Source: a virus | IMG/VR virus record: IMGVR_UViG_3300036766_000317 | Span: 1-64,000 of that record | Direction: 5' to 3' (one strand) | DNA length: 64,000 nt | Part shown: one piece after another, positions 1-64,000 of the stretch | Layout: the number at the start of each line of letters is the position of its first letter | Position numbering within the stretch: the stretch's first letter is position 1 | The notes under the pieces: generated by a model | What the model was told of the DNA's origin: nothing | The model's input: the letters and a program-made list of their open reading frames with translations, nothing else | Database searches by the model: none | Made by a program: the position numbers and the translations under genes

Positions 1-43
1 TTCCTGTACTGACTTTCAGATTAACGAGCAATTCTACTTTCAT
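1..43 (-). CDS. 5' fragment of the gene following the major capsid gene (MKVELLVNLKVSTG...), runs off the window
   Basis: ATG at 43-41 with GGAGG RBS upstream; open to the window edge. Confidence 0.7.
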   Translation of the reverse strand, partial: MKVELLVNLKVSTG

Positions 44-70
44 CTGATTGACCTCCTGTTATAGGGACGA

Positions 71-1303
71 TTAATACTCGTCCAGATCGAAAGCGGTGAT
101 CTTGTAAGTCGTGTCCGGATTGTACAGAACGGGAAGACCCTTGTCCTGCACTCTCAGCCACACTCCCTCAGGGTCCCACTCATCCTTCGTGTCCGCGAAG
201 AACCCCCAACGCCGGCTGTTGCCGTATGGAGCTTCCATGAACTCTGCGACCTTGGAACCGCCCTGGGAATCTGCAAACATGAAGAAGACGTTATCCTGGA
301 TGAACTTCTTCCGCATAACGACTTTATCCTGACCCCCCACAAATGTTGCTGTGGGATAGGCGCCGACGGTGATGGTACCATTGACTTTATCAACAGCCGT
401 AATGACTTCATCCTCGTAGGTGTTGTACGCCTTCATATTGTAGAAACGGGCTTTCCCGCCAACCTCAAAATCAGATACGTCATCCAGATAGATGGTTGTA
501 CTAGTCGTAGTCGTAGTCGTAAGCCACGCCTGAACTTCGTACATTTCATCATAGAGCTGAATAGCACCGACACCGAGCAGATTGCCGATAACCCCAACGG
601 GATTGCTGAAGAGGTCTCCGTTGCCAAAAGCACTCTTCTCCAAGAGAGCCTGAATATTGGCATCGAACATGAGAACCTTCAGCATCTGGGAATTCATCAT
701 GCAATGATTCGGTTGAACCATAGCATCATCCGCCAACGTCTGTTTTGCATCGAAAATGTCCTCAACAGGATTTCTTGAGGCACCATCTTTCCAGTTACGA
801 TCATCGTCCAGGGTCACAAGGTGACTTGTGGGGATACCGTAAGAGACAGTGAATTTAATTCCACCCTGTTGGATGTACGTGAGTGCCCCTTCAATCAGCA
901 TCTGGGACACACACCACTCCCGCCGACGATCACATCTCCATCGGAGTTTCTGGGCCCCTTTCGCTAAGTGTCGTTCAGCCTTCATGTAGGTAGCAGGAGT
1001 ACCAGGCTCACGAAGGTTGTTGAGGAACTCCTCATCAAAGTACATCTTTTCTTTCCAGAACGCAGCTTTAGCCGAAGCAGCACCTGTTCCATCGATACCG
1101 ATAGCAGGAGCTACTGAACCAGGAGCTACGAACGGGGTCATACCGCCAGAGCCGTACTCGATTTCCCACTCAATTGTATCCGAATCATACTGACTTGACG
1201 GAAACAAATTAGTGAAGAAATTGCTCGGCGGTCTAACGAACTTGGAAATCAGCTTATTCAAGGTGATAAGCTGAAGTGCCGGAATACCCGTAGAACCCTT
1301 CAT
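71..1303 (-). CDS. major capsid protein (HK97 fold, lambda gpE-like) with an inserted beta domain
   Basis: FFTNLFP, MTPFVAPG, RREW..SQML..G, W......P..DI and C-terminal DPEG....Q...LP pattern; follows protease and decoration genes. Confidence 0.9.
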   Translation of the reverse strand: MKGSTGIPALQLITLNKLISKFVRPPSNFFTNLFPSSQYDSDTIEWEIEYGSGGMTPFVAPGSVAPAIGIDGTGAASAKAAFWKEKMYFDEEFLNNLREPGTPATYMKAERHLAKGAQKLRWRCDRRREWCVSQMLIEGALTYIQQGGIKFTVSYGIPTSHLVTLDDDRNWKDGASRNPVEDIFDAKQTLADDAMVQPNHCMMNSQMLKVLMFDANIQALLEKSAFGNGDLFSNPVGVIGNLLGVGAIQLYDEMYEVQAWLTTTTTTSTTIYLDDVSDFEVGGKARFYNMKAYNTYEDEVITAVDKVNGTITVGAYPTATFVGGQDKVVMRKKFIQDNVFFMFADSQGGSKVAEFMEAPYGNSRRWGFFADTKDEWDPEGVWLRVQDKGLPVLYNPDTTYKITAFDLDEY

Positions 1304-1316
1304 CTCGCCACCTCCC

Positions 1317-2027
1317 CTATTTCATTATGAAGAAACGTCCGTCAACAACGCCGAGATCCGTAATGGCTGCATCGGTAAGGTTGTACAGACTATTCTTGTA
1401 AAGGATACAATTTGATACCACCACCGAAGAGATGGCTCCTAACGCCTCTTCCCCGACACCGGTATCCACATCTTTATCGAGAATGTATGCAGCTTCATTG
1501 TTGCCACTGGCACCGGCCATCGTATAGACATACGCCTTCTTCGCCACTGTCACATTCGTAGCAGTAAGAGAAGCCACCGTGATGTTCGCGTATAAAGTAG
1601 ACGTGGTCCTGTCAATAGCAGAAATCACTCCGCCAGAAATGGGACCTTCGTCCGAATCATTGTCTGCCCACAGAAAATCCCCGACCTCATATTTGTAGGA
1701 ATCTTCCAAAGACACATAGACGTGGTCCGTAATACTATTCAAAACAATCGGTGAAATCCCAATGGATGAGACACCTCCTAGAACAACATCTCCGGAAAGG
1801 GGGACAAACGGCACGAGTTTGCCGTATCCGCCAGCCCCTCCAGTAGAGATATTGATAGCCATTACCGTACCTGCCTTCAGATACCCGTACCCCGCTGAGA
1901 CCGTCTTATCCAGAATCAAGGCAATATCCCTAACTGAATGGAACAAAGCCTTGATGCCGGGGCCCTCGGGGTACCGATTCATCTGAGGAACGCTACTGCG
2001 AATCCCCGTCAAACTCTGCATCGTCAT
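1317..2027 (-). CDS. head decoration protein
   Basis: LKAGTVMA...GKLVPF and A.YIL..DVD motifs; lies between protease and MCP. Confidence 0.75.
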   Translation of the reverse strand: MTMQSLTGIRSSVPQMNRYPEGPGIKALFHSVRDIALILDKTVSAGYGYLKAGTVMAINISTGGAGGYGKLVPFVPLSGDVVLGGVSSIGISPIVLNSITDHVYVSLEDSYKYEVGDFLWADNDSDEGPISGGVISAIDRTTSTLYANITVASLTATNVTVAKKAYVYTMAGASGNNEAAYILDKDVDTGVGEEALGAISSVVVSNCILYKNSLYNLTDAAITDLGVVDGRFFIMK

Positions 2028-2079
2028 ACCTCCTGTTATTGATTATTAAATGGTAAACCGATGTCAACCATTCAATCAG

Positions 2080-3390
2080 TTAATGAGTTGCCGTCTTCTC
2101 TTGACCTACACTCTTCAGCATCCGATCGACCATCACATCGGAATCAACGGAACTATCAGCCGGTCGGCTATAGCCCATACCGAGAACAGATTGCTCTTCC
2201 CCTTCAACAGGCGCCCAATCCTTCAATTCGGTGTCGATAGCTGCGGAAAAAGCAGGGATATCCAACTTGTCGTCTTTGACGAACTTGCCGTAATCGATCT
2301 GCTTCTTCACTTTCGCATGAAGTCTTTCGGGAATGCTAGCCGCGGCGAGCTTTGCGGAGAAGATGCTGTCTGCGGACAGACGAAGTTCCGTCTCCCTGCG
2401 AGTAGCACTTTCCTTCTCCACCTTGAGAAGTCTTGCCGAAATGTCCTTATTGTCATTTGACAACTGGGTCTTATCGGCGGTAAGCTGGGTAATGGTTGTT
2501 TCCAACCCTGTCTTCACTACAGCAAAGGCAGCCTCAGCCTCCTGTTTACCGAGAGCAACCACTTCCTCATACAGAGAAAGGAACTCGGCTTTCAACTTTG
2601 CCAGATCCATAATAACCTCCTCTTCCTGTTTTTGTTTTAACTGTGTTACTTCCAACTCCATTTCTTCGTCTTCGGCCATGGCTACCGATTTCGTGTTCGC
2701 GTCGGCCCCGAAGGTAACGACGGAACCCTCTTTTAATACTGACTCACGCCAGACTGTGCCCGGTCCTTTCATCTTGAAACCATTTACTTCTGTTTCCTCA
2801 TCCTCTGTAAGACGTTGAATCTTAGAAGGACGAGCATATATAGAAGCCTCATACGGGAAGCCTTGATCCGACAATTTGATAAATTCTGAAGCAAACGGGG
2901 TATCTACAAAAGTCATATCCCCAAGAACAATAGCATGTTTATCGTCCACAATGAAAGCACCAAAACCGATCTTCTCCTCAGTCATGTGGTCATTGAGAAT
3001 TGGTATTTCCTTCTTAGCCATCTTCAGTCCAGAAGTATCGATTGCCAAATCACCCCAATACCAGTGATTCTTGATGATCTTTCCTGAATAAGCAACCATT
3101 TTTAATGTTCGGGGTTTTCCTTCTGTGGCGGGGGCTATCTTGGAAAAACTATCGTGATCGGTAAAACTCAGAGCTGATCGGTTCAATTTCAATGTTTCCT
3201 TCTTCATGATTGATTCCTCCGAGAATTTACTATTGGCTATCTTGATCGCTTTAGGAGCACAAGTTTTATCCGTTCCACCTTTAGCAAGGCAATCTTTGTA
3301 AATACCGTTAGCAACGGCTACCCATTTTTTCTTCTGTTCCGGGGTGAGTCCTTTCCGATGTTTATCAACATCGGCCACCGTCCAAGGCAT
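2080..3390 (-). CDS. prohead protease/scaffold fusion with a short N-terminal ChaB-like domain
   Basis: MPW...KKKWVAVAN N-terminus; VAYSG, PILNDH, GFPYEASI, E.S.V.FGAD..T protease motifs; coiled-coil C-terminus. Confidence 0.85.
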   Translation of the reverse strand: MPWTVADVDKHRKGLTPEQKKKWVAVANGIYKDCLAKGGTDKTCAPKAIKIANSKFSEESIMKKETLKLNRSALSFTDHDSFSKIAPATEGKPRTLKMVAYSGKIIKNHWYWGDLAIDTSGLKMAKKEIPILNDHMTEEKIGFGAFIVDDKHAIVLGDMTFVDTPFASEFIKLSDQGFPYEASIYARPSKIQRLTEDEETEVNGFKMKGPGTVWRESVLKEGSVVTFGADANTKSVAMAEDEEMELEVTQLKQKQEEEVIMDLAKLKAEFLSLYEEVVALGKQEAEAAFAVVKTGLETTITQLTADKTQLSNDNKDISARLLKVEKESATRRETELRLSADSIFSAKLAAASIPERLHAKVKKQIDYGKFVKDDKLDIPAFSAAIDTELKDWAPVEGEEQSVLGMGYSRPADSSVDSDVMVDRMLKSVGQEKTATH

Positions 3391-3433
3391 TTTAGCCTCC
3401 TAAAGAAATCAAGTCCATTACATAGTAATGGTT

Positions 3434-3462
3434 CTTATACAGATTTATTTAAAAAAGGTCAA
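3434..3462 (-). promoter_or_regulatory. sigma70-type promoter for protease/capsid genes
   Basis: TTGACC-N17-TATAAG on the minus strand. Confidence 0.6.
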
Positions 3463-5174
3463 GAAGAAAATTGTTGGTAAAAATCTGCATCCGATTTCAG
3501 TATGGATTTCAATAAGTTACCACCAATATCAACCTTATATTTCCTATTCTCTATATTATGATGGGTTGTCAATCCTTTTCTTCCAGGCATCCCTTTCATA
3601 CCTACAGTAATATATTTTTCACAGGTGGCCACCAACTTCCTGGCCTTTATTGGAATATTCGCATAAAAATATTCAGCGCCAGCATGTCTATCTGCCCTAC
3701 GCATAATTCCCAAAGGAATAGGAGGATAAAAAGCAAGTCCTACAGGAAGAACCTTACCACTAGCCACTTTTAAAGAAGCAGTCAACCTAACAAATCTTTC
3801 TTTCCTTTGTACTTCCAAAGAACTTTTCCATAGAAAAACATCAATAAGACCTTTGCCACAAAGTTCGTATTCTTTAGAAGCCGAGCGACATATTTCCTGA
3901 ACTGTAGGAATCACTACTTTCTTAAAAGCCGTCTGAGCAAAAGCCGGTTGTTTTGCCATTCTCTTTTCCATATACTTATGGGTTCCTGGATAGTAGAAAA
4001 TAAGATTACCAAATCCCACAAGATCCGCTTTATCCAATAAACCACTCATGTACTCAATATAAGTAGGATCATACCAATCATCATCTTCCATAATGATTAT
4101 CTTATCCCCTTTGACGGTTGCCAACGCTTTCTCAAGATTTAAACATAATGTATGTGTATAATCACTTATTGTCGGCTCCCGTCGAATATACTCAAATCCC
4201 TCTATATTCTTTAGAGGTTCTTTCCCGTCATCAACTACAATCCATTGTTTCGGTTTAACAGTCTGATTGTCCATCCATCTTCGCAATAGAACAAATGCTT
4301 CCGGACGATCCCCTGTGCAAGTAATAACGGTAATTCCTTCAGTTTTTGATTGTGCAGATATTCTGTCTAAGGGTACGGTAATTCCTTCAGTTTTTGATTG
4401 TGCAGATATTCTGTCTAAGGGTGGGGTGGCTCTATGCCCCTTCTTGTCAATTCCTATAAGTCTGGAACTCTCAAAACTCTGCCCAACATGCCCCATATAT
4501 ATACGAGCATTTTCTTCTCCTACCCATTTGACTAAAAACTCCAAACCTACATCTGTGTTGTAATACCGAGCATTTTCATTATGTCCTGTGCCTATTCCAT
4601 GTCTTCCCTTCAATCCTTTAAACGAACAATGGAGCTTTTTTGCATCTTCTGTATCAGTAATTAAATAACTACCTGAAATTACTGAAGCCCAAAGACGAGC
4701 ATCAATATAAGGATCTCCTGGTAGACAACTCTCAAAAAGAGGTAGCAACTTTCTGGTAAATCCAGTTTGACAGAAGCTGGCATGTCTATCATTTCCTATA
4801 CGTCTGTACTTCATTGCTGGTAAATAATAATACCTAGCAAATCTTTCTCCTACAAGATCGTAGTTGTTAAGTAAATTTGACATTGTTTCTACATAAGTTG
4901 GTCCATACCAATCGTCGTCTTCCACAATAAGAATTATATCCCCTTTGATGTATGTAAGGGATTTCCTCATGTTCAAAGTCAATGTATGCCCTTCATTCTC
5001 TTGTGGAACTCTTCGCACATACTCCAATCCATTTCTCAGATGAACCGGAAGAGGAACTTTACCGTCATCAATTACTAACCATTGATCTGGTTGCTTTGTC
5101 TGCTTGAATATCCATTTCCGTGTCAATTCAAAAGCTTCTGGACGATCCCCAGTGGGTGTAATTATTGTTATCAT
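3459..5174 (-). CDS. tandem GT-A (GT2-like) glycosyltransferase
   Basis: two homologous domains, each ITxTGDRPEAF...W.V.DDG...EDDDWY. Confidence 0.85.
   Translation of the reverse strand: MITIITPTGDRPEAFELTRKWIFKQTKQPDQWLVIDDGKVPLPVHLRNGLEYVRRVPQENEGHTLTLNMRKSLTYIKGDIILIVEDDDWYGPTYVETMSNLLNNYDLVGERFARYYYLPAMKYRRIGNDRHASFCQTGFTRKLLPLFESCLPGDPYIDARLWASVISGSYLITDTEDAKKLHCSFKGLKGRHGIGTGHNENARYYNTDVGLEFLVKWVGEENARIYMGHVGQSFESSRLIGIDKKGHRATPPLDRISAQSKTEGITVPLDRISAQSKTEGITVITCTGDRPEAFVLLRRWMDNQTVKPKQWIVVDDGKEPLKNIEGFEYIRREPTISDYTHTLCLNLEKALATVKGDKIIIMEDDDWYDPTYIEYMSGLLDKADLVGFGNLIFYYPGTHKYMEKRMAKQPAFAQTAFKKVVIPTVQEICRSASKEYELCGKGLIDVFLWKSSLEVQRKERFVRLTASLKVASGKVLPVGLAFYPPIPLGIMRRADRHAGAEYFYANIPIKARKLVATCEKYITVGMKGMPGRKGLTTHHNIENRKYKVDIGGNLLKSILKSDADFYQQFSS
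4327..4422. repeat. perfect in-frame 48-bp tandem duplication in the inter-domain linker
   Basis: units 4327-4374 and 4375-4422; protein repeats PLDRISAQSKTEGITV. Confidence 0.95.
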
Positions 5175-5177
5175 ATT

Positions 5178-5882
5178 TTATCTTTCCCAAACGCCTTCTA
5201 TTTCAGTTTGGCCTTTCCTTTTGCGAATAACCCTTGTACCAGCTACATCATGTTTTATAAATTCTCTAGGAAAACCTTTCCACGTCCAACCCTGTCCTGA
5301 AGAGTGTCCTAATCCACTAAACTCTTTCAGCACTTTATCGGATAAGCCCCTTTTGAATATATCATACATAGTTAAAACACAAGGGGCACCATGATGTATA
5401 TAAGGATGATACTTCTTATAATTACTAATCTTTACCAATTCAAAGAAAGGATGAAGATAAGGCATCCATCCTTCCTTTAAATGATGAGCATGTGCTCCAT
5501 AGTTAAAACCATCAAACCCTGTCTTTTCGATATACCCTACTCCAAATGTGTCTTCCTCAAACATGGAAAACATTTCTTTTACTGGAGACTTTAGCATTTC
5601 TATGTCTGAATCAAAAAACAGAACATAAGGAGTTTCTGTGTAATATACCCCTGTACACATTCCTCTGCCATGCCCGATATTATATCCTACTTGAACTATC
5701 TGATTATTTCCTCTCAATGTTTCTATGTATTTAAAACAAGGATTCGTCACATCCGAACCATCTATAATAATTATCCTCATATCAGGATGAAAAGCCCGAA
5801 CAGACTCGTAAGCTCTTTTGACAAAATCGTTCGTGTTATAGGTAACCATCACCCCAGTAACATTTTTATTAAGGTTGTCCAT
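5178..5882 (-). CDS. GT2 glycosyltransferase (likely start MDNLNK at 5882)
   Basis: VMVTYNT, IIIDGS, NIGHGRG, FFDSD motifs. Confidence 0.85.
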   Translation of the reverse strand: MDNLNKNVTGVMVTYNTNDFVKRAYESVRAFHPDMRIIIIDGSDVTNPCFKYIETLRGNNQIVQVGYNIGHGRGMCTGVYYTETPYVLFFDSDIEMLKSPVKEMFSMFEEDTFGVGYIEKTGFDGFNYGAHAHHLKEGWMPYLHPFFELVKISNYKKYHPYIHHGAPCVLTMYDIFKRGLSDKVLKEFSGLGHSSGQGWTWKGFPREFIKHDVAGTRVIRKRKGQTEIEGVWER

Positions 5883-7017
5883 GACTAATCCGAGTTGTTT
5901 TAGAATAAAGTTTGTCTTGCCAATATATTTTAGGTTTTTCCATAAAAACACTATTTATAAAAAGGAAATCCCCTACCTGGGAATCTGAAAATCTTTCAAT
6001 ATATTTTTGCCATAAATCATTTCTGACAACTACATTAGAAGTTCCAACATGGTTTTGATGAAGTCTTTCTCTCTTCCACACCACTGATGTAGGATACAAT
6101 TCCTCATTTATCAACATACGAACAAAAATCAGTCCAGGTGAATGTTCGGCAACAATCCCTTTCATATCTCCTACAAATTCATCCGATGTAAATATATCGT
6201 CATCATCCAACATAAAAACATATTCACCCCTTACTCTGTCTTTGTTACTGTAGAATAGACGGTTAGCCTTTGCAGAACCTATCCCTACCATATCTTTTAT
6301 AATCACATGATCAAAGTCTTGATCTTTTTGCATTGACACACTGGCACAGCAGTTTTTAAACATCTCCTCTCGTTTGTAATAATTTCTTGTCACAATAGAT
6401 ATGAACGGACGAAGCTCTGCAGGCAGGACATATTCATATGGCGGAGGTATCGTTTTGCTCTTATCATGATTTTCATTCTCGGCTCTTGCCTCTGAATGAA
6501 GGTGATATACTTTTATTGTCTTAGAAGGATTAGTAACCATATATCCTGTTTGCTTCAATTCATAAGCAATACGATTATCACAACCCAATCTTCCTGATTC
6601 AAATGGGGCGTTTACTTTCACAACTCCTTTGAATATCCAAACATCCTGACTATCCTGCCGATTAAAGAAAATGCTGTTTCCATCTACAACATCCCACCGA
6701 GTAAGAGCATAGCAGTCGGCTTCTTTAAGGAACTTCAGATAGTCCAAAGTTTTATCAAAATAAATGTCGGAATTAGCCATAATACTTATATCTGGCTTTG
6801 ATTCATTCATAACCTTAAAGAAGGAATTGTAGGTAGCTCTAGAACCTCTTATTCCTATAATCTTCTTATGAACAGGAAAATCTTTATCATCATCACAAAG
6901 AAGATATATTTTATCAATTATAGGATTTTCAAGATTGATACGAAGGCAGGTCTCATTCTCTGTATTTCTCTCCACAGCTTTTGCCTTGTACCAATTTGTG
7001 TAAAGATATACCCTCAT
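5869..7017 (-). CDS. two-domain glycosyltransferase-like protein
   Basis: N-terminal NSDIYFD/ALTRWD/SQDVWIF/GCDN domain; C-terminal ISIVT...GEYVFMLDDDD...GDFLF GT2 domain. Confidence 0.7.
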   Translation of the reverse strand: MRVYLYTNWYKAKAVERNTENETCLRINLENPIIDKIYLLCDDDKDFPVHKKIIGIRGSRATYNSFFKVMNESKPDISIMANSDIYFDKTLDYLKFLKEADCYALTRWDVVDGNSIFFNRQDSQDVWIFKGVVKVNAPFESGRLGCDNRIAYELKQTGYMVTNPSKTIKVYHLHSEARAENENHDKSKTIPPPYEYVLPAELRPFISIVTRNYYKREEMFKNCCASVSMQKDQDFDHVIIKDMVGIGSAKANRLFYSNKDRVRGEYVFMLDDDDIFTSDEFVGDMKGIVAEHSPGLIFVRMLINEELYPTSVVWKRERLHQNHVGTSNVVVRNDLWQKYIERFSDSQVGDFLFINSVFMEKPKIYWQDKLYSKTTRISHGQP

Positions 7018-9224
7018 AAATAAAACCTCAGTGTAGTATAAAGATCGGCTTTCTTATTTCTTGCTACATTCGTTGGATGTATTAAAGGAAAAACCATTTG
7101 CTCCCTTTTTACATTTGCCATAATATTATTTCCTGAACAGTGAGTGGAGTCTTCCCCAAATCCTATATTAGATACAAGATTGACCGAGGGAAGAACCGTT
7201 AGCATTTTTTTCCTCCATAAAAAATGACTGAGCTGATAATCCCATGCCCCAATATCTCCTGCACACATTCTATCCAATGTAGAAGTCCAAAAAGGTATTT
7301 CTCTTGGATCATCTAATAACTCCCCAATCCAATCTGTATTTCGGACAGAAGGCCAATCTTTCAATGTTATATCAAATTGTTTCCACACTCGTCTCCAACT
7401 AGCCCATCCCCATCCGTGCAAATATTTAGAATAGTAATAACTATCCGAAGTTTTATTCTTACCAAATTGAAAATTATCACCACTGATTGTCCCTATTCTA
7501 TTATCATTCCTATACTTCTCTAAAAGTTCTGCACAGTACGGGAAAAAAGAAGGGTCGGGAATATCATCATCCTCTAAAATAATCCCCTCCCCTACATGAC
7601 TAAAAAACCAAGAGATTGCCGTATAGCCTCCCCACTTTCCTCCCAAGTTTGCATTTTGATATAACAACTGAAGATCACATTCCCAATCTATTTGGGAAAT
7701 AACATCCCGTACAGAAACACACTTAGCAACTTCTCCAACAATTCCCTTCTGCGGTCCATCCGCAGCAACAAACAGATGTCTTGGTTTTATCCTTTTAATT
7801 TCATTAAATACCAACTGAGTGAGTTCTGGTCTTCTGTAGACCATAAAAAGAATAGGCGTTTGAAACAAAGCCTGCTCTGTTGTTGGGGCCGATGTCGGTA
7901 ATTTGATTGCAGGCACATTCCCAAAAAGGATATTATAAAGAAAGTGCCGAGTACGATCAAAACTGATCATTTCTCCGCTTTGTCCTACCTGTTTAGCCCA
8001 TTGTCCTAATTGAGCATTAGAAACTTCTGGGGGAGGTAGCACCCCATCACTTTCACACCAAAACTTATCTATATTTAGATTTTTCTTTCGCATATCATTA
8101 TAGATATCAGTTCCCGGTAGAATATAAAGAACAGACGGGGCTGGAGAATCAGTTAATGGTATAGTATTCAAGAAAGCAACTGTCTCCTTTATCGTTTCAT
8201 TACTTTCTCCAGGATTTCCCACCATTGTAAAAGCACCAACAGAAATAATTCCTATGTGCTTTCGGCACAGTTCATAAGCCTTCTTGATTTGCTCTTGAGT
8301 GATCTTCTTATTGATCCGTTCTAGCATCTGTTTTGAACCAGACTCAATCCCCCAACAAATATGTCTACATCCAGATTCAACCATCCTATCAATCATCTCT
8401 TCAGAAACCGGATGTACACGACAAACACATTCCCACTGAATATCTAACTTCCTTCGCAATATTTCATCGCATATATCCAATACTCTATTTATACTGACAT
8501 TAAAAGTATCGTCGTGGAACATGATCTTCTTAACTCGGTACTTCTGCATCATAATTTCTATTTCATCCACAACTCTTCTGGGTGAATTAGTACGGACCTT
8601 CTGTCCCCAAAAACTGCCTGTAGAGCAAAAATAACAATGCGCTGGACATCCTCTAGAAGTTATAACAAACCCCAATCCACTCTCCCGCATAATATCCCCA
8701 GCATAAGAAAAATCAGGAATAAGCAAATCATCCAAAATACCAATAACTGATCGTGGTTTTGTAGTAACTATCTTAGATCCTTCCAAATAAACAAGCCCAT
8801 CCACATTGATCGGAGACTCCCCTTTATCAATTGAATTACATAACTCTCTCAGGGTGTTTTCCCCTTCCCCAATAACAACATAATCTGCCTTATAATTTAA
8901 AATAGCTTGTTCTGGAAAGAAGGACACATGCACTCCTCCTAAGATAATCTTTATATCCGGATAATTACTTTTTATCCATTGACTTATCTTTCTTACATTG
9001 CCCCGATTAAAAGAAGAACAAGTTAGACCGACAATCTCTGGTTTAAAATCAGAGATAATATCTGGCAATTGCTGAAGGGCATGTTCCATCAATTGATAAT
9101 GTACTGCTTTAGCCATTCGATCCTGACGTATAGCAGCCAACAAATACCCGATACCCAAAGGGAATATAGGACCGTAGCCTATTTCTAATCCGGGAAGATA
9201 TATGAGTAATACCTTGGACTTCAT
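7014..9224 (-). CDS. B12-binding radical SAM enzyme fused to a C-terminal GT-A glycosyltransferase-like domain
   Basis: PLGIGYL, GGVH, GEGE, SRGCPAHCYFC, DDTF, GIESGS; then PILFMVYRRP...ADGP...LEDD...WGWASW. Confidence 0.85.
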   Translation of the reverse strand: MKSKVLLIYLPGLEIGYGPIFPLGIGYLLAAIRQDRMAKAVHYQLMEHALQQLPDIISDFKPEIVGLTCSSFNRGNVRKISQWIKSNYPDIKIILGGVHVSFFPEQAILNYKADYVVIGEGENTLRELCNSIDKGESPINVDGLVYLEGSKIVTTKPRSVIGILDDLLIPDFSYAGDIMRESGLGFVITSRGCPAHCYFCSTGSFWGQKVRTNSPRRVVDEIEIMMQKYRVKKIMFHDDTFNVSINRVLDICDEILRRKLDIQWECVCRVHPVSEEMIDRMVESGCRHICWGIESGSKQMLERINKKITQEQIKKAYELCRKHIGIISVGAFTMVGNPGESNETIKETVAFLNTIPLTDSPAPSVLYILPGTDIYNDMRKKNLNIDKFWCESDGVLPPPEVSNAQLGQWAKQVGQSGEMISFDRTRHFLYNILFGNVPAIKLPTSAPTTEQALFQTPILFMVYRRPELTQLVFNEIKRIKPRHLFVAADGPQKGIVGEVAKCVSVRDVISQIDWECDLQLLYQNANLGGKWGGYTAISWFFSHVGEGIILEDDDIPDPSFFPYCAELLEKYRNDNRIGTISGDNFQFGKNKTSDSYYYSKYLHGWGWASWRRVWKQFDITLKDWPSVRNTDWIGELLDDPREIPFWTSTLDRMCAGDIGAWDYQLSHFLWRKKMLTVLPSVNLVSNIGFGEDSTHCSGNNIMANVKREQMVFPLIHPTNVARNKKADLYTTLRFYL

Positions 9225-9916
9225 AAAGACGCCCCCACTAAAAATATATCATTCGGAAAAGCCCCCTTAACCGAAGATAATATAGTTATTCCAACTGTAC
9301 GAAACAATAATTTTACGGACTTTTCCATGAAAATAAAAACGTGCTCATCCGCTTGAAAATGAGGAAAGCCTAAACCTTCATTTCTGTAACAAGGCGTTTG
9401 TATCATTACATATACTCCAAGAGATTTCATTTTCTCCAACGCTTTAATAGGATCCGGAAAATGCTCTAACACATCAAAACCACACACAATATCAAAGGGC
9501 CAATTTATTTGTATATTAGGGAACTCCCCACATAGCATAGCCACACCAAAGGTCTTTCTTGCAAAGGAGCAGGTTTCTTCCGATATTTCTACTCCTACAC
9601 ATCTGGTAAACCCATTATCTTTACAGTGTCGTAGAAATCCCCCATGAGCCGATCCTACTTCTAGTATAGAAGTCAACTTTGGTAGAGTTTTCAACTGATT
9701 CCACCAGAATGGTATTCTATCCCCAAAATCATCTTTTGCCCGTTGCTCAATCGGAGGAAAACCAAACTTCTTTGTCTGCCTATCATGCCAATATGTATCA
9801 AAGGTGTAAAAGTCCTTCTCTATACCTTTTTTTGATACGAATGTATCACAAGAGGCACACTGTAGATAGTCTGGATGAAACCCTCGTAAATTCTCTTCCC
9901 CGCACCAACATTTCAT
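9221..9916 (-). CDS. class I SAM methyltransferase with N-terminal Zn-binding motif
   Basis: C.C...C..C; LEVGSAHG; DVLEHFPDP. Confidence 0.85.
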   Translation of the reverse strand: MKCWCGEENLRGFHPDYLQCASCDTFVSKKGIEKDFYTFDTYWHDRQTKKFGFPPIEQRAKDDFGDRIPFWWNQLKTLPKLTSILEVGSAHGGFLRHCKDNGFTRCVGVEISEETCSFARKTFGVAMLCGEFPNIQINWPFDIVCGFDVLEHFPDPIKALEKMKSLGVYVMIQTPCYRNEGLGFPHFQADEHVFIFMEKSVKLLFRTVGITILSSVKGAFPNDIFLVGASL

Positions 9917-10428
9917 TTGAATCCCTCCACATAGATGGTCTCATGATCTCTCGCCTTCATATCTAGCCCTTCTCTAAAAGGCCTAAGTTTCACTTCTTTA
10001 AAACCAATGGAAGCTATGATCAAAGGTAAATTTTCCTCATCAAATAAAAACTGATGGTGGCCATCTAGATAAGCAAAATAATTGATGAAATCTATCTTTG
10101 AATAGAAATGGTAAGCAGGAAGATACAAATCCGTATCCGGTATCTTGAACAGCTCTGGTTTCAGATATGCTTCTATATAGATTCTAGCATTGGGCACAGC
10201 CGCCTCAAACAAACCACCAGATTTCAATACTCGACGGCACTCATGAAGCAGCTTTATCATATTGGTATAAGGAAAATGCTCTAGTAAATGGGAAGAATAA
10301 ATCCTATCAACAGAGCCCTCTGCAAAAGGGAGAAGATTATTTAAATCACGACAAATATCACTTCTTGGATCTTTGTCTATAGTAATCCACCCTTCCCTCC
10401 TTTCAAAAGCTCCTAATTCTACTTTCAT
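9913..10428 (-). CDS. class I SAM methyltransferase (type 11-like)
   Basis: VELGA, SSHLLEH, RVLKSGG....VP. Confidence 0.85.
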   Translation of the reverse strand: MKVELGAFERREGWITIDKDPRSDICRDLNNLLPFAEGSVDRIYSSHLLEHFPYTNMIKLLHECRRVLKSGGLFEAAVPNARIYIEAYLKPELFKIPDTDLYLPAYHFYSKIDFINYFAYLDGHHQFLFDEENLPLIIASIGFKEVKLRPFREGLDMKARDHETIYVEGFK

Positions 10429-11096
10429 ACAAACCTCCAATTATTAATCAGAATTGTTCTATCCTCTTGAGCAGGAACCTTTGCTGTTGCGTAATAGAAC
10501 TTCTTAGTAGAATGCAGATCTGGAATGACATCCACAAAATTACACAGGCTGCTATCTATACAGTGTATTTCTTCGGCTTTCAAAAGAACGGTATACCAGT
10601 CAAAGATATTAAAGTCATCTATCGGCCCGAATAAAACTTTTGAAAGCGGTGTACCTATAAAATTTTGAGAGTCCCACGTATTCTCATGAACTACTGCATA
10701 TCTATCTCCGTATCTTGCTATGATCTTGTCATATAAAGCAAGTTCCTTCTCATTATTCCTATTCCACACTAAGTTCCAACGATAGCTTATCGGAACTTGC
10801 GCCAAATGATATTTCATAGATACAAAACTCTGCCAAGTGAGTCTAGACGCCATCCACAATTTATGTAAAACAGTATCCGTATTCAAACCAAAACTAAGAT
10901 CAATAATCCTTTCATATTCAGAGTCTTCCACATCTACGGGACGTACATAATCTATATTTCGGAACAAAGGGTGGTACTCTTTTGGGCACAACCACTCCAC
11001 TTTGTAATTGTACGGTTTTTTCGTGTACCAAAAAGCTATAGGCAAACAGATCAATATATCTCCATGTCTGCCTGGTTGATTTATAAGTAATTTCAT
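10425..11096 (-). CDS. GT-B (GT9-like) glycosyltransferase
   Basis: GRHGDILICLP N-terminus and A..IHCIDSS motif. Confidence 0.6.
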   Translation of the reverse strand: MKLLINQPGRHGDILICLPIAFWYTKKPYNYKVEWLCPKEYHPLFRNIDYVRPVDVEDSEYERIIDLSFGLNTDTVLHKLWMASRLTWQSFVSMKYHLAQVPISYRWNLVWNRNNEKELALYDKIIARYGDRYAVVHENTWDSQNFIGTPLSKVLFGPIDDFNIFDWYTVLLKAEEIHCIDSSLCNFVDVIPDLHSTKKFYYATAKVPAQEDRTILINNWRFV

Positions 11097-11725
11097 CCTA
11101 TTCTCCTATGCACCATAAATAAATGAGAATTTGGACATGTCTTAGTATAAGAATCCTTTATTCCTTTAACTTCTGTAGATGAATAAGTACAAACCCAACC
11201 ACACCTACGAAATAAATTAAGCCACCAACTAGAATCCTCACAAATGACATGAGTGATGTCCTTATTATTTGATGGAGCCACATATTTACCGCAAGAACCT
11301 AAAGGGACTATCGTGAACAGTTGTTCCACATTGAATACTTCCAATAAATAAATAAGTTCTTTTTCCGATATATGCTCTAATACATCTTTACAAACGCCAT
11401 ACTTAAAAGGAGACTTGCTTTCTTTCCAATCTGCTAATAGAGTCCTTGTCTTTACCAGATATGGTTTTGCTTCTTCATCTGCATGAGAAAGAGCGTATTC
11501 ACTGACATCCGACCCCCAAGCATCCCTACGTAACATACGCAAAGCCCGAACAAGGTACGCTTTTGCACAACCAAAATCTATAATTGTTTCATTTGGTTTT
11601 ATATGCAGAAAATCAATGATGGACATCGCTAATGGAAACGTGAGTTCGGGAATCCATCTGTAATTCTGATAATTACTCAAGCCCGTTTCTACACCAGATT
11701 CATAATAATCCCGGTCGTAAATCAT
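11093..11725 (-). CDS. class I SAM methyltransferase
   Basis: IDFGCAKAYLV, G.DVSEYA, DVLEH. Confidence 0.85.
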   Translation of the reverse strand: MIYDRDYYESGVETGLSNYQNYRWIPELTFPLAMSIIDFLHIKPNETIIDFGCAKAYLVRALRMLRRDAWGSDVSEYALSHADEEAKPYLVKTRTLLADWKESKSPFKYGVCKDVLEHISEKELIYLLEVFNVEQLFTIVPLGSCGKYVAPSNNKDITHVICEDSSWWLNLFRRCGWVCTYSSTEVKGIKDSYTKTCPNSHLFMVHRRIG

Positions 11726-12666
11726 AAGAAATTTTCCATTTCTGGATTGATAAGTGATTCTACTAAACTATTCTGTGTACCAAAAACACAGTTGGTACAG
11801 TTCTTACTATCATATGGTTTTGCCTTTTTCATGCAAGATTCGATGAAATCTTCCGTAGTCATCCATCTGAATTTCTTATGAAAAGATCGATCTGCCGATT
11901 CATTAAGAACTATAGAACTGCACCTATATACATACCCATCATGAAGAATAAATGGTTTAAAGTACCCCCACCAACATCTTTCAGGCCTTGAAAAAACCTT
12001 CTCTTGATAAAAGAAAGGAGGACCATAATTAGCCACCATTCGGGAAAGACGAATATTAACGTATTTCAACTCGGTTTCGGAGACCTGACAATTGGGAACA
12101 ATCCTTATATACTTTGGATGATATAAATCCGAATAATTCTTGAGTTTATTCCAAGTGCTATTGGTTGTTTTCTCATTGACAACGTAGCTAAATCCGAGAA
12201 CTCCTTTATAATCTGTGGGTATTTCAATATCAGAAACATAATCCAATGAATTTAAAGAAATCCTGATCCAGTCTAAGAAGTCAACATAACTACCAACTTT
12301 ACTAACGAGATCAATTCCATTAGTAATAAACCCTTGTTTAAAACCAAGAGTATTGGCTCGACGGATCACATTTTTAATGAAAGGATATTGTGTAGGGTCA
12401 CCACCACCAGTCCATTCCACTGATTTCGATCCTGATCTTGCCATTTCACATAAAAAAATATGGATACGGGTATTATCCAAATCTTCATGTTTCCGCCTAT
12501 TTACATTGGAACAAAAGACGCACTTGAGATTGCACCTACTTGTAGGTGCAATCTGTAAAGAGATTGGTTTAATCTTTCCAGTATCTTGGAAGAACTTTAG
12601 ATAATCAAGGTGACGTAGGATCTTCTTCCCTGTTGATGTATACACAGACATTTTGAATTCCTCCAA
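11722..12666 (-). CDS. radical SAM/SPASM-twitch protein
   Basis: CNLKCVFC, TGGGDP, ITNG, C-terminal Cys cluster. Confidence 0.85.
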   Translation of the reverse strand: MEEFKMSVYTSTGKKILRHLDYLKFFQDTGKIKPISLQIAPTSRCNLKCVFCSNVNRRKHEDLDNTRIHIFLCEMARSGSKSVEWTGGGDPTQYPFIKNVIRRANTLGFKQGFITNGIDLVSKVGSYVDFLDWIRISLNSLDYVSDIEIPTDYKGVLGFSYVVNEKTTNSTWNKLKNYSDLYHPKYIRIVPNCQVSETELKYVNIRLSRMVANYGPPFFYQEKVFSRPERCWWGYFKPFILHDGYVYRCSSIVLNESADRSFHKKFRWMTTEDFIESCMKKAKPYDSKNCTNCVFGTQNSLVESLINPEMENFL

Positions 12667-12671
12667 TTGAA

Positions 12672-14321
12672 CTACTTTACTGGTTTTGGTATCTTTTTCT
12701 TCTTCACTACTGGAACAACTTCTCCTGGTTTCGGTTTAATCGGTTGACCATCAGCCCCTACTTTCTGTTTGGGTTCCGCTTGCTGTCCAGCGGCATCAAC
12801 AGGTGGCTGTAATTCAGGGAATCTATCCTCTTCAGTAGCCTGTTCCAATCTCAGACGACGATAGTTACCAAAGCCGACCTTCCTAGCAATCTCCTTATTC
12901 GGGATACCAAGAACGTCATAAACCGATCCATGCTTCACTCCTAAGTAAGCGCGAGCACGGGTCTCCGCATCAGTGACCTCCGAAGTCGGAAAGGTTATGT
13001 CAATCAGTTGTTCTGGTTTTACATCTATATCCTTAAACACAGGCTTCTTTCCTTTAAAATCAACAGCCGTTCTTACAGAGAATTTTTCTGGGAAATCTGA
13101 TACTTTACTCATAAGGAAGAAAACAGCCCGATAAAAATCATACCGTAGAAACCGTTCATAATATGCAATTTCATCCATGATACGATCAGACATGGGCCCA
13201 CGAGACGCTTTTACCGAAGCAAACGTGCCTTTCGATTGTCCTGTAGACACGTCTTCCGGTTCGTTAAGCCCCCCGGTGACCATATGCAGAATGTCCGTAT
13301 CAGCATCACTAATAGAAGGGAGTTTTGGATTCTGTGCCGTTATAGTCATACCGGGAGGCAGAACGAGTGTACTACCAGGTGTCTTCTTGGCCATAATACC
13401 TGTCTTACGTCTTTCCTCGTCAGTCAGACTAAGCCAAGTACGGAATGCTTTCGGGTCTTCGATAGCAACAACCCATAAATAGGCTCCTGCTGATTTCTTG
13501 TGGTCTATCTCATATTTCTTAAGGTTTTCATAATGATTTAGCCATTCTACAACTGTCCGAAGATAAGAGATATTCCTCCTAGTCACAAAAGACCGATCCC
13601 AAGAAACAATAAACCTTTGAAATCCGCCCATATCATTGAATGTATTCTTACTGTTTCTGGAATCTTTGGTCTGCTCCTCCTTATACCCTGCACATTTCTT
13701 AGCCACTTTGTGCAAGTCGGGATAGTAAGCCATATATATGGAAGGGACAAGGGTGATATTACTCGCAGACGAATACTTGCTAGAATCAGTCATGGTTACA
13801 AAATAGAATAACGGGAAGGTTGTTTTTGTAGGATGATAGATAATACCATCTTCCCCACCCCCTGTTATAGACGAAGGATCAAGAAAATCAACTTCAACAA
13901 ACCCATCAGGATGGACTGTGAGCATCAGGAAAAGTTCTCCTTCGATAAAAGCTCTTCCAACAAACTTCGTCCAGTTTGAGTACAACCGATTTCTCGGATC
14001 TCGTTCAATCAACTCGATTTTCTCTTGAATTTCAAAGATTTCCGAAGAAATCTCAAAACCAAGACCCGTTAAACGACCAACTTGTCCTCGAATTGCTGTA
14101 CCAACAAAGGGGCTTTTATTGAACTTGTCCCAACATACCTTTTGCAAATTTGCTCGGTCTTCTAAAGGATTAACTCCTCCTACTGCAAAACCATCAGCAT
14201 CTTTTGTTTCGTCTCCGGATATGTCTTCTTGCCACGGCATGGTCATCCTTATAGCCATAAGCTCGTCATCATCCAATTTACTTAAAGCAGACGTTATTTT
14301 GTCAATTTTCTCGATTTTCAT
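12672..14321 (-). CDS. portal protein
   Basis: size and position; RAFIEGELFL, PG..LVLPPG, G.FAS...S patterns typical of portals. Confidence 0.75.
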   Translation of the reverse strand: MKIEKIDKITSALSKLDDDELMAIRMTMPWQEDISGDETKDADGFAVGGVNPLEDRANLQKVCWDKFNKSPFVGTAIRGQVGRLTGLGFEISSEIFEIQEKIELIERDPRNRLYSNWTKFVGRAFIEGELFLMLTVHPDGFVEVDFLDPSSITGGGEDGIIYHPTKTTFPLFYFVTMTDSSKYSSASNITLVPSIYMAYYPDLHKVAKKCAGYKEEQTKDSRNSKNTFNDMGGFQRFIVSWDRSFVTRRNISYLRTVVEWLNHYENLKKYEIDHKKSAGAYLWVVAIEDPKAFRTWLSLTDEERRKTGIMAKKTPGSTLVLPPGMTITAQNPKLPSISDADTDILHMVTGGLNEPEDVSTGQSKGTFASVKASRGPMSDRIMDEIAYYERFLRYDFYRAVFFLMSKVSDFPEKFSVRTAVDFKGKKPVFKDIDVKPEQLIDITFPTSEVTDAETRARAYLGVKHGSVYDVLGIPNKEIARKVGFGNYRRLRLEQATEEDRFPELQPPVDAAGQQAEPKQKVGADGQPIKPKPGEVVPVVKKKKIPKPVK

Positions 14322-14343
14322 AAAATTTCCTCGAAAAAGGATT

Positions 14344-15549
14344 TTACTTCAATGTTAAAAAGTCTAATCTGGACAAAAGATTCTTTACAAATGCCCCAAA
14401 AGATCCCACTACCGAATGTTCCGCCGTTCCCTCATCCCACACAGCTTTTGAAATAGTTGACATACCAATTAAACCTGTTACGTCAACTTCAGTCGTTCCC
14501 GTACTATTATTTACACATATTCCCACACCCTTGACCAATATTGTTCCATCTTCTACCGATGAATCTACTATCAACCTACCTGCCGCCAAGTAAACACTGA
14601 TGTTTGCTGCATGATCCAAATCCATTAAAGTCAGACCACCACTATATTGATTGAAACTCACACTGGTAGCCGTTCCTACTCGAATTATTGGAGTCGCGGC
14701 ACCAGGGAACCCGTCCACACAATTAATAAACATGGTTGACCCCACTGCATGAAGAGAAATATCCCCTTTTAAAACCGAATCTTTAATTTCTCCACTGAGA
14801 TTTGTTAGGCCCAGGAGTTCATATCCAAGTTGGCAGTCAATAACCGTAAGGTTACAATCTTCCCCCATCCCGCCGGAAAGAGTGGCCTTTTCAAGTTGAG
14901 TTCCTTCACACATACAGGCGTCGAAGGCAAGATGGGTCAAGGATTTACTTTCTCCTATAAATATCAATCCTCCCATCGCCTCTCCCGTAATGAATGCGTA
15001 ATCTCCTATAATAAAAAACTTCTTAAAACCTCTGGACAAGGCTATTTCTTTTGCCTGGGCAAAATTACTCGACGGTGTTTCCGCCGTCCCTATCGGATAT
15101 GCTGTTCCAGGAATCCCATTTACCACATCTATCGTTACACCGCCATTGAAAGAAGAATACTGAATTGCTGACATTTCCTGTAAGGTGGTTGATGAAGATG
15201 CCGTTATAGTAGCCATAACATTATCTGAATATGCCAACGGATACATTGTAGCTCCATTTATATCAACAGCAACCAAATTTCCACCGGACACCTTGCATAT
15301 TGTCGGAGTAAGTCTTGCCTCGAACATGACTTTGGCATTTTCTAATTTAGCAGTGATTCCTACCATAACAGAACCACCTAAATCTTCTTTTCCGGAAGCA
15401 GATAGTAATCTGGGATAACTCATATTTACCTGAGTAGCTTCCCATATACGAATTTGAGTTACCAGCGACTGAATGTCAATTTCTGGGCCATCAGTCGCTG
15501 GTATTGTAATGATTCTTGGACTAACTATTGGGTTGACCTGGATCGACAT
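14344..15549 (-). CDS. virion structural protein (beta-rich, fibre/appendage-like)
   Basis: G/S/T-rich, GTA..P motif, C-terminal AVWDE....H...GSFG repeat. Confidence 0.55.
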   Translation of the reverse strand: MSIQVNPIVSPRIITIPATDGPEIDIQSLVTQIRIWEATQVNMSYPRLLSASGKEDLGGSVMVGITAKLENAKVMFEARLTPTICKVSGGNLVAVDINGATMYPLAYSDNVMATITASSSTTLQEMSAIQYSSFNGGVTIDVVNGIPGTAYPIGTAETPSSNFAQAKEIALSRGFKKFFIIGDYAFITGEAMGGLIFIGESKSLTHLAFDACMCEGTQLEKATLSGGMGEDCNLTVIDCQLGYELLGLTNLSGEIKDSVLKGDISLHAVGSTMFINCVDGFPGAATPIIRVGTATSVSFNQYSGGLTLMDLDHAANISVYLAAGRLIVDSSVEDGTILVKGVGICVNNSTGTTEVDVTGLIGMSTISKAVWDEGTAEHSVVGSFGAFVKNLLSRLDFLTLK

Positions 15550-15712
15550 TACTCCCCCTGTTATACTCTTCCCATTCTCTTATGTAAGATTGAAGCTCAT
15601 CCATCCGAGTTTCCTCTTTGGTTATGCCTTGCCGAAAAGCCAAAATATTAGTCTGACACTGCATCACAGCCGTCCGAAGAGGTCCTAACTCATATTGCGG
15701 TTTTTTCATCAT
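15521..15712 (-). CDS. small coiled-coil hypothetical protein
   Basis: GGAGG RBS; in operon. Confidence 0.6.
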   Translation of the reverse strand: MMKKPQYELGPLRTAVMQCQTNILAFRQGITKEETRMDELQSYIREWEEYNRGSNVDPGQPNS

Positions 15713-15718
15713 TCCTCC

Positions 15719-17692
15719 TTATAAGGCAATACCGTCAGTTGTTCTGGTTGCGTTAACCGTCACTCCGGCGTCAGGGATTGAGGTATCCTGCGACCAAGGA
15801 ACAATAGCATTTGGGGATGCCGCGTAATGCCGAACAACCGTTCGGATATAGACTGTTGAAGGAGGACTCAAAACCTTAATGACAACATTTTGAATCGTGT
15901 CACTTCCCGCCACATCGTCAATGATGGGAATATAAACTTTGTCCCCACTTTCACACTGTGTCCCCAACGTACCAACAAGAGTAAATGTTTTGTTTACCCA
16001 TGAAGTGTATTCAGCCAGAACTTCCAGACCATCGGCTGCGCGGACCACTCTTAAATAACCCGCGGACGGAGGATCAATTCCCGACCATCCAGCTATGATG
16101 TTTTCATTCACCACAACGGTCGTTACATTCGCAAGATGCTGACCATCTAAAGAATACGTGTCTTTTTCGATGTCTCCCCCACTGGACGAAAGCATGAACA
16201 TTCCAACAGTATCTCCAGATGAAAGCGCCACTACCTTGCAAGGCACAGCGTTAGGCGGATTTACCGTTGTTCCGTCTGACGAGATAAGTTGGAACAACTG
16301 TGCATCATCTCCATGATAACCCTCAATCCATACACCTTTTGCCCCGAAGAGCTTCCCACCAGCAAATGTCCCGAATGGGGAAACTTTCACAGGGGCATAA
16401 GCTGAATCGGCTGCAATATATTCTTCCCCGTTATCAGCAGGGTCAAATAACTGAACAATACTGCCTTCTCGACAAACGTACTTACAGGCTTCATATACTT
16501 CGGCAACATGAGCGCCGTCGCAATCAATCACCACATCATAGTTCTTTGTCACTCCTCCAAGAGTTTTAGAATATGGTGCTCCATCAAAAGCAAAAGTAAT
16601 CGTGTAAGTTGTGCCGTCAAGATAATCCTCAACAGTTGCCGCTGAAGACGTGTTGTTAAGATCAAGAGCGGTTGCAAGAGGAACGGCTTGACGACCTGCC
16701 GTAAGAGTAATTGGAAAATGGTCATACAAAGCAGCATCACCCGCAGCAGGATAGTAACGACAAAACACGATGATGTTGCCGGAGTCTATTGTTACACCAA
16801 GTTCCTTGACCTTGATCAAAACGTCGAATGCGTCAATCCCTGTCGCCCACCATGCAGTCAATTTTACACTATTTTGGACAACGTAGATAGTGTCGTCTTC
16901 ACTGGTCAAAGTACCCAGTGTGTAGACATTGACATAGAGATTTTCGCCAGTAGTAGAAACCACCGTCTGATCCCCCAAATCGTGGTTTCCCCCACCAGTG
17001 TCGATAAATACATTCTGGGCGGCATTCTGGAAAGTATCTCCAGCGGCATCACACCTTACCCACAAAGTCTTTCTTGCAGCATTATAGGCAAGCAATATTC
17101 CCGAATTGGAACCTTCAACAACATTTTTACCTATATCCGACGCTTGCACAGCGGAAGCATCGGTCACGGTTACAAGTCTGATTCCCGTAGGATTTGTCGG
17201 GTGCGTCCAACCGACCGTTTCAATAGCACCATCGTTGAGCCACTTAACAGTCTCGTCGTCAATGAACCAACCATTAATCAGAGTAAAAGCATTCGGCGTC
17301 TGAGCTGTCATTGGAACAGGAATCGACATATTTGCCTGATTGTCTGCCCAATTCATTAAAAGAGTGTACAACTCTTTTGTCGCATAACCTGGATTGGTCA
17401 GGTAGTAAATATCGGTTGCAACCTGACCCGCGATGGATGCACAGGTAATCGTTTTAGTCGCCTGGTCATAATTAGTGACCAGGCCCGAAAGACCTCTGGT
17501 TACATTGTGGACGGTGTATCCATTGTAAAAATCATCCACGTTGCTGATTAACGCCGCATCAACAAGAGTCGTTGCATTTGTAGTTGCATCGGCAGTGTTA
17601 GTACCGGATACTGGTTCCCTGCACACATAGGGAGCGGCTTGGTAAATCCGTTTGTTTACACCATCAATCAAAAGATCAGTTGCTATTTCCAT
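15719..17692 (-). CDS. virion structural protein (fibre/appendage-like)
   Basis: 657 aa, T/G/D-rich beta sequence; RBS GAGGA. Confidence 0.6.
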   Translation of the reverse strand: MEIATDLLIDGVNKRIYQAAPYVCREPVSGTNTADATTNATTLVDAALISNVDDFYNGYTVHNVTRGLSGLVTNYDQATKTITCASIAGQVATDIYYLTNPGYATKELYTLLMNWADNQANMSIPVPMTAQTPNAFTLINGWFIDDETVKWLNDGAIETVGWTHPTNPTGIRLVTVTDASAVQASDIGKNVVEGSNSGILLAYNAARKTLWVRCDAAGDTFQNAAQNVFIDTGGGNHDLGDQTVVSTTGENLYVNVYTLGTLTSEDDTIYVVQNSVKLTAWWATGIDAFDVLIKVKELGVTIDSGNIIVFCRYYPAAGDAALYDHFPITLTAGRQAVPLATALDLNNTSSAATVEDYLDGTTYTITFAFDGAPYSKTLGGVTKNYDVVIDCDGAHVAEVYEACKYVCREGSIVQLFDPADNGEEYIAADSAYAPVKVSPFGTFAGGKLFGAKGVWIEGYHGDDAQLFQLISSDGTTVNPPNAVPCKVVALSSGDTVGMFMLSSSGGDIEKDTYSLDGQHLANVTTVVVNENIIAGWSGIDPPSAGYLRVVRAADGLEVLAEYTSWVNKTFTLVGTLGTQCESGDKVYIPIIDDVAGSDTIQNVVIKVLSPPSTVYIRTVVRHYAASPNAIVPWSQDTSIPDAGVTVNATRTTDGIAL

Positions 17693-17705
17693 TTTTTGTT
17701 CCTCC

Positions 17706-19436
17706 TCAAATCTGTAATGGGTCTACTGTTAAGGTAACCGGGAGCGTTATAGCCGCACTTTCTATATCAACGATTTGTTGAAACATGAAGTATCCATACT
17801 TTCGTACTCTCCATGTTGCATTTGCCACTGGCCCTGCTGTATGTTGGACTGATGCCTCACCACTTCCATCAGTAACATCATCCAAGATAAACGCGGACTG
17901 GTTATTGTCATCAATGTAACATCTAACTCCGACCATCGGATTGCCAGCTTCGTCCTTAACTGAGATCATCAAAGTAATAGAACTTGGAAACGTAGTCGAA
18001 GCATCGGTTCCATTTTTTACTGTTGGTTCAGTAGTTCCTACCAGAGTTATGGCAATCGCTTTTCCGCTGTTATTATAAATCGCAGCATTAGTAGAACCAG
18101 CAGCTCCATAACCAGTAAAAGTCATGTTTGTGAGAGTTATAGCCGAGGGACAGTTTGGTCCTAATTCTATAGCATGACCCGTTCCACCAGAAGAAAACAA
18201 AGTACCTGCGAGCAAAGCACTTGTATTGCTGGCTATGTTCCAATTTAATGCAACTGCCACTGTTGCAGAAATAAAACCGCAATCCTTTATATAACCCCCT
18301 CCAGCAGTGACTAATCCAATTTGAGATATGAATAATGAGTTTTTCACAGACGATGTGCCGAGCGTCATAACCCCGCAACCCTGAAAGGTATTACTGAAAT
18401 ACTCATTCGCCGTATTAACACCCAGAACTATCGTCCCCTTGATATCCTTAAATGTGGTTCCATACATCTTGGTTACAGAACTGGCATGATTCCCAGAATA
18501 CAGAGTCATGGATATAATAGAGTTTGGATCTCCAATAAACACACTGCCGGAACGACCGGCCTCTGTACCGACTATGACGCCATCAGTAAATATTGTTGAA
18601 TACACAGAGGAATCTTGCATGACCAAAGTATTGGCGGTGTCAGGATACGAAGTCACCCAGGCACTGCTATAGTAATACTCAGACATGCCAAACTGAAGCA
18701 CTTTACTGGCGGTAGAAATTGCAGTATTCACAGAAGCGGACGTTGCCGTAGTGCCTATCCATATTCCCCCGTAAATATAGTAAATTCCTTCTCGTTCTTG
18801 CAGAACACCCCAGGCTCTATTGGTAAAGTCATTGCAATAAGCCACAGCCTCAGCCCAACCGCCGGAACTTGTGCCTGTTATTCTTAGTCCCTTGCCAACG
18901 GCAAATTGGGAAAACCAGATGGAGTCAGCTCTAACCGAAACATCCGTATCTATGAGGGTCCCGATGTATCTTATATTGTTTTTATCATAGCTTCCGGTAT
19001 CCGCCACAGATCCGAGTTTAGCGGGATCAATGACGAATAGTTTCCACCCTCCAGACCATCCATTCGCATCTGTTTTGTTGGCTATCAAATAATCTCTAAG
19101 AGTAGTATTATTTGCCCCACCTATTCGGATCATAAAGCTATTGCCAGTCTTGAAAGCACCCTTTGCAGAGATATTTATCCACAAATAAAGAAACTGACCT
19201 GCATAAGTGGTGCTAAAATTCATAGCGGTTACTCTATCAAAATAACTATATCCTAATTTAGAAGCATATTGATTTCCAATAGACATAGCGCCACGAAGAT
19301 ACACGTCAGGGTTGGTACCAATAGAACCAGCGCCGAGTTCACCCCAGTCGCCTGTGCCGAGACCGCCCGTGTCGTTGACCATCAGATCAGCGTTGGCTAT
19401 TACTCCTAAACCTTCGTAAATTATCGTTAAAGCCAT
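17706..19436 (-). CDS. virion structural protein with beta-helix-like middle and C-terminal Ig-like domain
   Basis: repeating T/S-F-x-x patterns; V.D..G.P..GV...TDGSG...VRKYGY C-terminus. Confidence 0.6.
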   Translation of the reverse strand: MALTIIYEGLGVIANADLMVNDTGGLGTGDWGELGAGSIGTNPDVYLRGAMSIGNQYASKLGYSYFDRVTAMNFSTTYAGQFLYLWINISAKGAFKTGNSFMIRIGGANNTTLRDYLIANKTDANGWSGGWKLFVIDPAKLGSVADTGSYDKNNIRYIGTLIDTDVSVRADSIWFSQFAVGKGLRITGTSSGGWAEAVAYCNDFTNRAWGVLQEREGIYYIYGGIWIGTTATSASVNTAISTASKVLQFGMSEYYYSSAWVTSYPDTANTLVMQDSSVYSTIFTDGVIVGTEAGRSGSVFIGDPNSIISMTLYSGNHASSVTKMYGTTFKDIKGTIVLGVNTANEYFSNTFQGCGVMTLGTSSVKNSLFISQIGLVTAGGGYIKDCGFISATVAVALNWNIASNTSALLAGTLFSSGGTGHAIELGPNCPSAITLTNMTFTGYGAAGSTNAAIYNNSGKAIAITLVGTTEPTVKNGTDASTTFPSSITLMISVKDEAGNPMVGVRCYIDDNNQSAFILDDVTDGSGEASVQHTAGPVANATWRVRKYGYFMFQQIVDIESAAITLPVTLTVDPLQI

Positions 19437-19907
19437 TTACGAATACTCCAACGTAAGTCGATCAACCCATTTATTTACAAACTCTGGATTTCCTCCAGCC
19501 CAAGTTTTTACCGTTACCCCAGTAAAATCTGCTTTGTAGATCCTCCACACAGTTTCACCTTCCTCTGAATCAAATTCAGCTTCCCCCACATAGATTATAT
19601 TATCTTCGGATGTGGAATCAAGCAACCTCAAATAAACACCTTCTCCAGTACCTGTTCCATCTTCTCCAGGGGGTCCTTGAGGACCTGTCTCAATAGATTC
19701 AATAACAGTCACATCTTCCTCAGTAGAAATGACTTCTACCGTTGGATCCGACTCTATTACAATAACTTCAACAGAGGTATCGACATCTATCGCTATCTGT
19801 TCTGGTACATTCTCCGTAGAAATAATAACATTTACTTCCGCCTCCGATTCCACAATGATTGTGGTATCCTTTTCTACATAAAGGATGTTAGCATCTATAT
19901 CAACCAT
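19437..19907 (-). CDS. fibre-associated protein with short collagen-like motif
   Basis: V/E/I-rich N-terminus, GPQGPPGEDG, YVGEA......WRI motif. Confidence 0.6.
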   Translation of the reverse strand: MVDIDANILYVEKDTTIIVESEAEVNVIISTENVPEQIAIDVDTSVEVIVIESDPTVEVISTEEDVTVIESIETGPQGPPGEDGTGTGEGVYLRLLDSTSEDNIIYVGEAEFDSEEGETVWRIYKADFTGVTVKTWAGGNPEFVNKWVDRLTLEYS

Positions 19908-20328
19908 CTCGCGTCACCGCAGCAATAATGGCAGCTACCCCATACACCTGTAACAAAGCCTCTCCGGATGGACTATACAAAAACAAATCGTAAACACCCG
20001 AAATGTCTTTGTGGGAGGAACACAAATCTTTGGTATCCTCATCTTTGATATATACTCGCCATTTCCCCACATCATCAGGATCATGTTCCTCATATTCATC
20101 ATTGTAGAAGTAAATTCCTGTATTACAATCGGGGGACCAAGCTGCCAACACAGAATCAACAATCAGAAGGGGGGAAACATCTTTGATCTTAGCCCTGACT
20201 TGCATATGGGCTGTGTACCCTGTCAGATCAACAGGAAGGGAAGGAGTTCCTGTTTTCCATTGGAAAGTTTTATTGAAAGTTCCACCTTCAATAATGGTAA
20301 TAGGAATATTGGCCCGAATACACGACAT
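19900..20328 (-). CDS. BppU-N-like fibre attachment protein
   Basis: I.I.EG.TF...PVDLTGYTA.MQVR...GVYDL motif. Confidence 0.65.
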   Translation of the reverse strand: MSCIRANIPITIIEGGTFNKTFQWKTGTPSLPVDLTGYTAHMQVRAKIKDVSPLLIVDSVLAAWSPDCNTGIYFYNDEYEEHDPDDVGKWRVYIKDEDTKDLCSSHKDISGVYDLFLYSPSGEALLQVYGVAAIIAAVTRDG

Positions 20329-20406
20329 ATTTACCTCCTTTTACCTTTTTCCGAGAAAATCGATGATTTTTTACAAAAAAATCTGGATTTCCTTTAAATT
20401 TTCTAC

Positions 20407-20435
20407 CAAAATACATTAAAAAGGACCAAAAGTCA
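20407..20435 (-). promoter_or_regulatory. possible sigma70-type promoter for the fibre/portal genes
   Basis: TTGACT-N17-TATTTT on the minus strand (coordinates approximate to 1-2 nt). Confidence 0.4.
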
Positions 20436-20460
20436 AGTAATTTTTGAAGGAAAACAGAAA

Positions 20461-22398
20461 TTAATAGGCACCTAGAGGTATAGATTCCCTTAACATAGTT
20501 CCAAACCAAGTCTCTGACCGACGCTCTTTAAAATCGTTCACCCCAATTTCCCGTCCTCCATAAATACACCAAGTAAGACTGAATAAGCAGTCATCCTGAA
20601 CTCCACCCCGTTCATTCTTTTCTGGGGAACCAAACCAATGCTTATCAGGATCGTGGTAGAAAATAGCAGCCTCTTCTCTCAAGATGTCCGTTTCTTTACT
20701 TCCCCAGACACCAAGAGAGGGACACTTTAACCGACAGCCTGTTGTTGTAAGATATAATTCACTGAATGCCGCTTTCTGTTTATCATAAGTGGGGAAGACA
20801 GCTTCAAAAGGTATCGCTTGTCCTTCACACCAAGGAACCAAATCCCATATACCCCACCGTTCCCCACATAGTTTATCGAGCCCACCAAATTCTTCATTGA
20901 CGGCAAGGATGAGGGTTTTCAAATCTTCCAAACTGTGATTCTCAACATTGACTATATGAAGCACTACATAAATATAACTGGGGACATGACTTTCATCAAT
21001 AAGAAATGGACGGGAACCGCTTCCAGGCAGTCCTTTAGCAACACAAGTAAACATCGTCCGCGCCCCACGATTTGTTACTTTCATAGGATCTGCACGGTCT
21101 ATTCCAGCAAGTACAGCCCACTTTGTGTCAAGAGCACTTCCCAACCCTTCCAAATCATCAAGGGTAGCCATTACAGGAAACCCGCCCTCATCTCTTAGTC
21201 TATAATACTTTTCTAGAGGAATCAGACGTTTCTCCAAAACAGCCATTTCACTTTTCTCAGGATCAAAGTTTCGGATGATGTTTCTGTTCTCAATCAAGGA
21301 CTTCATATTGGCAGCTATCCGAATCTTCTTATCCACCACCTTCATCAATTCTGCCGCATTTCCAGGAGTCCCATCTACTCCTAGATATTGCATAGCCATA
21401 ATAGCTTCTTCAGAGAATATCCTCGTAGTAGCGGAACTCCACGTATTCTTGAAGTACCGATCAAAATCACCAAGAGGAAACTTAGACTTATAACTGTCCA
21501 ACTGCTGTTGATCCATATTGGGATTCCAATAGTCTTCGGAACTTCCTTCCCTGCTATTTCTATAACTGAAGTAGATAGTAGGATCTTTGCCTTTGACAAA
21601 GGTTTCAAACAGTTGGTATAGAATATGAGTTTTGGTAGAAACAGTAGAATCAATAACGCCGAAAGCATTTGGAATATTACGAATAGAACCGTCAAGCTGG
21701 ACAAAGAATTTCGGATTCTTCATATCGAAGATTTCCGAGAATGTGTATCCGGTGATGTTAGATACAATTCCTGAGAACGAAGAAATTGCTCTTATAACAG
21801 AAACATCATTCCCGTTCGTATCTGTCAGTTTTATCTTCTTTTCCTGAATATTTCGCTTGCCCACCGTCTTTAAAAGATTAGGGCTGTTGATGATGATGTC
21901 TTTCATGATATCGAAGTGGACAAACGTGATTTGTTCTTTTGAGTTTGCCCCGAGGACTATCTGCTGTTTCGACCAATTAAAGAACTTCCATAACTGCACA
22001 AGACAAGCAAGCAAAGATTTCCCTTCCCCACGCATCCAGCAGAACACAATCAGACGATGGATGAACTCTCCATTGACCATTCGCAATGCTTGCCTGACCA
22101 CTTCCTTCTGAGCTTCCCATATTGTCTGATATGATCGACCTGTGCGAGGATTCTCCTCAGACGGTAAATCCTTTATCGGGCACCACGATGCCATCACAGC
22201 CCCAACTGGATAGATGGGTATGCAGACATTATCCTCACACCATTTGATAAACCCTTCGGGACCATCCCGATAATCTTCAGGTTCATAGACAGTGTAAGGT
22301 TCAAGAGATTCTAACCCAATACGGTAAACACTCTCAGCATTGAATAAGGATTTCGTTGGTCGTTTGATTATCTTATGCTTCCTAACATCATTTGGCAT
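20461..22398 (-). CDS. terL: terminase large subunit
   Basis: Walker A variant RGEGKS, GANSKEQ, nuclease GIDRA and QDD motifs. Confidence 0.9.
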   Translation of the reverse strand: MPNDVRKHKIIKRPTKSLFNAESVYRIGLESLEPYTVYEPEDYRDGPEGFIKWCEDNVCIPIYPVGAVMASWCPIKDLPSEENPRTGRSYQTIWEAQKEVVRQALRMVNGEFIHRLIVFCWMRGEGKSLLACLVQLWKFFNWSKQQIVLGANSKEQITFVHFDIMKDIIINSPNLLKTVGKRNIQEKKIKLTDTNGNDVSVIRAISSFSGIVSNITGYTFSEIFDMKNPKFFVQLDGSIRNIPNAFGVIDSTVSTKTHILYQLFETFVKGKDPTIYFSYRNSREGSSEDYWNPNMDQQQLDSYKSKFPLGDFDRYFKNTWSSATTRIFSEEAIMAMQYLGVDGTPGNAAELMKVVDKKIRIAANMKSLIENRNIIRNFDPEKSEMAVLEKRLIPLEKYYRLRDEGGFPVMATLDDLEGLGSALDTKWAVLAGIDRADPMKVTNRGARTMFTCVAKGLPGSGSRPFLIDESHVPSYIYVVLHIVNVENHSLEDLKTLILAVNEEFGGLDKLCGERWGIWDLVPWCEGQAIPFEAVFPTYDKQKAAFSELYLTTTGCRLKCPSLGVWGSKETDILREEAAIFYHDPDKHWFGSPEKNERGGVQDDCLFSLTWCIYGGREIGVNDFKERRSETWFGTMLRESIPLGAY

Positions 22399-22674
22399 TA
22401 TTTATTTCCCCAATTTGTAGACGCCCTGCGCAGATGTCCATTCATCCCAATAAAAAACCGTTTCCTAGCCCCGGGAAAGATAAGCAGAATAATCACCAAC
22501 AGAATAAGGAATATCACGATGCGATTCCTTCTGGGCATTCCGTTTTCTCGATTAGTTCATGGACGATGGTGTTATAATCCTCTTTCTCAGAAAACTCCCC
22601 ACCGAAAGAACTTTTGATCACCTGATACTCCTTGCCCCCAAGCGTGTGAGGACCAAGCACATTTATTTCAACTA

Positions 22675-23226
22675 TCATCGCACAATCCCTTTCCTAGAAA
22701 TATTATGTTCAGATATCCTTTTGTAATAAGTCGGATCTCCCCGTTCATTATCAATGACGGGAGTGCCATCCTCTTTAGTCCGACTGCCAGAAGGATCAAT
22801 CTTACCTCCAAACGTAAAGGATAAATCCAAATCCTTCCACATCGTATAAATCGTTTTCAACGTATCACGGATTTCCCGATAAACAGGATGCGCCTGTATA
22901 ACCCCTTTTTCCGTAGTATACATGGGGGAATCCAACGACATCTCAACCATCTGCATCTTAACAAGACTGATATACAAAGGTACTATCTGCATCCCAATCT
23001 TAAACAACATGGCTTTATCCAAATACCGATAGGTATCTAGGATTGCGCCATACAGAGCTTCTAGATACTGCATCTGCACAGAACATTTCCCTGTCTTACT
23101 GTAAACACATTTATCGGATACGACACAACGGAGAGGATCGCAATCAGAAACACCATCCCAAGCAAATAAGGAAACATCTTTGCGGACTAAACCTTTATCC
23201 AGAGTAAGATCGCCTACATTCTGCAT
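22675..23226 (-). CDS. probable terminase small subunit
   Basis: upstream of terL; G.IQAHP......R......W..L.LS resembles P27-family terS. Confidence 0.6.
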   Translation of the reverse strand: MQNVGDLTLDKGLVRKDVSLFAWDGVSDCDPLRCVVSDKCVYSKTGKCSVQMQYLEALYGAILDTYRYLDKAMLFKIGMQIVPLYISLVKMQMVEMSLDSPMYTTEKGVIQAHPVYREIRDTLKTIYTMWKDLDLSFTFGGKIDPSGSRTKEDGTPVIDNERGDPTYYKRISEHNISRKGIVR

Positions 23227-23375
23227 AATTGAATACCTCCTTCTGTGCCATTATAAATAACAGAGTATGAAGAAGATGTCAAGAATATATCAAAAGAAAG
23301 GCTGCCGATGGTTCTACCAAGGTATAAAAGATAATATAGAACGTGCGCGTGTAGAGTATAGAACAGAGAATAGTA

Positions 23376-23656
23376 ATCCAGTGGAAATCAAGTCCTTATA
23401 TTTTACTGGGTCGGAAAATTTTAGAAACCAAGAAACAGGATTCTGAAATTATAGTAATGAATCCATGGAAATGAAGTCCTTGTATTATATTGGAAGAAAA
23501 ATGCGGTAGAGAGATTGTGTGAGTACAATAGAAAGAAGTCCTTTATCCATAACTGGCCAAAAAAATGCGGGAGGGAAATTTATATTATAGAAGTATAGAA
23601 TGAATCCAATGGAAAACAGGTCTGTATATCTAACTGGGAGAAAAAATGCGGGAGGG
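23376..23656. repeat. four degenerate direct repeats upstream of terS
   Basis: ATCCA(G/A)TGGAAAT.AAGTCC..TAT...ACTGG...AAAAATGCGG units near 23376, 23461, 23524 and 23604. Confidence 0.75.
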
Positions 23657-23781
23657 ACCTACCCGTCTCTTTTTAAAAATGTCTCTGAGATAGAGTGTGA
23701 CGTACTTGTTATCATATTATAGCTACTCAAGAGCTACAATCAATTATTCAATGAATGTGATAGCAGATATCGAATTGAAAC

Positions 23782-23814
23782 AAAAAAACGAGCTACAATG
23801 TACTGTAGCTCGTT
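23782..23814 (-). terminator. intrinsic terminator of the 109-aa gene
   Basis: AACGAGCTACA-loop-TGTAGCTCG followed by T7 on the minus strand. Confidence 0.85.
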
Positions 23815-23826
23815 ATTTGTGCGTGT

Positions 23827-24156
23827 TTATGCACGCGCAATGATGCTTATGTGTCTTTTTGCTATCGCTGTAACTCTATCTTTCTTGATATGTCTCTTCA
23901 CACGCTTAATCGCATAGTCGAGTGAAGTAAACATGTTTCTTGATAAGAGTACGTTAGCGATATCACTAACGTTCTTGTCGTTCTTGCACATGACGTCGAT
24001 GATTTGATTTTGTTTTGTGCAATGTGTAAGCATGTCGTCAAGAGCTTCGTTGTCTTTTGTTTTCAACAAATTCACTGCTATTTTCGCAGTGCGTAATGCT
24101 TGTGCATTACGCTTGTTTACGCTGACGATAGCTTTTCTTTCGATTTTCTTATTCAT
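23827..24156 (-). CDS. basic 109-aa putative DNA-binding (HTH-like) protein lacking Gly, Pro and Trp
   Basis: own promoter, boxA, AAAGAGAG RBS and terminator; C-terminal 47 aa align without gaps to the 28629 ORF. Confidence 0.8.
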   Translation of the reverse strand: MNKKIERKAIVSVNKRNAQALRTAKIAVNLLKTKDNEALDDMLTHCTKQNQIIDVMCKNDKNVSDIANVLLSRNMFTSLDYAIKRVKRHIKKDRVTAIAKRHISIIARA

Positions 24157-24260
24157 TGCAATGCTCTCTTTCTTATAAATAGTGTTGACATATCATATAC
24201 TTACACGACTACAATTGAGCAGTCTTATTATAAGTAGTTGATCTGTTTCACTGTGTTCTA

Positions 24261-24272
24261 TGTTAAAGAACG
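24261..24272 (-). promoter_or_regulatory. boxA-like antitermination element
   Basis: CGTTCTTTAACA versus consensus (C/T)GCTCTTTAACA, just downstream of a promoter. Confidence 0.6.
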
Positions 24273-24290
24273 TGACTTCACTTGATATCA

Positions 24291-24318
24291 ATTTTATATC
24301 AATTCACTATCAAGTCAA
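24291..24318 (-). promoter_or_regulatory. sigma70-type promoter of the 109-aa gene
   Basis: TTGACT-N16-TAAAAT. Confidence 0.65.
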
Positions 24319-25176
24319 TATATATTTTCTTCAATCATATCAATACTTTCGGGGTTATTCTATTAATCTGCTATTATATCAATAAGATAGCACAAAACAG
24401 CAAAACAACACCCCGCCCATTGGACGGGACTCTTCCTGCCGCATGTGCTCTTACATAACCTCTTCATTCCAGACACCCAAATAATCCAGGACCAGGAGGA
24501 GGGTCTATCATAGTCCATACGTCGGGTTCTAATTAATCCGGATATTCTTAGATAACACCTTCCAATGGTAGGCGGATTATATAGATTATATGCCCTTTTC
24601 CACAATAGTAGGACGTGCATAAAAGGCTGAAAACAACATCTCCTCTCCGTAAAACAGTGCGGAAAAGCCCTTCCATAGGCAGGATTAAGATAAATCCATC
24701 TAAAATAAGCTGATTTCCTTAAAACGAGGTAATTTACCTTCTCCGTATAAATGTAATTTCATAAACAAGGATTACCTTCATTAATCAATAAGATATCCTA
24801 CTCCATTACCTATATGAATTAGTCAGTGGAGAGTCCTTTTTGCTATAGAGAAGAGCTTGATCCTTTGACTGTTAATAATCAGTATAAGGAAAGGAGGTTA
24901 TTTACCACTAAAAGATAGGAAAAGTAGTCTCACGTATGCGAGTAAAGAAAAAGGAGAGTATATAAACCTTCCTACGGACGGGTTATTGTAGAAGAGGAAG
25001 TTTTCCTATTGAACGGCACTACCAATGCCAAAGATAGGATATTAGCAGCTCATACTTCTACCGTAACAAGGTCCTTTGTAGTCCATAATCGGGAATGGAT
25101 GTGCAAGAATCAACGGTTTTCGTAGGATTGGCCGTACGCGTGTGTAGGGAAAGTGCCTTTCCCCACCGAATTACCC

Positions 25177-25234
25177 TTTCTCCGCCAGATACTGTTCTTT
25201 GCCATCTTTTCTCCGCCAGATACTGTTCTTTGCC
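25177..25234. repeat. 27-bp direct repeat in non-coding DNA
   Basis: TTTCTCCGCCAGATACTGTTCTTTGCC at 25177 and 25208. Confidence 0.9.
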
Positions 25235-25785
25235 TTTGCCTCTAAATACTCCTTCCTCTATTAGTTACATTCCTTCCCCATTAGATACTCCTTTTCTCCT
25301 TCGAACTATTCATTATAGACTCCTTTATCTATACAAGAATATCCATACCTTCGGATTACTTCTATTCTCTTATACAAGAAGAAAGAACCTCTTGAATGCG
25401 GATTGAGGATTATTTCCTTACTTCCTTATTAATGATAGTATTTTTTATTTGTCTGGTTAGTGTTTATCGGTTCTACCTATTATTGTATTTTATCAGAAAA
25501 TTGGTTGCTAGGTGTGAAATTCCTTATTTATTCGGAAATTCCTATTTATGAACTGTTGTGTGAAAATTATGCTGGGAAATGCGTGAGAAATGACGGTAGC
25601 CACATTATTCTTGCTTATCTGTTGTCACGTCTTGATTGAGAAAATGGTTATGATTATGGGTGCTCAAACCCATTGCCTAGGGATTCCTATGATTTTGCCA
25701 AGAAATGCTTTGGTGTGTCTGCTGTTTTGCCGAGAATTTGTAGGAACTATATGATATTATAGCTAATCATTTTTGAAAATATATG

Positions 25786-25814
25786 TTGACACACCAATAT
25801 TGATTTGTTATCAT
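25786..25814 (+). promoter_or_regulatory. major early sigma70-type promoter
   Basis: TTGACA-N17-TATCAT with AT-rich upstream region. Confidence 0.8.
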
Positions 25815-25829
25815 ATAGACAATAAAGAA

Positions 25830-26290
25830 ATAGTGATCTGAGTGTTTTCCAACTTAGATCGAAAGCTCAGAATGATCTTGAGATGCTCTTGACATAGTGA
25901 CCAGTAGCTCTTATGAGTGAAAAACCACACGAGTGAAAGTAGAGCAGTGACCAAAAGACTATTCAGGTTGGTTCAAAAACGATTAGATCACCGACTGCTT
26001 CTGCGAAAGAACTCAAATCCCGAAGAATCTGCTGATTGAACTGAAAAAGGCGAGTTAGGGCGGAGTTTGAATCCCTGGCGTGACATTCTTCTTTCTGGTT
26101 CACTTCTGATTCGATCTTCAACACGATATTTGGCGATGATATAGGCAAAACTGCTTGAGCCAATATAGTGCAGTAGGTCAGAAGTTCTTGATGGTCGTCC
26201 GTAGCTTGACGGTTACTACACAGAACTGCTTTGGGTATACTCTCTTTCTTTTCTCCTTGTCCGAGTATTGTTGTTTGGTGCTCGGACAGT
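25830..26290 (+). ncRNA. long structured leader/candidate ncRNA with boxA-like TGCTCTTGACA (25884-25894)
   Basis: no plus-strand ORF; several stems containing G-U pairs. Confidence 0.5.
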
Positions 26291-26296
26291 AAGAAA

Positions 26297-26575
26297 GTCG
26301 GATGGGGTTGTGTTAAACCTTCTGTGAAACATTAACCAGGAGGTATTAAAATGAATAAGACATGCAGAATCTACACCGATATAAATGGTAAGCATGTAAT
26401 GTTGTGGTATGTTCCAAATAAAAAGTATCCAAACTATAAAGACGGAAAATCAATCAAAGAACTTGTCAAATTTGCCAAAGAAAATGGGTTCACCGGATAT
26501 CATAATCAGTACGAAAAAGAAATAACCCAATTATAAATGATAAATCATAGAAGGTTTAATACAGCTCCATCCGAC
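26297..26575 (+). repeat. 31-nt inverted repeat (RNA duplex) enclosing ORF 26351-26536
   Basis: arms 26297-26327 and 26545-26575; all four DNA mismatches are G-U pairs in the plus-strand RNA. Confidence 0.9.
26351..26536 (+). CDS. hypothetical early protein
   Basis: AGGAGG RBS; 61 aa. Confidence 0.75.
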   Translation: MNKTCRIYTDINGKHVMLWYVPNKKYPNYKDGKSIKELVKFAKENGFTGYHNQYEKEITQL

Positions 26576-26603
26576 AATCTTGTATTAAATGGGAGGAAAT
26601 GCA

Positions 26604-27059
26604 ATGAGAAAAGCAACACATGGATATCGGATCTATGAAAATCGTGATGGCATCCGCATTGATTGCTTCAGAAGATCAGTTTCCAGGTATGAAGTTGCTA
26701 AATGTCGGATATTCGATCTTTGTCGGGATGTCCGATTGAAGCATCTGGAAAAAAGATACTTCTCCGTATGGGATGGCATCGACGCTGTTTCCAAAGTGAT
26801 CGTTGATAGAGATGGAGCTTATGTTGAAGTTCCTTATCTTCTTCCGGCCCTTACAGCAAGAGAACAAGCGGAGATGGATAAAGACTACATGCTCGCTTCT
26901 CGGAATCGGCTGAAGATGCAGAAGTTCGGTAGAACTCGTGGTGACATCACTTCTTGGATCAAACAAGAAGCTGGTGAACGTGAATTGTGCCGAATCATCG
27001 AGAAAAGTACGTTTGTACCAGGAACAAAGACATTGACAAGAGTGTTTGGGAGATCATAA
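26604..27059 (+). CDS. hypothetical early protein
   Basis: GGAGG RBS before ATG 26604. Confidence 0.7.
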   Translation: MRKATHGYRIYENRDGIRIDCFRRSVSRYEVAKCRIFDLCRDVRLKHLEKRYFSVWDGIDAVSKVIVDRDGAYVEVPYLLPALTAREQAEMDKDYMLASRNRLKMQKFGRTRGDITSWIKQEAGERELCRIIEKSTFVPGTKTLTRVFGRS

Positions 27060-27082
27060 ATTATTAAAAAGGAGAAGAGATT

Positions 27083-27238
27083 ATGGCTACAACAGATCAT
27101 AAAGTGGCTGTAAAAGAAGTTCAACAGCGGGTCTTTGATTTTGATTGGACAAAGATCGAAAATCCATTTAATAAGAACTTCAAACCGTCGGAAGAGTTGA
27201 AAAGGGCTTTAGAGAAGAAATTGGGGATAAAGTTATGA
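27083..27238 (+). CDS. hypothetical 51-aa protein (below ORF-track cutoff)
   Basis: AAGGAG RBS, MATTDHK... Confidence 0.6.
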   Translation: MATTDHKVAVKEVQQRVFDFDWTKIENPFNKNFKPSEELKRALEKKLGIKL

Positions 27239-27334
27239 AGAAAGAAAAGGATAAGGAAGTAGAGCATAGTCGGAAACTTCATAAGGCCATATTGAAGGTT
27301 ATCCGAAAAGCTCAGAAGCGTAGACGGTAGGAAA

Positions 27335-27386
27335 GTCAGAAGGGTGGAAACATTAATGACATACGGAGAGTCCTAAGTCTCTCGTA
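27335..27386 (+). ncRNA. twister ribozyme, permuted (copy 1)
   Basis: GUCA-GAAGG-[GUG GAAA CAU]-UAA-UGAC...GAGAG-UCCUAAGU-CUCUC; AGG/CCU pseudoknot covariation. Confidence 0.8.
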
Positions 27387-27434
27387 ACTACCAATGGTTT
27401 GGTTGTATAAACCCCATAGGAAAGGAGAATTGAA

Positions 27435-27785
27435 ATGTTATTAGTAGCCATTTTTACAGACGAGAATAGCCAAGAGGATCTGGATTTGCTGTTCACAGAC
27501 CTGGAGGAAACATCATGTGAAAAGGTTCTGGTATTTGATGATGGGAATAAGGTCGTCATGAGAGTTCCCGATGAAATTCCCGATCCTGATTTTGTCGGAA
27601 CCATCGAAGAATATTGGATGTTCGTCATGAATGATTCAAGATGTCCATGCTGTCATCCATCAGAAGAATCAGATGTTTCCGCTGTTCATGAAGTAAAAAC
27701 CCTGAAACAATTTCGGGAATACAGCAATCGGCTCAACAATGGAGAAGGTCCTTACGAGGAACTTCTGAAAGATTTGAAAGATTGA
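27435..27785 (+). CDS. acidic hypothetical protein
   Basis: AAGGAG RBS. Confidence 0.7.
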   Translation: MLLVAIFTDENSQEDLDLLFTDLEETSCEKVLVFDDGNKVVMRVPDEIPDPDFVGTIEEYWMFVMNDSRCPCCHPSEESDVSAVHEVKTLKQFREYSNRLNNGEGPYEELLKDLKD

Positions 27786-27836
27786 GGTCTCACCGGCATC
27801 ATCAGAAATGATGGTGTCTAATGGGTTCTTAATTCA
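27782..27836 (+). ncRNA. intergenic structured motif, family 2 (divergent copy A)
   Basis: 10-bp GAAA-capped stem, outer stem, and alternative 3' hairpin UGGGUU/AAUUCA. Confidence 0.5.
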
Positions 27837-28306
27837 AAAGAAAGGAGAAAGAAAATGAAAACCACCCGTACAGTGTATTTTTGTACAATTTGTAATACCC
27901 AACTTGATGTTTGTGGTTGGGGAAATCGTGCAGAATGTCCGGAATGTAACAAGATGGTTAATGTGAAATCAGTGGAAGTTCCGATTCTGAAAAAGGAGAA
28001 CTGAGATGCCAGTAGAAATCAAAATGATAGCCGGTGCTTTTCTTACTATCGGCATAACCGGAGCCGTGATCTGCATAGCTTCTCATGAATTTGTAGGAAG
28101 TTTGTGGTATATAGCTATTACCATCATTGCTGTTTGGGTTATCTTTAAAAAGTAAAGGAGGAAAAATTATGGGTAAAGAAAAAGAAGTATGCTCTTGGTG
28201 CGGAAAAGAATTGCATGACAACGGGGAAACCACATGGTGTGATTGTGGTTGGTGGGATGCTTTGCCCACAAGAGCCGAAGCCGAAGCCGAAACGAAGTAG
28301 ACAATC

Positions 28307-28540
28307 ATGAGGACACTGGAAATAATTCCAGTGTCCGAAGGGGCTGTCTACATCCCCAATTCAGAAGGGAAGGAAAGAGTTATGCAAATGTCCAATTTAG
28401 AATCAATCAAGATTCGTTGCCAAGAACAAGGATTCTTTGCCCGAATACATCGGTTCAAGAAAGGCAAGAAGCGGATGTTTCGTAAGAAAGAACGGATAAA
28501 TCGGCACATAACCAGGAAAGTTCTTCATATTGAACAGTAG
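28307..28540 (+). CDS. hypothetical basic protein
   Basis: ORF in the early operon. Confidence 0.55.
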   Translation: MRTLEIIPVSEGAVYIPNSEGKERVMQMSNLESIKIRCQEQGFFARIHRFKKGKKRMFRKKERINRHITRKVLHIEQ

Positions 28541-28600
28541 TTTGATGGTAGCGGATTAGCCATGAGAAATCATGGCTTTTCCGCTGCAATTAAGCAGCGA
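28540..28600 (+). ncRNA. intergenic structured motif, family 2 (copy B)
   Basis: UAG-CGGA-UU-[AGCCAUGA GAAA UCAUGGCU]-UU-UCCG-CUGC-AAUUAA-GCAGC. Confidence 0.7.
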
Positions 28601-28628
28601 TTAATTCCTTAAAGGAGGAAAGAAGAGT

Positions 28629-29258
28629 ATGAGTAAAAAATCGAAGAAGGTTGCGGAGAAGAAGGCATTGACTCCGATTAAGAAGTTGACGCCGATTGCA
28701 AAGGCGGACGAGTCAATGAAAGCCAAACAGACTGCGGCGATTGCGGAACTCAAGGCAAAATCGAAGGATGCTGCACCCATAGAGGCACCCGTCGTTGCAG
28801 CTCCTGTCCGTCCCGAAATGCCTGCTGACTTCTGTATGGAGAAAGCAGACTGGGACGGCGCTGGTGTGTGCTACGATGCAGGAAGTAATAACTGCGGAAC
28901 GTGTACGAAGGATTTTCCTGAGACCGTTGCCGTGTGCATCGAGCGCATGAAATTCCTCGGTGGTACTGTGAAAACGGCAAAGACGAAGAAAGCTGGAACA
29001 GCGAAGGCTCGGGTTGCCAAGAATGGTGCGAAACCGCAATGCCTCGTCATTGATGATCTGTTGCGAGCATCAACGGCAATGGCAGACATGATCGCCTCGT
29101 TTGCTGCAATCGCATACGCTGGAGATGCAAAAGCGGCAGAAGGTCGTATCAATCGGCACCTGAAATCCATTCGTGTCGGCGAGTACGTCAGATCGGCTGT
29201 AATGAAGGAATTCATTGCTTATCTGGCCGTTGCTGCGCCGGCAGCTCCCGCTGCTTAG
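28629..29258 (+). CDS. Ala/Lys-rich protein with Cys cluster and C-terminal HTH-like domain
   Basis: C...C..C..C...C region; Q...IDD...RINRHLK domain; biased codon usage. Confidence 0.75.
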   Translation: MSKKSKKVAEKKALTPIKKLTPIAKADESMKAKQTAAIAELKAKSKDAAPIEAPVVAAPVRPEMPADFCMEKADWDGAGVCYDAGSNNCGTCTKDFPETVAVCIERMKFLGGTVKTAKTKKAGTAKARVAKNGAKPQCLVIDDLLRASTAMADMIASFAAIAYAGDAKAAEGRINRHLKSIRVGEYVRSAVMKEFIAYLAVAAPAAPAA

Positions 29259-29266
29259 TGAGAAAT

Positions 29267-29330
29267 TGCAGAGGGCACGGGGTGAGAAAGTTTCATCCTG
29301 TGTAATGCACACTACCGTCCCAAGTCGGTG
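29267..29330 (+). ncRNA. twister ribozyme, permuted (copy 2)
   Basis: GCA-GAGGG-[P1 hairpin]-UAA-UGC-AC...ACCG-UCCCAAGU-CGGU. Confidence 0.9.
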
Positions 29331-29354
29331 AGAAAATCTAAGAAAGGAGAGAGT

Positions 29355-29585
29355 ATGAAAAAGTATTTGGTAGAAGTCCGAAAGAAAGGTGAGAAATTCA
29401 GAGAACCTGGTGAACTGATTGAGACAGTAAATACCATTCTCAAAGCGGAAGAAGTAGGAAATTTCAACCCGATCTTTTGCATCTACAAAGACAAACGTGT
29501 CATGGTAAGTTCTAAAGAAGGAGATTTGAGTGATCCTTTTCGTCGGGAAACTTCATATCTGGAAAGTCTTTATATTGAAATCTAA
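29355..29585 (+). CDS. hypothetical protein
   Basis: AAAGGAGAGAGT-ATG start. Confidence 0.7.
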   Translation: MKKYLVEVRKKGEKFREPGELIETVNTILKAEEVGNFNPIFCIYKDKRVMVSSKEGDLSDPFRRETSYLESLYIEI

Positions 29586-29611
29586 CCACCAACCAAGAAA
29601 GGAGTATTGCA

Positions 29612-29779
29612 ATGAACAAACTTCAGAAATTGGTAGCACAATCGGTAATCGTCGTCCTGTACGGAAACCAGCTTCAAGATGAGAAGTTTGACCAAAGACA
29701 GTTACTTCTCGCCAAAGCAATGTACGAGAAAGAAGTGGACAGACAGTTGAGAAAAGGGTTGGATCTTCGCAATATGTAG
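29612..29779 (+). CDS. hypothetical 55-aa protein
   Basis: AAGGAG RBS, MNKLQKLV... Confidence 0.6.
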   Translation: MNKLQKLVAQSVIVVLYGNQLQDEKFDQRQLLLAKAMYEKEVDRQLRKGLDLRNM

Positions 29780-29834
29780 TTTCAGCGTGGGAAGCAGAAA
29801 TCTTCTGCTTCTCGCGGTGTACCTACACCAATAA
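29775..29834 (+). ncRNA. intergenic structured motif, family 2 (copy C)
   Basis: UGUAG...CAG-[14-bp stem]-GUGU-ACCU-ACACC-AAUAA. Confidence 0.65.
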
Positions 29835-29853
29835 CTATGAGAAAGGAGAGAGT

Positions 29854-30222
29854 ATGGGAAATTCAATAAGATTGCACAAAGAGTTCGGTGTAAATCCGAC
29901 AATCCTAAAATGCTTCCTCTGCGGAGAGGATAAAAATGAAATTGCTCTGTTGGGCGCTTCCTATAAAGGACAAGCCCCTATGCACATGTGCATAGACCAA
30001 ACACCTTGTGACAAGTGTAAGGAATACATGAAACAAGGTGTAATCCTAATCTCCGTGAGAGATGGGGAATCAGGAAGTGATCCTTATCGCACAGGGGGTT
30101 GGTGCGTTGTCAAAAGAGAAGCAATGACCAACATCATTGATGATCCAAAATTGCTTGAGAAAGGAGCGATGTTTGTTCCTGATCCAGTATGGAAACAATT
30201 GGGTCTTCCAAAATTTGTATGA
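29854..30222 (+). CDS. conserved-looking phage hypothetical protein with two CxxC motifs
   Basis: GVNPT...CFLCG...PCDKC. Confidence 0.75.
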   Translation: MGNSIRLHKEFGVNPTILKCFLCGEDKNEIALLGASYKGQAPMHMCIDQTPCDKCKEYMKQGVILISVRDGESGSDPYRTGGWCVVKREAMTNIIDDPKLLEKGAMFVPDPVWKQLGLPKFV

Positions 30223-30286
30223 TTAACCTCAGCTCAGACATGCCAAGAAATTGGTATGTCTGCTGGTGAGATCAATCACCAACTAA
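30220..30286 (+). ncRNA. intergenic structured motif, family 2 (copy D)
   Basis: GAAA-capped stem then CUG-GUGA-GAUCAA-UCACC-AACUAA. Confidence 0.65.
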
Positions 30287-30309
30287 CTAAAGGAGGAAAG
30301 GAGAGTATT

Positions 30310-31077
30310 ATGACATCCAGCGTTCCAAAAGAAGAAATCATCTCGAAAATTATGAAGTTGCTGGCTCTGGGCAGTTCTGAAAAGAACGACAATCCTCATG
30401 AGCGGGAAACTGCTTCAAGGATGGCCGCAAAGCTCATGGCTGAGTGGAGCATCGACTTTGCAGAACTCAGAAGTTCCAAGCCATCAGAGGATGCTTTCGT
30501 CACTTATGAGGTGTCAGGTTCGGAAGACCGAAAAGTGGATTTTGAATCCTCCCTTGCTGGCAGTATTGCAAGGGCTTTCGATTGTAAGATCATCAACACC
30601 TGGACAAAATCATTGGATCATCGGTGGGTTATTGCTTTTGTCGGATCAAAGCATGATCTGGAAATCTCCGTCTATTTCTTCAAACATATTCGGAGAACGA
30701 TGTATGCAATGTCCATTAAAAATGTGACCGTCGAAACAGTGAGGCCCAGAAACGGCAGACGAGCTGCCGGTACAGATGTAAATATGGCTCGGAGAAACTA
30801 CTGCTTCGGTATGGTTGAGACGATCAGCACCCGCATGGAAGACCTCTACAAAAAGCGGGAAGAGTTCATCCCGTCAGATTGCCGAGCCCTCGTCATTGTC
30901 AAGAAACAGGGATTGGAAAAATATTTCAATCAGCAATATCCGAACAGAGTTTCTGGTAGAAGAACTTCTTTACGAGGAGATTTAACAGCATTCGGCAAGG
31001 GGCAGGAAGATGGAAAGCGTGTGAACCTCAGTCGGCCCATTAGCAGTAATAATCAACAATCGGCCCAAATTGGATAA
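30310..31077 (+). CDS. DUF2786 domain protein
   Basis: KIMKLLAL...N.HE...A...A.KLM..W.I; C-terminal A...G...G....L. Confidence 0.8.
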   Translation: MTSSVPKEEIISKIMKLLALGSSEKNDNPHERETASRMAAKLMAEWSIDFAELRSSKPSEDAFVTYEVSGSEDRKVDFESSLAGSIARAFDCKIINTWTKSLDHRWVIAFVGSKHDLEISVYFFKHIRRTMYAMSIKNVTVETVRPRNGRRAAGTDVNMARRNYCFGMVETISTRMEDLYKKREEFIPSDCRALVIVKKQGLEKYFNQQYPNRVSGRRTSLRGDLTAFGKGQEDGKRVNLSRPISSNNQQSAQIG

Positions 31078-31092
31078 AAGGAGGAAAGGAGC

Positions 31093-31236
31093 ATGAAGTC
31101 TTTCAACATTTATTTCAGGGACCTCAATGAAGATGCTCAAAAGAGGTTATTGGAACGGTTTGAAACAACTCCCGAAGAGGAAAATTGGGATACAGATGTG
31201 TTTCCAATAGCAATACTCGATCGGGAAGAGGAGTAA
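31093..31236 (+). CDS. hypothetical 47-aa protein
   Basis: AAGGAG RBS. Confidence 0.6.
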   Translation: MKSFNIYFRDLNEDAQKRLLERFETTPEEENWDTDVFPIAILDREEE

Positions 31237-31327
31237 TTCCAGTTCGGAAATGGGAGCAATTCTGAGAGGTTGAGTGTTAAGCATTCGGTAGGAGTTGTTC
31301 CTGTTTCTTCTGGTGGAATTATCCACC
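31233..31327 (+). ncRNA. intergenic structured motif, family 2 (long copy E)
   Basis: UAAUUCCAG-UU-[long stem]-UU-CUG-GUGGA-AUUA-UCCACC. Confidence 0.65.
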
Positions 31328-31353
31328 TTTACTATAAGAAAAGGAGAAGAGAG

Positions 31354-31533
31354 ATGAAGAATGTTACTATGGAAACGAAAGGTCAGAATTTGGTTCTGAC
31401 GGTCGATCTGTCAAAATCCTTTGGAGCCAGTGCTTCCGGGAAGACGATCATCATCGGAACGACTGAAGGCAATCAGCCCGTTGCCGGACATCCCGGTGTT
31501 AGTGTGGGGGTGAACGTCTACAAAAAGAAGTAG
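31354..31533 (+). CDS. small conserved-looking protein (G.S.SGKT..I.TT.GN)
   Basis: AAGGAG RBS before ATG 31354. Confidence 0.75.
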   Translation: MKNVTMETKGQNLVLTVDLSKSFGASASGKTIIIGTTEGNQPVAGHPGVSVGVNVYKKK

Positions 31534-31589
31534 GCAGAGGGCTCCCGCTTCGGCGGGAGTAATGCACAATCTCGGTCCCAAGTCCGAGA
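31534..31589 (+). ncRNA. twister ribozyme, permuted (copy 3)
   Basis: GCA-GAGGG-[CUCCCGC UUCG GCGGGAG]-UAA-UGC-AC-AAU-CUCGG-UCCCAAGU-CCGAG. Confidence 0.92.
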
Positions 31590-31607
31590 AATTAGAAAGG
31601 AGAAAGT

Positions 31608-31811
31608 ATGGGATATGCAATGATGGTAAGCGAATGTGGAGCATGTCACCAGATATTTTGCTACAATCCCCATCTGGTGCCCAGTCTAAACAATGTTCCT
31701 TTTTGTAAACGGTGTGTCGATGCTTCAGCACCTGAAAGAATCAAAAGGGGATTGGTTCCAATCAAATATTCAGAAGAAGCATACAAACCGATGGACGAAT
31801 GTGAACTTTAA
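31608..31811 (+). CDS. small Zn-finger-like protein
   Basis: CGAC and CKRC; RBS. Confidence 0.7.
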   Translation: MGYAMMVSECGACHQIFCYNPHLVPSLNNVPFCKRCVDASAPERIKRGLVPIKYSEEAYKPMDECEL

Positions 31812-31962
31812 ATTTGAAAGGAGAAATCTCTATGAAACCGTTATACTGTACGCAAAACAAAGGCAAGTGCGAAACTTGCTCCCTTACCAACTATGGTCGG
31901 GATTGTCGGAATGTTCCGATAGCTATAAATCGGAAAAAGGCAAAGCCTGAGAAGTAACTTTG

Positions 31963-32018
31963 GCAGAGGGCTCCGTCAGAACTGACGGAGTAATGCACAA
32001 TTCCGGTCCCAAGTCCGG
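31963..32018 (+). ncRNA. twister ribozyme, permuted (copy 4)
   Basis: GCA-GAGGG-[CUCCGUCAG..CUGACGGAG]-UAA-UGC-AC...CCGG-UCCCAAGU-CCGG. Confidence 0.92.
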
Positions 32019-32051
32019 TTTGTAGCTAAAACAAAAGGAGGAAAGAGAGAT

Positions 32052-32963
32052 ATGAGTGAAACAATGGAAGGGTTGGCCTATGAGCTAACATCCGCAGAGC
32101 GGAAAGATGTTCGTGATCGTTATCCGAAGACCTACTTCCCAAGTCCGGTCTTAGAACCGGTGTGGGCAGGTCGTCGGGAACTCCGCAGAATTCCAGACAA
32201 GTTTGCCATTGTCGATCAATGTCGTCCAGGACCCTTAGACGCATCGAATCAGGTATTCGGGATCTGTTCGGATCAGTACAAAATCGTTCCCTTTGAAGAC
32301 GTGGTGCATATGGTAGAAAATTCAGTCGGAAAATTGACTGAATACGGGAAGGTTCAAATCTGCCCGCACACCTATCTTGACGGAGCCAGATTAAACATTG
32401 GCATCAAATTTCCTGAGATGAAACATGAAATCAGGAAACTCGATTCCATTATTCCGAAAGTAGAGGTGTTTTCCTCTTATGACCTATCAACAAAGTTGAT
32501 GGGTCGTTTCGGAGCATTCCAGCTTAAATGCCTGAATGGGGCGGGTATCTGGAAGTCCTTCAAGAGCTTTGCAAAAAGGCATCTCCAGAATCTGTTTCTG
32601 AATGAACTCGGAAACAACATCAGTGAAGGTATGGCTCTTTTCGGGGAACAGGTTGATTCGTGGAAAAAGTGGACTGAACTGAAGTTAGACCAGAAACTCT
32701 ACGATACTGTTTGGGATGAACTCCCTTTCTCTGCTGCGGAACGTATCAAGATCGAAGCATTACCCGAAATCGGTACGAATCTTCAGTTGGGTCAAGCGAT
32801 CAAAGGAAATTCCCTTGATCTTTGGAGCCTTTCATCGGTATTGACACAATTCGCTACCCATGGTGTCAAAAGCGAATTGCGCCGTATCGAACTGGAACCG
32901 GCAATCGCAAGAGTGATGGACCTCACTTTCGACCGAGCCGCTGTTGCGGGACTCGTGCACTAA
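32052..32963 (+). CDS. DUF932/DUF945-family protein
   Basis: GICSDQYKIV, SYDLS, F...CLNG, KRH motifs. Confidence 0.75.
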   Translation: MSETMEGLAYELTSAERKDVRDRYPKTYFPSPVLEPVWAGRRELRRIPDKFAIVDQCRPGPLDASNQVFGICSDQYKIVPFEDVVHMVENSVGKLTEYGKVQICPHTYLDGARLNIGIKFPEMKHEIRKLDSIIPKVEVFSSYDLSTKLMGRFGAFQLKCLNGAGIWKSFKSFAKRHLQNLFLNELGNNISEGMALFGEQVDSWKKWTELKLDQKLYDTVWDELPFSAAERIKIEALPEIGTNLQLGQAIKGNSLDLWSLSSVLTQFATHGVKSELRRIELEPAIARVMDLTFDRAAVAGLVH

Positions 32964-32996
32964 GAAACAACGAACTGAGCCAGAAAGGAGGTACTT

Positions 32997-33233
32997 GTGG
33001 AGAATGCTTCTATAAAAATGTTAACCGTTGATGATTGTAATCTCCGAATGACTGAGCTAACAAAAGAGTTGGAAGAAGCAATTGAGAAATTGGGCCATTG
33101 TGAAGCTGTGGATTTGCTTGCGGCTAAGATTGCTGTTTGGGAAAGAGTCCGGCATCATTTGGTAAGAGGACAAATCATCACAATTGATGGGGAAGAAAAA
33201 CTGAAGATGTGGGAAAACGTTTTATCGGCATAA
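32997..33233 (+). CDS. hypothetical protein
   Basis: AGGAGG RBS, GTG start. Confidence 0.65.
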   Translation: MENASIKMLTVDDCNLRMTELTKELEEAIEKLGHCEAVDLLAAKIAVWERVRHHLVRGQIITIDGEEKLKMWENVLSA

Positions 33234-33235
33234 CC

Positions 33236-33298
33236 GCAGAGGGCGGACAGTCAGAAATTGGCTGTCCGTAATGCACTATCTGAGTCCCAAGTCTCAGA
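33236..33298 (+). ncRNA. twister ribozyme, permuted (copy 5)
   Basis: GCA-GAGGG-[GAAA-capped P1]-UAA-UGC-AC...UCUGAG-UCCCAAGU-CUCAGA. Confidence 0.92.
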
Positions 33299-33321
33299 AA
33301 TTCTATTAAAGGAGGAAAGGG

Positions 33322-33582
33322 ATGGAACCGATTCAAGACAATTTCTTCAAGAGGTTTCGGAAGAAGGTGGAAGGTATCTTCTACCGAACTCGCGGAAATA
33401 AAGGGACTGCCGATCTTGATCCGATCATTCGGATCGGTCGTCACCATGGTGGGGGTGCTCGTCTTTCTGCTATTTCTTTTGGCGAAAAGAAAGCGTCTCC
33501 CACACTCCGAAAGTACCGACAGCACAGAGATCGAGTAAACAAATTGGGAGCGATCTCCCGCAGGAAGAACCGCATTAATTAG
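33322..33582 (+). CDS. Arg/Lys-rich small protein
   Basis: AGGAGG RBS; flanked by twister copies 5 and 6. Confidence 0.7.
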   Translation: MEPIQDNFFKRFRKKVEGIFYRTRGNKGTADLDPIIRIGRHHGGGARLSAISFGEKKASPTLRKYRQHRDRVNKLGAISRRKNRIN

Positions 33583-33640
33583 CAGAGGGCAGGGCCTATT
33601 GAGGCCCTGTAATGCTACATAGCCAGTCCCAAGTCTGGTT
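33580..33640 (+). ncRNA. twister ribozyme, permuted (copy 6)
   Basis: AGCA-GAGGG-[CAGGGCCU..AGGCCCUG]-UAA-UGCU-AC...AGCCAG-UCCCAAGU-CUGGUU. Confidence 0.9.
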
Positions 33641-33666
33641 AAACTAAAGAGAAAGGAGAGAGTATT

Positions 33667-34786
33667 ATGATTACCAAAGAGGATGCTTTGAAGCTGAAAT
33701 ATCGGGATGAACTGCATTTCGGAGAATGTAGAAAGAAGGTCTCTCCCAGAGGCGGTGTAAAAATTACCAATACCATCGTCCGAGTAAACGGGAAAGTCAA
33801 AACGTGGAAACAGAATCTGAGTAGGTTTGAAGTTCCGATCAAACATGGACTATACGATCATAGTTATGTTGATGAGCGGAATGCTCATGATTTCCATCTC
33901 CCGAAAGACTGCCCGTTACTGAAGGAGTAAATTTATGCACCTACTTCATGAGACTACAGTCAAGAATACAGATGGAACTTATGAAATCACCGTCTACATC
34001 GTCGAAGATGGAAAACGAAGAGGTCCTTACACTTATCTGATTCCATCGGATAAAGAAGTCAGGGACTTCCTTGCTCTGTATCAAAAAGGAAAAAGAGATG
34101 GGTCAAGATTTCATGGGAAAGCCCTATCCCTTCTTAACAAACACCGAACCAGGTTAATCAGAAAATAGGAGGAAAGAGAGCATGAAAAAATCGCAGGTGG
34201 CATTGGCTAACATGATTCGTATAGCCAAAGCATACGGTAATACACATACGGTAGAGATGGAACAAGCTGAGAAAGCCCTTGCTGAACTTTTGACTGAAAA
34301 AGGTCATTCAGTAAGTGATTGGAAATGTGTTCAATGTGATCAGGATCAGTGGGGGAAAGATGTAACCCTCTCGTCTGTCGCAGACGGAGGTGTTCCCATC
34401 TGTCCCTATTGCGAGAACGATATGATCTTGGTTGAAGAAAGATGGGTGGAGGTGGAGCCATGAAGAAGGAATACACCGATGTCAAACTCAAGATGACCCG
34501 TCGCAAGCTGATTGCCCTCGACAAAAAGGATATAGGGAAATGGACACATCAGGAATGTGTTGAGGCAGATCGGCTTATCCAAAACACAGCCATTCGGAAT
34601 CTGAGGAAGAAATTATCCTTCTTCCAGGGAGGAACAGGAAGACTTGTTTCCAACTATGCCATACTGATGGCTCAGTTCCACTACGGATCGGCAGAAACAG
34701 ACGACTTCCTTACAGCAATGGGCTGTTATGAGGATTGGATGTTCTCCGAGGAGCAGAACAAGAAACGGCATTCCAAAAAGTCTTAA
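33667..34786 (+). other. four consecutive small hypothetical ORFs (33667-33930, 33935-34168, 34182-34463, ~34460-34786)
   Basis: tight packing with RBSs; 33667 has RVNGKVKTWK....F.VP.KHGLY; 34182 has two CxxC. Confidence 0.7.
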
Positions 34787-34848
34787 AGTCAGCAGATTGA
34801 GCGGGAACCATTTCCCGCTCTTTCTGGTGTTTTTAAGACACCAATAAA
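34780..34848 (+). ncRNA. intergenic structured motif, family 2 (copy F)
   Basis: CUUAAAG-UCAG-CAGA-UU-[GAGCGGGAA..UUCCCGCUC]-UU-UCUG-GUGU-UUUUAAG-ACACC-AAUAA. Confidence 0.75.
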
Positions 34849-34867
34849 CCAAAGGAGGAAAGAAAGT

Positions 34868-35350
34868 ATGAAGAAAACTTGTGATATTTGCAAGACCTAT
34901 TGGAGAGTTCGGAATGAAAAGAAGACCGAACATCCGTGCCATCCCTATCAGAACCCGATGGAAAAAGTCTGTCAGGATTTTGAGATGGAATGGACTCAAG
35001 AAGCCTGTCTAAGAAAATATCCGAGAGTGGTGGCCCATCTGATCTGTGCCAGTCTCGGCTATTTTACACCTCAATCAGCAGCAAATGCCATTTCGTTTTA
35101 CAAACACGGAAAGGCGTTTTTCTGCGAGTGGTATTCCCATATGACCAAATATTCTCGGGATAACTACAAGGGTGACTATTTTGATGAAGTCATCTGTAAA
35201 CGGGTTGGGGAAGAAACTCTGAGATTGGCATTTGTAGGTCGTCATTCCCATCATGGCTATATGACCGAGATTAAGCAAGCCCGACATCTTGTGGCCGCAG
35301 AATTGAAAACTTCGGGAGCTACATCGGGAATGCTTGCATCTTGGTTTTAG
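34868..35350 (+). CDS. hypothetical protein with Cys/His-rich N-terminus
   Basis: AGGAGG RBS. Confidence 0.7.
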   Translation: MKKTCDICKTYWRVRNEKKTEHPCHPYQNPMEKVCQDFEMEWTQEACLRKYPRVVAHLICASLGYFTPQSAANAISFYKHGKAFFCEWYSHMTKYSRDNYKGDYFDEVICKRVGEETLRLAFVGRHSHHGYMTEIKQARHLVAAELKTSGATSGMLASWF

Positions 35351-35412
35351 GCTGAATATAGCGGGTTGGGCAGGAAGCGTCCTGCTCTTCCTGGTGCATT
35401 CAGTACCAAATA
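35351..35412 (+). ncRNA. intergenic structured motif, family 2 (copy G)
   Basis: UGAAU-AUAG-CGGG-UU-[GGGCAGGA..UCCUGCUC]-UU-CCUG-GUGC-AUUCA-GUACC-AAAUAA. Confidence 0.75.
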
Positions 35413-35431
35413 AAGAGAGAAAGGAGAGGGT

Positions 35432-35761
35432 ATGAAAACAGTAGATATTATGGAACGTCTGAAAATTCCAGAATGGAAGGCGAAGGTTGTCAATGTGCTT
35501 ACCAAAGAACACGCCTCATCCCATTCCGATGTTGACGACATCCTCGGAATTATTGAAACCCTTCTTGAAGGGTACGGGGTAGAACCACTCAGGGGAGATC
35601 ATGTTGATAATTACTATATGGATATCAACATCCTCTACATTAATTTGGGGGACACATACACACCCACCGTTCTGTATGATACACTCCTAAACAGATTCTT
35701 TATCTGTTCGTGGGGTGATTATATTGAATCCAAACCGAAACGATTTCCGATGAATGCTTGA
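35432..35761 (+). CDS. hypothetical protein (GYGVE...Y.N.GDTY..T...F....WGD..E)
   Basis: RBS; motif-like pattern. Confidence 0.75.
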   Translation: MKTVDIMERLKIPEWKAKVVNVLTKEHASSHSDVDDILGIIETLLEGYGVEPLRGDHVDNYYMDINILYINLGDTYTPTVLYDTLLNRFFICSWGDYIESKPKRFPMNA

Positions 35762-35818
35762 GAATAGCAGATTGGACGGGAATTTCCCGTCCTTTCTGGT
35801 GTGCTTAAACACCAATAA
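35757..35818 (+). ncRNA. intergenic structured motif, family 2 (copy H)
   Basis: UUGAG-AAUAG-CAGA-UU-[GGACGGGA..UCCCGUCC]-UU-UCUG-GUGU-GCUUAA-ACACC-AAUAA. Confidence 0.75.
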
Positions 35819-35833
35819 AAAGAAAGGAGAGGG

Positions 35834-36420
35834 TATGGACAGAAAAATGTCGAGTGATCTGGATAACTACATTACCGGACATTACGGGGAAGATCAGTTC
35901 AAAAGACCTCGGAAAAAAGATAAAAAGGGGAAGGAATCATTGGTCCATGAATTAGAACACCAGATGAAGAACCTTAACGTCAGTCAGATGTTGGAATTAG
36001 TCAAGAGATCGGGAAATACGGAAAAACGCAGATTCCGATTAAAAGGCCCTACGGGCAGTTTAGATGGAACTATCCATGATGCCGATTTCGGTATCTTGAC
36101 TATTGACGAAGTACCAGAGTTCTTTCTGGCAAAAGATTTCTTGTTGGCCAATGACGTAGTTTGGGAACTCATTAACTAAACAGAGAAAGGAGATTAGCAT
36201 GGAAGAGCCAATCAAAATTCCAGAGAAGGACAAATTTGTCCGAAATTGTCCGGGTCCCAGATATAAAGTAATTTCAGGTCCTGGAGGGCATTACGTCTAT
36301 GATTACAAGTCTCTGGACGTGGTGAGGAAAGACGGGAAATTCTTTATGGGCAAAGAACCGTCGGAAGCCAGAGAGTTCCTTCAATCTCTAAATGAAGAAG
36401 CTCCCCTTATAGAAAGGTAA
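35834..36420 (+). other. two small hypothetical ORFs (35834-36179, 36199-36420)
   Basis: AAGGAG RBSs. Confidence 0.65.
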
Positions 36421-36569
36421 GGATGGTAATCTATGAAATGTGACCACTGCAATATCGAATTGAAAAAACGCAAGACCCCTCCAAGAACCGCGACAATTGA
36501 CGGGGGAAAGTATTATGACTATTTTCAATGCCCAAAATGCAAAACGAATTATGCCAAAGCCAAAAAGTA

Positions 36570-36623
36570 GCAGAGGACGCTGCTTCGGCAGCGTAATGCA
36601 CAAATCCAGTCCCAAGTCTGGAT
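36570..36623 (+). ncRNA. twister ribozyme, permuted (copy 7)
   Basis: GCA-GAGGA-[CGCUGC UUCG GCAGCG]-UAA-UGC-AC...AUCCAG-UCCCAAGU-CUGGAU. Confidence 0.88.
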
Positions 36624-36648
36624 AAAATAAGAAAAGGAGGAAAGAGCT

Positions 36649-37104
36649 ATGCCAAAAAACGTAAGAAATTTCTGGATCGAAGCAGATGTCGATGGGGGAA
36701 CTCCCATCGGAGCAGGCCCTAAATCCAAAGATGGAGGATTTTCTCTGTCCATCTTCATGCGAGACAAAGGATTCGTCAAGAGGGTCGCCAACATCTCAGG
36801 AGTCGGGGGAAGTGAATTGAAATTATCAATTCATACGGAAGATGGTAAATATTTACAGTATACTACACAAAGGTAACAGATGAAAAAGGAGGAAAGAGCT
36901 ATGCCAATCGAAACAGATTTCACCAATTTGCTCAAGCATATCGATGATGCTTCTGATGGATTGGAACAAAAGGTCGAATCGACGGAAGAGGAGTTGGACA
37001 CTTTGAATACTCTCCTTACGAGAAAAAAAGAGCTTGTCGATAAAATCAACTCCCTCGCCGAAGAGATTGAGGACTTCCTCAACGACGCCAATTCCCTCAT
37101 CTGA
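36649..37104 (+). other. two small ORFs (36649-36876; acidic coiled-coil 36901-37104) with identical 24-nt RBS/start blocks
   Basis: AAAAGGAGGAAAGAGCTATGCCAA precedes both. Confidence 0.7.
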
Positions 37105-37106
37105 AT

Positions 37107-37161
37107 GCAGAGGACAGCCTCAACAGAGGCTGTAATGGACATCTCGGTTCCAAGTCCGAGA
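37107..37161 (+). ncRNA. twister ribozyme, permuted (copy 8)
   Basis: GCA-GAGGA-[CAGCCUC..GAGGCUG]-UAA-UGG-AC..CUCGG-UUCCAAGU-CCGAG; GGA/UCC covariation, one P2 mismatch. Confidence 0.8.
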
Positions 37162-37186
37162 AATAAATTAAAGGAGGGAAGAGAGT

Positions 37187-37892
37187 ATGCACAAAAGACC
37201 CACACCAAATCAAGAGAGGTCTTTCCGTCACTTCTTCGGAAAATCTACCAGTGTTTACTGGAATCCTTTATTTGGATTTGATATCGTTCAATTTGATGCC
37301 GACATGCAGTCCGAACAAGGATACGTTGAGGATGGAAAAACAAGCCTTCGGGAATTTCTCGTCCAGAAATTCGGTCAAGAGGCTTCGGATCTAGTAAACT
37401 CTTTAATAGGAGGTGTTTAATGGAAAAGAAAACAGTTGTGATTTTCCGAAAGTTCCCGGAGGGGGATATTATAGCCATGTTCCCCGAAATTCAGGCGGAT
37501 CAAAATCGTTGTGATTGTCTGAGCTATCAGCATATCGGCCAGCATGGTCCTGCTTCATATTTTCTGGTAGACCGAACGAAATTAGCTATTGCTGCTGAAT
37601 ATGCAGAGCTGAAAGCGGAGCTTGAATCAATCGGCTATGATCTGATAATCCGAAAACGGATCAACAAGCATTGGTATGAGGTAAAGGAGGGGTAAATATG
37701 CGTTCATGGAGGTGGTATATACACTTTCCACAAGATGCGTATGCTTTAGGACCAATTCATTTTGAAAAGAGGGATTACACAAAGCCTCCTAATGAAAGGG
37801 ATGTCCGACAGTATGCGAGAGAGTGGGAGGGTGTGAAACGATTGCCGACGGGGTTTTCTTGTTGGTCTGCTGAGTATTGGTCTGCTGAGTAA
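37187..37892 (+). other. three small hypothetical ORFs (37187-37420, 37420-37695, 37698-37892)
   Basis: RBSs and tight coupling; 37420 has VIFRKF...A.FP...Y.H.GQH...EY..L..EL..IGY. Confidence 0.7.
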
Positions 37893-38087
37893 AGGAGGAA
37901 GTATGAAACTGACTGAGTTTGAATGGCATCTGAAAAAGATTGCCGAATCAACCTTGAAAATGCCTGATACTATGGTAAAGATCATAGGCGGGATGACAAA
38001 AGATGAGGCTAAAGAAATTCTGGGTAAATTAGGCAAAAAAGAATTGGAAGAGGATGTAGAAAAGATATAATCCACCTAAAATAGTGC

Positions 38088-38116
38088 TTGACATATCAAT
38101 ATGTTTTTGATATACT
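38088..38116 (+). promoter_or_regulatory. sigma70-type promoter for regulatory/replication genes
   Basis: TTGACA-N17-TATACT. Confidence 0.8.
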
Positions 38117-38147
38117 AAAATCCAAGTAGAAAAAGGAGAAGGAGTGT

Positions 38148-38573
38148 ATGGAAATTCAAAGTTCCCTTTTTGAATCAACACAGCAGGAGGGGGGATTTGT
38201 GCCCTCTCGCAAAAGAATTGGGCCGAGACCTATGGTCTTAAAATCGATGGAGATTTTAACCAAAAATGTTCCCGATATCCCACATAAAGAGGAAGTTGAT
38301 CGTCTTATGCAAGCAACAATCAATCGTATGTACATCCCCAGATCCGAATATCTTGAGTATATAGAAGTTTCCAAACTTCTCATTACGGCTTCCGAAAAAT
38401 TTCGGATGACTATTTCAAATGTGGTAGACGGGGCTTTAGAACTCATGAGAAAATTGCCGAATCTATATAGCAACCAAGCTATCTTCATGTCGTTGGAAGA
38501 GCCGATTTATGGATTTGCAATCAAGAAATCCATAGCAAATACAGTTGTAAGGAGAATGATATGCCGAAAATAA
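38148..38573 (+). CDS. hypothetical protein
   Basis: AAGGAG RBS. Confidence 0.65.
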   Translation: MEIQSSLFESTQQEGGFVPSRKRIGPRPMVLKSMEILTKNVPDIPHKEEVDRLMQATINRMYIPRSEYLEYIEVSKLLITASEKFRMTISNVVDGALELMRKLPNLYSNQAIFMSLEEPIYGFAIKKSIANTVVRRMICRK

Positions 38574-38773
38574 CCAGATCAATGAAAGAAGATCCACCCA
38601 GAAAGAATCATCACTTGTTAATCAGACTGCCAATGCCTCTTTCTGAAAGAGTCGTACATCAGGCACAAAGGTTGTCCTGTTCCTTAAATATGTTTGCGCG
38701 CCTTGCTTTTGTCCGGCTTGTCGAGGAAGAAGAAGCCAAAGAAAGGGGAAATGCCGTAAGTTATCCGCAGTAA
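38561..38773 (+). CDS. ribbon-helix-helix (Arc/HicB-like) DNA-binding protein
   Basis: LLIRLP..L.......A.....SLN pattern. Confidence 0.7.
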   Translation: MPKITRSMKEDPPRKNHHLLIRLPMPLSERVVHQAQRLSCSLNMFARLAFVRLVEEEEAKERGNAVSYPQ

Positions 38774-38797
38774 TTCAATCCTAAAAGGAGGAAAATC

Positions 38798-39169
38798 ATG
38801 AGATGCGTTTATTGTAGTACCTTTTGTGAATCTCCATCCCGTGTTAGTGGTAATCATTTCTGTTTATATGCAAGAAAAATGGTGTCCGCAGATGATCCCA
38901 TCTGTAATGAATTCAGTATCACAGGTACCTTCCAATGCAAACGGAGAGGCTGTCAATTAAGTGTTCCCATGTGTTCCGCAGCACAAACAAAGCCTTCACT
39001 TTGGTCAGAATGTACCCACTGTTCTCAGAAAAGAGAAATCTTAGAGATCAAACGCTTTGCCGGCATGAAGAAAAGAAACAACATTGGTCATATAGCGGAT
39101 GCTCCTTTCCTTCCTCCTCCAGAACAAATTCCCATTGTTCGTTCTAAGATTATTAGGAGGGCTTTATGA
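38798..39169 (+). CDS. Cys-rich hypothetical protein
   Basis: many Cys; AGGAGG RBS. Confidence 0.65.
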   Translation: MRCVYCSTFCESPSRVSGNHFCLYARKMVSADDPICNEFSITGTFQCKRRGCQLSVPMCSAAQTKPSLWSECTHCSQKREILEIKRFAGMKKRNNIGHIADAPFLPPPEQIPIVRSKIIRRAL

Positions 39170-39486
39170 AAGAAGAAACTGATGCTTTGGAAGCGGCGGC
39201 CATCGTGTATTTTGCAAATTGGTCAGACATCACAGAGATGGAGATTGAGTATCCAGAAACACCTGAATCTATCCTAATCAAAAAAGAAGTGATAAGCTCA
39301 ATGCCATCTGAATGCCAAATAATGCTTAACATCATCTTTAATCTTCCCGAAGAGATGTTCCAGATCAGTGGTGGAAAAGTTAATCTCTACGGGGCCATGA
39401 AGATCGTGAAAAATATCACAGGGTGGCCTATGAAAAAAGTTCTCAAGACGGAAAACCTTCTTCGGGAACGATTGAGAAATTCGTAG
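39166..39486 (+). CDS. sigma region-4-like HTH protein (weak)
   Basis: TPE..LIKKE.I..MP.ECQ..L pattern. Confidence 0.4.
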   Translation: MKEETDALEAAAIVYFANWSDITEMEIEYPETPESILIKKEVISSMPSECQIMLNIIFNLPEEMFQISGGKVNLYGAMKIVKNITGWPMKKVLKTENLLRERLRNS

Positions 39487-39507
39487 GAAAACGTCAGAAA
39501 TTTTGAT

Positions 39508-41031
39508 ATGCTGAAAGAAAAGATGAGAAATTCTAAGGAGGGTGGGAAGTTGAGAGGCTTAATCAGAAAAACTGGACCGCATGCTGGAATTTCTGAGAAA
39601 GAAATCCAACAATCCCCACCCTCCGACTATGTTATCCAATATCTCGATCCAGTCGAAAGTTGGATGAATCAGAAACTTTATGATCTCGTCATAAAAGACC
39701 TTTCTTTTCCTGCTCAATACTATCGACAAGGCCCTTTCCATAAAATCAGAAAAGATTATGAGCGTAAGGATACAATCATTGCAAAAGCAAAAACTGGTGA
39801 ATATATTTTCTACACAGGACTTATTCCAAGAATACAAGAACTCTGCAAAGCTAAAGGTGTGGAATTAACCCTCTGTTCGGAGGAAGAAGAGCCTATTAAA
39901 TTGAGTACGAAACCTATGCCTGATAGTCTGAAACTTCGTCCGTTTCAAACAGACTTCATCAAACAAGCTATTCTCAAGAAAAGAGGGGTACTGATTGCTC
40001 CTACAGGAACTGGGAAAACCATATTAGGAATAGGATTAATTGCATCATTATATGAACACTACAAAATTCTTTGGTTGTGCCATACTAAATCTTTAATGAG
40101 CCAATCGGCTAAAGAATTTGAGAAAGTATTTGGTAAAGGAAGTGTCGGCCTTGTTGGGGATTCCAACTTCGATGTGGGAAAATATGTTACTGTAGCCACT
40201 AGACAGACCTTCGTAAAGCACACAAAAGAATTGGCAAATGTATTTGACGCTGTGGTTGTCGATGAAGCACACCACATTTCTTCATTGGTTTATGCGAAAG
40301 AGAATGGGCTAATTAAATTAGGACAATACTTCGATATATTAAAAGAATTGTATTGTCCTGTCAGAATAGGCTTGACAGCTACAAGGGCTGATAGTAAAGG
40401 AGCCCAATTAGCTATGGAAGCCTTGCTCGGTCCTGTTATCGGGGAATTTACGATCAATGAAGCACGAGAGCAGGGTTATATGGCACATCCGGTTATCAAA
40501 TTAACGAAGTTATCCAAGAATATGGTTACCCACGACATGAGAAATTATGCAGATGTTTACGAGTCTGGGGTAGTCCGTAATCTAGAGATGAATCGGATCA
40601 TTTCTGAATTAGTTAAAGGATATGCGGATGAAGGATTGACTTCTCTGGTAATCGTAACCCAGATCGTTCATGGAGAATTAATTCTTGGTATGGTGAAACG
40701 TCTCGGCGTAGGAGCCGTCTTTATAAATGGTTCCACTGAAACAGAATCCAGAGAATTAACTAAACACGCCCTTAATGGCAAAATCCTGAAATGTGTTATT
40801 TGTACGGCTGTTTGGAAGGAAGGGGTCAACATCCCAGAGTTAAATGTGCTGATTAATGCAGCAGGGGGCAAATCTGAATTGGCGACGATTCAAGCGATCG
40901 GTAGGGGCATGAGGAAAACAGAGACTAAATCTCATTTAGTTATCCATGACTTCTTCAACCCCAGTCACCGATTCTTGATAGATCATTTTGGATCTCGCCT
41001 GTGTTTGTATTTTGATTTAGGATGGATGTAA
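39508..41031 (+). CDS. SF2 DEAH helicase (UvsW/XPB-like); start uncertain
   Basis: LRPFQ, APTGTGKT, VDEAHH, GLTAT, EGVNIP, Q.IGRGMR. Confidence 0.92.
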   Translation: MLKEKMRNSKEGGKLRGLIRKTGPHAGISEKEIQQSPPSDYVIQYLDPVESWMNQKLYDLVIKDLSFPAQYYRQGPFHKIRKDYERKDTIIAKAKTGEYIFYTGLIPRIQELCKAKGVELTLCSEEEEPIKLSTKPMPDSLKLRPFQTDFIKQAILKKRGVLIAPTGTGKTILGIGLIASLYEHYKILWLCHTKSLMSQSAKEFEKVFGKGSVGLVGDSNFDVGKYVTVATRQTFVKHTKELANVFDAVVVDEAHHISSLVYAKENGLIKLGQYFDILKELYCPVRIGLTATRADSKGAQLAMEALLGPVIGEFTINEAREQGYMAHPVIKLTKLSKNMVTHDMRNYADVYESGVVRNLEMNRIISELVKGYADEGLTSLVIVTQIVHGELILGMVKRLGVGAVFINGSTETESRELTKHALNGKILKCVICTAVWKEGVNIPELNVLINAAGGKSELATIQAIGRGMRKTETKSHLVIHDFFNPSHRFLIDHFGSRLCLYFDLGWM

Positions 41032-41036
41032 AATAA

Positions 41037-41122
41037 GGGCTGGTAGGATCAGCCAGCCCGTCTGAGTGGTGACAACCATTTTACTCCTTATTGGGAACTC
41101 ACCACTCAGACTTTATTTTTTT
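41037..41122 (+). terminator. double-hairpin element ending in a U-tract
   Basis: GGGCTGG/CCAGCCC hairpin, then 13-bp GTCTGAGTGGTGA/TCACCACTCAGAC stem and TTTATTTTTT. Confidence 0.65.
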
Positions 41123-41133
41123 AAGGAATATCA

Positions 41134-42015
41134 ATGAATGTTGAATCCTTCGACATCTTAGCCTATCTACAATCGAGAAACATACCATATAAAACATCGG
41201 GCAAGAATGTATCCCAAGGTTGGGTAGGCGTAAATTGTATATACTGCATAGATGGAAGTAACCACTTAGGAATTAATCTCCAATCAAAAACCTTCTCCTG
41301 CTTCAAATGCTCTGAAACAGGTAATGCTGTGAAATTAGTATGCAGTATTGATGGGGTGTCCGTCCATTCCGCTTTAGATATAATTTCTGAGTATTCAGGC
41401 GGAACATACATTCCCAAAGAGAAGAAGTTTCAGACAAAAACAACCCTCCCAATTGGAGCATCAAAGAAGTTCCCAAAATCCCATTTGGATTTCCTCATTA
41501 AAAGACGTTATACTGAAGAAGTGATCAAAACCTATGATTTATATGCAACCGGTCCTGTTGGTATCTACAACCACAGAATCATCATCCCTGTGTTTGTGAA
41601 TCACAGAATGGTTGCATTTGTGGGAAGAGATGTTACAGGAAATTCTGATAAACCATATTGGAACTCTTCTGATAAATATGGTACAAAGGATGTCAAGCAG
41701 ACCCTTTATAATATGGATAATGTTATTGGCAATACCGTAATTATTGTAGAGGGCATTCTTGATGCTTGGCGAATAGGAGATGGGGCTGTCTGTACGTTTG
41801 GAACGAAACACACCCGTGAACAACTTCGTTTGTTGAAAGGAATGCACCGAGTGTTTGTCATGTATGACGCCGATGCTGTACCAATTGCTCATAAATTAGC
41901 TTACGACTTGTCATCTTTCTGCAAAGATGTTGTGGTGCTTGAATTGTCAGAAGGCGATCCTGATGAAATGAAGGATGATGATGTCAGAGCTTTACGAAAG
42001 GAGATAGGAATATAA
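41134..42015 (+). CDS. DNA primase (Zn finger plus TOPRIM)
   Basis: CIYC..H..CFKC; IIIP, GR; VEGILDA; YDADA. Confidence 0.9.
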   Translation: MNVESFDILAYLQSRNIPYKTSGKNVSQGWVGVNCIYCIDGSNHLGINLQSKTFSCFKCSETGNAVKLVCSIDGVSVHSALDIISEYSGGTYIPKEKKFQTKTTLPIGASKKFPKSHLDFLIKRRYTEEVIKTYDLYATGPVGIYNHRIIIPVFVNHRMVAFVGRDVTGNSDKPYWNSSDKYGTKDVKQTLYNMDNVIGNTVIIVEGILDAWRIGDGAVCTFGTKHTREQLRLLKGMHRVFVMYDADAVPIAHKLAYDLSSFCKDVVVLELSEGDPDEMKDDDVRALRKEIGI

Positions 42016-42078
42016 TTTTGTTGTAAGAAATTTGCTAATTAAGATATTTCCGATACTTATTTAGGTTTTTAATTTTAC

Positions 42079-42110
42079 TTGACAAATCAAATCTGCTGTT
42101 ATATATAATA
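42079..42110 (+). promoter_or_regulatory. sigma70-type promoter
   Basis: TTGACA followed by a TATATAAT -10 region. Confidence 0.55.
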
Positions 42111-42143
42111 CCAAAATGAACTAAATTCAAAGGAGAAATAATT

Positions 42144-42518
42144 ATGGATTATAAAACAGAAGTTCTAAACCTAATGATGGAACAACCTGCTTTTATTATA
42201 CACAAAAAATTGCTCTGTGCATTAGGATCAAACCCGTCTTATTTTATAGCCTATCTGATGGATAAATTTTTTAGAGAAGCACCTACTTCTGATGGTTATG
42301 TAACAGCCTCTATAGAAGAAGTGGAAAAGGAAATTTGCATCAAAAGAGGAAGACAAGACTCATCCATAAGAATTCTCAAAAAGAACAAATACATAATAAT
42401 GAAACCTAAAGAGGGCTCCAGAAAACGACAATTCAAATTACTCTTTCCGAATTTTGACCCTGATAATTCTTATCGTACAGTCGTCAAAAACAAAATGGGT
42501 GGGGAGAATAGACCATGA
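42144..42518 (+). CDS. winged-HTH protein resembling the initiator N-terminus
   Basis: shares H.KLL...G..P..F...L..K and E......R.RQD..I.IL pattern with the next gene. Confidence 0.65.
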   Translation: MDYKTEVLNLMMEQPAFIIHKKLLCALGSNPSYFIAYLMDKFFREAPTSDGYVTASIEEVEKEICIKRGRQDSSIRILKKNKYIIMKPKEGSRKRQFKLLFPNFDPDNSYRTVVKNKMGGENRP

Positions 42519-43930
42519 ATCAAAAAGAATGGGACGAATTGCGAGAACAGAATTATGCCTTACTACCAACTTCTTTTACCATGCTTCACAACAAACTACT
42601 TGAGGATGTGGGCTGTGAACCTGCTGTTTTCTTTTCCAAATTATTGGGCAAGGAACGATTTTACCTGTCAAAAAATCAATTAACTACTGACGGATTCTTT
42701 TATGAAACAATTGAACACATGGAAAAGAAAACCAAATTATCAAGACACCGACAAGATCGGTGTATAGACATCTTAGTGGAACGAGGATTACTGATTACCG
42801 ATGTCAGAAAAGTAGGCATTGCTCCCCGAAGGTATTTTCAAATACGTCATGACGGTTTTGCAGGTATTGTCAAATCGATTTGTAAGGAATTTACAAATCC
42901 AGAAATTCCTGATACTTACAAAGAAGATGAACAAGGTTTGATTTGTAAGGAAGAGACAAATCGATTTGTAAAAACGGGACAACAAGAAAGAACTTATATA
43001 ATAAAGAACAAATCTATTTTAAATGCTAAAGCATATAGTGGCGGAAAACCGCCACAACAAAAAACAATACTTCCTAGGAAAGCAAACAATCCCTTAATCC
43101 TTGTTGATACTACAGAACCACCTCTGGCAAGACCCGAAGGGGTTAAGCCAAGGTTCAGTAAACTCCATAAGATTAAACGTCCTACTGTTACATTTGATAT
43201 TCAACAGATTATCGATTACTGGATTAAGAAGGGTCTTCCCGGACATAAAGAAGATTCAAAAGCCTTTGATCAAGCTGTTATCTTCATAACAAAAGCACTT
43301 AATAGTACATTGCTTGAGGATTATCTTGATCCTAGATGGCATAATTTCTTTTTCTCTGTTGATACAATAAAACGAGCTATTGATAATTTTTACCTTGCTG
43401 CATTCGATAACAGATATGAACCACTAAGTCTTAATACAAAACAACGATTGCAGACCATTCGACTGAAGGATTTTTTATACAATAGGCACTCCCCAGAGGA
43501 TAGATATAAAAGCCATTTATTCTTATATTTATCCAAACCTAAATTAGCAAGCGAATCAAAATACCTCGCTATGAAGGATGACCATACCTATTGTACAAAA
43601 CTTGTTAATGAATGGTACCATCAAGAATTTGGCGGAGTAGTGACAGAGGTTTCCAGAAGTCAACAGAATTCGATGATACTTGTCGGCAGGAAATTGGAAG
43701 AGTTCCTTATGACTCATAAAGATAAATTACAAATGGATGAGGGAATGCAGATATACGGCAATCGTAATCCTCTAAACTTTCTTGCTGGACAGTTGCTAAG
43801 GTGTGCATCTAAGATGCTTAGAGAGAATGATGGATTACGGGCTATATTCAAGCCTAGTTGGCTTATATCGGAAAACATGCTCTCAGACCGTTTTGTTTAT
43901 TTTCTCAAGTCAGAACGCATGATGAAGTAG
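42515..43930 (+). CDS. replication initiator-like protein (N-terminal wHTH)
   Basis: DGFFY.T.E......LSR..Q...I..L...GL; internal iterons; precedes DnaB-like helicase. Confidence 0.7.
   Translation: MNQKEWDELREQNYALLPTSFTMLHNKLLEDVGCEPAVFFSKLLGKERFYLSKNQLTTDGFFYETIEHMEKKTKLSRHRQDRCIDILVERGLLITDVRKVGIAPRRYFQIRHDGFAGIVKSICKEFTNPEIPDTYKEDEQGLICKEETNRFVKTGQQERTYIIKNKSILNAKAYSGGKPPQQKTILPRKANNPLILVDTTEPPLARPEGVKPRFSKLHKIKRPTVTFDIQQIIDYWIKKGLPGHKEDSKAFDQAVIFITKALNSTLLEDYLDPRWHNFFFSVDTIKRAIDNFYLAAFDNRYEPLSLNTKQRLQTIRLKDFLYNRHSPEDRYKSHLFLYLSKPKLASESKYLAMKDDHTYCTKLVNEWYHQEFGGVVTEVSRSQQNSMILVGRKLEEFLMTHKDKLQMDEGMQIYGNRNPLNFLAGQLLRCASKMLRENDGLRAIFKPSWLISENMLSDRFVYFLKSERMMK
42854..42985. repeat. 23-bp quasi-palindromic iterons (candidate origin)
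   Basis: GATTTGT-N9-ACAAATC at 42877 and 42940; degenerate copies at 42854 and 42963. Confidence 0.7.
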
Positions 43931-43985
43931 ATCGTTGACGGCAGATACTATTCCCGTAGTTATTCCGACACAGAAAAGAGGGTGT

Positions 43986-45509
43986 ATGATCACAATCGAG
44001 CACAAAGCTATCGACAATACTATTGAGCATCAAATTACCACTGCAATGATCATTTCCAACAGATTTGCGTCCGAAGTAAATGCAGTTTTTAATCCAGAGT
44101 ACATGAGGAATACTTTTTGCAGAATAATCTGTGTTTGGTGTACCGACTATTTTAACAAGTACAAAGAAGCTCCCGGTCTGCATATTAAGGACATCTACCT
44201 TGTAGAAAAAGATTCAGGAATGGCGAAAGCAGATGCCGAACTTATCGGGGATTTCTTAAAGAAACTAAGCGATCAATACTCTGAAGGTCAAGGTGTCAAT
44301 GCTGACTATATTCGGGATGGGGCTTTTGACTACTTCAGAAAACGGGAATTGGAAATTAGAATCGAACAGGCCCAGAAGTTCCTGCTTGTCGGAAAAGTAG
44401 AAGAAGCCGGAGAAGCATTTGCCAAATACAAAAAGATCGCCTATCAAACATCAGGGTGGTTTAATCCATTTGATCATAAAGAAATGTTGGAGGTTTTCAT
44501 TGATAATGATGAAGGCGTATTTAGATACCCTGGAGCACTGGGTCGGGTTGTTGGTCCTATTGAGCGGGATTGGTTCATTGCCATTCTTGCTCCGTTCAAA
44601 AAGGGAAAAACCTTCTTCCTACAAGAAACGGCTGTTTGTGCAATATTTCAGAGTCTTAGAGTGGTGTTCATTTCATTGGAAATGAAGAAGAAAAACCTTA
44701 AAGAACGATTCTATAAACGATTGACTGCTTTTGGGTCGAGAACAGGGGAGGATGTTTTCCTCATACCTGTTTTTGATTGCTCTCATAATCAAGAGGGAAC
44801 TTGCACAAATCCGAAAAGAACAAATAAATTATCCTTAGCCAATGAAGATGGAATTATTCCCCCTTATGATGTCGATAATTCTTACCGTATCTGTACTTTT
44901 TGTAGAGAGCACATGCTTCCTGATTATAAAATGACCATTTGGTACGAGACTGTGGAAGCTCCTCAATTTGCATTAAAAGATGTCCGTCATCATTTGGACG
45001 GAACAAAAATTCAATATGGAGACATGATTCGGTTTATCAGTTACCCCCGCTTTCTTGCAGGAATTGATGATATTCGTAGAGACTTACAAATATTGGAACA
45101 GCATGAAGGCTTCATACCCGATCTGGTGGTTGTAGATTATGCCGACATTCTCAAGATGGGAAAAGGGGACAAACGAAATGAGATTGATGATATTTGGAAA
45201 AGACTAGCTTCAATGGCAGCGGAGCGTCATTGTATCGTATTCACAGCAAGTCAAGGCACTCGTGGTTCTATCTATAAAAGTGATATGAGTCAGGACGATC
45301 TTGCAGAGTGGATTGGGAAACTGGGTCACGTTGATATTTTTATGGGTTTGAATCAAAGTCCGAAAGAAAAGGAAAATAAAATAATTCGTGTTAATGTATT
45401 AGTGCATCGACATAAGGAAGCTGATGAAAAGGTATCGGCTACACTTCTCCAACAACTTGAGTTGGGACAATTCAGTTTAGACAGCGAGTTGACGCGGAGA
45501 GTTTCCTAA
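43986..45509 (+). CDS. DnaB-like replicative helicase with Cys-rich insertion
   Basis: APFKKGKT, FISLEM, VVVDYAD, TASQ motifs. Confidence 0.9.
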   Translation: MITIEHKAIDNTIEHQITTAMIISNRFASEVNAVFNPEYMRNTFCRIICVWCTDYFNKYKEAPGLHIKDIYLVEKDSGMAKADAELIGDFLKKLSDQYSEGQGVNADYIRDGAFDYFRKRELEIRIEQAQKFLLVGKVEEAGEAFAKYKKIAYQTSGWFNPFDHKEMLEVFIDNDEGVFRYPGALGRVVGPIERDWFIAILAPFKKGKTFFLQETAVCAIFQSLRVVFISLEMKKKNLKERFYKRLTAFGSRTGEDVFLIPVFDCSHNQEGTCTNPKRTNKLSLANEDGIIPPYDVDNSYRICTFCREHMLPDYKMTIWYETVEAPQFALKDVRHHLDGTKIQYGDMIRFISYPRFLAGIDDIRRDLQILEQHEGFIPDLVVVDYADILKMGKGDKRNEIDDIWKRLASMAAERHCIVFTASQGTRGSIYKSDMSQDDLAEWIGKLGHVDIFMGLNQSPKEKENKIIRVNVLVHRHKEADEKVSATLLQQLELGQFSLDSELTRRVS

Positions 45510-45961
45510 GATGCCTTTCATAAAATATACAAAATGTCCTGAAAAAGGACCATCTAGGAAAGCATGGGATGTATTTGTAAAGAAATACGGAACCCCTACA
45601 TCAATAGTCTTCCACGCCCTTTGTCAGAAAGCCCCATATTGGGCTGCTAATATAAATGGAAAGATAGAAATAGTAAAACCCGAGGAAATTAAGTAACTTG
45701 GTAAAAATTGGGAAAAAATTTAATTTTCGTCCACAAATCAGAAAGTCAAAATTCAATAGAAAGGAAGTTTATGAAAATCAGTGTTTCTATCAGAAAAACA
45801 ATACAGGAAGATCCTTACGAGCCTTTCTCGGTAGAACTTTCCCTTGAAAAAACCCTGCCTGAGAATTATAAAGATAATCAAATTATGACAGCCCAGGAAG
45901 ATATCTCTCTCCTACTTCAAGAAACTATTGACAATATTATTAAAGAAAGGAAACGATAATT

Positions 45962-46345
45962 ATGATTTCCATATGTAAGGTATTTACTTTTGAAGCAGCT
46001 CATTTTCTCCCATATCATTTGGGAAAGTGTAAAAACCTTCATGGGCATGGTTTTCGATTAGAAGTAGAAATAAGCGGAGTGCCGAAGAAAGGAGATAAAG
46101 ATCCTGCTAAAGGTATGATTATGGACTTTAGTAGACTTAAAGAAATAGTCAATGGTCTTATCATTGATAGATTAGATCATACCGAACTTAACAAATGCTT
46201 TATAAACCCTACAGCAGAAACTATGGTACTCAAATTTGCTGCCATGTTGAAATCTTCTTTCACAGCCAATAACTGTAGAGTAAATTTGGAAAGAGTCCGT
46301 TTATACGAGACGGCTACTTCCTATGCTGAATGGAGGAAATTATGA
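45962..46345 (+). CDS. queD: 6-carboxytetrahydropterin synthase
   Basis: FEAAH, C.NLHGH, MDF, LDH..LN, PTAE, LYET. Confidence 0.95.
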   Translation: MISICKVFTFEAAHFLPYHLGKCKNLHGHGFRLEVEISGVPKKGDKDPAKGMIMDFSRLKEIVNGLIIDRLDHTELNKCFINPTAETMVLKFAAMLKSSFTANNCRVNLERVRLYETATSYAEWRKL

Positions 46346-47004
46346 GAGTGAATCAATTATTTCAATCGATAAATGGGGAAGTTTGTAGTTCTGGACAAGG
46401 ATCAATCTGCACATTCATTCGGCTCCAAGGGTGCAATTTCCATTGCAAATGGTGTGACACGTCTCCTTCTCTAAATTCAGAAGGAGGCTATGAAATCTTT
46501 GTGGATGAAATTTTGCGAGAGATTAAAAGACTTCCTGTGTATACCCCAAACGTCACAATCACAGGAGGGGAACCTCTTCTACAAAAAGGGGAGCTAGCCA
46601 CACTAGTACGAGGACTCATTACCCAGAACTACAAAGTTTCTTTAGAAACAAACGGCTCGTTATCTTGGATGACGATCCCCATACCATGCTCGATTGTGAT
46701 GGACATTAAGCCACCTAGTTCAGGCATCAAAGATTTTGACAACTATAGAGAAAAGGCACTAATCAATGCCTCATATTTAGGAAGTAATGATTGGCTGAAA
46801 TTACCAATACAAGACGAAACCGACTTCCTTTTTGCTGTATCAGAAAGAAGAATCTTATTGGGATTAGGAAAGATGCAAGCCAAAATAGCTTTTTCCGCAG
46901 TAGCCCCGTTGACTCCCAAAGAATTACTTAGTTGGCTTTTCAAAGAAAACATCGGAGATGCTGTCCTGAATATACAAATTCACAAGTTAATTAATGTGTC
47001 GTAA
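46342..47004 (+). CDS. queE: 7-carboxy-7-deazaguanine synthase
   Basis: F.SINGE, FIRLQGCNFHCKWCDT, TGGEPLLQ, ETNG, QIHK. Confidence 0.95.
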   Translation: MRVNQLFQSINGEVCSSGQGSICTFIRLQGCNFHCKWCDTSPSLNSEGGYEIFVDEILREIKRLPVYTPNVTITGGEPLLQKGELATLVRGLITQNYKVSLETNGSLSWMTIPIPCSIVMDIKPPSSGIKDFDNYREKALINASYLGSNDWLKLPIQDETDFLFAVSERRILLGLGKMQAKIAFSAVAPLTPKELLSWLFKENIGDAVLNIQIHKLINVS

Positions 47005-47144
47005 CGGGAACTTACAGGCATATCTATCTTTTATTGAAAATTGTGTGGAAATGTAAAAATATCATGATATAATCAAGGCAAAGGACAAAGGGAAGGCATT
47101 GTGCATTCCGAAATTAATTCAATCAACAGTAAGGAGGAAGAAAG

Positions 47145-47747
47145 ATGGACTTAGCAAAATTGGATTTTGAAGTGTTGAAGGAGATGGCCAAAGAACTCAA
47201 TAAGGCCACCTACGACAAGGACGGGGCCGCTACTCTGTTCTTGGCAAAGAAGCTGAAGACAATCGCCGTAACAAAGGAACTCCTCGCCACCGCATTTGAT
47301 GCTGCAATCCAAGGTATTGTCGAAGCCGAACTTGCGGACAAACTGCCCGAAGAAATCATCGATTACTACAACGAGAACTTTGTCGATGAAGAGGGGGCTG
47401 AGGCAGAGAAAGCGGCAGAACCAGCTCCGGCGAAAGAGAAAACGACTGCGAAAGCTCCGGTCAAGGAGAAAGCCGCAGCGGCGCCGAAAGCTGAGAAGCC
47501 TGCTAAAGAGAAGAAAGTAAAGGCAGCAGTCGAACTCTCCTGTTTCGGCCACAAGATCGGCTCTCAGGCGGCAGCCCTTGATGATCTACTGGCTCCGGGC
47601 AAGCCGATTTCTCTTGAAGAGCTGTCTAAGAAGTCGGGACGTTCCCTTCTTGGTGTGAAAAGTCATATCAAGCATCTCCAGGACGCCCGCAAGCTCGTCA
47701 TTGAATCCAAAGACGGCACATACACGTTTAAGCCGGCAAAGAAATAA
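47145..47747 (+). CDS. Ala/Lys-rich nucleoid-type protein with C-terminal wHTH
   Basis: AKE linker; FGH..GSQA..LDD...VKSHIKHL. Confidence 0.7.
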   Translation: MDLAKLDFEVLKEMAKELNKATYDKDGAATLFLAKKLKTIAVTKELLATAFDAAIQGIVEAELADKLPEEIIDYYNENFVDEEGAEAEKAAEPAPAKEKTTAKAPVKEKAAAAPKAEKPAKEKKVKAAVELSCFGHKIGSQAAALDDLLAPGKPISLEELSKKSGRSLLGVKSHIKHLQDARKLVIESKDGTYTFKPAKK

Positions 47748-47765
47748 CACGATCCGGCACCGGTA

Positions 47766-47800
47766 GAGGGGGCTGCAATGTCGGGCCCCCTCGTTTTCTT
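47766..47800 (+). terminator. intrinsic terminator
   Basis: GAGGGGGC...GCCCCCTC followed by GTTTTCTT. Confidence 0.65.
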
Positions 47801-47813
47801 CGAGGAGTATTCA

Positions 47814-48398
47814 ATGAATGAGCACCTTATTCAGGAACTGATGGTTGGGATTTTAAGAGACGGTTTAGGATTGGATCTGCAAGATCCTAATCTTTCCGGA
47901 ACCCCAGGAAGAATTGCTAAGATGTATTGCCACGAGTTGTTTTCTGGACTGAATGAAGAGCCACCTATTATAACTACTTTTCCTAACACAGAAAAATATG
48001 ACGAGATGGTGTTTATAGATAATATCCCTTTTGTTTCTGTGTGTTCACACCATTTGCTTCCTTTTTCCGGTCTTGCTTTTTTCCTTTATATCTCCCAATT
48101 CAAACTTGCCGGAGCATCTAAGATGCCTCGTATCATACAGTATTGGGCCAGTCGTCCCCAACTACAAGAAAGACTAACCCAACAGATTGTTAATCATTTT
48201 GTAGAAGCGGTGCAGCCTCTCGGAGCCATGCTTGTTATGCGGGCAACTCACGGATGTATGGCTTGTCGGGGAGTAAAAACAGGAAACAGAACAGGGATGA
48301 TGACCAGTAAAGTAGTTGGTAATTTCAAAGACAATCCCGAAACAAGAAGGGAAGCTCTTGACTTAATCTCAATTTCCATTAAACTATCAGGAGCATAA
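47814..48398 (+). CDS. folE: GTP cyclohydrolase I
   Basis: TPGRIAKMY, SVCSHHLLPF, G.SK..R, QLQERLT, H.CM..RGV. Confidence 0.95.
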   Translation: MNEHLIQELMVGILRDGLGLDLQDPNLSGTPGRIAKMYCHELFSGLNEEPPIITTFPNTEKYDEMVFIDNIPFVSVCSHHLLPFSGLAFFLYISQFKLAGASKMPRIIQYWASRPQLQERLTQQIVNHFVEAVQPLGAMLVMRATHGCMACRGVKTGNRTGMMTSKVVGNFKDNPETRREALDLISISIKLSGA

Positions 48399-48420
48399 TT
48401 ATTATAGGAGGATAGGACAC

Positions 48421-48651
48421 ATGGAATACATTTCAGTGGAATCTTCCAACATAGAAAAGATCGGATACGACGATCAAAAGAGACAATTTCACATCCTCTT
48501 CCTCAAGAAAATCCATTACATCTATTATGATGTACCTGTAAAAACGTATGAAGAATTTCTAGCCAGCGATAGCAAGGGCCGATTCTTTGCTCAGTTTATC
48601 AAGGGTATGTATGCCTATCAAAATGTAACCGGGCAAGTGGAGACGGACTGA
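48421..48651 (+). CDS. KTSC domain protein
   Basis: VESSNI..IGYD, Y.Y..VP, S.S.G.FF. Confidence 0.9.
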   Translation: MEYISVESSNIEKIGYDDQKRQFHILFLKKIHYIYYDVPVKTYEEFLASDSKGRFFAQFIKGMYAYQNVTGQVETD

Positions 48652-49676
48652 TGAAGGAAATCAACCACATAACCAAGGCGGAAATTTTATGGTCCCGAAC
48701 CTGCCCCCTATCCTGTTCTTACTGTGCTATAGCAGACGGTAGAAGGAATACAGTACTGCTTACAGAATGGTTTAGGGGCATTGATCAACTGAAGCAATTA
48801 GGATGTTCTTTCCTTGCCTTATATGGGGCGGAACCACTGGCGGACTTCGATAAACTTCCCGAAGTTATTGAGTTTTCAGAAACAATAGGCATACACACCA
48901 CAGTCATTACAAGTGGCTGTGTGCCCGATTTAAATAGTAAATTATACTCCTTATATAGTAAAGGACTTCGTTCCATAACAACGTCTTTTGATATCAATCC
49001 TTCTGACAATTACAGCAAGCGAAAGACCAATCAAGCCTTAAACGTGATTGATTACTTCCGATCCCTCGGACCTGTTCGGGATTCCGCTATAGTTGTCACC
49101 CTCACAAAAGAAAACTATCATCTTCTTCCTGATGTCATTCAATTTATGTCCGATAAAGACATCTGGACATTCTTTGATCTTATTCATCCCGATAGAGGAC
49201 AACCCGGATCGAAAGTAAAGAATACCGATCTTGATCTTCTATTCAAGAAGGAAGACTTTGCTCCTCTATTAAATGTTCTACAGAAGGTGGGGGAGATGAA
49301 AAAGAAAGGATATCTGTGCCATTCTAGTTATCATTTCTTTGAAACAATGAAGCTTGTCGGGGCCTATATGCAGACGATTCCCGATTCTCCTATAGCCCCT
49401 TACATTTGGAACTGTTCTGATTACGATTGTTTTCCGTCTTGGGTGACGGTGGATTGCCAGGGGGATGTCCTCCCTTGCGATGATTTTTATACAACAGATG
49501 CTCCCATCATCAAAGTCTGGGAGATAGCAGATCTATGGGATAAGTTTTGTAAGATTTGGAAACCTATTGTAAAAGAAAGATGTCCCGGATGTTTGTGGAA
49601 TACTCATATCGACTCTCATTTAATCAAACGTGGTCTATTACCAATGGATCAATATATTCATGGGATAACCAACTAA
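48651..49676 (+). CDS. radical SAM/SPASM-twitch protein of unknown reaction
   Basis: CPLSCSYC, YGAEP, G.V.PCD, C.GC.W. Confidence 0.85.
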   Translation: MKEINHITKAEILWSRTCPLSCSYCAIADGRRNTVLLTEWFRGIDQLKQLGCSFLALYGAEPLADFDKLPEVIEFSETIGIHTTVITSGCVPDLNSKLYSLYSKGLRSITTSFDINPSDNYSKRKTNQALNVIDYFRSLGPVRDSAIVVTLTKENYHLLPDVIQFMSDKDIWTFFDLIHPDRGQPGSKVKNTDLDLLFKKEDFAPLLNVLQKVGEMKKKGYLCHSSYHFFETMKLVGAYMQTIPDSPIAPYIWNCSDYDCFPSWVTVDCQGDVLPCDDFYTTDAPIIKVWEIADLWDKFCKIWKPIVKERCPGCLWNTHIDSHLIKRGLLPMDQYIHGITN

Positions 49677-50289
49677 GAAGGGAGAAAACTAATGCCAACA
49701 ATGTACATAACTCTATGGAATCAACATGATCAAGAGGTTATTGCCCCCTACACTTATGGAAAGAATGGAAAGAAATCTCGAAAACCTAAACCAGTAAAAC
49801 TATCCACATGGCAGAAGATACAGGACGGGTACATAGACCTCTGGAATATGTTAAGAGGCAAATAAGATTGTCAAGAGGTCTTCATGTCCAACGAAAACTT
49901 AGACAGAAGTAACCCAACCAAATTCATACAGTATATGAGAGAGAACCCTTTCTACTTTGAAGATATCTTCAAAGTACCATTCTCAATGGATAATGCTAAA
50001 AAGGCTATAACAGAACTACGGGTGTTTGTGGGCAAGTCTGAAGGTAAAAAAGAAACAGCCCGAAAACTGGAACGTGCCCACAGAAAAAGAATAGAAAAAC
50101 GATATGAAAAGAACAACCACCCATAGAGGATTACGAGAATGGAGATGTTGTGGATTTCTTTGGCAATTACTTCTATCAAGACGATATCCCGACAGAGCAT
50201 TGTGGAATCCGATTTGCCCCAAATGTGGTTCTACATGGTAATAAGTAAAAGATTTGTTATACTTAAATAAAAGAAAGGAGGAATCGAAT

Positions 50290-50460
50290 ATGACATTGGA
50301 GAAACAGGTTCAGGACATGATCGATATTTTGGTTGCAAGTAAAACTGAAGCTGTCAGTGCAGACAAAGGCAACAAGACTGCGGCAAAGCGTCTTCGGGCC
50401 AGTAATGCCCTTTTACTGCCGATTATCAAAGCAGTAAAGGCTCAATCCCTTGGGAAGTAA
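50290..50460 (+). CDS. Hc1/histone-H1-like small helical protein
   Basis: DKGNKTAAKRLR motif. Confidence 0.7.
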   Translation: MTLEKQVQDMIDILVASKTEAVSADKGNKTAAKRLRASNALLLPIIKAVKAQSLGK

Positions 50461-50466
50461 CGAATT

Positions 50467-50537
50467 GTAGGGGCGGTGCCCAATAGTGGGAGATCAAAGC
50501 GTACAATGGGATGGATCGATCCCCTCACCGCCCCTGC
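50467..50537 (+). ncRNA. tRNA-like or degenerate structured element
   Basis: 12-bp closing stem, CCC/GGG arm, T-loop-like GGATCGATCCC; no canonical anticodon arm. Confidence 0.35.
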
Positions 50538-50650
50538 TTTTATTAAAGGAAGAGGAAGATGGTTCCTTTGCTAAATGACTTCTATCTTCTGGAACCAAAA
50601 TTCTTTAGTGAAGATGCTTTGATGGCTTACTACAAAAAGGCTTATGAGGT

Positions 50651-51334
50651 ATGGGTATGATCCTTTTGTTCTCAGGTGGTCTAGATAGTTTTGTCGCCTA
50701 TCATTATTTGAACAAGCCACAAACGATCTACTTCTATCTCAACACCAAATACTCTGCAAAAGAACTGATGGTGGTTAAGAAACTGATACCTTCTACAATT
50801 GTGGAAACTTGCATAGATTTTAAAACGAGAGAAGAGGATGGTTCTGCTTTTGTGCCATATAGAAATCTTCACCTTGCTTTGCTGGCAAACAAATACTCCG
50901 ACACCATTATAATTGCTGGATTGGCTGATGACGTTGTGAACGATAAAAACGAGAAGGTATTCCAGCAGTTCTCCTATCTTATGTCAGAGATGATGGGCAG
51001 AAGGATTATGGTTCTGTCCCCTTTTTGGGGGATGACTAAAGCGGAAGTTGTGAAATGGTTTCTAGAAAATGGAGGAACTAAAGAAGAACTTCTATCCACC
51101 ATCTCTTGTTATTCTCCAGAGGATGTCCTCTATTGCGGAAAATGCCCCGCTTGTTACAGAAAATTCTGTGCTTTAGGGGCTAACGGCATATACGATCTCA
51201 CTTTCACAAATGAGGTTCTGATGTGGGAATATTATGCTAAAGCTATGAAGGGGGATCATTACGATCCGAAAAGAAATAAAAACATCATTGAACAAACCCT
51301 AAGAGTCCATCCGAATTGGGAGAGTATATGGTAA
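50651..51334 (+). CDS. queC: 7-cyano-7-deazaguanine synthase
   Basis: LFSGGLDS, VPYRN, P....K, SCY, CGKCPAC..K. Confidence 0.9.
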   Translation: MGMILLFSGGLDSFVAYHYLNKPQTIYFYLNTKYSAKELMVVKKLIPSTIVETCIDFKTREEDGSAFVPYRNLHLALLANKYSDTIIIAGLADDVVNDKNEKVFQQFSYLMSEMMGRRIMVLSPFWGMTKAEVVKWFLENGGTKEELLSTISCYSPEDVLYCGKCPACYRKFCALGANGIYDLTFTNEVLMWEYYAKAMKGDHYDPKRNKNIIEQTLRVHPNWESIW

Positions 51335-51609
51335 TCTGTGTTGACCTAGACGGAACATTGACTTTAGAGACTGAAGGTTGGGATTATGCGAATAGGACGC
51401 CTAGAATCTCTATGATCCATAAGATTAGACAGTGGTACCGTGACGGTAGCCACATTATTTTATATTCTGCTCGTCTGAAGATAGACAGAAAAATTACGAT
51501 TGCTTGGCTGAAGAAATATCATGTGCCTTATCATGAACTTATTTTAGGAAAACCAAGGGCCGATTTGTACATCGATGATAAGGCTATGAGACCTGAGGAG
51601 GTGCTATGA
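51328..51609 (+). CDS. small HAD-family phosphatase
   Basis: VDLDGTL, SAR, T..WL, GKP....YIDDKA. Confidence 0.85.
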   Translation: MVICVDLDGTLTLETEGWDYANRTPRISMIHKIRQWYRDGSHIILYSARLKIDRKITIAWLKKYHVPYHELILGKPRADLYIDDKAMRPEEVL

Positions 51610-52520
51610 AATACTATTCCGAACACGGGGAAGATAAATGGATAATGAAAAATTTACCACTCCCAAAAAAAGGAGTTTATGTTGATATCGGAGCAGCTCA
51701 CCCAACTCATATGAGTAATACTGCTTTTCTTAGAGATATGGGTTGGACAGGGATTCAGGTGGATGCTGATCCTTACTGGAAGCCTTTTTGGAGAAGGAAA
51801 GGACTGTCGATTCTTTGTGTTCCTATATGGTCAAAAGACACAGGTGTAAAATTTGCTGTAAATAAAAAAGCTCATCGGCTATCAACTATTAGTCCTTCCG
51901 GAAAATTGGATAATTGCATGACAATCAAATCCGTTTGTGAATATGCAGAATTCACTCATATTGATTTCATGTCCTTAGATGTTGAAGGAGCGGAATTCGA
52001 TGTATTTAAAGTCCTCGATAAAAAACTATGGCCCGATGTACTTGTGGTTGAATATGATACCTTAGGAACACAAGACTTTCGGCTGCGTGCCTACCTGAAC
52101 AATTCCGCATACTATAAAGAGGTTTTGCAGACCAGCAACAATTTTGTATTCTTTCACACAAACCGATTGTATGATTACCATAGAACCTGCTGGAGATACA
52201 AACACGGTCATGTGGCCTCTTCCGAGAAACACCCTTGCTACTTCTGCGGATATGATCTTCCTATGAAAATTGTAGATAAGATCGAATGTAAAATATGCGG
52301 AACCATGGTCTGCCCTTCTTGTCATGGATGCCTCTGCACTATTTCCGATCTGCAATACAGCACCCTAATCCGATTACATAAAAAATACTGTTGTAATCTT
52401 CCCAACTATAAAGGAGTGGTGGAATTAGCAGAGCCGTATGATTCTGCCCTTGCTAATGGTTTTGTTAAAGCCATTAATGTTTGCTGCGCTGCCGAAAAGA
52501 AGAATGGAAATATACAATGA
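51606..52520 (+). CDS. FkbM-family methyltransferase with Cys-rich C-terminal domain
   Basis: YSEHGED, YVDIGA..P...SNT, IDFMSLDVEGAE; multiple CxxC. Confidence 0.85.
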   Translation: MKYYSEHGEDKWIMKNLPLPKKGVYVDIGAAHPTHMSNTAFLRDMGWTGIQVDADPYWKPFWRRKGLSILCVPIWSKDTGVKFAVNKKAHRLSTISPSGKLDNCMTIKSVCEYAEFTHIDFMSLDVEGAEFDVFKVLDKKLWPDVLVVEYDTLGTQDFRLRAYLNNSAYYKEVLQTSNNFVFFHTNRLYDYHRTCWRYKHGHVASSEKHPCYFCGYDLPMKIVDKIECKICGTMVCPSCHGCLCTISDLQYSTLIRLHKKYCCNLPNYKGVVELAEPYDSALANGFVKAINVCCAAEKKNGNIQ

Positions 52521-53386
52521 AATCAAAGCTGTTTCTTGATTCCGGTGCCTATTCGGCCTGGACCACTAATACGAAGATTGATATCCAAGAATATATTGCT
52601 TTTATTAAGGAACATAAAGATTCTCTGGAAGTATATGCCTGTCTTGATGACATAACAGACCCCGATAAGACATGGGAGAATCAAGAGACTATGGAAAAAG
52701 CAGGGTTATCTCCTCTACCTGTGTACCACACAGAAGAAGGGGAAAAGTATTTAAAAAGAGCCATGACCTATCCTTATTTTGCTGTGGGAGGTATGGCATT
52801 GAAGGGGGCTGTTTCCAGACGAGAACAATTCAATTTCGTTTTCTCCAAAGTTTGTACTAGGAAAAACGACTACTACCCTACTCATAAAGTGCATGGGTTC
52901 GGATTAGCCTCTCCTGATCTCTTGATTAGTTATCCATGGTACTCCGCCGACACTACATCCTGGGCAGCTTACTCTCGTTTTGGTATTATTCTCATACCAA
53001 GAATAATAAATGGATGCTTTCGTTATGATGTTCCTCCATACACAATAGCCATTTCTTCTCGCTCAAAAGCAATAGGGGATATGAAACACTTTCGGAATTT
53101 TTCCTCGATAGAACAGGAATGGATATCCAATTACTGCCAAGAACGAGGACTGCCTTTAGGCAGGACTTTATTCAAACGTGTTATGCCAGGATATTTTCTT
53201 AAAACTAATGAGCATTGGTTTGATAGAAAAAATAAACAACGTGTGGAAGTAACCATCAACAAAGGTCTTTGTTGTGATGGAGAAATGAGGGATCGTTTAA
53301 ACTTATTATACTTTCTTGGTTTGGAAAAGAATCAGCCTGGATGGCCGTGGGCCTGGAAGTTATATGAAAACCAATTATTTATATGA
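52517..53386 (+). CDS. dpdA: DpdA-like (TGT-fold) DNA deazaguanine transglycosylase
   Basis: FLDSGAYS, LD.I, PVYH, AVGG, HGFG, PWYSADTTSW; co-occurs with folE/queCDE. Confidence 0.85.
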   Translation: MKSKLFLDSGAYSAWTTNTKIDIQEYIAFIKEHKDSLEVYACLDDITDPDKTWENQETMEKAGLSPLPVYHTEEGEKYLKRAMTYPYFAVGGMALKGAVSRREQFNFVFSKVCTRKNDYYPTHKVHGFGLASPDLLISYPWYSADTTSWAAYSRFGIILIPRIINGCFRYDVPPYTIAISSRSKAIGDMKHFRNFSSIEQEWISNYCQERGLPLGRTLFKRVMPGYFLKTNEHWFDRKNKQRVEVTINKGLCCDGEMRDRLNLLYFLGLEKNQPGWPWAWKLYENQLFI

Positions 53387-54033
53387 ATATTGAAATTAAA
53401 AAGTGTTTAATACAAGGATGCCCAAATTCTCAAATGTCTTTAGGATTATGCGAAGAACACCGTTGTTGGAGACGACGGCACAAAAAGGGACGCACTGTTA
53501 CCGATCCTAATGAATTTATAATAGAAGGAGGCATTTGCAGAATCATTTTATTTGATAGAAAAGGAAACAAGAATGGGGAGACTGTTATTGATGCGGAAGA
53601 TATGAGAAAATGTAGACCATACAAATGGGGAAATCATAACAACCGAGTTATATGTTCTAGTCTGGGAAATGTAGGAAGACTGCCTAATTTCCTAATGAAT
53701 TTTACCTCTTCTCATAGGGTGCTTATTGATCATAAAGATCGAGACCCTTTCAATAATCGGAAAAATAATTTCCGAATATGTAGTAAATCTGAAAATACTA
53801 TGAATAGAGAAATACAAAGAAATAATGTTTCCGGATATCGAGGGGTTAATTGGGATAATCGAAATAAAAAATGGGCAGTGGGAATCTACTGTGCAAATCA
53901 GTATTATTGGGTGGGTTCTTTTCCCACAAAAGAAGAAGCTGCTTTGGCTTATAATGCTAAGGCTAAAGAATTATTCGGAGAATTTGCTGTACTAAATAAA
54001 GTTCCTGAAATAGAAACACCACTCTTTTCCTAG
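53383..54033 (+). CDS. HNH-AP2 homing endonuclease
   Basis: IDHKDRDPFNNRKNNFR, N.SGYRGV, EEAALAYN..A..LFGEFA.LN. Confidence 0.92.
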   Translation: MNIEIKKCLIQGCPNSQMSLGLCEEHRCWRRRHKKGRTVTDPNEFIIEGGICRIILFDRKGNKNGETVIDAEDMRKCRPYKWGNHNNRVICSSLGNVGRLPNFLMNFTSSHRVLIDHKDRDPFNNRKNNFRICSKSENTMNREIQRNNVSGYRGVNWDNRNKKWAVGIYCANQYYWVGSFPTKEEAALAYNAKAKELFGEFAVLNKVPEIETPLFS

Positions 54034-54045
54034 AAAGGAACCATT

Positions 54046-54573
54046 GTGCCGATAATATATTCGGACGATGAAAATCGATGTCTATTGGATGAACTGAAAA
54101 GTGCAAGCTCTGTTGTAAGAAGAGAATGCTTTACGGCTCTACATGAACTATGGCCAGGACTATTTTGTGGAAGAGAAAGATCACAACAAGGCCTGTTTAT
54201 TCAAATGGTTCGATTAGCCAAAAAAAATAATATTCCTTTCATTGTAGCATCTGCACCCAAAAGAATAAGGAAACGATACAAAAAGACGGTGGCTTCCGCA
54301 CTAACACCAGCCCCTGTTGTGCCTTCTAAAAAGCCCCCGAAAAAACCCAAGTTGCAAGAACAGATGCTGGCTATTCTTAGAAATGAATTGGGTTATGCAG
54401 AAAAAAGAGTAGTCAAACGGATTGCTATTCTTGTTTCGGAAGTAGCTACAGAAAATGTTAGACTTACATTAGAAATCAAAGAGCTTCGTTCCTTTAAAAA
54501 AGACTCTGAGATGACGAGAAATGATGGTAAATCTCCGTTAATGGAGAGATATTATTTGAAAGTAGGTGATTAA
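54046..54573 (+). CDS. hypothetical basic protein
   Basis: ORF in operon. Confidence 0.55.
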   Translation: MPIIYSDDENRCLLDELKSASSVVRRECFTALHELWPGLFCGRERSQQGLFIQMVRLAKKNNIPFIVASAPKRIRKRYKKTVASALTPAPVVPSKKPPKKPKLQEQMLAILRNELGYAEKRVVKRIAILVSEVATENVRLTLEIKELRSFKKDSEMTRNDGKSPLMERYYLKVGD

Positions 54574-54751
54574 AATTCTGTTGTATTTATCGGGAAATTT
54601 TCCTCAACTGAGTAACATCAATAAAGAACAAACTATGGCTGAATCAGTTATTGCTATGGGATATGATTACCACAGACTCATGACATTTTATTATATTAAG
54701 GATTGCATCACCATTTTAACTGTGGCTAAAAATTTGGAGGAAAAGAAATGA
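54566..54751 (+). CDS. small protein resembling the N-terminal strands of DpdA-type barrels
   Basis: LYLSGN and RLMTFYY motifs. Confidence 0.5.
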   Translation: MIKILLYLSGNFPQLSNINKEQTMAESVIAMGYDYHRLMTFYYIKDCITILTVAKNLEEKK

Positions 54752-54869
54752 AATTCTTTATAAGACTCTTAGCTGAAGTCTTTGAGTTCTTTGATTACTT
54801 CGTACATCTGGAAGGACAACGGAATTCTGAGAAATATGAACCTTATAACTTTGGTTGGTTAAGGAGGAA

Positions 54870-55931
54870 ATGGAAGGTATGAAAATAAAAAGAATAGAAC
54901 TCCGTGACATCTTAGCAAAGCTGATTCCGGGATTAGCTAAGAGGGAATTTATTCCTGCATTGACCCACTTTATGTTCTTGTCGGAAGAGATCGTAACCTA
55001 CAATGACAAAGTGGCCATCATACATCCATTTGAAAATACGGAACATCCATTCAGCATTAAAGGAATGGAATTCTTCCGTATCATAGATGGTATGACTGAT
55101 GACGAAATAACCATTCTTGTAGAAGAGGCCAAGATCAAGATACGTTCAAAAAGTACATCTGCAACGATGAAAATTCTAGGGGAGAATTTGAATAAACTCC
55201 CCGAATCAATTGCAGAGTTGAAGAAAGGACAGAAGGGATGGAAAGAGTTACCAGAAGATTTCTTAGAAGGTATTTCTCTATGCTCTTTTTCTACTTCCCC
55301 CGATCTGTCTAAGGGAATCATGGCTTGTGTATGGATCATCGGGGATACCTGCTATTCATTAGACCATGCTCGGTCAAGCCGTTTCAAGATGTCTTCCGAG
55401 ATGCCAGATATTTTATACCTTATAGGCAAAGAATGCTCCGAGCTGGTAAAATTTCCAGTAACTGAATACTGTACAGATAAAAAGTGGGCTCATTTTCGTA
55501 CAGAGGACGGAGTTGTTTTCAGTTGTATGCCCATGAAAGGATCATATCCTTTAGAGAAAGTGAATGCCGCTTATGACACAGCCTTACACAGTTCTATGGT
55601 ACAATTGCCAAAAGAACTGAAATCTATTGTGGACAGTGTTGTTGTCTTAGCTGGATTGCTTGAGAACAATGTTGGCAGATGGATTGAATTGACTTTGCAG
55701 GACGGAGAAATCTTTGTGAAAGCAACGAGTGAGTTGGGAGAAGTGGAAAAGACCATCCCTTGTAAATATGATGCTGATCCTATTTCATTACGACTGAATG
55801 TGAAGTTCCTCAGTCAGATTCTGGATAAAGCTACTTCTCTGTCTAAGAATGAGGGAATGGTTCATTTTAAGAGCGGGCCGTTCCAACATATTATGGCACA
55901 GACAAGTAAACCTTCTACGGAGACAAAATAG
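54870..55931 (+). CDS. DNA polymerase sliding clamp (beta-like)
   Basis: size; three-domain pattern; G.YP and LN.KFL..IL motifs; next to pol. Confidence 0.75.
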   Translation: MEGMKIKRIELRDILAKLIPGLAKREFIPALTHFMFLSEEIVTYNDKVAIIHPFENTEHPFSIKGMEFFRIIDGMTDDEITILVEEAKIKIRSKSTSATMKILGENLNKLPESIAELKKGQKGWKELPEDFLEGISLCSFSTSPDLSKGIMACVWIIGDTCYSLDHARSSRFKMSSEMPDILYLIGKECSELVKFPVTEYCTDKKWAHFRTEDGVVFSCMPMKGSYPLEKVNAAYDTALHSSMVQLPKELKSIVDSVVVLAGLLENNVGRWIELTLQDGEIFVKATSELGEVEKTIPCKYDADPISLRLNVKFLSQILDKATSLSKNEGMVHFKSGPFQHIMAQTSKPSTETK

Positions 55932-56018
55932 ATGCTAACCAAAAGAGAGAAGATTCTGGTAATTATTCTAACGGCACTAACAGTACTGGTAGCTATTATT
56001 CAATCATATAGGTGAACT

Positions 56019-58604
56019 GTGGAAGGCTTCTTCGATCTATCTGATATGGTTACAGAATCTACTGACCACATGTGTTCTCAATGTGGTCTAGATAGAGGGT
56101 GTAAGCATCCTCGTATAGAACCATCAGGGGAGAACCGGCTTGATACTCTGATCATAGCAGAAGCCCCCGGAGAAGATGAAGATTTAGAAGGAACCCAGTT
56201 GATAGGGGAAGTTGGTCAGTTCTTCCGAAAGTTATTATCCCAAAGGGATCTTAATTTAGATAAGGACTTCAAAAAGACCAATAGTTTACGTTGTCGGCCC
56301 CCTGGAAATAGGGAGCCTACTAGACAGGAGCTTGTCTGCTGCCATCCACATATTGATAAACTGATTCGGGAAATTAAACCTAAGTTTATATGGTTGATGG
56401 GAGCTGCTGCAATCGAATCCTATTTCATGTCACGATTCTCCACACTGACACCTACTCGATGGAGAGGATTGTGCATTCCTGATTTTGAATCAGGAGCTTG
56501 GATTATCCCTATCTTTCATCCATCTTATGCAAAAAGGAATGAGGATAATCCCATACTACTTTCCCAATACATCAGGGACCTTGATTTTGCTATTAAATGT
56601 ATCAAAACAAAGCCCGACATCCGTTCAATTCCCCGTCCCGATCTTGATTCCGTTCGTATCATCAAAGATTATGACGAAGTTTGTGATTGTTTGGAAGACT
56701 TGATTGACCACCCTCCTGAATTTTTATTCTATGACTATGAAACTACAGGACTGAAACCATATAGAGCAGGGCATAAGATTGCTTCCGTATCCTATAGTGT
56801 GAATAAGAAAGCAGTGGCTTTTCCTCTTCAACGACACTGGACTCTTTTGATGCAGAAGGAGATTGAAAAGAGATGGAAGAAAGTTCTTGAAGGCCCCTCT
56901 AAAAAGATAGCTCATAACATTCCGTTTGAAGATGTGTGGTCTAGGATCATCCTCAACACCGTTCCTAGAAACTGGCACTGGTGTACGATGACCGCTGCCC
57001 ACATCATCGACAACAGACCGAAATATACGGGATTGAAGTTTCAATCGTTTCTTCATTGGGGACTTCCTGATTATAGTAAAAGCATTTCTCCTTATCTGAA
57101 TCAATCCGATGAAAGAGGATTCAATCGAGTAATGGAAGCCCCTCTGAATCAGCTCCTGCAATATGGGGCAATCGATTCTTTAATGTGTGAATGGTTGTAT
57201 TGGCAACAGCAACCTTTGATCGATTCCCACTTAGCAAAGGGTCTTGATCTATTCATTGAGGGAGATTTGACTTTCGCAGACATGCAGATTAACGGGATTA
57301 ACGTGGATGCCGACTATTACAAGCGTTCCCATATTGAGTTAGAGCATAGAATCGAAGAGCGAAAGAAAGAGCTGTTGGAGTTCGATGAATGCAAGCTATT
57401 TCTCAAAGAGACGGGAAGGGAAATCAATCTCGGATCATCTGACGATTTGCGACTTTTGTTTTACAACCTATTGAAACTTTCCCCATTGAAGAAAACTGAT
57501 AAAGGCACTCCACAAGTGGATGCTGATTCCTTAGCGAAGATTGAAAGTCCACTTGCAAAAGAAATAACTGCCTTGGCTAAGATTAAGAAAGTAGATGGGA
57601 CATACATATCCCAATTTATGAGGGAGATTGATGATGACGGAAGGATTCATCCGTTCTTTAACCTTAATACAGTAAGAACGTATCGCTCCAGTGGAGATCG
57701 GCCCAACATACAAAATACCCCCGTCCGTAATGAAGAGGCTAAACGATATGCCAGGTCTGGCATAAAACCCTCTTCGGGATGGATAATACTTGACTGGGAC
57801 TATAACGCAAATGAGGTGAAAACCGGTGCATGTTATACACAAGACCCCGAATTGATCCGTTATTGTAAAGATCCTACCACAGATATGCACAGAGATTCTG
57901 CCAGGGAAATCTTTGTTTTGCCAAAAGCTGTTGATTCTTTTTGGAAAGATAAACAGACGGGCAGTAAACTTCGATTCTTTGTTAAGAATGGTTTTATATT
58001 TCCTGAGTGGTATGGATCTTATTACAGAAATTGTGCTACAAATATTTGGAGGGAATGTTCTAAATTGAAAACTGACTCAGGCATTACTGTCTTAGAACAT
58101 CTACAGAATGTTGGTATCATAACAAAGGTAAGTAAAGCAGAGGAGCAATTCATTGAGCATGTCAGAGATGTAGAAAAAGATTATTGGAAAAAATTCAATG
58201 TATTCAAGAAGTGGCAGGAGGAACATTATCGAAGATACGAAAAGAATGGGTATATAGAACTGTTCACAGGATTCCGTTGTTCCGGTTATTTAGGCAGGAA
58301 TGAGTTGGTTAACTATTTATTCCAGGGCACCGCATTTCATTGGCTTCTGTGGAGTGTCATTCAGATCAATGCCGAATTCCGAGAGCGTAAGATGGAATCA
58401 AAGGTTATTGCTCAGATACATGATAATGCCATTCTCGACTGCCCCCCTGATGAAAAAGAAGATGTCATTGGTCTTTGTACAGAAGTTGCTACACAACGAT
58501 TGAGGGAACAGTATCCTTGGATCATTGTTCCTTTGGCTATCGAGTGGGAGGAAACGGGCATCGACCAATCGTGGTATTCTAAATCCGATATTAAGGAGGA
58601 TTAG
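56019..58604 (+). CDS. family A DNA polymerase with N-terminal family-4 uracil-DNA-glycosylase domain and 3'-5' exonuclease
   Basis: C..C.L, AEAPG, CRPP.NR.P, HPSY; DYETTGL, HN..FE; T.RSS...PN.QN, D....E, DMH, QGT, QIHD. Confidence 0.92.
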   Translation: MEGFFDLSDMVTESTDHMCSQCGLDRGCKHPRIEPSGENRLDTLIIAEAPGEDEDLEGTQLIGEVGQFFRKLLSQRDLNLDKDFKKTNSLRCRPPGNREPTRQELVCCHPHIDKLIREIKPKFIWLMGAAAIESYFMSRFSTLTPTRWRGLCIPDFESGAWIIPIFHPSYAKRNEDNPILLSQYIRDLDFAIKCIKTKPDIRSIPRPDLDSVRIIKDYDEVCDCLEDLIDHPPEFLFYDYETTGLKPYRAGHKIASVSYSVNKKAVAFPLQRHWTLLMQKEIEKRWKKVLEGPSKKIAHNIPFEDVWSRIILNTVPRNWHWCTMTAAHIIDNRPKYTGLKFQSFLHWGLPDYSKSISPYLNQSDERGFNRVMEAPLNQLLQYGAIDSLMCEWLYWQQQPLIDSHLAKGLDLFIEGDLTFADMQINGINVDADYYKRSHIELEHRIEERKKELLEFDECKLFLKETGREINLGSSDDLRLLFYNLLKLSPLKKTDKGTPQVDADSLAKIESPLAKEITALAKIKKVDGTYISQFMREIDDDGRIHPFFNLNTVRTYRSSGDRPNIQNTPVRNEEAKRYARSGIKPSSGWIILDWDYNANEVKTGACYTQDPELIRYCKDPTTDMHRDSAREIFVLPKAVDSFWKDKQTGSKLRFFVKNGFIFPEWYGSYYRNCATNIWRECSKLKTDSGITVLEHLQNVGIITKVSKAEEQFIEHVRDVEKDYWKKFNVFKKWQEEHYRRYEKNGYIELFTGFRCSGYLGRNELVNYLFQGTAFHWLLWSVIQINAEFRERKMESKVIAQIHDNAILDCPPDEKEDVIGLCTEVATQRLREQYPWIIVPLAIEWEETGIDQSWYSKSDIKED

Positions 58605-58605
58605 T

Positions 58606-59335
58606 ATGACACAAAAATTATGGAAGACAGCGGTATGTTTCTTCGGCTTAATGGTTGAAAAATTGATCCATCAACACAACACCCATGGGTTTTCAGGATG
58701 GGATTCAGAATCAAATGTTTCCAATGCAACGCTTCTTCGTAAACTGCGTGAGAATATAGAAAAAGAGGATTGGGTTGATGTAGCCAATCTGGCTATGATT
58801 CTTGATTACCGAAGAGGTACTTAAAATTTGATATTAAGGAGGATTAGAAAAATGTATGTAAAAATCAAATACATAGATGGGACGGAACAAAAAGAATACT
58901 GTGAAAGTTTCTCAGTTACAAAATACGGCAACCTACTTTCTATTTGCAAAGGACGAAACGAACACATCATATACATAAATATGCAAACCGTCAAATCTTT
59001 TCAAGAGGAGGATTAGTATGTCCTTGCACATAAAAGATATAGATTTAACAGAGACCACAACTAGATATTTACTAAGAAATCTACGAATAGTGCTATCTGC
59101 ACCTGATTTAACTGAACAAATGGCTCAGATTATATTAGACGAAGGAGGTTATTTTGTTTACCATGAAAATGAATTACTTGGTATATCTCCATTTAACTCA
59201 GATTTTGAATGGAAACCTACTTCCTTCTTTCTAGCTAAAGGAACTGATCTTAAAATAGCCCCTTTAATATATGGAGAAGGAAACTGTATTGGTTTTATAA
59301 GACTAGAGGAAAATAACTATGCCACTCCATATTGA
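58606..59335 (+). other. three small ORFs between pol and clamp loader (58606-58824, ~58852-59016, 59018-59335)
   Basis: each preceded by GGAGGATTAG; the first has WVDVANLAMIL. Confidence 0.6.
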
Positions 59336-60236
59336 GCACCGCCCAAAACAGTTATCCGAGATATTCGGAAACAAAGCCCTTGTAGATAGTCTAGAAACAA
59401 TCATGTCCAGGAAGTCGGACTATCCTCATGCTATTCTTATTCATGGTCCTTCAGGGTGTGGGAAGACAACCATAGCTCGTATCATTGGAACCTTACTAGA
59501 ATGTGAAACCATTGAAGAATACAATATGTCCAACACAAGAGGAATTGATACTATACGGGAACTCAATGATGCTTGTATGTATCTCCCTCTAATGGGAAAT
59601 ACCCGTGTGTATATCTTCGATGAGGTTCACCGCCAAACTAAAGATGCCCAGAATGCCATGCTAAAGCTGTTAGAAGATCCGCCCGCTCATGTGTACATTA
59701 TTCTTTGTACCACGGATCCCGAACAACTTCTTCCTACAGTCAGGGGAAGATGTCATACTTACCAAGTGAGACCTCTAAAATCAGATGAAATGATGGCTCT
59801 ACTTAAATCCGTTTTGAAGAAGGAAAAAGTAGAAGACTACCCGGAAAAGATACTGAGAGAAATAGCCCTATTATCAGAAGGACATCCGCGTAATGCCCTC
59901 GTTATGTTGGATTCTATAATAGACTTAACCGACACAGATACAGCTCTTGCAGTGCTGTCTACCATCTCAACAGTTGAAGCATCGACTAAAGAGATTTGTC
60001 AAGCTATCTTAAAAGGACAATCATGGGACAGCATACGAGAGACGGTAAAGAACGTCCTTCTTGAGACTGAACCAGAAAAGATACGACAATCGGTTCTTGG
60101 TTACATGACTTCCGTTGTCCTTAACTGCAAAACACACGACAAAGCTGTTGCCATCATCGATATCTTTTCCGAAACCATATTCTATAACGGACGATCTGGA
60201 ATTGTGAAGATGATTTATGCAGCTTTGAAACAGTAG
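59319..60236 (+). CDS. clamp loader ATPase (DnaX gamma/tau-like)
   Basis: RPK...E..G, GPSGCGKTT, DEVH, AQNAMLK.LEDPP, TV.GRC, G..R.A. Confidence 0.9.
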   Translation: MPLHIEHRPKQLSEIFGNKALVDSLETIMSRKSDYPHAILIHGPSGCGKTTIARIIGTLLECETIEEYNMSNTRGIDTIRELNDACMYLPLMGNTRVYIFDEVHRQTKDAQNAMLKLLEDPPAHVYIILCTTDPEQLLPTVRGRCHTYQVRPLKSDEMMALLKSVLKKEKVEDYPEKILREIALLSEGHPRNALVMLDSIIDLTDTDTALAVLSTISTVEASTKEICQAILKGQSWDSIRETVKNVLLETEPEKIRQSVLGYMTSVVLNCKTHDKAVAIIDIFSETIFYNGRSGIVKMIYAALKQ

Positions 60237-60283
60237 AAATTGGACATCCTTGAAAACTTTGCTATACTTTTTATGAACGTGAG

Positions 60284-60817
60284 GTGATGAATATGGATAG
60301 AAAAACTCTAAAGGATTCTCTGAAGTTGGATATTATGTCTCTGGACACCGCTTGTCTTGAACAAGCTTCTCTCTACGAAGAAATGGGGGAAGATTGGGCT
60401 GAAGCTATTGCTGAACGGGATAGGGTCAAGGAACGATTGACAGCAAAACGTGCCGAGATAGATGAAGATGTTAGGAAACATCCAGAAAACTATGGTAGTG
60501 GGGACAAGATCACGGAAACCTGGATAGCTAACAAAGTATCCCAGAATGCTGAAATCGTTACTTTAAATGATGAATTGATCACTTGTCAGTATGATGTCAA
60601 CATGCTGTCTACTGGTAAAGAGTCCATCGAACATCGCGGCAATGCCCTTAAATTCCTTATTGAATTGTATAAAGGAAATTACTTTGCGGCTTCTTCAAGA
60701 CGTTTTCCGGAAGCAGCCGAAGCTGCGGCAACTTCTCAAGATAATCAAGGCAAGTCGATGGATAATCATCCGAGATTACTGAAAAGAAGGATTCAGAGCA
60801 ATGGGCAATCTTCCTGA
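60284..60817 (+). CDS. UvsY-like helical recombination mediator
   Basis: coiled coil, K.TE..I; position next to SSB and RecA. Confidence 0.55.
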   Translation: MMNMDRKTLKDSLKLDIMSLDTACLEQASLYEEMGEDWAEAIAERDRVKERLTAKRAEIDEDVRKHPENYGSGDKITETWIANKVSQNAEIVTLNDELITCQYDVNMLSTGKESIEHRGNALKFLIELYKGNYFAASSRRFPEAAEAAATSQDNQGKSMDNHPRLLKRRIQSNGQSS

Positions 60818-60955
60818 TTGGCTGAAGACAGCCGGTCTGTTAATAGGTGTCCCGGTATATCTATACATTTTGCTACGTTGGATGACTTCGGCTGTTGTAA
60901 GGTCATACTTTGAAATAAAACAGGAATTTCAATCAATAAATAAGAAGGAGGTTGT

Positions 60956-61990
60956 ATGAACACACAACAAAGAAGGGAATTGTATAGGAAGGAATCAAAC
61001 CAACGGCATGAAGAAAGTTATGCCAACAGAGAGGACACTGGACGTTTCCGAGATATCTTCGATTCCGTAGCCAAGTCGGGGGTTACTTTCTGGAAAGACA
61101 AAGAGGATGATCATGACATCTACATCGTGCCTTACGTTACTGGAAAGAATCATCCCCGCATCGCTGAAGGAAAGATGGCCATCACCTGTGATGTGTTCGT
61201 TCACAGAGGCATCGGCGTCAATCAGGATAGCTTTGTCTGCCTGAACAAATCTTACGGAAAGAAATGCCCCGTCTGTGAATACCAAGCGGAGCTTCGGGAC
61301 GCAGAAGATGCGGATGAAGATGCTGTAAGGGCTTTGAATGCTTCTCGGCGAAGTCTTTACAACATCGTTTGTCTTGATACACCAGCGACACGGGATAAAG
61401 GGGTACAGGTGTGGAACGTATCTCATTATCTATTCACCATCCCCCTCGAAGAACTTGCCCATAAGAAGAAGGGCGGAGGGAATGTTCTTTATGGGGATAT
61501 TGACAAAGGGAAGGTCATTTCTTTCCGGCGTAAAGGCACCAAATTAAATACAGAATACACTGCTTTTGAGTTCAAGGATCGGGACGAAATTCCTGACACC
61601 ATTCTCGATAGCGCCGTATGTCTCGACAATCTGATCCATATCCCGACAGACGAGGAAGTCTCTACAGCTTTCTGGGAGTCAAAAGAAGGGGAAGAGAAAC
61701 CTTCTGAGACAGAGAAAGAAGAGCGGAAGCCGAAAGAGGAAGTAAGAAAGACAGAAACCACAGTAGAAGAGAAGGATGTCCCTGAATCCATAACTGAATC
61801 GGGGGAATTGGAATGTCCTTCTGGGGCTGTTATCGGCAAGGACTACAATCAGTATGAGGAATGCCGTCCTTGCGAAGAGCGAAAGGCTTGTCGCGCTCTG
61901 CTCGACAAAATGGAGGAAGAGACCGAAGCTAAGAAGAAAGCGGAGGCAAAAGCCCCTGAGAAGAAGAAACTCACCAGAAGGGAGAAGTAA
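60956..61990 (+). CDS. gp32-like single-stranded DNA-binding protein
   Basis: H..., CL..YGK.CPVCE, YNIV, charged tail. Confidence 0.75.
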   Translation: MNTQQRRELYRKESNQRHEESYANREDTGRFRDIFDSVAKSGVTFWKDKEDDHDIYIVPYVTGKNHPRIAEGKMAITCDVFVHRGIGVNQDSFVCLNKSYGKKCPVCEYQAELRDAEDADEDAVRALNASRRSLYNIVCLDTPATRDKGVQVWNVSHYLFTIPLEELAHKKKGGGNVLYGDIDKGKVISFRRKGTKLNTEYTAFEFKDRDEIPDTILDSAVCLDNLIHIPTDEEVSTAFWESKEGEEKPSETEKEERKPKEEVRKTETTVEEKDVPESITESGELECPSGAVIGKDYNQYEECRPCEERKACRALLDKMEEETEAKKKAEAKAPEKKKLTRREK

Positions 61991-63075
61991 TGTCAACGAT
62001 CATTAAGAAAAAAGTACAGGAGATTAAAGAAGCCATCGAATCTCCTGTAGACAATGATCTCTCCTTCATCTCTCGCACCATCAATGTGGACCTTGTTGTT
62101 TCAACAGGGTCCACATTGCTCGATCTATCTATTTCGGGAAAGAGGGTAAGAGGGGGAGGACTTCCTGGTGGGGTACTTGTAGAAATCTTCGGTCGATCTC
62201 AGTCAGGGAAGACGGCTATACTATCTGAGATTTTGGCATCTGTGCAATCCCATGGTGGGGAGACTGAAATAGAGGATCCAGAGGGCCGAGTTGATGCAGA
62301 ATACACCCGGGTTTTCGGAGTAAACATTAAAGAAAAATATAGTTATAGTCGTCCAGATACAGTAGATCAGATTTTCGCAAATGCTCAAGCATGGAAACCT
62401 GAAAATCCTAATGTCATTAATGCCCGAGGCACAGACTCTTTAGCCGCTCTAACTACTGATTTAGAAATGGGTCCTAAAGGGGACAAAATGGGCATGAGGA
62501 GAGGAAAAGAATTCTCTGCCGGATTTAGAAAGACAGCCCGTCTTATAGCTAATAATAATTGGCTATGGGTTTGTACGAACCAAGTTCGACAAGGCGATTA
62601 CGGAGAAACTACTCCAGGTGGAATGGCCACCGGCTTCTACGCTTCTGTCCGTATACAGTTACGACAACAGGAGAAGATCGAAAAATCCATCACTCTTGAA
62701 AAAGAAAAAACAGGATCGGAAGAGAAGAAGGAAAAAAAGGACAAGAAGTCTGGGGTGGAAGTTACGAAAGTAATTGGCATATTGACAGAAGCCACGGTAA
62801 TCAAAAGCATCGATGATCCGTATCGAGTAGCTCCAATCTATATCATATTCGGATATGGTGTCGATGACATTCGAGGTAACCTACAATATTGTAAAGACAT
62901 GACTAATAATACCACCTACTCTTGTCCAGATGGTAGAACCTTTGTCTCAATTAATATGGCTATTCAGCATATTGAAAACGAAAATTTGGAAAAGGTTCTG
63001 AAAGAAAGAACTATTGATCTTTGGGAAGAAATCGAAAAGAAGTTTGAAGCCAAACGCAATCCGAAAGTGAGGTAG
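61990..63075 (+). CDS. recA: RecA/UvsX recombinase
   Basis: STGS..LD, GGLP.G..VEIFG..SGKT, DSLAAL, NQVR, TPGG....FYASVR. Confidence 0.92.
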   Translation: MSTIIKKKVQEIKEAIESPVDNDLSFISRTINVDLVVSTGSTLLDLSISGKRVRGGGLPGGVLVEIFGRSQSGKTAILSEILASVQSHGGETEIEDPEGRVDAEYTRVFGVNIKEKYSYSRPDTVDQIFANAQAWKPENPNVINARGTDSLAALTTDLEMGPKGDKMGMRRGKEFSAGFRKTARLIANNNWLWVCTNQVRQGDYGETTPGGMATGFYASVRIQLRQQEKIEKSITLEKEKTGSEEKKEKKDKKSGVEVTKVIGILTEATVIKSIDDPYRVAPIYIIFGYGVDDIRGNLQYCKDMTNNTTYSCPDGRTFVSINMAIQHIENENLEKVLKERTIDLWEEIEKKFEAKRNPKVR

Positions 63076-63077
63076 AA

Positions 63078-63380
63078 ATGGACGATCATTGGAAAACAGA
63101 GGTGTCTGCACATATTGGCACAAACGTCTTTTTCCTTGAAACACTAGGGCCCATTATGGGTTCCATTGCCAGAACAAATGAAGGCGGTCTTTTCATTCTG
63201 AGTCCAAGAGCTGTAGGTCCTCAGGGATTAGGACGACTTCCTGGACTACCTGACAAGGTATTTCTGCTTACAAAACCTCTCTACATCTGGCCCGTCAAAG
63301 CCCCAGATGTTTTAGCTGCATATACAAAATCAACCACAGGTCTTATTTTGGTAAACAAAATATCCCCGGTGCCAAAATGA
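63078..63380 (+). CDS. small Sm-like/hypothetical protein
   Basis: Y...TTGL C-terminus; RBS. Confidence 0.5.
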   Translation: MDDHWKTEVSAHIGTNVFFLETLGPIMGSIARTNEGGLFILSPRAVGPQGLGRLPGLPDKVFLLTKPLYIWPVKAPDVLAAYTKSTTGLILVNKISPVPK

Positions 63381-64000
63381 TCCTACTACTGGATAGTAAT
63401 TCAATCTGCCACCAAATGAAACATGGTATGACTGATCTTTCTTTCCACGAAAAAAAAGTGGGCGTTATATTTGGTTTCCTGAGGCAGCTTCTTTCCCTCG
63501 CAAAGAAATTTGAATCCAACAGATTCGTCTTTGCTTGGGATTCTCGATCATCGGTACGGAGTCAATTCTTTCCCGAATATAAAGGAAGACGTAAGAAGGA
63601 GAAAACTCTAGAAGAGAAAGAGTTGGACGATATTGCCTATTCACAATTTAATGCCCTTCAATACGAAATCCTAGCAGAAATTGGATTCTTGAATTCCTTC
63701 TCTCAAGAGGGCTATGAGGCGGATGATATTATAGCCTCAATAGTTCGCTGCAATAATAAAGAAAAGATCGTTATTATTTCTACGGACGAAGACTTGTACC
63801 AACTTCTTTCTGAGAACGTGACCATATACTCGATACGAAAGAAGCAGGAATATACACACCACAATCTTTGGAAGGATTGTCGAGTCCCTCCCCAGGATTG
63901 GCCTGATGTCAAAAGTATAGCCGGTTGTAGTTCGGACGACATTCCGGGAGTTGTTGGTGTGGGAGAGAAAACGGCTTGTAAGTATCTCAATCGTCAATTA
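63377..64000 (+). CDS. 5'-3' exonuclease (PolI-N/T4 RNase H-like), truncated by the window edge
   Basis: LLDSN, AWD, YKG.R, EADD.IA, STD.DL.QL, G.SSD.IPGV.GVGEKTA. Confidence 0.9.
   Translation, partial: MILLLDSNSICHQMKHGMTDLSFHEKKVGVIFGFLRQLLSLAKKFESNRFVFAWDSRSSVRSQFFPEYKGRRKKEKTLEEKELDDIAYSQFNALQYEILAEIGFLNSFSQEGYEADDIIASIVRCNNKEKIVIISTDEDLYQLLSENVTIYSIRKKQEYTHHNLWKDCRVPPQDWPDVKSIAGCSSDDIPGVVGVGEKTACKYLNRQL

Follow-up and report, generated by a model that had tools for sequence, protein, structure and literature searches.

The head of an early operon in a phage genome recovered from metagenomic data raises the question of why an entire protein-coding gene should be enclosed by a long RNA helix. 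The early regions of phage genomes abound in small orphan genes, and many of these act in host takeover or against host defences. To our knowledge, little is understood of how a phage acquires and expresses them while leaving the control of adjacent genes undisturbed, and the present locus offers a concrete arrangement, in which the loop of a leader hairpin contains different genes in different phages and the stem is kept by compensating mutations. The window analysed is a stretch of 64,000 nucleotides (positions 1 to 64,000 of the IMG/VR record IMGVR_UViG_3300036766_000317). The features on which the argument is built are as follows, with the helix of interest termed P2, the gene in its loop termed the cargo, and P0 standing for a predicted pairing between the leader and the SD of the next gene.

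25786..25814, + strand: sigma-70-type early promoter (TTGACA, 17 nt, TG-TATCAT), with 11 of 12 matches and the TG present
25884-25894: boxA-like motif TGCTCTTGACA, conserved in relatives
26236..26257, + strand: invariant CU-rich leader element TATACTCTCTTTCTTTTCTCC(T)
26249-26257, + strand: 3' part of the invariant element, UUUUCUCCU, the anti-SD strand of helix P0
26250-26256: UUUUCUCC, part of the CU-rich anti-SD strand of P0
26258..26288, + strand: leader hairpin P1, 13 bp with a 5-nt loop (RNA fold)
26291..26294, + strand: AAGA, basal extension of P2, pairing with UCUU at 26578-26581 (pair probability 0.84-0.99)
26297..26327, + strand: 5' arm of P2 (repeat search, fold, helix scan, covariation)
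26317-26324, + strand: outer (loop-side) part of the 5' arm, ACCUUCUG, which can pair with the cargo SD region (nascent-state fold)
26337..26344, + strand: cargo SD region CAGGAGGU, with the SD AGGAGG at 26338-26343, 7 nt 5' of the ATG
26351..26536, + strand: enclosed 61-aa orphan gene (the cargo)
26545..26575, + strand: 3' arm of P2, starting 8 nt past the cargo stop codon and ending 28 nt short of the next start codon
26578..26581, + strand: UCUU, 3' strand of the basal extension (fold, pair probability)
26591..26599, + strand: GGGAGGAAA, SD of the 151-aa gene and 3' strand of P0 (RNA fold)
26604..27059, + strand: gene 2, 151 aa, conserved (homologs)

The core of P2 is formed in + strand RNA by positions 26297-26327 and 26545-26575, which make 31 uninterrupted pairs with no internal loop; beyond a 2x2 internal loop, its base is lengthened by 4 bp (AAGA/UCUU). 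At the DNA level a repeat search delimited the full arms of the inverted repeat as 26291-26327 and 26545-26581, each of 37 nt and 217 nt apart. The original prediction had described a complementarity of 31 nt in which all four DNA-level mismatches are G-U pairs, and this was confirmed pair by pair, the four non-Watson-Crick pairs of the window being G26306-U26566, U26308-G26564, G26312-U26560 and G26324-U26548 on the + strand. It had also placed within the duplex the RBS and the 61-aa ORF heading the early operon. Both the SD and the ORF do lie inside P2, and the ORF (26351-26536) is the first plausible one on the + strand past the early promoter(s). The promoter at 25786..25814 is found about 420 nt 5' of the leader element and is conserved in the relatives L005-L007 and partly in L004.

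Several measures set P2 apart from its surroundings. When positions 26240-26620 are folded as + strand RNA, P2 is present in a structure with an MFE of -107.1 kcal/mol (z = -7.5), whereas the reverse complement folds less well (-89.3 kcal/mol, z = -3.3), and the mean pair probability of P2 is 0.996 for every 5' end assumed. A scan of the phage genome (91,824 bp) for uninterrupted helices, with G-U pairs allowed and loops of up to 1500 nt, gave a runner-up of 18 bp as against the 31 bp of P2, and the chance expectation for a helix of at least 31 bp can be roughly estimated at 1e-5. In an RNAduplex scan of 25800-40000, P2 ranked first at -54.2 kcal/mol, followed by a duplex of -43.5 kcal/mol. 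Rfam gave no match to the P2 region at the gathering score, and chance-level matches only within 25780-26700 at E-values of up to 1.

Six related contigs (L004-L009) were compared with the window, and gene 2, the first conserved gene of the operon, served as the anchor for finding them. Its homologs (n=9, 50-89% identity) all begin with MR(K/N)ATHGY; no Pfam or PHROG family was found for the protein, and an AlphaFold model of low confidence (pLDDT 59.6) yielded no Foldseek match at E <= 0.001. Upstream of this gene the leader has a conserved order, with the invariant CU-rich tract followed by P1, P2 and then the RBS of gene 2. The invariant element is identical in the window, L004, L005, L007 and L008, with one additional T in L006 and one substitution in L009, and it occurs a single time in the window at up to 3 mismatches. 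P1 is found at the same site with different sequences in L004, L006/L007, L008 and L009. Further relatives were sought in several collections. No similar DNA was present in the INPHARED phage collection, nor did IMG/VR yield relatives when it was scanned with the proteins of four neighbouring genes one at a time. A search for a 21-mer leader pattern returned the L004 contig as its one true relative, the four other matches being chance occurrences in an unrelated phage, and a 17-mer 3' of the P2 3' arm gave chance matches only in IMG/VR and in bacterial genomes. A profile scan of bacterial genomes detected no prophage copy that would point to a host. The phage is present in a sediment sample (run X1); among the public runs matched in a search for the phage sequence there was no RNA run.

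The length of P2 in these leaders follows the presence of a gene in its loop. Helices of 30-31 bp are found in the three gene-bearing loci (the window, L006 and L007), and gene-less forms have 13 bp with an 8-nt loop in L005, 10-11 bp in L004 and 10 bp in L008. The stem base of P2 persists in L005 as a plain hairpin, and a predicted three-way junction is common to the gene-less leaders of L005, L004 and L008. Judged from these alignments, P2 is a lengthened version of a hairpin that is conserved in the leader and that is plain, without a gene, in other relatives. As the three cargo-bearing helices share ancestry, the long stem and its cargo are to be counted as one evolutionary event and not as three.

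The cargo itself differs between loci. The loop of P2 holds a gene of 61 aa in the window, one of 95-99 aa in L006 and one for a 66-aa zinc-ribbon protein in L007; these genes are mutually unrelated, have no paralog in the genome and share the same orientation, so that the suggestion that related phages might enclose different genes proved correct. The cargo proteins are without a Pfam family. For the 61-aa protein, neither a Pfam nor a PHROG family was found, and a comparison against 5.8 billion proteins returned the self-match alone. Between L006 and L007, homology ends at the inner ends of the P2 arms. In L009 the same slot is occupied by a GIY-YIG homing endonuclease cassette. An additional 53-aa gene is present in L005 on the 3' side of P2, where it uses an SD adjoining P2 and overlaps gene 2 by ATGA, a placement which suggests that insertions respect the leader fold.

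Substitutions among the three gene-bearing helices bear directly on whether pairing has been selected. Across the window, L006 and L007, 17 pair positions are invariant and 14 of the 31 differ, six through one-sided changes and eight through two-sided changes that keep the pairing; the latter are the compensatory changes that the original prediction had proposed to look for in related phages. Position 28 illustrates the pattern, with A-U and G-C in the close relatives L006 and L007, respectively, and G-U in the window. A further change, 26548 T>C, occurs in independent contigs (runs X2 and X3) and turns G26324-U26548 into a G-C pair; the contigs of four DNA runs were short pieces only and showed no joints across the cargo. 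Nine of the 13 non-Watson-Crick appositions in the three loci are G-U on the + strand, the other four being a U.U at position 16, which is the single internal mismatch type of the comparison, and a terminal A.A at position 31, both of which are found in L006 as well as in L007. A.C appositions are absent from P2 in these loci. The + strand folds better than the reverse complement in 7 of 7 loci. It is also G-rich (GC skew +0.19), so G-U pairs are favoured on it regardless of selection. The earlier claim of selection on RNA is upheld by the G-U-only mismatches of the window on the + strand taken together with the compensatory changes, and on this comparative evidence P2 is a selected long-range RNA helix of the + strand early transcript.

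Folding also predicts two pairings that involve SD sequences. In P0, the CU-rich leader tract is paired with the SD of gene 2 at a pair probability of 0.8-0.99 in the window, and a three-way junction with P0 is predicted in the six loci that keep the leader-P1-P2 layout. Both strands of P0 are near-invariant, and a CU-rich tract will pair with any SD, hence no covariation signal is possible for this helix. L004 and L008 do not retain its outer part. The 5' part of the tract must therefore be invariant for some other reason, which could be a promoter or a protein site; a -10 hexamer may lie inside the element at 26236..26257. The second pairing concerns the SD region of the cargo, which is unpaired in the final fold and paired with 26317-26324 in the nascent fold, where the 3' arm is absent. 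This nascent anti-SD hairpin is predicted in the window, L006 and L007, and is statistically weak (z = -0.4, -1.7 and -2.4).

A different switch had been put forward at the outset, in which the 3' arm would pair alternatively with UUGUAUUAAA and so echo the two-state design of a motif family. Positions 26555-26564 and 26580-26589 do share 10 complementary bases including one G-U. The resulting hairpin reaches only -4.1 kcal/mol and does not appear in the MFE structure predicted for the freed 3' segment, either in the window or in the relatives, and this segment folds no better than shuffles. Nor does the window show any enrichment of the motif TTGTRTTAAA (18 found, 14.6 expected). The two-state switch was rejected on these grounds.

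As to what becomes of the helix, RNase III is present in nearly all bacteria. No RNase III gene was found in the phage genome by a family search that matched 8 of 14 control genomes. By analogy with known substrates, cleavage by RNase III is probably the most likely fate of a 31-bp duplex, which makes P2 a candidate RNase III site. RNase III can take up about 22 bp of duplex, and in E. coli the distance between its paired cuts is 16-1080 nt (PMC6212723). An RNase III stem is plausible here because P2 is longer than about 22 bp, because there is a precedent in the intervening sequences (IVS) of rRNA, and because the 3' arm sits in a gene-junction slot. Rfam also detects seven twister-P5 ribozymes on the + strand further down the same operon; an eighth, claimed at 27335, was not detected at E <= 0.1, and no twister was found in the short loci of the relatives. 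The gene-junction slot taken by the 3' arm is the position that the earlier reading had assigned to the downstream twisters.

In the mechanism proposed, the long stem would hold the leader fold together by closing a loop that contains more than 200 nt of translated RNA, and in the intact fold the CU-rich tract would pair with, and presumably sequester, the SD of the gene after P2. During transcription, the outer 5' arm would pair with the cargo SD until the 3' arm is made. As the arm can mask this SD beforehand, translation of the cargo may await the complete message. Host RNase III would cut both strands of the perfect 31-bp duplex. This would free a single-gene message of about 250 nt whose ends are paired, and the message downstream would begin at a new 5' end; the release would parallel that by the seven twister ribozymes. 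Activation of gene 2 by the cut is doubtful, since the cleaved leader fragment could remain annealed through P0 and the stem base. Over evolutionary time the arms can be seen as a fixed frame, or socket, for the swapping of cargo, given that they form the exact borders of the exchanged segment. The best explanation as a whole, to which we lean without strong conviction, is that a selected P2 helix serves as a gene socket in the leader and is probably an RNase III site. A fuller proposal, in which P2 would be a natural plug-in expression socket that combines an RNase III excision site, anti-SD/anti-anti-SD timing and fixed homology for cargo exchange, is possible but distinctly tentative. Were the socket reading true, the early operon would, together with its downstream twisters, be run as individually released messages.

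Other explanations account for part of these observations. P2 could be purely structural and translational, closing the junction for sequestration of the gene 2 SD and timing cargo translation while the RNA stays intact and uncut. A perfect 31-bp duplex would be hard to shield from near-universal RNase III, P0 is without covariation and the statistics of the anti-SD hairpin are weak, and we regard this reading as rather unlikely, even though it draws on the P0 three-way junction predicted in six loci with high P0 probability, on nascent-state hairpins in all three cargo-bearing loci and on the precedent of the MS2 leader (PMC4615214). It also gains from the gene-less forms of P2, whose 10-13 bp fall below the typical size of an RNase III substrate and suggest another ancestral role. 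A transcription attenuator or terminator hairpin with a gene in its loop by accident is scarcely credible. The second hairpin of L009 and of L008 is rich in G+C, with a U-rich run after it (UUUUAUUAU, UUAUUUAC), but the 3' arm of the window is followed by AAUCUUGUAUUAAAU and not by a U tract, and a terminator scan finds nothing at 26545-26600. It is moreover unlikely that a helix whose translated loop measures 217 nt would form in the RNA exit channel in time for termination, and the conserved gene 2 directly downstream must be transcribed.

Two further readings place the function of the arms in DNA. The arms may have been kept mainly as homology for recombination between co-infecting phages, with RNA pairing secondary or neutral. 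The exchange borders at the inner arm ends of L006 and L007 agree with this, as does the behaviour of the slot as a hot spot (the GIY-YIG cassette of L009 and the extra gene after P2 in L005), and PeSL cassettes provide a precedent (PMC2839356). Homology for recombination, however, requires no complementarity between arms, and the eight two-sided compensatory changes and one-strand G-U pairs show selection on RNA pairing; PeSLs are in addition direct repeats with a promoter and a terminator, whereas the P2 arms are inverted and have neither. This reading is accordingly improbable. An inverted repeat of 31-37 bp around 217 bp of content that varies between relatives could also be read as the terminal repeats of a small transposon or MITE, or as bounding an invertible segment, but this is very improbable. 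There is no target duplication, the flanks AAGA and TCTT being complementary and not repeated; the arms have only self-matches in the genome and no recombinase gene is nearby. The cargo has the same orientation in the three loci, L005 keeps the stem base as a plain hairpin, and the mismatches are strand-asymmetric, with G-U on the + strand only. The transposon or inversion reading was rejected for want of a target duplication, further copies, a recombinase or an inverted orientation.

If P2 is an RNase III site, the processing logic of rRNA and its IVS would be applied to protein-coding messages of a phage, alongside self-cleaving ribozymes. If the anti-SD timing is true, a simple device would tie the start of translation to the completion of the message. 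Both the processing site and the timing device might find use as insulating parts when operons are built synthetically. The open-access literature yielded no account of phage operons in which a long-range RNase III helix encloses a protein gene, and the systems that come closest each share part of the arrangement.

In bacterial rrn operons, leader-trailer helices around 16S and 23S rRNA are cut by RNase III, whose staggered cleavage of the two strands leaves 2-nt 3' overhangs. Like these stalks, P2 is a covarying long-range helix of at least 20 bp, made from the flanks of the enclosed RNA and located early in a polycistronic transcript; the same product is expected of both, namely a released unit with a residual paired stem. 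Unlike them, P2 encloses a translated 61-aa gene with its own SD, its cargo is variable, it is encoded by a phage and its cleavage is predicted; the boxA-like TGCTCTTGACA lies outside 3 mismatches of the E. coli boxA 13-mer. Host RNase III sites are also found in the early transcripts of T7 (R0.3-R1.3) and in the lambda N leader. The likeness lies in the processing, here predicted, of early polycistronic RNA by RNase III at gene junctions, with effects on stability or translation. The T7 and lambda sites are local intergenic hairpins that measure about 20 bp, or two helical turns, and that in many cases have an internal loop and are cut once, whereas P2 is a perfect 31-bp helix with its strands on either side of a whole gene, 217 nt apart. 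A closer architectural parallel is offered by the IVS in helix 45 of the Coxiella burnetii 23S rRNA, where a stem of 28 bp, whose loop contains an ORF, is cut mid-stem (PMC4990558). P2 is similarly an insertion in the loop of a conserved hairpin with a terminal complementary stem and an ORF in the loop. The IVS differs in being located in rRNA and in carrying an ORF of the single S23p family, which is probably not expressed and has its SD removed by RNase III, while P2 lies in an mRNA leader, with a strong cargo SD outside the stem and unrelated orphans as cargo.

For the SD pairing, the closest counterpart is the 5' leader cloverleaf of MS2 (Levivirus), in which an upstream complementary sequence pairs over a long distance with the SD of the maturation gene (PMC4615214). 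In MS2, and by prediction here, a pyrimidine-rich tract lying upstream is paired to the SD of the first conserved gene, with leader hairpins enclosed in a multi-branch junction, and a kinetic window for co-transcriptional translation is plausible. The present leader differs in belonging to the mRNA of a DNA phage and in having two hairpins and not three, one of them with a whole gene, and its SD pairing is a prediction from folding that is not backed by covariation. The PeSL (promoter-early stem-loop) cassettes of T4-type phages consist of direct repeats with a promoter and a terminator hairpin and act through DNA recombination (PMC2839356, PMC4122927). As in these cassettes, orphan genes of a hypervariable early region lie between short, conserved regulatory motifs, which coincide with the borders of gene exchange; unlike in PeSLs, the frame sequences of P2 are complementary to each other and covary to keep the RNA paired.

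The structure at the start of the early operon is most aptly seen as a conserved hairpin of the leader, lengthened into a helix that encloses a gene; this gene, held in the loop, is referred to here as the cargo and is exchangeable. A repeat search detected inverted repeat arms at 26291-26327 and 26545-26581, within which 26297-26327 and 26545-26575 form 31 uninterrupted pairs (27 Watson-Crick and four G-U or U-G in the plus strand RNA), followed at the helix base by a 2x2 internal loop and AAGA/UCUU. This base-by-base layout confirms the original prediction of complementarity over 31 nt, in which all four DNA-level mismatches are G-U in the plus strand RNA, and also that the helix surrounds the ribosome binding site and 61-aa ORF that come first in the operon, with AGGAGG (26338-26343), the ATG (26351) and the stop codon (26534-26536) all enclosed. 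The SD lies 10 nt past the stem end and the stop codon 8 nt ahead of the 3' arm, and a ribosome could therefore load and finish by unwinding at most the helix top. The computed plus strand RNA fold of 26240-26620, which retains the helix, reaches -107.1 kcal/mol (z = -7.5), and that of the reverse complement -89.3 kcal/mol (z = -3.3). The 31-bp duplex by itself amounts to -52 kcal/mol, with a mean pair probability of 0.996 at each of three assumed 5' ends. Genome-wide, the runner-up uninterrupted helix has 18 bp (G-U allowed, loop up to 1500 nt), and an RNAduplex scan of 25800-40000 ranks the helix first, 11 kcal/mol ahead. No Rfam family matches the helix region, a U tract is absent after the 3' arm, and the terminator scan is blank there.

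The helix belongs to a 91,824-bp IMG/VR virus record, judged complete, of which the window is the first 64 kb. Its setting comprises the following features:

71-23226, minus strand, large ORFs including a terminase-like gene
25786-25814, plus strand, near-consensus promoter (TTGACA, 17 nt, TG-TATCAT) from the promoter scan
25884-25894, plus strand, boxA-like TGCTCTTGACA, within a conserved patch of the 420-nt stretch after the promoter
From 26351 on, plus strand, co-oriented ORFs
29267-29329, 31533-31587, 31962-32018, 33235-33296, 33581-33638, 36569-36621 and 37106-37159, plus strand, seven twister-P5 ribozymes (Rfam RF02684)

The promoter and much of the next 420 nt are kept in relatives, with conserved patches of the 25786-26235 region reaching relatives at 50% protein identity. 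No plausible plus strand ORF occurs in this stretch, and a 66-aa minus strand ORF (25963-26163) is disfavoured as a gene by the 23-nt and 9-nt indels that distinguish the relatives. The boxA-like sequence does not match E. coli boxA within three mismatches. An invariant element at 26236 includes TATACT, with the closest TTGACG 24 nt upstream and the next 17 nt all pyrimidines, and may be an additional promoter or else belong to a long leader; whichever start is used, the 61-aa gene is the first plausible plus strand gene. The twister-P5 ribozymes score 41.7-64.4 bits (gathering score 37.6). Seven such self-cleaving elements on its plus strand already make RNA cutting a theme of the early operon. 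An eighth copy suggested at 27335 went undetected by Rfam at E <= 0.1, and no twisters were found in the relatives' short loci.

Additional observations concern the surrounding DNA. The roughly 3 kb between the divergent minus and plus gene blocks (23226-26350) hold no ORF above 120 aa, have a G+C near 0.37 and contain a sign flip in GC skew. A 16-nt sequence, GAAAATATAT(A/G)TTGAC, occurs in inverted orientation at the two divergent promoters (minus strand, 24318-24291; plus strand, 25786-25814), at 24314-24329 and 25775-25790; it takes in the -35 hexamer together with the A/T-rich segment just upstream, and is a possible UP element or operator common to both. Other strong long-range pairings of the early operon have raw RNAduplex energies of -36 to -43 kcal/mol (for example 30105-30149 with 30600-30644, and 29220-29264 with 30750-30794), some of them joining twister copies to one common upstream segment. 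A helix scan also returned a 17-bp hairpin at 62082-62118 (plus strand) with one G-U and a 3-nt loop, CAATGTGGACCTTGTTG / CAACAGGGTCCACATTG.

Directly after the helix lies gene 2 (26604-27059, 151 aa), for which nine homologs at 50-89% identity have been detected. A profile scan provided six gene 2 loci for comparison, L004 from IMG/VR and L005-L009 from JGI metagenomes. The common upstream order is an invariant GGTATACTCTCTTTCTTTTCTCC, a first hairpin (P1) whose sequence varies between lineages with its pairing retained, a short spacer AAGAAA, a second hairpin (P2), a short A/U-rich spacer and the next gene's SD. In L005, L004 and L008, P2 is a plain, gene-less hairpin of 13 bp with an 8-nt loop, 10-11 bp and 10 bp, respectively, and in the window, L006 and L007 it is a long helix of 30-31 bp around 217-304 nt holding a gene. 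Two other hairpins take the place of P1 and P2 in L009, the second followed by UUUUAUUAU. The relevant features are:

Window 26236-26257, L004 2862-2884 and L008 354-376, the element GGTATACTCTCTTTCTTTTCTCC
L005 776-937, an extra 53-aa Cys-rich ORF after P2
L009 1215-1243, a consensus promoter (TTGACA, 17 nt, TATACT) after the replacing hairpins
L009 within 1100-1800, a homing-endonuclease-like gene (GIY-YIG/NUMOD3) immediately ahead of gene 2

The arms are homologous from end to end in the window, L006 and L007, L007 being 65-71% identical to the window and 94-97% identical to L006. Among the 31 pair positions, 17 are invariant, eight have changed on both sides and still pair (6, 7, 11, 20, 21, 22, 27 and 28) and six have changed on one side, four of these being Watson-Crick to G-U exchanges. 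The remaining two are position 16, the sole internal mismatch, at which L006 and L007 have U.U against G-U in the window, and the terminal position 31, at which they have A.A against A-U. At position 28, A-U versus G-C separates the otherwise near-identical L006 and L007, with the window presenting the G-U intermediate, and 26548 T>C, found in contigs from another two sediment runs, turns G26324-U26548 into G-C. Across the three loci, nine of 13 non-Watson-Crick appositions are G-U on the plus strand and four are the U.U and A.A of L006 and L007; none is A.C, an apposition to be expected as well if the structure formed in minus strand RNA or, regardless of strand, in DNA. The plus strand outfolds its complement in all seven loci, to which its G-richness contributes. 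The compensatory changes and the strand asymmetry together indicate that pairing is selected and that the selected molecule is plus strand RNA, a reading strongly supported by this comparison of sequences and in agreement with the selection on RNA first suggested by the wobbles. Inverted arms could also be the ends of a transposon or of an invertible segment. However, neither a direct target duplication nor another copy within the genome was found, a recombinase is absent nearby, none of the relatives carries inverted cargo, and the stem base persists as an ordinary hairpin in L005; taken together, these points rule out a DNA element as the main explanation.

The MFE fold is a three-way junction in all six loci keeping the layout, with P1 and P2 as branches and a closing helix (P0) formed by a CU-rich tract and the SD region of whichever gene comes after P2. 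In the window, P0 is predicted between UUUUCUCCU (26249-26257) and GGGAGGAAA (26591-26599) with a probability of 0.8-0.99 for each of three transcript starts (26236, 26248 and the upstream promoter). Both strands hardly vary, and L004 and L008 do not keep the outer part of P0. The element GGTATACTCTCTTTCTTTTCTCC stays unchanged in lineages with strongly diverged adjoining hairpins and genes, and SD pairing accounts for its 3' part only; its 5' part may be a promoter or a protein site. Should selection act on the closed junction as a unit, a gene in the P2 loop would need a far stronger stem to rejoin the two sides, a demand that would explain the long stem, and a gene placed after P2 would have to take over the SD. 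Both solutions occur: the window, L006 and L007 hold cargo in the loop, and in L005 the 53-aa ORF takes the SD beside P2, which serves gene 2 in other phages, its stop overlapping the gene 2 start by ATGA. The three cargo-bearing loci are of shared ancestry and therefore constitute one evolutionary case.

Alternative states of the arms have also been considered. When the transcript ends before the 3' arm, ACCUUCUG (26317-26324) pairs with the cargo SD CAGGAGGU (26337-26344) at -9.4 kcal/mol; the corresponding hairpins are ACUUCCGUG with CAUGGAGGU in L007 (-12.6 kcal/mol) and UUCCAU with AUGGAG in L006, all statistically weak (z = -0.4 to -2.4). The 5' arm would thus be an anti-SD and the 3' arm (AGAAGG or GGAAG) an anti-anti-SD, and the cargo SD would be freed only once the message end is transcribed, a possibility that these modeled folds suggest. 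As for the proposed alternative pairing of the 3' arm, UUUAAUACAG (26555-26564) and UUGUAUUAAA (26580-26589) are indeed complementary over 10 pairs with one G-U; as a designed switch the pairing is not supported, the hairpin being just -4.1 kcal/mol. When the 3' segment is freed, its MFE fold in the window, L005, L006 and L007 omits this hairpin and is no better than shuffles. The motif is not enriched within the window.

The cargo itself differs among relatives, which was one of the checks originally proposed; the other, for compensatory changes, is borne out at eight of 31 positions. The cargo product has 61 aa in the window and 95-99 aa in L006, and in L007 it is a 66-aa zinc-ribbon protein; the three genes are mutually unrelated and without paralogs in this genome, and a search of 5.8 billion proteins found no relative of the 61-aa protein. 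Homology between L006 and L007 stops exactly at the inner ends of the arms, the exchanged unit being SD, coding sequence and short tail, and thus the arms also act as a fixed frame. In L009 this site is taken by the homing-endonuclease cassette, which marks the slot as a hot spot for mobile DNA. Arms that frame exchanged genes recall the PeSL cassettes of T4-type phages, although those are direct repeats of promoter plus terminator (PMC2839356).

The leader resembles in its layout that of MS2, where an upstream sequence pairs with the maturation gene SD around three hairpins and leaves a brief translation window only (PMC4615214); here, the SD pairing is predicted from folding. Our search of the open-access literature found no published description of the gene-enclosing layout for phage protein genes. 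The original prediction saw in the helix an RNase III processing stem or a gate on the next gene's translation, and it is probably an RNase III site. No RNase III gene occurs in the phage genome and a profile scan of bacterial genomes found no prophage copy; the host is bacterial, judging from sigma-70-type promoters and strong SDs. The 3' arm occupies a gene-junction slot, just past the stop codon and about 30 nt ahead of the next start. The RNase III cleft accommodates about 22 bp, and paired cuts in E. coli are 16-1080 nt apart (PMC6212723). The closest precedent is the Coxiella 23S rRNA intervening sequence, which lies in the helix 45 loop, carries an ORF and has a 28-bp stem of terminal complementary sequences that RNase III cuts mid-stem (PMC4990558). 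Given this cleft and this precedent, a perfect 31-bp mRNA duplex is very likely a substrate of the enzyme, and cleavage would be a fairly likely outcome once the helix forms. The leader fragment could then stay annealed through P0 and the stem base, and gene 2 would not necessarily be activated. The helix is kin to known rRNA and IVS processing helices and to phage RNase III sites.

Follow-up and report, generated by a model that had tools for sequence, protein, structure and literature searches.

The early polycistronic RNA of phage T7 is cut by host RNase III at irregular intergenic hairpins, leaving 3′ hairpins. Engineered insulators of the RiboJ type place a hammerhead-type ribozyme and a hairpin before the ribosome-binding site (RBS), which gives a fixed 5′ leader. 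Closer to the locus described here are clusters of hammerhead ribozymes that flank prophage genes; they self-cleave in vitro and were proposed to process long phage transcripts (Perreault et al. 2011, PMC3088659), an idea that has also been suggested for twister ribozymes (PMC6765202). The arrangement, known for hammerheads in phages (PMC3088659), is also covered by reviews from 2017 and 2019, and the role of self-cleaving ribozymes in bacteria and phages is still regarded as an open question (PMC6765202, PMC5408937). Twisters, the class of Roth et al. 2014 as reviewed in PMC5408937, are defined by strongly conserved nucleotides in loops L1 and L4 and by a U–A scissile step adjoining stem P1.

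Here we describe an array of twisters between the small genes of an uncultivated phage. Like the prophage hammerhead clusters, it consists of coding-strand ribozymes between single genes or short blocks, and the proposed role is alike, namely the conversion of long phage transcripts into gene- or operon-length mRNAs (PMC3088659). It differs from them in its ribozyme class, in the larger size of the arrays (7–20 per genome) and in a geometry that has been measured, whereas the hammerheads were shown to cut in vitro and cleavage by the copies described here is predicted. As in T7, a long early phage RNA would be cut at structured intergenic elements, but T7 uses a host protein enzyme whereas this RNA would cut itself. 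The array also resembles RiboJ in placing a self-cleaving ribozyme and then a hairpin shortly before the RBS; here, however, the array is a natural one of twisters, and any insulation by it is putative.

Phage genome and gene block

The phage record is complete, at 92 kb, and contains capsid, terminase and replication genes; the window that we analysed is a stretch of 64,000 nt from it. No RNA run is listed as containing this stretch, and the sole run that contains it in full is a sediment metagenome, perhaps the source sample. The ribozyme-bearing block comprises ~37 small genes of unknown function, with ~36 junctions. It precedes the replication genes and diverges from the structural genes, with a GC-skew strand switch at 25–26 kb. 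The two best promoter-like sites enclose all ribozyme copies (Table 1). The first of these, at 25786, is, judging by its sequence, the likely origin of a transcript containing every ribozyme, and is followed by a leader of ~540 nt. Consensus matching found no convincing terminator between the two sites, and beyond the second site there is neither a twister nor a two-hairpin element of the kind described below. Gene order and the promoter-like sites are the only grounds on which we infer that the block is early.

The window contains no tRNA genes and, at E ≤ 5 against Rfam, no other ribozyme classes. Searches of an isolate phage collection gave no match by megablast with 13 kb or by blastn with one ribozyme, and the capsid protein had remote matches only (~26% identity). 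A 303-aa protein had no relatives among the viral contigs searched.

Table 1. Promoter-like sites, twister copies and related elements of the gene block.
Feature	Position	Strand	Predicted cut	Basis and remarks
Sigma-70-like promoter	25786–25814	+		TTGACA, 17-nt spacer, TATCAT, TG extension; 11/12 consensus positions; consensus match only
Divergent or degenerate twister-like copy	27335–27382	+	27354|27355 (putative)	Model R1, 16.9 bits, E 0.005
Twister relic	27786–27854	+		P1-like hairpin, then UAAUGGG and UCUUAAUU; 5′ core and P4 stem lost; sequence and fold
Two-hairpin element	28301–28381	+		Sequence and fold
Two-hairpin element	28541–28628	+		Sequence and fold
Type-P5 twister, long P1	29267–29329	+	29303|29304	RF02684, 45.3 bits
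Two-hairpin element	29780–29853	+		Sequence and fold
Two-hairpin element	30223–30309	+		Sequence and fold
Two-hairpin element	31237–31353	+		Sequence and fold
Type-P5 twister, UUCG-capped P1	31533–31587	+	31560|31561	RF02684, 55.9 bits
Type-P5 twister	31962–32018	+	31991|31992	RF02684, 59.1 bits
Type-P5 twister	33235–33296	+	33269|33270	RF02684, 42.9 bits
Type-P5 twister	33581–33638	+	33610|33611	RF02684, 64.4 bits
Two-hairpin element	34787–34867	+		Sequence and fold
Two-hairpin element	35351–35431	+		Sequence and fold
Two-hairpin element	35762–35834	+		Sequence and fold
Type-P5 twister, UUCG-capped P1	36569–36621	+	36594|36595	RF02684, 48.7 bits
Type-P5 twister	37106–37159	+	37133|37134	RF02684, 41.7 bits
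Second sigma-70-like promoter	38088–38116	+		11/12 consensus positions; consensus match only

Ribozyme copies

By sequence and covariation, the elements are type-P5 twister ribozymes, seven of them genuine and one a degenerate copy. The initial annotation had listed eight copies and proposed a search with the Rfam twister models. That search returned full-length matches to RF02684 (Twister-P5) at all sites but one; these seven are on the + strand and exceed the gathering score of 37.6 bits (41.7–64.4 bits). The core motif that the annotation had described is present at seven places in the window, where chance would give 0.38. The eighth copy, at 27335, is weak, divergent and doubtful: it had no Rfam match even at E ≤ 10, and with a model (R1) trained on five copies of the window its 16.9 bits barely exceed the best background score of 14.9 bits. 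Its layout is kept (GAAGG, a GAAA-capped P1 of 3 bp, UAA and UCCUAAGU), with P2 as UCA/UGA, a compensated T1 pseudoknot (AGG/CCU) and the T2 cytosine changed to U. The gene on its 3′ side has orthologues in two related loci (L066 and L061) that are preceded by good twisters.

Whether seven or eight are counted, the copies span 9.8 kb on the + strand throughout and split the block into pieces of one to nine genes. Individual copies vary: the first base of copy 31533 is the last base of the upstream stop codon, and P2 of copy 33581 is overlapped by an upstream UAG stop. T1 of copy 36569 sets GGA against CCC, with one mismatch or a slipped register, and copy 37106 combines a compensated T1 (GGA/UCC) with a G–G mismatch in P2.

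Structure and covariation

The chain of every copy runs from the 5′ strand of P2 through the P1 hairpin and the 3′ strand of P2 to the P4 hairpin, with its ends between P4 and P2. This layout has in common with type-P5 twisters (RF02684) the order P2 5′ strand, L1, P1 hairpin, UAA, P2 3′ strand, T2 and P4 with L4, together with the conserved loop nucleotides and both pseudoknots. All seven good copies contain GA-GGG, UAA-UG and UCCCAAGU, compensated T1 variants aside, and the P1 hairpins are capped by UUCG (31533 and 36569) or by GAAA-type loops, as had been annotated. The cleavage site of twisters is the U–A step next to P1 (PMC5408937).

Covariation was assessed on a covariance-model alignment of 129 distinct copies, drawn from this phage and from related viral contigs; with MAFFT alone, copies whose P1 stem is long were misaligned. 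Paired cells make up 99.2%, compared with 72.4% in shuffles, and 16 of the 19 pairs show changes on both sides; when the structures are slid by 1–3 columns, the paired fraction falls to 26–43%. All five helices covary, both pseudoknots included. P1 is 98.3% paired, with changes on both sides in 7/7 pairs; the corresponding values are 99.5% and 2/3 for P2, and 100% and 3/4 for P4. T1, which joins L1 with L4, is 99.5% paired, and all three of its pairs covary (GC to AU or CG), bearing out the pseudoknot covariation noticed in the window itself, including AGG/CCU at 27335 and GGA/UCC at 37106. Together with the Rfam scores, the covariation upholds the twister identity and the assignment of L1, P2 and L4 made in the initial annotation.

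The T2 pseudoknot, which joins the junction with L4, is 100% paired (A–U in 123 copies, G–C in 4 and G–U in 2). Its previously described AC/GU form is found in all seven good copies; T2 here is A–U plus C–G and covaries, whereas the type-P5 consensus is G–C plus C–G. Two further differences from described type-P5 twisters are the lack of a closing P5 helix and the arraying of copies between stop codons and RBSs. The type-P5 order without a P5 helix had been recognized from the window, and the best contiguous flank pairing of 2.50, against 2.42 ± 0.08 for shuffled partners, agrees with it. Because the P5 helix formed by the two flanks is listed as an optional stem (PMC5408937), its absence is no bar to type-P5 membership; the helix is also absent from the Rfam RF02684 model.

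Placement between genes and proposed processing

An open reading frame ends close upstream in 126 of the 129 copies, all of which lie on the coding strand. The annotated placement, starting at or just after a stop codon and ending shortly before an RBS, holds across the set: the median distance from the end of the stop codon to the ribozyme is 0 nt (quartiles −2 to +2), and that from the end of the ribozyme to the start codon is 27 nt (quartiles 23 to 30). The two flanks pair no better than control, and the one on the 3′ side is rich in A. Only 8 of the ~36 junctions in the block bear a ribozyme, and the pieces between them are mostly multi-gene.

We think it probable, from sequence and arrangement, that these are active type-P5 twisters inside one long phage transcript that cuts itself at U|A. 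The transcript, of ~12 kb, would run from the promoter-like site at 25786 through the ~37 small genes, and each ribozyme would fold while it is transcribed (P2, P1, P4, T1 and T2) and cut directly after the U of UAA. The upstream piece would keep its stop codon and have as its 3′ end the stable P1 hairpin and one U with a 2′,3′-cyclic phosphate, and this hairpin-capped end should withstand 3′ exonucleases. The downstream piece would begin with a 5′-OH, a short P4 hairpin and an A-rich spacer; with the start codon ~27 nt past the ribozyme, every downstream gene would thus receive an equal, short leader, whatever lies upstream. The outcome would be nine pieces of one to nine genes each, whose stability and translation would be uncoupled with no host RNase needed.

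Such a self-cleaving polycistron fits the common strand, the stop–ribozyme–RBS geometry, the promoter-bounded block and the junctions shared with relatives, and from these features we infer that there is one long transcript, that it is cleaved in vivo and that stability and translation are affected. A counterpoint to activity of the whole array is that three copies have defects (27335 is weak overall, 36569 has the T1 mismatch and 37106 the P2 mismatch). The 5′-OH end would not give protection in every host; Bacillus RNase J1 degrades the 5′-OH product of the glmS ribozyme.

The same geometry bears on whether cleavage would be conditional. Because the upstream stop codon lies in or adjoins P2, a ribosome that terminates there would open P2, T1 and some of P1, so that cutting or release could depend on upstream translation. 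Stop codons end −5 to +4 nt from the first ribozyme base in 102 of the 126 copies and overlap the ribozyme in 49 of these, but genome compaction explains so tight a 5′ junction equally well, and no sensor element is visible. Twisters cleave fast, and cutting may precede the first ribosome. We regard control by upstream translation as unlikely, and unconditional self-cleavage during transcription as the better account.

Conservation in related phages

Arrays, each on one strand and within ~10 kb, are found in three relatives of the same phage family, with 13 copies in G001, 20 in G002 and at least 9 in G004; these share 76–84% identity with this phage in the capsid protein and 51–62% in the polymerase. 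Several ribozymes occupy the same gene junctions in relatives despite protein identities of 30–66%. At the 29267 junction, the orthologous 209-aa gene has a twister after it in 8/8 matching related loci (duplicate contigs included), and the ribozyme is kept after the orthologous gene in 4/5 related loci for 33235 and at the junction in 3/3 for 37106. The presence of ribozymes varies between orthologous junctions, and with such gain and loss no single site is indispensable. Gene order differs among relatives while the genes retain their terminal ribozymes, and many unrelated viral contigs, as well as diverse bacterial assemblies, contain the core sequence too.

Variable presence, shifting gene order and a recurring core would all be expected if the ribozymes mainly marked the boundaries of exchangeable gene cassettes, the core serving as short DNA homology for shuffling between phages and cleavage being secondary. 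The identical stretches, however, comprise three blocks of at most 9 nt each, the compensating differences in the stems point to selection on RNA structure and not on DNA identity, and strand and spacing to the stop codon and RBS are fixed. We give cassette shuffling a small chance of being the main role, and prefer self-cleavage of the transcript.

It is very improbable that the copies are dead remnants without a role today: one relic, one degenerate copy and two further copies with single mismatches are present in this genome, but phages with 30–66% protein identity still share the core nucleotides and every helix, with compensating changes. Least credible of all is that the 5′-OH and cyclic-phosphate ends serve joining or circularization by an RtcB-type ligase, paired as the complementary twister halves that each inter-ribozyme piece would carry at its ends, given that T1 complementarity between neighbours is at chance (45/93, against 45.0 ± 3.0 with the order shuffled within each array; 98/113 within single ribozymes), that RtcB is not encoded by the phage, and that circular or spliced products of hammerhead arrays were sought and none found (Perreault et al. 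2011, PMC3088659).

Two-hairpin elements

Nine other junctions of the block, of which Table 1 lists eight that have no twister, bear a different element, in which a long and a short hairpin precede an A-rich tail and the RBS; fold z-scores are −3.2 to −6.9. These elements match no Rfam family at E ≤ 10. A model built for them (R2) found copies in this genome only and none in 71 twister-bearing loci, where its two best matches lay inside coding sequence and were rejected; matches to a looser DNA pattern were all single and of the kind expected by chance. Two-hairpin-like elements are also present in G004, the nearest relative. Relatives have twisters at two junctions that are occupied here by a two-hairpin element or a twister relic; the relic is at 27786, where the orthologous gene in L066 and L061 is followed by an intact twister.

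One possible reading, which we hold only tentatively and think somewhat doubtful, is that the two-hairpin elements of this phage and G004 are working successors of twisters, which would have kept P1- and P4-like hairpins and the distance to the start codon and lost the catalytic core. They would now act as host RNase sites or, less likely, as a minimal, undescribed self-cleaver. By analogy, the two-hairpin elements might be a closer counterpart of the T7 RNase III sites than the twisters are. If they are such successors, ribozyme sites and protein-enzyme sites would swap at equivalent junctions of one operon.

Significance

The arrangement has been proposed for phages since 2011, and the present array is a clean example of it, not a new kind of element; knowledge of the ribozyme class itself is unchanged. 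Given their likeness to engineered ribozyme insulators, the parts could be useful. For the biology of these phages, the family offers a very regular natural case, with a fixed stop–ribozyme–start geometry and arrays of 7 to 20 copies. Its equivalent junctions, which carry an intact twister, a decayed twister or a two-hairpin element, may serve as natural controls for the effects of cleavage, of hairpins or of both on the stability and translation of neighbouring genes.

Twister ribozymes in a block of small genes

The initial annotation had placed eight circularly permuted twister ribozymes at gene junctions between 27335 and 37161. An Rfam scan of the window returned seven full-length Twister-P5 (RF02684) matches, all on the plus strand and exceeding the 37.6-bit gathering threshold, and the annotated core motif occurs seven times in the window, against 0.38 expected by chance. 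The virus record is 91,824 bp long and graded complete by CheckV, with the window as its first 64 kb; the scan found no Twister-P5 copies in the remainder.

The eighth site, at 27335, goes unmatched in Rfam at a cutoff as loose as E ≤ 10, and a model built from five window copies scores it at 16.9 bits (E = 0.005; top background hit, 14.9 bits). By eye, its P2 helix (UCA/UGA) and its T1 pseudoknot between loops L1 and L4 (AGG/CCU) are both compensated, UAA and UCCUAAGU are retained, P1 is just 3 bp with a GAAA loop, and a U replaces the T2 cytosine that is invariant elsewhere. The site, which lies upstream of a gene whose orthologues follow good twisters in two relatives, is best counted as a divergent and possibly weakened copy.

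Features of the small-gene block in the window
Feature	Position	Strand	Evidence
Promoter-like site	25786	+	11/12 sigma-70-like consensus positions, TG extension
Two-hairpin element	28301–28381		fold
Two-hairpin element	28541–28628		fold
Twister-P5	29267	+	RF02684, 45.3 bits
Two-hairpin element	29780–29853		fold
Two-hairpin element	30223–30309		fold
Two-hairpin element	31237–31353		fold
Twister-P5	31533	+	RF02684, 55.9 bits
Twister-P5	31962	+	RF02684, 59.1 bits
Twister-P5	33235	+	RF02684, 42.9 bits
Twister-P5	33581	+	RF02684, 64.4 bits
Two-hairpin element	34787–34867		fold
Two-hairpin element	35351–35431		fold
Two-hairpin element	35762–35834		fold
Twister-P5	36569	+	RF02684, 48.7 bits; T1 defect, GGA opposite CCC
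Twister-P5	37106	+	RF02684, 41.7 bits; P2 defect, G–G mismatch
Promoter-like site	38088–38116	+	11/12 sigma-70-like consensus positions, TG extension; ahead of gene at 38148

Structural genes (major head protein, protease and terminase) occupy the minus strand from 1 to ~25 kb, GC skew switches sign at 25–26 kb, and ~37 small genes, mostly without a family match, fill the plus strand from 26.3 to 38.1 kb, followed by more small genes and then by helicase, primase, DnaB, clamp, polymerase, SSB and recombinase genes. All ribozymes lie between the region's two best promoter-like sites, with no convincing terminator found between 25786 and 38088. From its promoter consensus matches, the block fits an early transcript of ~12 kb driven by the host polymerase, which the eight predicted cuts would divide into nine pieces of 4, 6, 6, 2, 2, 1, 9, 2 and 4 genes, not one gene per piece.

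The ~540-nt leader holds a pyrimidine tract (ACUCUCUUUCUUUUCUC, 26238–26257) ~95 nt ahead of the first gene. This tract is 92–100% conserved in the same-family phages G001, G002 and G004, in a leader that is not conserved around it, and is a near-perfect complement of the purine-rich ribosome-binding site (RBS) blocks found all along the operon; another conserved patch (25948–25994, 83% identity to G002) contains AAAAACGATTAGATCA. Downstream, a terminator-like hairpin and T run (41032–41133) follow the helicase gene, and a strong sigma-70-like promoter lies in the 42016–42143 gap, ahead of the replication-initiator block. Two radical-SAM-like proteins are encoded in the structural (11722–12666, minus strand) and replication (48651–49676, plus strand) blocks.

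Covariation and placement

The twister motif with an AC/GU T2 pseudoknot was found at 71 IMG/VR loci, often in several copies a contig, giving 213 model matches at E ≤ 0.001, the best 150 of which comprise 129 distinct sequences. In the alignment of these 129, which was fitted to a covariance model, standard pairs fill 99.2% of cells (72.4% when shuffled), sliding the partners by 1–3 columns reduces pairing to 26–43%, and both partners vary in 16 of the 19 pairs. The annotated covariation of T1 extends to all three of its pairs (GGG/CCC, AGG/CCU, GAG/CUC, GGA/UCC and one CGG/CCG), and the AC/GU form of T2 is borne out by A–U in 123 copies, with G–C in 4 and G–U in 2. In three copies, GUG/CAC replaces GCA/UGC in P2. 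At every locus, one copy or more had its core sequence set by the IMG/VR search pattern, so any covarying variant must come from a copy outside that constraint.

As annotated, there is no P5 helix: the best contiguous flank pairing is 2.50, against 2.42 ± 0.08 with shuffled partners, in agreement with the lack of P5 pairs in the RF02684 model. Twister types are defined by the position of the chain ends, and P5 is listed as optional (PMC5408937). Two unusual copies were seen: one well-scoring twister in G004 (locus L035, 5288–5344) has C–A instead of U–A at the scissile step and the consensus G–C form of T2, and another (locus L016, 9585–9735), upstream of an orthologue of the 209-amino-acid gene that precedes the ribozyme at 29267 in the window, has a ~100-nt insertion in P1.

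Of the 129 distinct copies, 126 lie just downstream of a reading frame 40 or more codons long, whose stop codon typically abuts the ribozyme (median distance 0 nt, quartiles −2 to +2). This stop codon reaches one or two bases into the ribozyme in 49 copies, where it thus contributes to P2. After the ribozyme comes an A-rich 3′ flank, and the median distance to the next start codon with a Shine–Dalgarno motif is 27 nt (quartiles 23–30). The window's own copies obey this order of stop codon, ribozyme and RBS, as had been claimed for most of them.

Conservation at orthologous junctions

The same-family phages, whose capsid proteins are 76–84% and polymerases 51–62% identical to those of the window phage, carry 13 (G001), 20 (G002) and 9 (G004, 56% complete) Twister-P5 copies, and an unrelated 83-kb phage, G003, carries 15. 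Each of these arrays is confined to one strand and to a stretch of ~10 kb. The same junctions often hold ribozymes: twisters follow the orthologues of the 209-amino-acid gene (8 of 8 matching loci), the gene at 36901 (3 of 3) and the gene at 32997 (4 of 5). Some junctions differ, being tight in the window phage and occupied by a twister in several relatives. The phage DNA is from sediment metagenomes, a search for RNA runs containing it yielded none, and no close isolate was found in the isolate phage collection. Assemblies of very diverse bacteria contain the twister variant too, so it is uninformative on the host.

Nine other junctions in the small-gene block have gaps of 69–117 nt. Eight contain a long hairpin, immediately a short one (often GGUG..CACC), and then an A-rich tail, often with AAUAA, before the RBS. 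These folds have z-scores of −3.2 to −6.9, and the second hairpin ends ~21–25 nt before the start codon, near the distance of twister P4. The elements at 34787 and 35762 are nearly identical, their long stems differing by a compensated double change. No matching Rfam family was found, nor did a model of the elements find copies outside the window phage's genome.

The ninth (27786–27854) is apparently a twister relic, in which UAAUGGG and UCUUAAUU come after a P1-like hairpin; it follows a gene whose orthologues precede intact twisters in two relatives. Upstream of the 209-amino-acid gene, a twister in four relatives corresponds to a two-hairpin element in the window phage and in G004, its nearest relative. 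G004 has more two-hairpin-like junctions and a relic in which P4 survives, capped by a UCCAAAGU loop. Read most simply, these cases suggest twisters decaying into hairpin pairs, or giving way to them, at equivalent junctions, which hints that the hairpins themselves matter. The two-hairpin elements may be substrates of a host RNase, may only protect RNA ends or may have no role.

Proposed transcript processing

In prophages, individual genes or short runs of genes are flanked by multiple hammerheads; their cleavage was shown in vitro and processing of long phage transcripts was proposed (Perreault et al. 2011, PMC3088659). A 2019 review applied this idea to twisters, which it placed near phage genes and whose purpose it called undefined (PMC6765202). 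The arrangement itself is thus already known, and our additions are modest: measured geometry, conservation at orthologous junctions and twister-to-hairpin replacements.

Could the two ends of a piece come back together as a twister, to be ligated or circularised? T1 is complementary in 98 of 113 single ribozymes and between neighbours in 45 of 93, exactly the chance value (45.0 ± 3.0), and RtcB was not found in the phage. At locus L002 (minus strand), seven successive twisters alternate in T1 type (AGG, GAG, AGG, GGG, AGG, GGG and AGG), so neighbours never match; over all arrays, neighbour compatibility equals chance.

In the most likely course of processing, each ribozyme would fold during transcription and cut at the U|A adjoining P1. 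The upstream RNA would retain its stop codon and finish with the P1 hairpin and a single U bearing a cyclic phosphate. PNPase and RNase II require a single-stranded 3′ tail, so this end should withstand 3′ exonucleases. The downstream RNA would begin with a 5′-OH, followed by the P4 hairpin and then by an A-rich, unstructured spacer leading to the RBS, an arrangement that would give every downstream gene an identical short leader. Such leaders would share their logic with engineered ribozyme insulators, and the cutting would resemble that at the RNase III sites of T7, except that twisters would need no host enzyme.

Follow-up and report, generated by a model that had tools for sequence, protein, structure and literature searches.

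Many of the early genes of an uncultured sediment phage with a 91.8 kb genome carry at their 3′ side an RNA repeat of about 65 bases that is conserved in two mutually exclusive folds. The first fold is a rod of ~22–23 bp, which has the stop codon of the upstream gene on its 5′ strand and a conserved central G·G mismatch, and the second is a 3′ hairpin, X, of the form GGUGN/N′CACC, which takes over the 3′ strand of the rod. The module may represent an inter-cistronic processing signal for a double-strand-specific nuclease such as the host RNase III, with a 3′ product that refolds into X; we hold this reading tentatively, at somewhat less than an even chance.

The repeat is a genuine element in the window, that is, the whole 64,000-nucleotide stretch analysed, and in its relatives. 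Two covariance models, R1 and R2, were built from the copies and used on the window, the genome and related contigs, and 33 distinct copies were gathered from the window and related uncultured phage contigs. All plus-strand matches fall at gene junctions in the sense orientation, between the upstream stop codon and the next Shine-Dalgarno sequence, and score far above those on the reverse strand. The rest of the 91.8 kb genome yielded only weaker reverse-strand echoes of the true copies and a single 16.5-bit match at chance level. The initial annotation had listed eight copies, of which six are strong matches (33–84 bits) and the one at 31233 is an expanded variant, whose orthologues at L142:2764 and L149:662 match the covariance model. 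The remaining candidate, at 27782..27845 on the plus strand, does not belong to the family; it matched neither R1 nor R2 even with filters off and is a different rod-like hairpin, the outer helix of which likewise pairs the stop-codon region.

Table 1 Positions of the repeat copies, ribozymes and promoter-like site in the window.
Feature	Position	Strand	Details
Copy B (F-type)	28539..28604	+	77.6 and 65.6 bits; X is GCUGC/GCAGC
Copy C	29774..29835	+	47.4 bits; short X loop ACCU
Copy D (D-type)	30220..30286	+	33 bits; directly 5′ of DUF2786/DUF7168 gene
Copy E (expanded variant, far longer arms)	31233..31335	+	3′ part only (31267-31333) matched, R2 17.1 bits; a is UAAUU with stop TAA at 31234-31236; X is GGUGGA/UCCACC
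Copy F (reference, F-type)	34780..34848	+	R1 76.5 bits, R2 72.5 bits; MFE fold is the rod
Copy F, segment a	34782-34788	+	stop TAA of upstream ORF inside, at 34784-34786
Copy F, YAGC	34790-34793	+	sequence reading
Copy F, S1 5′ strand CAGA	34793-34796	+	followed by UU
Copy F, variable hairpin	34799-34820	+	followed by UU
Copy F, S1 3′ strand UCUG	34823-34826	+	sequence reading
Copy F, X 5′ strand GGUGU	34826-34830	+	sequence reading
Copy F, a′	34831-34837	+	sequence reading
Copy F, X 3′ strand ACACC	34838-34842	+	sequence reading
Copy G (F-type)	35349..35413	+	76.6 and 71.8 bits; stop TAG 35348-35350 adjoins segment a
Copy H (F-type)	35755..35819	+	83.7 and 72.5 bits; stop TGA 35759-35761 within segment a
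Twister-P5	29267-29329	+	Rfam RF02684
Twister-P5	31533-31587	+	Rfam RF02684
Twister-P5	31962-32018	+	Rfam RF02684
Twister-P5	33235-33296	+	Rfam RF02684
Twister-P5	33581-33638	+	Rfam RF02684
Twister-P5	36569-36621	+	Rfam RF02684
Twister-P5	37106-37159	+	Rfam RF02684
Best sigma-70-like promoter 5′ of array	25786..25814	+	TTGACA-17-TATCAT with upstream TG; consensus scan only

The copies form two subtypes. The UU/UU loop that had been included in the consensus is present in the F-type and absent from the D-type, which has the layout YAG-C-U-(12 bp hairpin)-C-U-G-GUG and for which orthologues of copy D are found at L142:1719 and L144:4709. The AAUAA tail, also counted earlier as part of the motif, reads instead like the A/U-rich leader upstream of ribosome binding sites elsewhere in the operon. 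Individual copies show further variation, such as a G-C pair in place of the G·G mismatch in copy B, and an a:a′ helix in copy C (UGUAG/CUACA) that shares bases with the 3′ strand of X.

The pairings that had been described from the sequence, a with a′ and the GGUGY/RYACC hairpin, are all present and covary among the 33 copies. From its base upwards, the rod consists of a:a′, then Y-A:U-G, the conserved G·G mismatch, a C:G pair and an upper hairpin that is variable in sequence and fixed in length. Pairing reaches 94.5% in the rod, where all 19 pairs show double changes, a level that none of 500 shuffles attained (slid controls gave 38–51%); in hairpin X it is 97.4%, with double changes at four of the five pairs. 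The whole of X and pair 12:63 of the rod lay outside the structure of the covariance models, so the alignment was not fitted to either. YAG and GGU, previously taken to be invariant, do vary, as the A of the former and the U of the latter form a covarying Watson-Crick pair that changes from A:U to U:A and is never unpaired, with A..U in 29 and U..A in three aligned copies and more of the latter in weaker matches. The U or A in question, at column 63, has its partner at column 12 in the rod and at column 78 in X, and the three bases vary in concert; since the base cannot pair with both partners at once, the rod and X are mutually exclusive. The a:a′ helix and X by themselves are sterically compatible, but the covarying rod pairs 11:64, 12:63 and 14:61 use the bases of X, so that the conserved rod cannot coexist with it. 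Between the pseudoknot and the alternative folds originally envisaged, the latter fit better, as the A:U pair switches together with its partner in X, and a simultaneous pseudoknot is less favoured.

Both the rod and X are under selection, which acts on the plus-strand RNA, as is evident from the G-U pairs in the rod (66, against 662 Watson-Crick pairs) and from the strand asymmetry. X is not indispensable, since two copies in G001 lack it. The rod is the minimum free energy fold in 26 of the 33 copies, with the X conformer usually 1–12 kcal/mol higher. For a 3′ fragment that begins with the first G of GGUG, X is the fold obtained in 30 of the 33, at −6 to −9.7 kcal/mol. The dimensions of the rod are also restricted, with a median length of 22.5 bp (range 17–28) and arms of 26–27 nt, a rule that copy E violates. 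Counted along the 5′ strand, the C:G pair beside the mismatch is 14–15 nt away from the apex in 28 of 32 copies, and along the 3′ strand the same holds for 31 of 32; this distance, which is kept across the two subtypes and unrelated stem sequences, places the mismatch, itself ~12 nt from the rod base, near the middle of a two-turn helix.

The seven Twister-P5 ribozymes, which score 41.7–64.4 bits against a gathering score of 37.6, lie at the other junctions of this operon. On the flanks of the DUF2786 gene, L127, L122, L120, L140 and L144 carry twisters, and G000, L142, L145, L146, L157 and L161 carry the two-fold motif. Cassettes that are 82–85% identical in nucleotide sequence bear either the motif or Twister-P5 at the same junction, and their homology breaks off precisely at the 3′ boundary of the element, a point that for copy D and its twister-bearing relatives is position 30287. 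Judged by these sequence comparisons, the module and Twister-P5 are interchangeable at the cassette boundary. Besides the promoter-like site upstream of the array, the consensus scan gave plus-strand sites at 38088 (11/12) and at 27033, 28298 and 38044 (10/12), in a total no higher than in shuffles; only 25786 and 38088 are strong, which suggests one long early transcript, with the module between its cistrons as expected of an RNase III site. A look-up of RNA runs gave none containing this phage. A search of the phage for an RNase III gene found none, and when genomes with and without the motif were compared, its presence was not matched by that of any nuclease-like phage gene; these results indicate either a host enzyme or self-cleavage.

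The anatomy of the module, with its two-turn helix, central mismatch, ruler-like distance to the loop, preference for the rod when intact and refolding of the 3′ fragment into X, fits a processing site. In such a model, the module would act in cis at the 3′ end of early mini-gene cassettes, in the slots that Twister-P5 takes in related phages. The intact transcript would present the ~22–23 bp rod, with the stop-codon strand a paired to a′, and host RNase III would most plausibly cut near the central mismatch, mainly in the 3′ strand. The upstream mRNA would then retain a hairpin as its 3′ cap, and the freed GGUGN-a′ would pair with the downstream N′CACC, giving the next cistron a new 5′ end with hairpin X 10–17 nt upstream of its Shine-Dalgarno sequence, so that the long early mRNA would end up as hairpin-capped single-gene pieces. 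The cleavage would have to be single-stranded, because a double-strand cut would strip the upstream hairpin and part of X. The median rod length agrees with the roughly two turns (around 20 bp or more) of double-stranded RNA expected for RNase III, and the conserved G·G provides a mid-helix interruption that might mark a cut, although a G·G mismatch is not known to be an RNase III determinant. Cleavage, cut position and enzyme are proposals here, built upon the established folds, their mutual exclusion, the geometry and the exchange with twister.

Alternatively, the constant place of the stop codon within the rod may reflect a mechanism driven by the ribosome. In 18 of 31 copies, the stop codon occupies alignment columns 5–7 of segment a, exactly 6 nt 5′ of the YAGC C; in the remainder it lies at −7 to +2 of that position. 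Segment a′ covaries with the identity of the stop (pairs 5-70, 6-69 and 7-68). In addition, the in-frame UAG of the module never serves as a stop, although stop codons overlap the twisters of the same phages as far as possible. These features would suit an uncleaved, translation-coupled switch or insulator, in which a ribosome terminating on the segment-a stop covers the next ~9–12 nt and melts a:a′, YA:UG and C:G, whereupon the 3′ strand snaps into X, which is stable as an alternative fold when the 5′ strand is engaged. Decay, the hand-over of ribosomes or the insulation of adjacent mini-genes would then depend on the state of the RNA, and the module may be the first RNA switch in nature that a terminating ribosome operates. 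We nevertheless consider a switch unlikely, if worth serious attention, as there is no visible output and most window copies leave the Shine-Dalgarno sequence unpaired in their MFE fold. Read-through is excluded by the in-frame stops that 16 of the 33 copies contain within the module. Moreover, the slot is otherwise taken by a ribozyme that cleaves itself, so that the activity required there would seem to be cutting, and the stop register may partly reflect the genome compaction that is also seen at twisters.

A new self-cleaving ribozyme class that replaces Twister-P5 and cuts between the variable hairpin and X appears improbable. The exchange of rod for X would in that case represent pre- and post-cleavage states, product release, or a switch from an inactive to an active form. 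The idea draws its support from the context shared with twister, namely the same genomic slot, strand and cassette position and the swaps between close relatives. No phage nuclease tracks the motif, and the order of 5′ strand, variable hairpin and 3′ hairpin with a loop complementing the 5′ strand reads like a mimic of Twister-P5. The known small ribozymes are much richer in invariant core bases and tertiary contacts. In the module, a highly conserved unpaired core is not found, as only the two G of the mismatch are conserved and unpaired in both subtypes among the 33 distinct copies; the UU/UU loop is confined to one subtype, the spacers and apical loop vary freely, and the conserved A of YAG behaves as a plain Watson-Crick partner. 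The seven confirmed copies match no Rfam 15 family at E≤10 (cmscan, positions 27000–38000), a search that returned only Twister-P5 and scattered chance matches, including a 22-bit freshwater-2 match that touches the non-member at 27782, and the best genome match of the Pistol model, at 11.3 bits, lies within an ORF. The initial view that the element is not hammerhead, pistol, hatchet, twister-sister or HDV-like is borne out at this threshold. Associations of this kind have also yielded twister sister, pistol and hatchet, but some RAGATH-type motifs found near twister- and hammerhead-associated genes did not self-cleave when tested (PMC6765202).

A slight chance remains for a binding site, at which an RNA-binding protein of the phage or its host would recognise a hairpin of fixed length by the groove widened at the G·G mismatch; such an operator could act in translational repression, in antitermination or in the packaging of early messages. 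The purine-purine mismatch is indeed flanked by conserved pairs at a ruler-like distance from the loop, and the operon codes for many tiny proteins to which no function is assigned; however, a comparison of genomes that have the motif with those that lack it gave no co-occurring gene, and neither hairpin X nor the exchange with a ribozyme would be explained. Very improbable is an intrinsic terminator or a DNA-level repeat (a recombination site or mobile palindrome) with no function of the RNA folds, for although cassette breakpoints coincide with element ends and a terminator scan flags the variable hairpins of copies F and H, these are two of seven, next to the X of copy E, the Us after the hairpin are paired within S1 or absent in the D-type, and selection on the plus-strand RNA is evident from the compensatory changes, the G-U pairs and the difference between the strands.

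The reason for which self-cleaving ribozymes are placed between small genes of bacteria and phages is an open question (PMC6765202). A clade of uncultured phages in which a module of unrelated structure stands in for twister at the same boundary of a cassette amounts to a natural substitution experiment. If a host nuclease cuts the module, the need would be cleavage with hairpin-capped ends and not ribozyme chemistry; if the module cuts itself, it would be a new ribozyme class; and if it stays uncut, the function it has in common with twister must be something else. The design, with two exclusive conserved folds, a stop codon in a helix and a fixed hairpin length, is small and explicit, so that each alternative is directly testable, and the module may also be useful in operon engineering.

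Among the closest known systems is Twister-P5 (RF02684), which is found in the place of the module at the 3′ ends of the same cassettes in this and sister phages, starts at the stop codon and has the same order of elements. Its covariance model does not match the module, however, the conserved twister core is not visible in the copies, and the 5′ strand-to-loop pairing coexists with the 3′ hairpin in twister, whereas in the module it competes with X. Pistol (RF02679) likewise has a 5 bp hairpin with a 6–7 nt loop able to pair fully with a distant strand and a G-U after the hairpin stem, but its element order is permuted relative to the module, which lacks P2, gives no model match at the motif and does not conserve the GU (GGA in 3 of 33 aligned copies and more in weaker matches). 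The RAGATH motifs share with the module the logic of discovery and the neighbourhood of DUF2786, DUF932 and small phage genes, and those deposited in Rfam 15, to which the comparison extends, do not match it at E≤10. Correia and other transcribed palindromes cleaved by RNase III in the operons of bacteria are also repeated inter-cistronic hairpins that can be processed and alter the stability of flanking messages; yet these are mobile DNA elements with terminal inverted repeats, whereas the module has compensatory helices and is tied to the stop codon of its cassette. Finally, in the early mRNA of phage T7, RNase III cuts repeated inter-cistronic hairpins with internal loops and leaves 3′ hairpins. 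The T7 signals R0.3, R0.5, R1, R1.1 and R1.3 resemble the module in being hairpins of about two turns repeated between early cistrons, in the interruption at mid-stem, and in the upstream 3′ hairpin left by the cut, which is proposed for the module as well. The two are unrelated in sequence, and the module alone has a single conserved G·G mismatch, a stop codon in the lower stem and the alternative fold X.

The early region of this phage, whose 91.8 kb IMG/VR record is rated complete by CheckV and supplies its first 64 kb as the window, carries about 35 tiny genes on the + strand between approximately 25.8 and 38 kb, each with a strong Shine-Dalgarno sequence. In a consensus scan of that stretch, strong sigma-70-like sites on the + strand are found only at 25786 and 38088, which suggests that the gene run is read as one long early transcript. 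Seven Twister-P5 ribozymes are detected by Rfam at gene junctions in the window, and the annotated proteins of the stretch, DUF2786/DUF7168, DUF932 and PHROGs of unknown function, are of a kind seen near bacterial ribozymes. Outside the window, two giant ORFs occupy the minus strand at genome positions 74564-80215 (1883 aa) and 81605-86908 (1767 aa), the former being common only to the related genome G002, at 27% identity.

Two covariance models of the repeated intergenic element, or module, were used, R1 built from four copies and R2 from 23 matches. Of the eight copies listed in the initial annotation, six are matched by these models; the one at 31233 is an enlarged form in which the 3′ part alone scores, at 17 bits, while its orthologues in related contigs match the model, and that at 27782 drops out, matching neither R1 nor R2. 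The segment 27782-27845 instead forms a different rod-like hairpin, where the stop region of the upstream ORF (TGA 27783-27785) pairs with a downstream strand (UUCUUAAUU). In the rest of the phage genome the two models recover nothing but fainter reverse-strand counterparts of these sites and a single chance-level match of 16.5 bits. The suggested comparison with Rfam gave zero matches across all Rfam 15 families even at E≤10, and the pistol model found nothing relevant. The module lies outside every Rfam family, a result that sets it apart from deposited families only, and no described equivalent was found in the literature searched.

Positions of the module copies matched by the covariance models and of the cassette breakpoints
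Feature	Position	Strand	Basis
Module copy B	28539-28604	+	covariance-model match
Module copy C	29774-29835	+	covariance-model match
Module copy D	30220-30286	+	covariance-model match
Module copy F	34780-34848	+	covariance-model match
Module copy G	35349-35413	+	covariance-model match
Module copy H	35755-35819	+	covariance-model match
Cassette-breakpoint site	window 30287		
Cassette-breakpoint site	L140:624		
Cassette-breakpoint site	L141:1114		
Cassette-breakpoint site	L164:2059		
Cassette-breakpoint site	L144:4342-4798		

Single-protein searches of IMG/VR with the DUF2786 protein and the DNA polymerase returned nothing, and a pattern scan of the same database (CTGGTGYN{5,8}RYACCAATAA) gave 118 loci, of which 80 were tested with the model and all proved to be chance occurrences, a lone weak match, L053, falling inside an ORF. 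An alignment of DUF2786 homologues used as the query yielded 15 viral and 36 metagenome loci. Only some of these relatives have R2 matches, namely the loci L140-L146, L149 and L164 (the window's closest relatives), L157, and the genomes G001, with at least four copies, and G002, with two to five; none is found in G003 and G005, which are both complete, or in five partial genomes. No cultured relatives turned up in the phage collection searched. A 2.8 kb contig, L194 (JBAZER010000112.1), encodes a 65%-identical DUF2786 protein and falls in the bin of a Candidatus Omnitrophota MAG, a hint of the host that is too weak for use.

In A7, a clean alignment of 33 distinct copies, the consensus runs in the order a (5-7 nt), two free bases, Y-A-G-C, upper stem, G-G-U-G-N, a′ and N′-C-A-C-C, with an F-type subtype reading C-RGR-UU-(8-9 bp)-UU-YCY-G and a D-type reading C-U-(11-12 bp)-N-U-G. 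The first fold is a long rod made up of a:a′, Y:G, A:U, a G·G mismatch, C:G and the upper stem. It is 94.5% paired, and two-sided changes are seen in 19 of 19 rod pairs, a level reached by none of 500 shuffles (slid controls, 38-51%), in a count of covarying cells that overstates independent events as many copies are paralogues or orthologues. The second fold, the hairpin X (GGUGN/N′CACC), reaches 97.4% pairing, and four of its five pairs show double changes; the alignment was not fitted to X or to the pairs 11:64 and 12:63, because all three are outside the structure of the model. Covariation between the A of YAG and the U of GGU is perfect: in A7, 29 copies have A..U, three have U..A, and the two bases are never unpaired. 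More U..A cases occur among the weaker matches in G001 and G002, and the U:A variant is present in at least three genome lineages. The partner in X shifts along with that U, as GGAGC/GCUCC, GGAAC/GUUCC and GGAGU/ACUCC. Because a single base can take only one Watson-Crick partner at a time, the rod and X exclude each other, and both folds are conserved. Of the two architectures initially offered, two alternative folds are favoured, whereas a simultaneous pseudoknot is argued against by the rod U/A base that also pairs in X and covaries in both. A base triple within a pseudoknot is unlikely, as the A:U to U:A exchange fits a Watson-Crick pair and triples would differ. Two G001 copies (L159:6659-6718 and L159:7453-7515) retain the rod, in its U:A form, but are not followed by X, which suggests that X is dispensable in some contexts.

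In the intact RNA, the rod is the minimum-free-energy fold in 26 of the 33 copies, and the X conformer usually lies 1-12 kcal/mol higher; X forms in the 3′ fragment from GGUG onward in 30 of 33, with energies of -6 to -9.7 kcal/mol. Rod length has a median of 22.5 bp, each arm spanning 26-27 nt. Counted from the apical loop, the C:G pair beside the mismatch lies at 14-15 nt along both the 5′ strand (28/32) and the 3′ strand (31/32), independently of subtype and stem sequence, so that the G·G mismatch is held, ruler-like, at a set distance from the loop and about midway along a helix of two turns. The 66 G-U pairs and the much lower reverse-strand scores indicate selection on the + strand RNA. 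Tentatively, at a little under an even chance, the rod may act as a processing site at which a double-strand-specific nuclease, in the simplest case the host RNase III, cuts close to the central mismatch. A cut in the 3′ strand would leave the upstream message with a hairpin as its 3′ cap and would allow the downstream message to refold into X as its 5′ cap. A phage-encoded nuclease was rejected, as no RNase III domain was found in the phage and no nuclease-like gene follows the distribution of the motif across the motif-positive genomes and the motif-negative G003 and G005; the genes of the former that are absent from both are structural or belong to the glycan cluster only.

The upstream ORF ends within segment a: its stop codon precedes the C of YAGC by exactly six bases in 18 of 31 copies, which thus share one register, and falls within a few bases of that register in the remainder; a′ is in effect an anti-stop-codon sequence covarying with UAA, UGA and UAG. 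This register speaks for a switch flipped by the ribosome with no cleavage, which is nevertheless rather unlikely and lacks a visible output. Across 53 Twister-P5 control sites (window, L120, L122, L123, L125, L126 and L127), the stop gap is 0 in 17 and -2 in 14, with junctions of UAA followed by UGCAGAGGG, or of U followed by AGCAGAGGG with AG shared. Twisters are therefore abutted or overlapped by stops too and compaction is general, and a ribosome terminating at the first twister bases would sit on the 5′ strand of the ribozyme. The module's own in-frame UAG (Y = U) is never the stop, though it would be the most compact choice. Many copies have tandem in-frame stops, UAA/UGA-NNN-UAG, as at window positions 35759-35767; in these the UAG of YAG is in frame and the real stop is one codon upstream. 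A stimulator of stop-codon read-through or recoding was discarded, given an in-frame stop within the module in 16 of 33 copies, often as UAA-NNN-UAG. The next Shine-Dalgarno sequence follows the end of X by 10-17 nt.

A new self-cleaving ribozyme, although it would suit the genomic context shared with twister, is improbable because conserved unpaired bases are nearly absent. A protein operator at the G·G mismatch is very improbable, and a terminator or DNA repeat is less probable still, terminator-like variable hairpins being present in only two of seven cases. A permuted pistol was rejected, with no model match, no conserved GU and covarying rod pairing, as was an RNase P substrate formed by the rod and a 3′ ACCA, where the cut 5′ of the rod would take off the upstream stop and the CCA is not universal.

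The relatives are dense in Twister-P5, with 61 and 62 matches in two locus sets and, in the densest array, 27 within one 20 kb locus, nearly all early mini-genes there being followed by one; Twister-P5 is the sole Rfam ribozyme class found in those loci. Dense carriers include L148 (Ga0209507_1000149), L127, L120 and L122. The DUF2786 gene is flanked by twisters in L120, L122, L127, L140 and L144 and by the module in the window, L142, L145, L146, L157 and L161. Where the DUF2786 cassette is 82-85% identical to the window in DNA, homology begins exactly at 30287, one base past copy D, and upstream those contigs differ, having another gene and then a twister. The block of ORF 29854-30222 and copy D is found elsewhere in L144; the element thus forms part of the upstream cassette, at its 3′ end. 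Cassettes ending in either module or twister are shuffled, and the junction elements may serve as recombination boundaries. Among close relatives, the early cassettes (RBS, ORF, 3′ element) are exchanged with breakpoints exactly at the 3′ end of the element.

Going by the window copies, Twister-P5 cleavage at its known site would put hairpin P1 on the 5′ product and, close to the start of the 3′ product, hairpin P4; the same layout, with a hairpin on each side of the cut, would be expected of the module. The closest functional analogue would be the set of RNase III signals of the T7 early transcript, the module's side of the likeness being predicted. According to a review (PMC6765202), other motifs from the neighbourhood of genes associated with twister and hammerhead showed no cleavage experimentally and are still unexplained, and the module, compared only with those deposited in Rfam, may belong with them.
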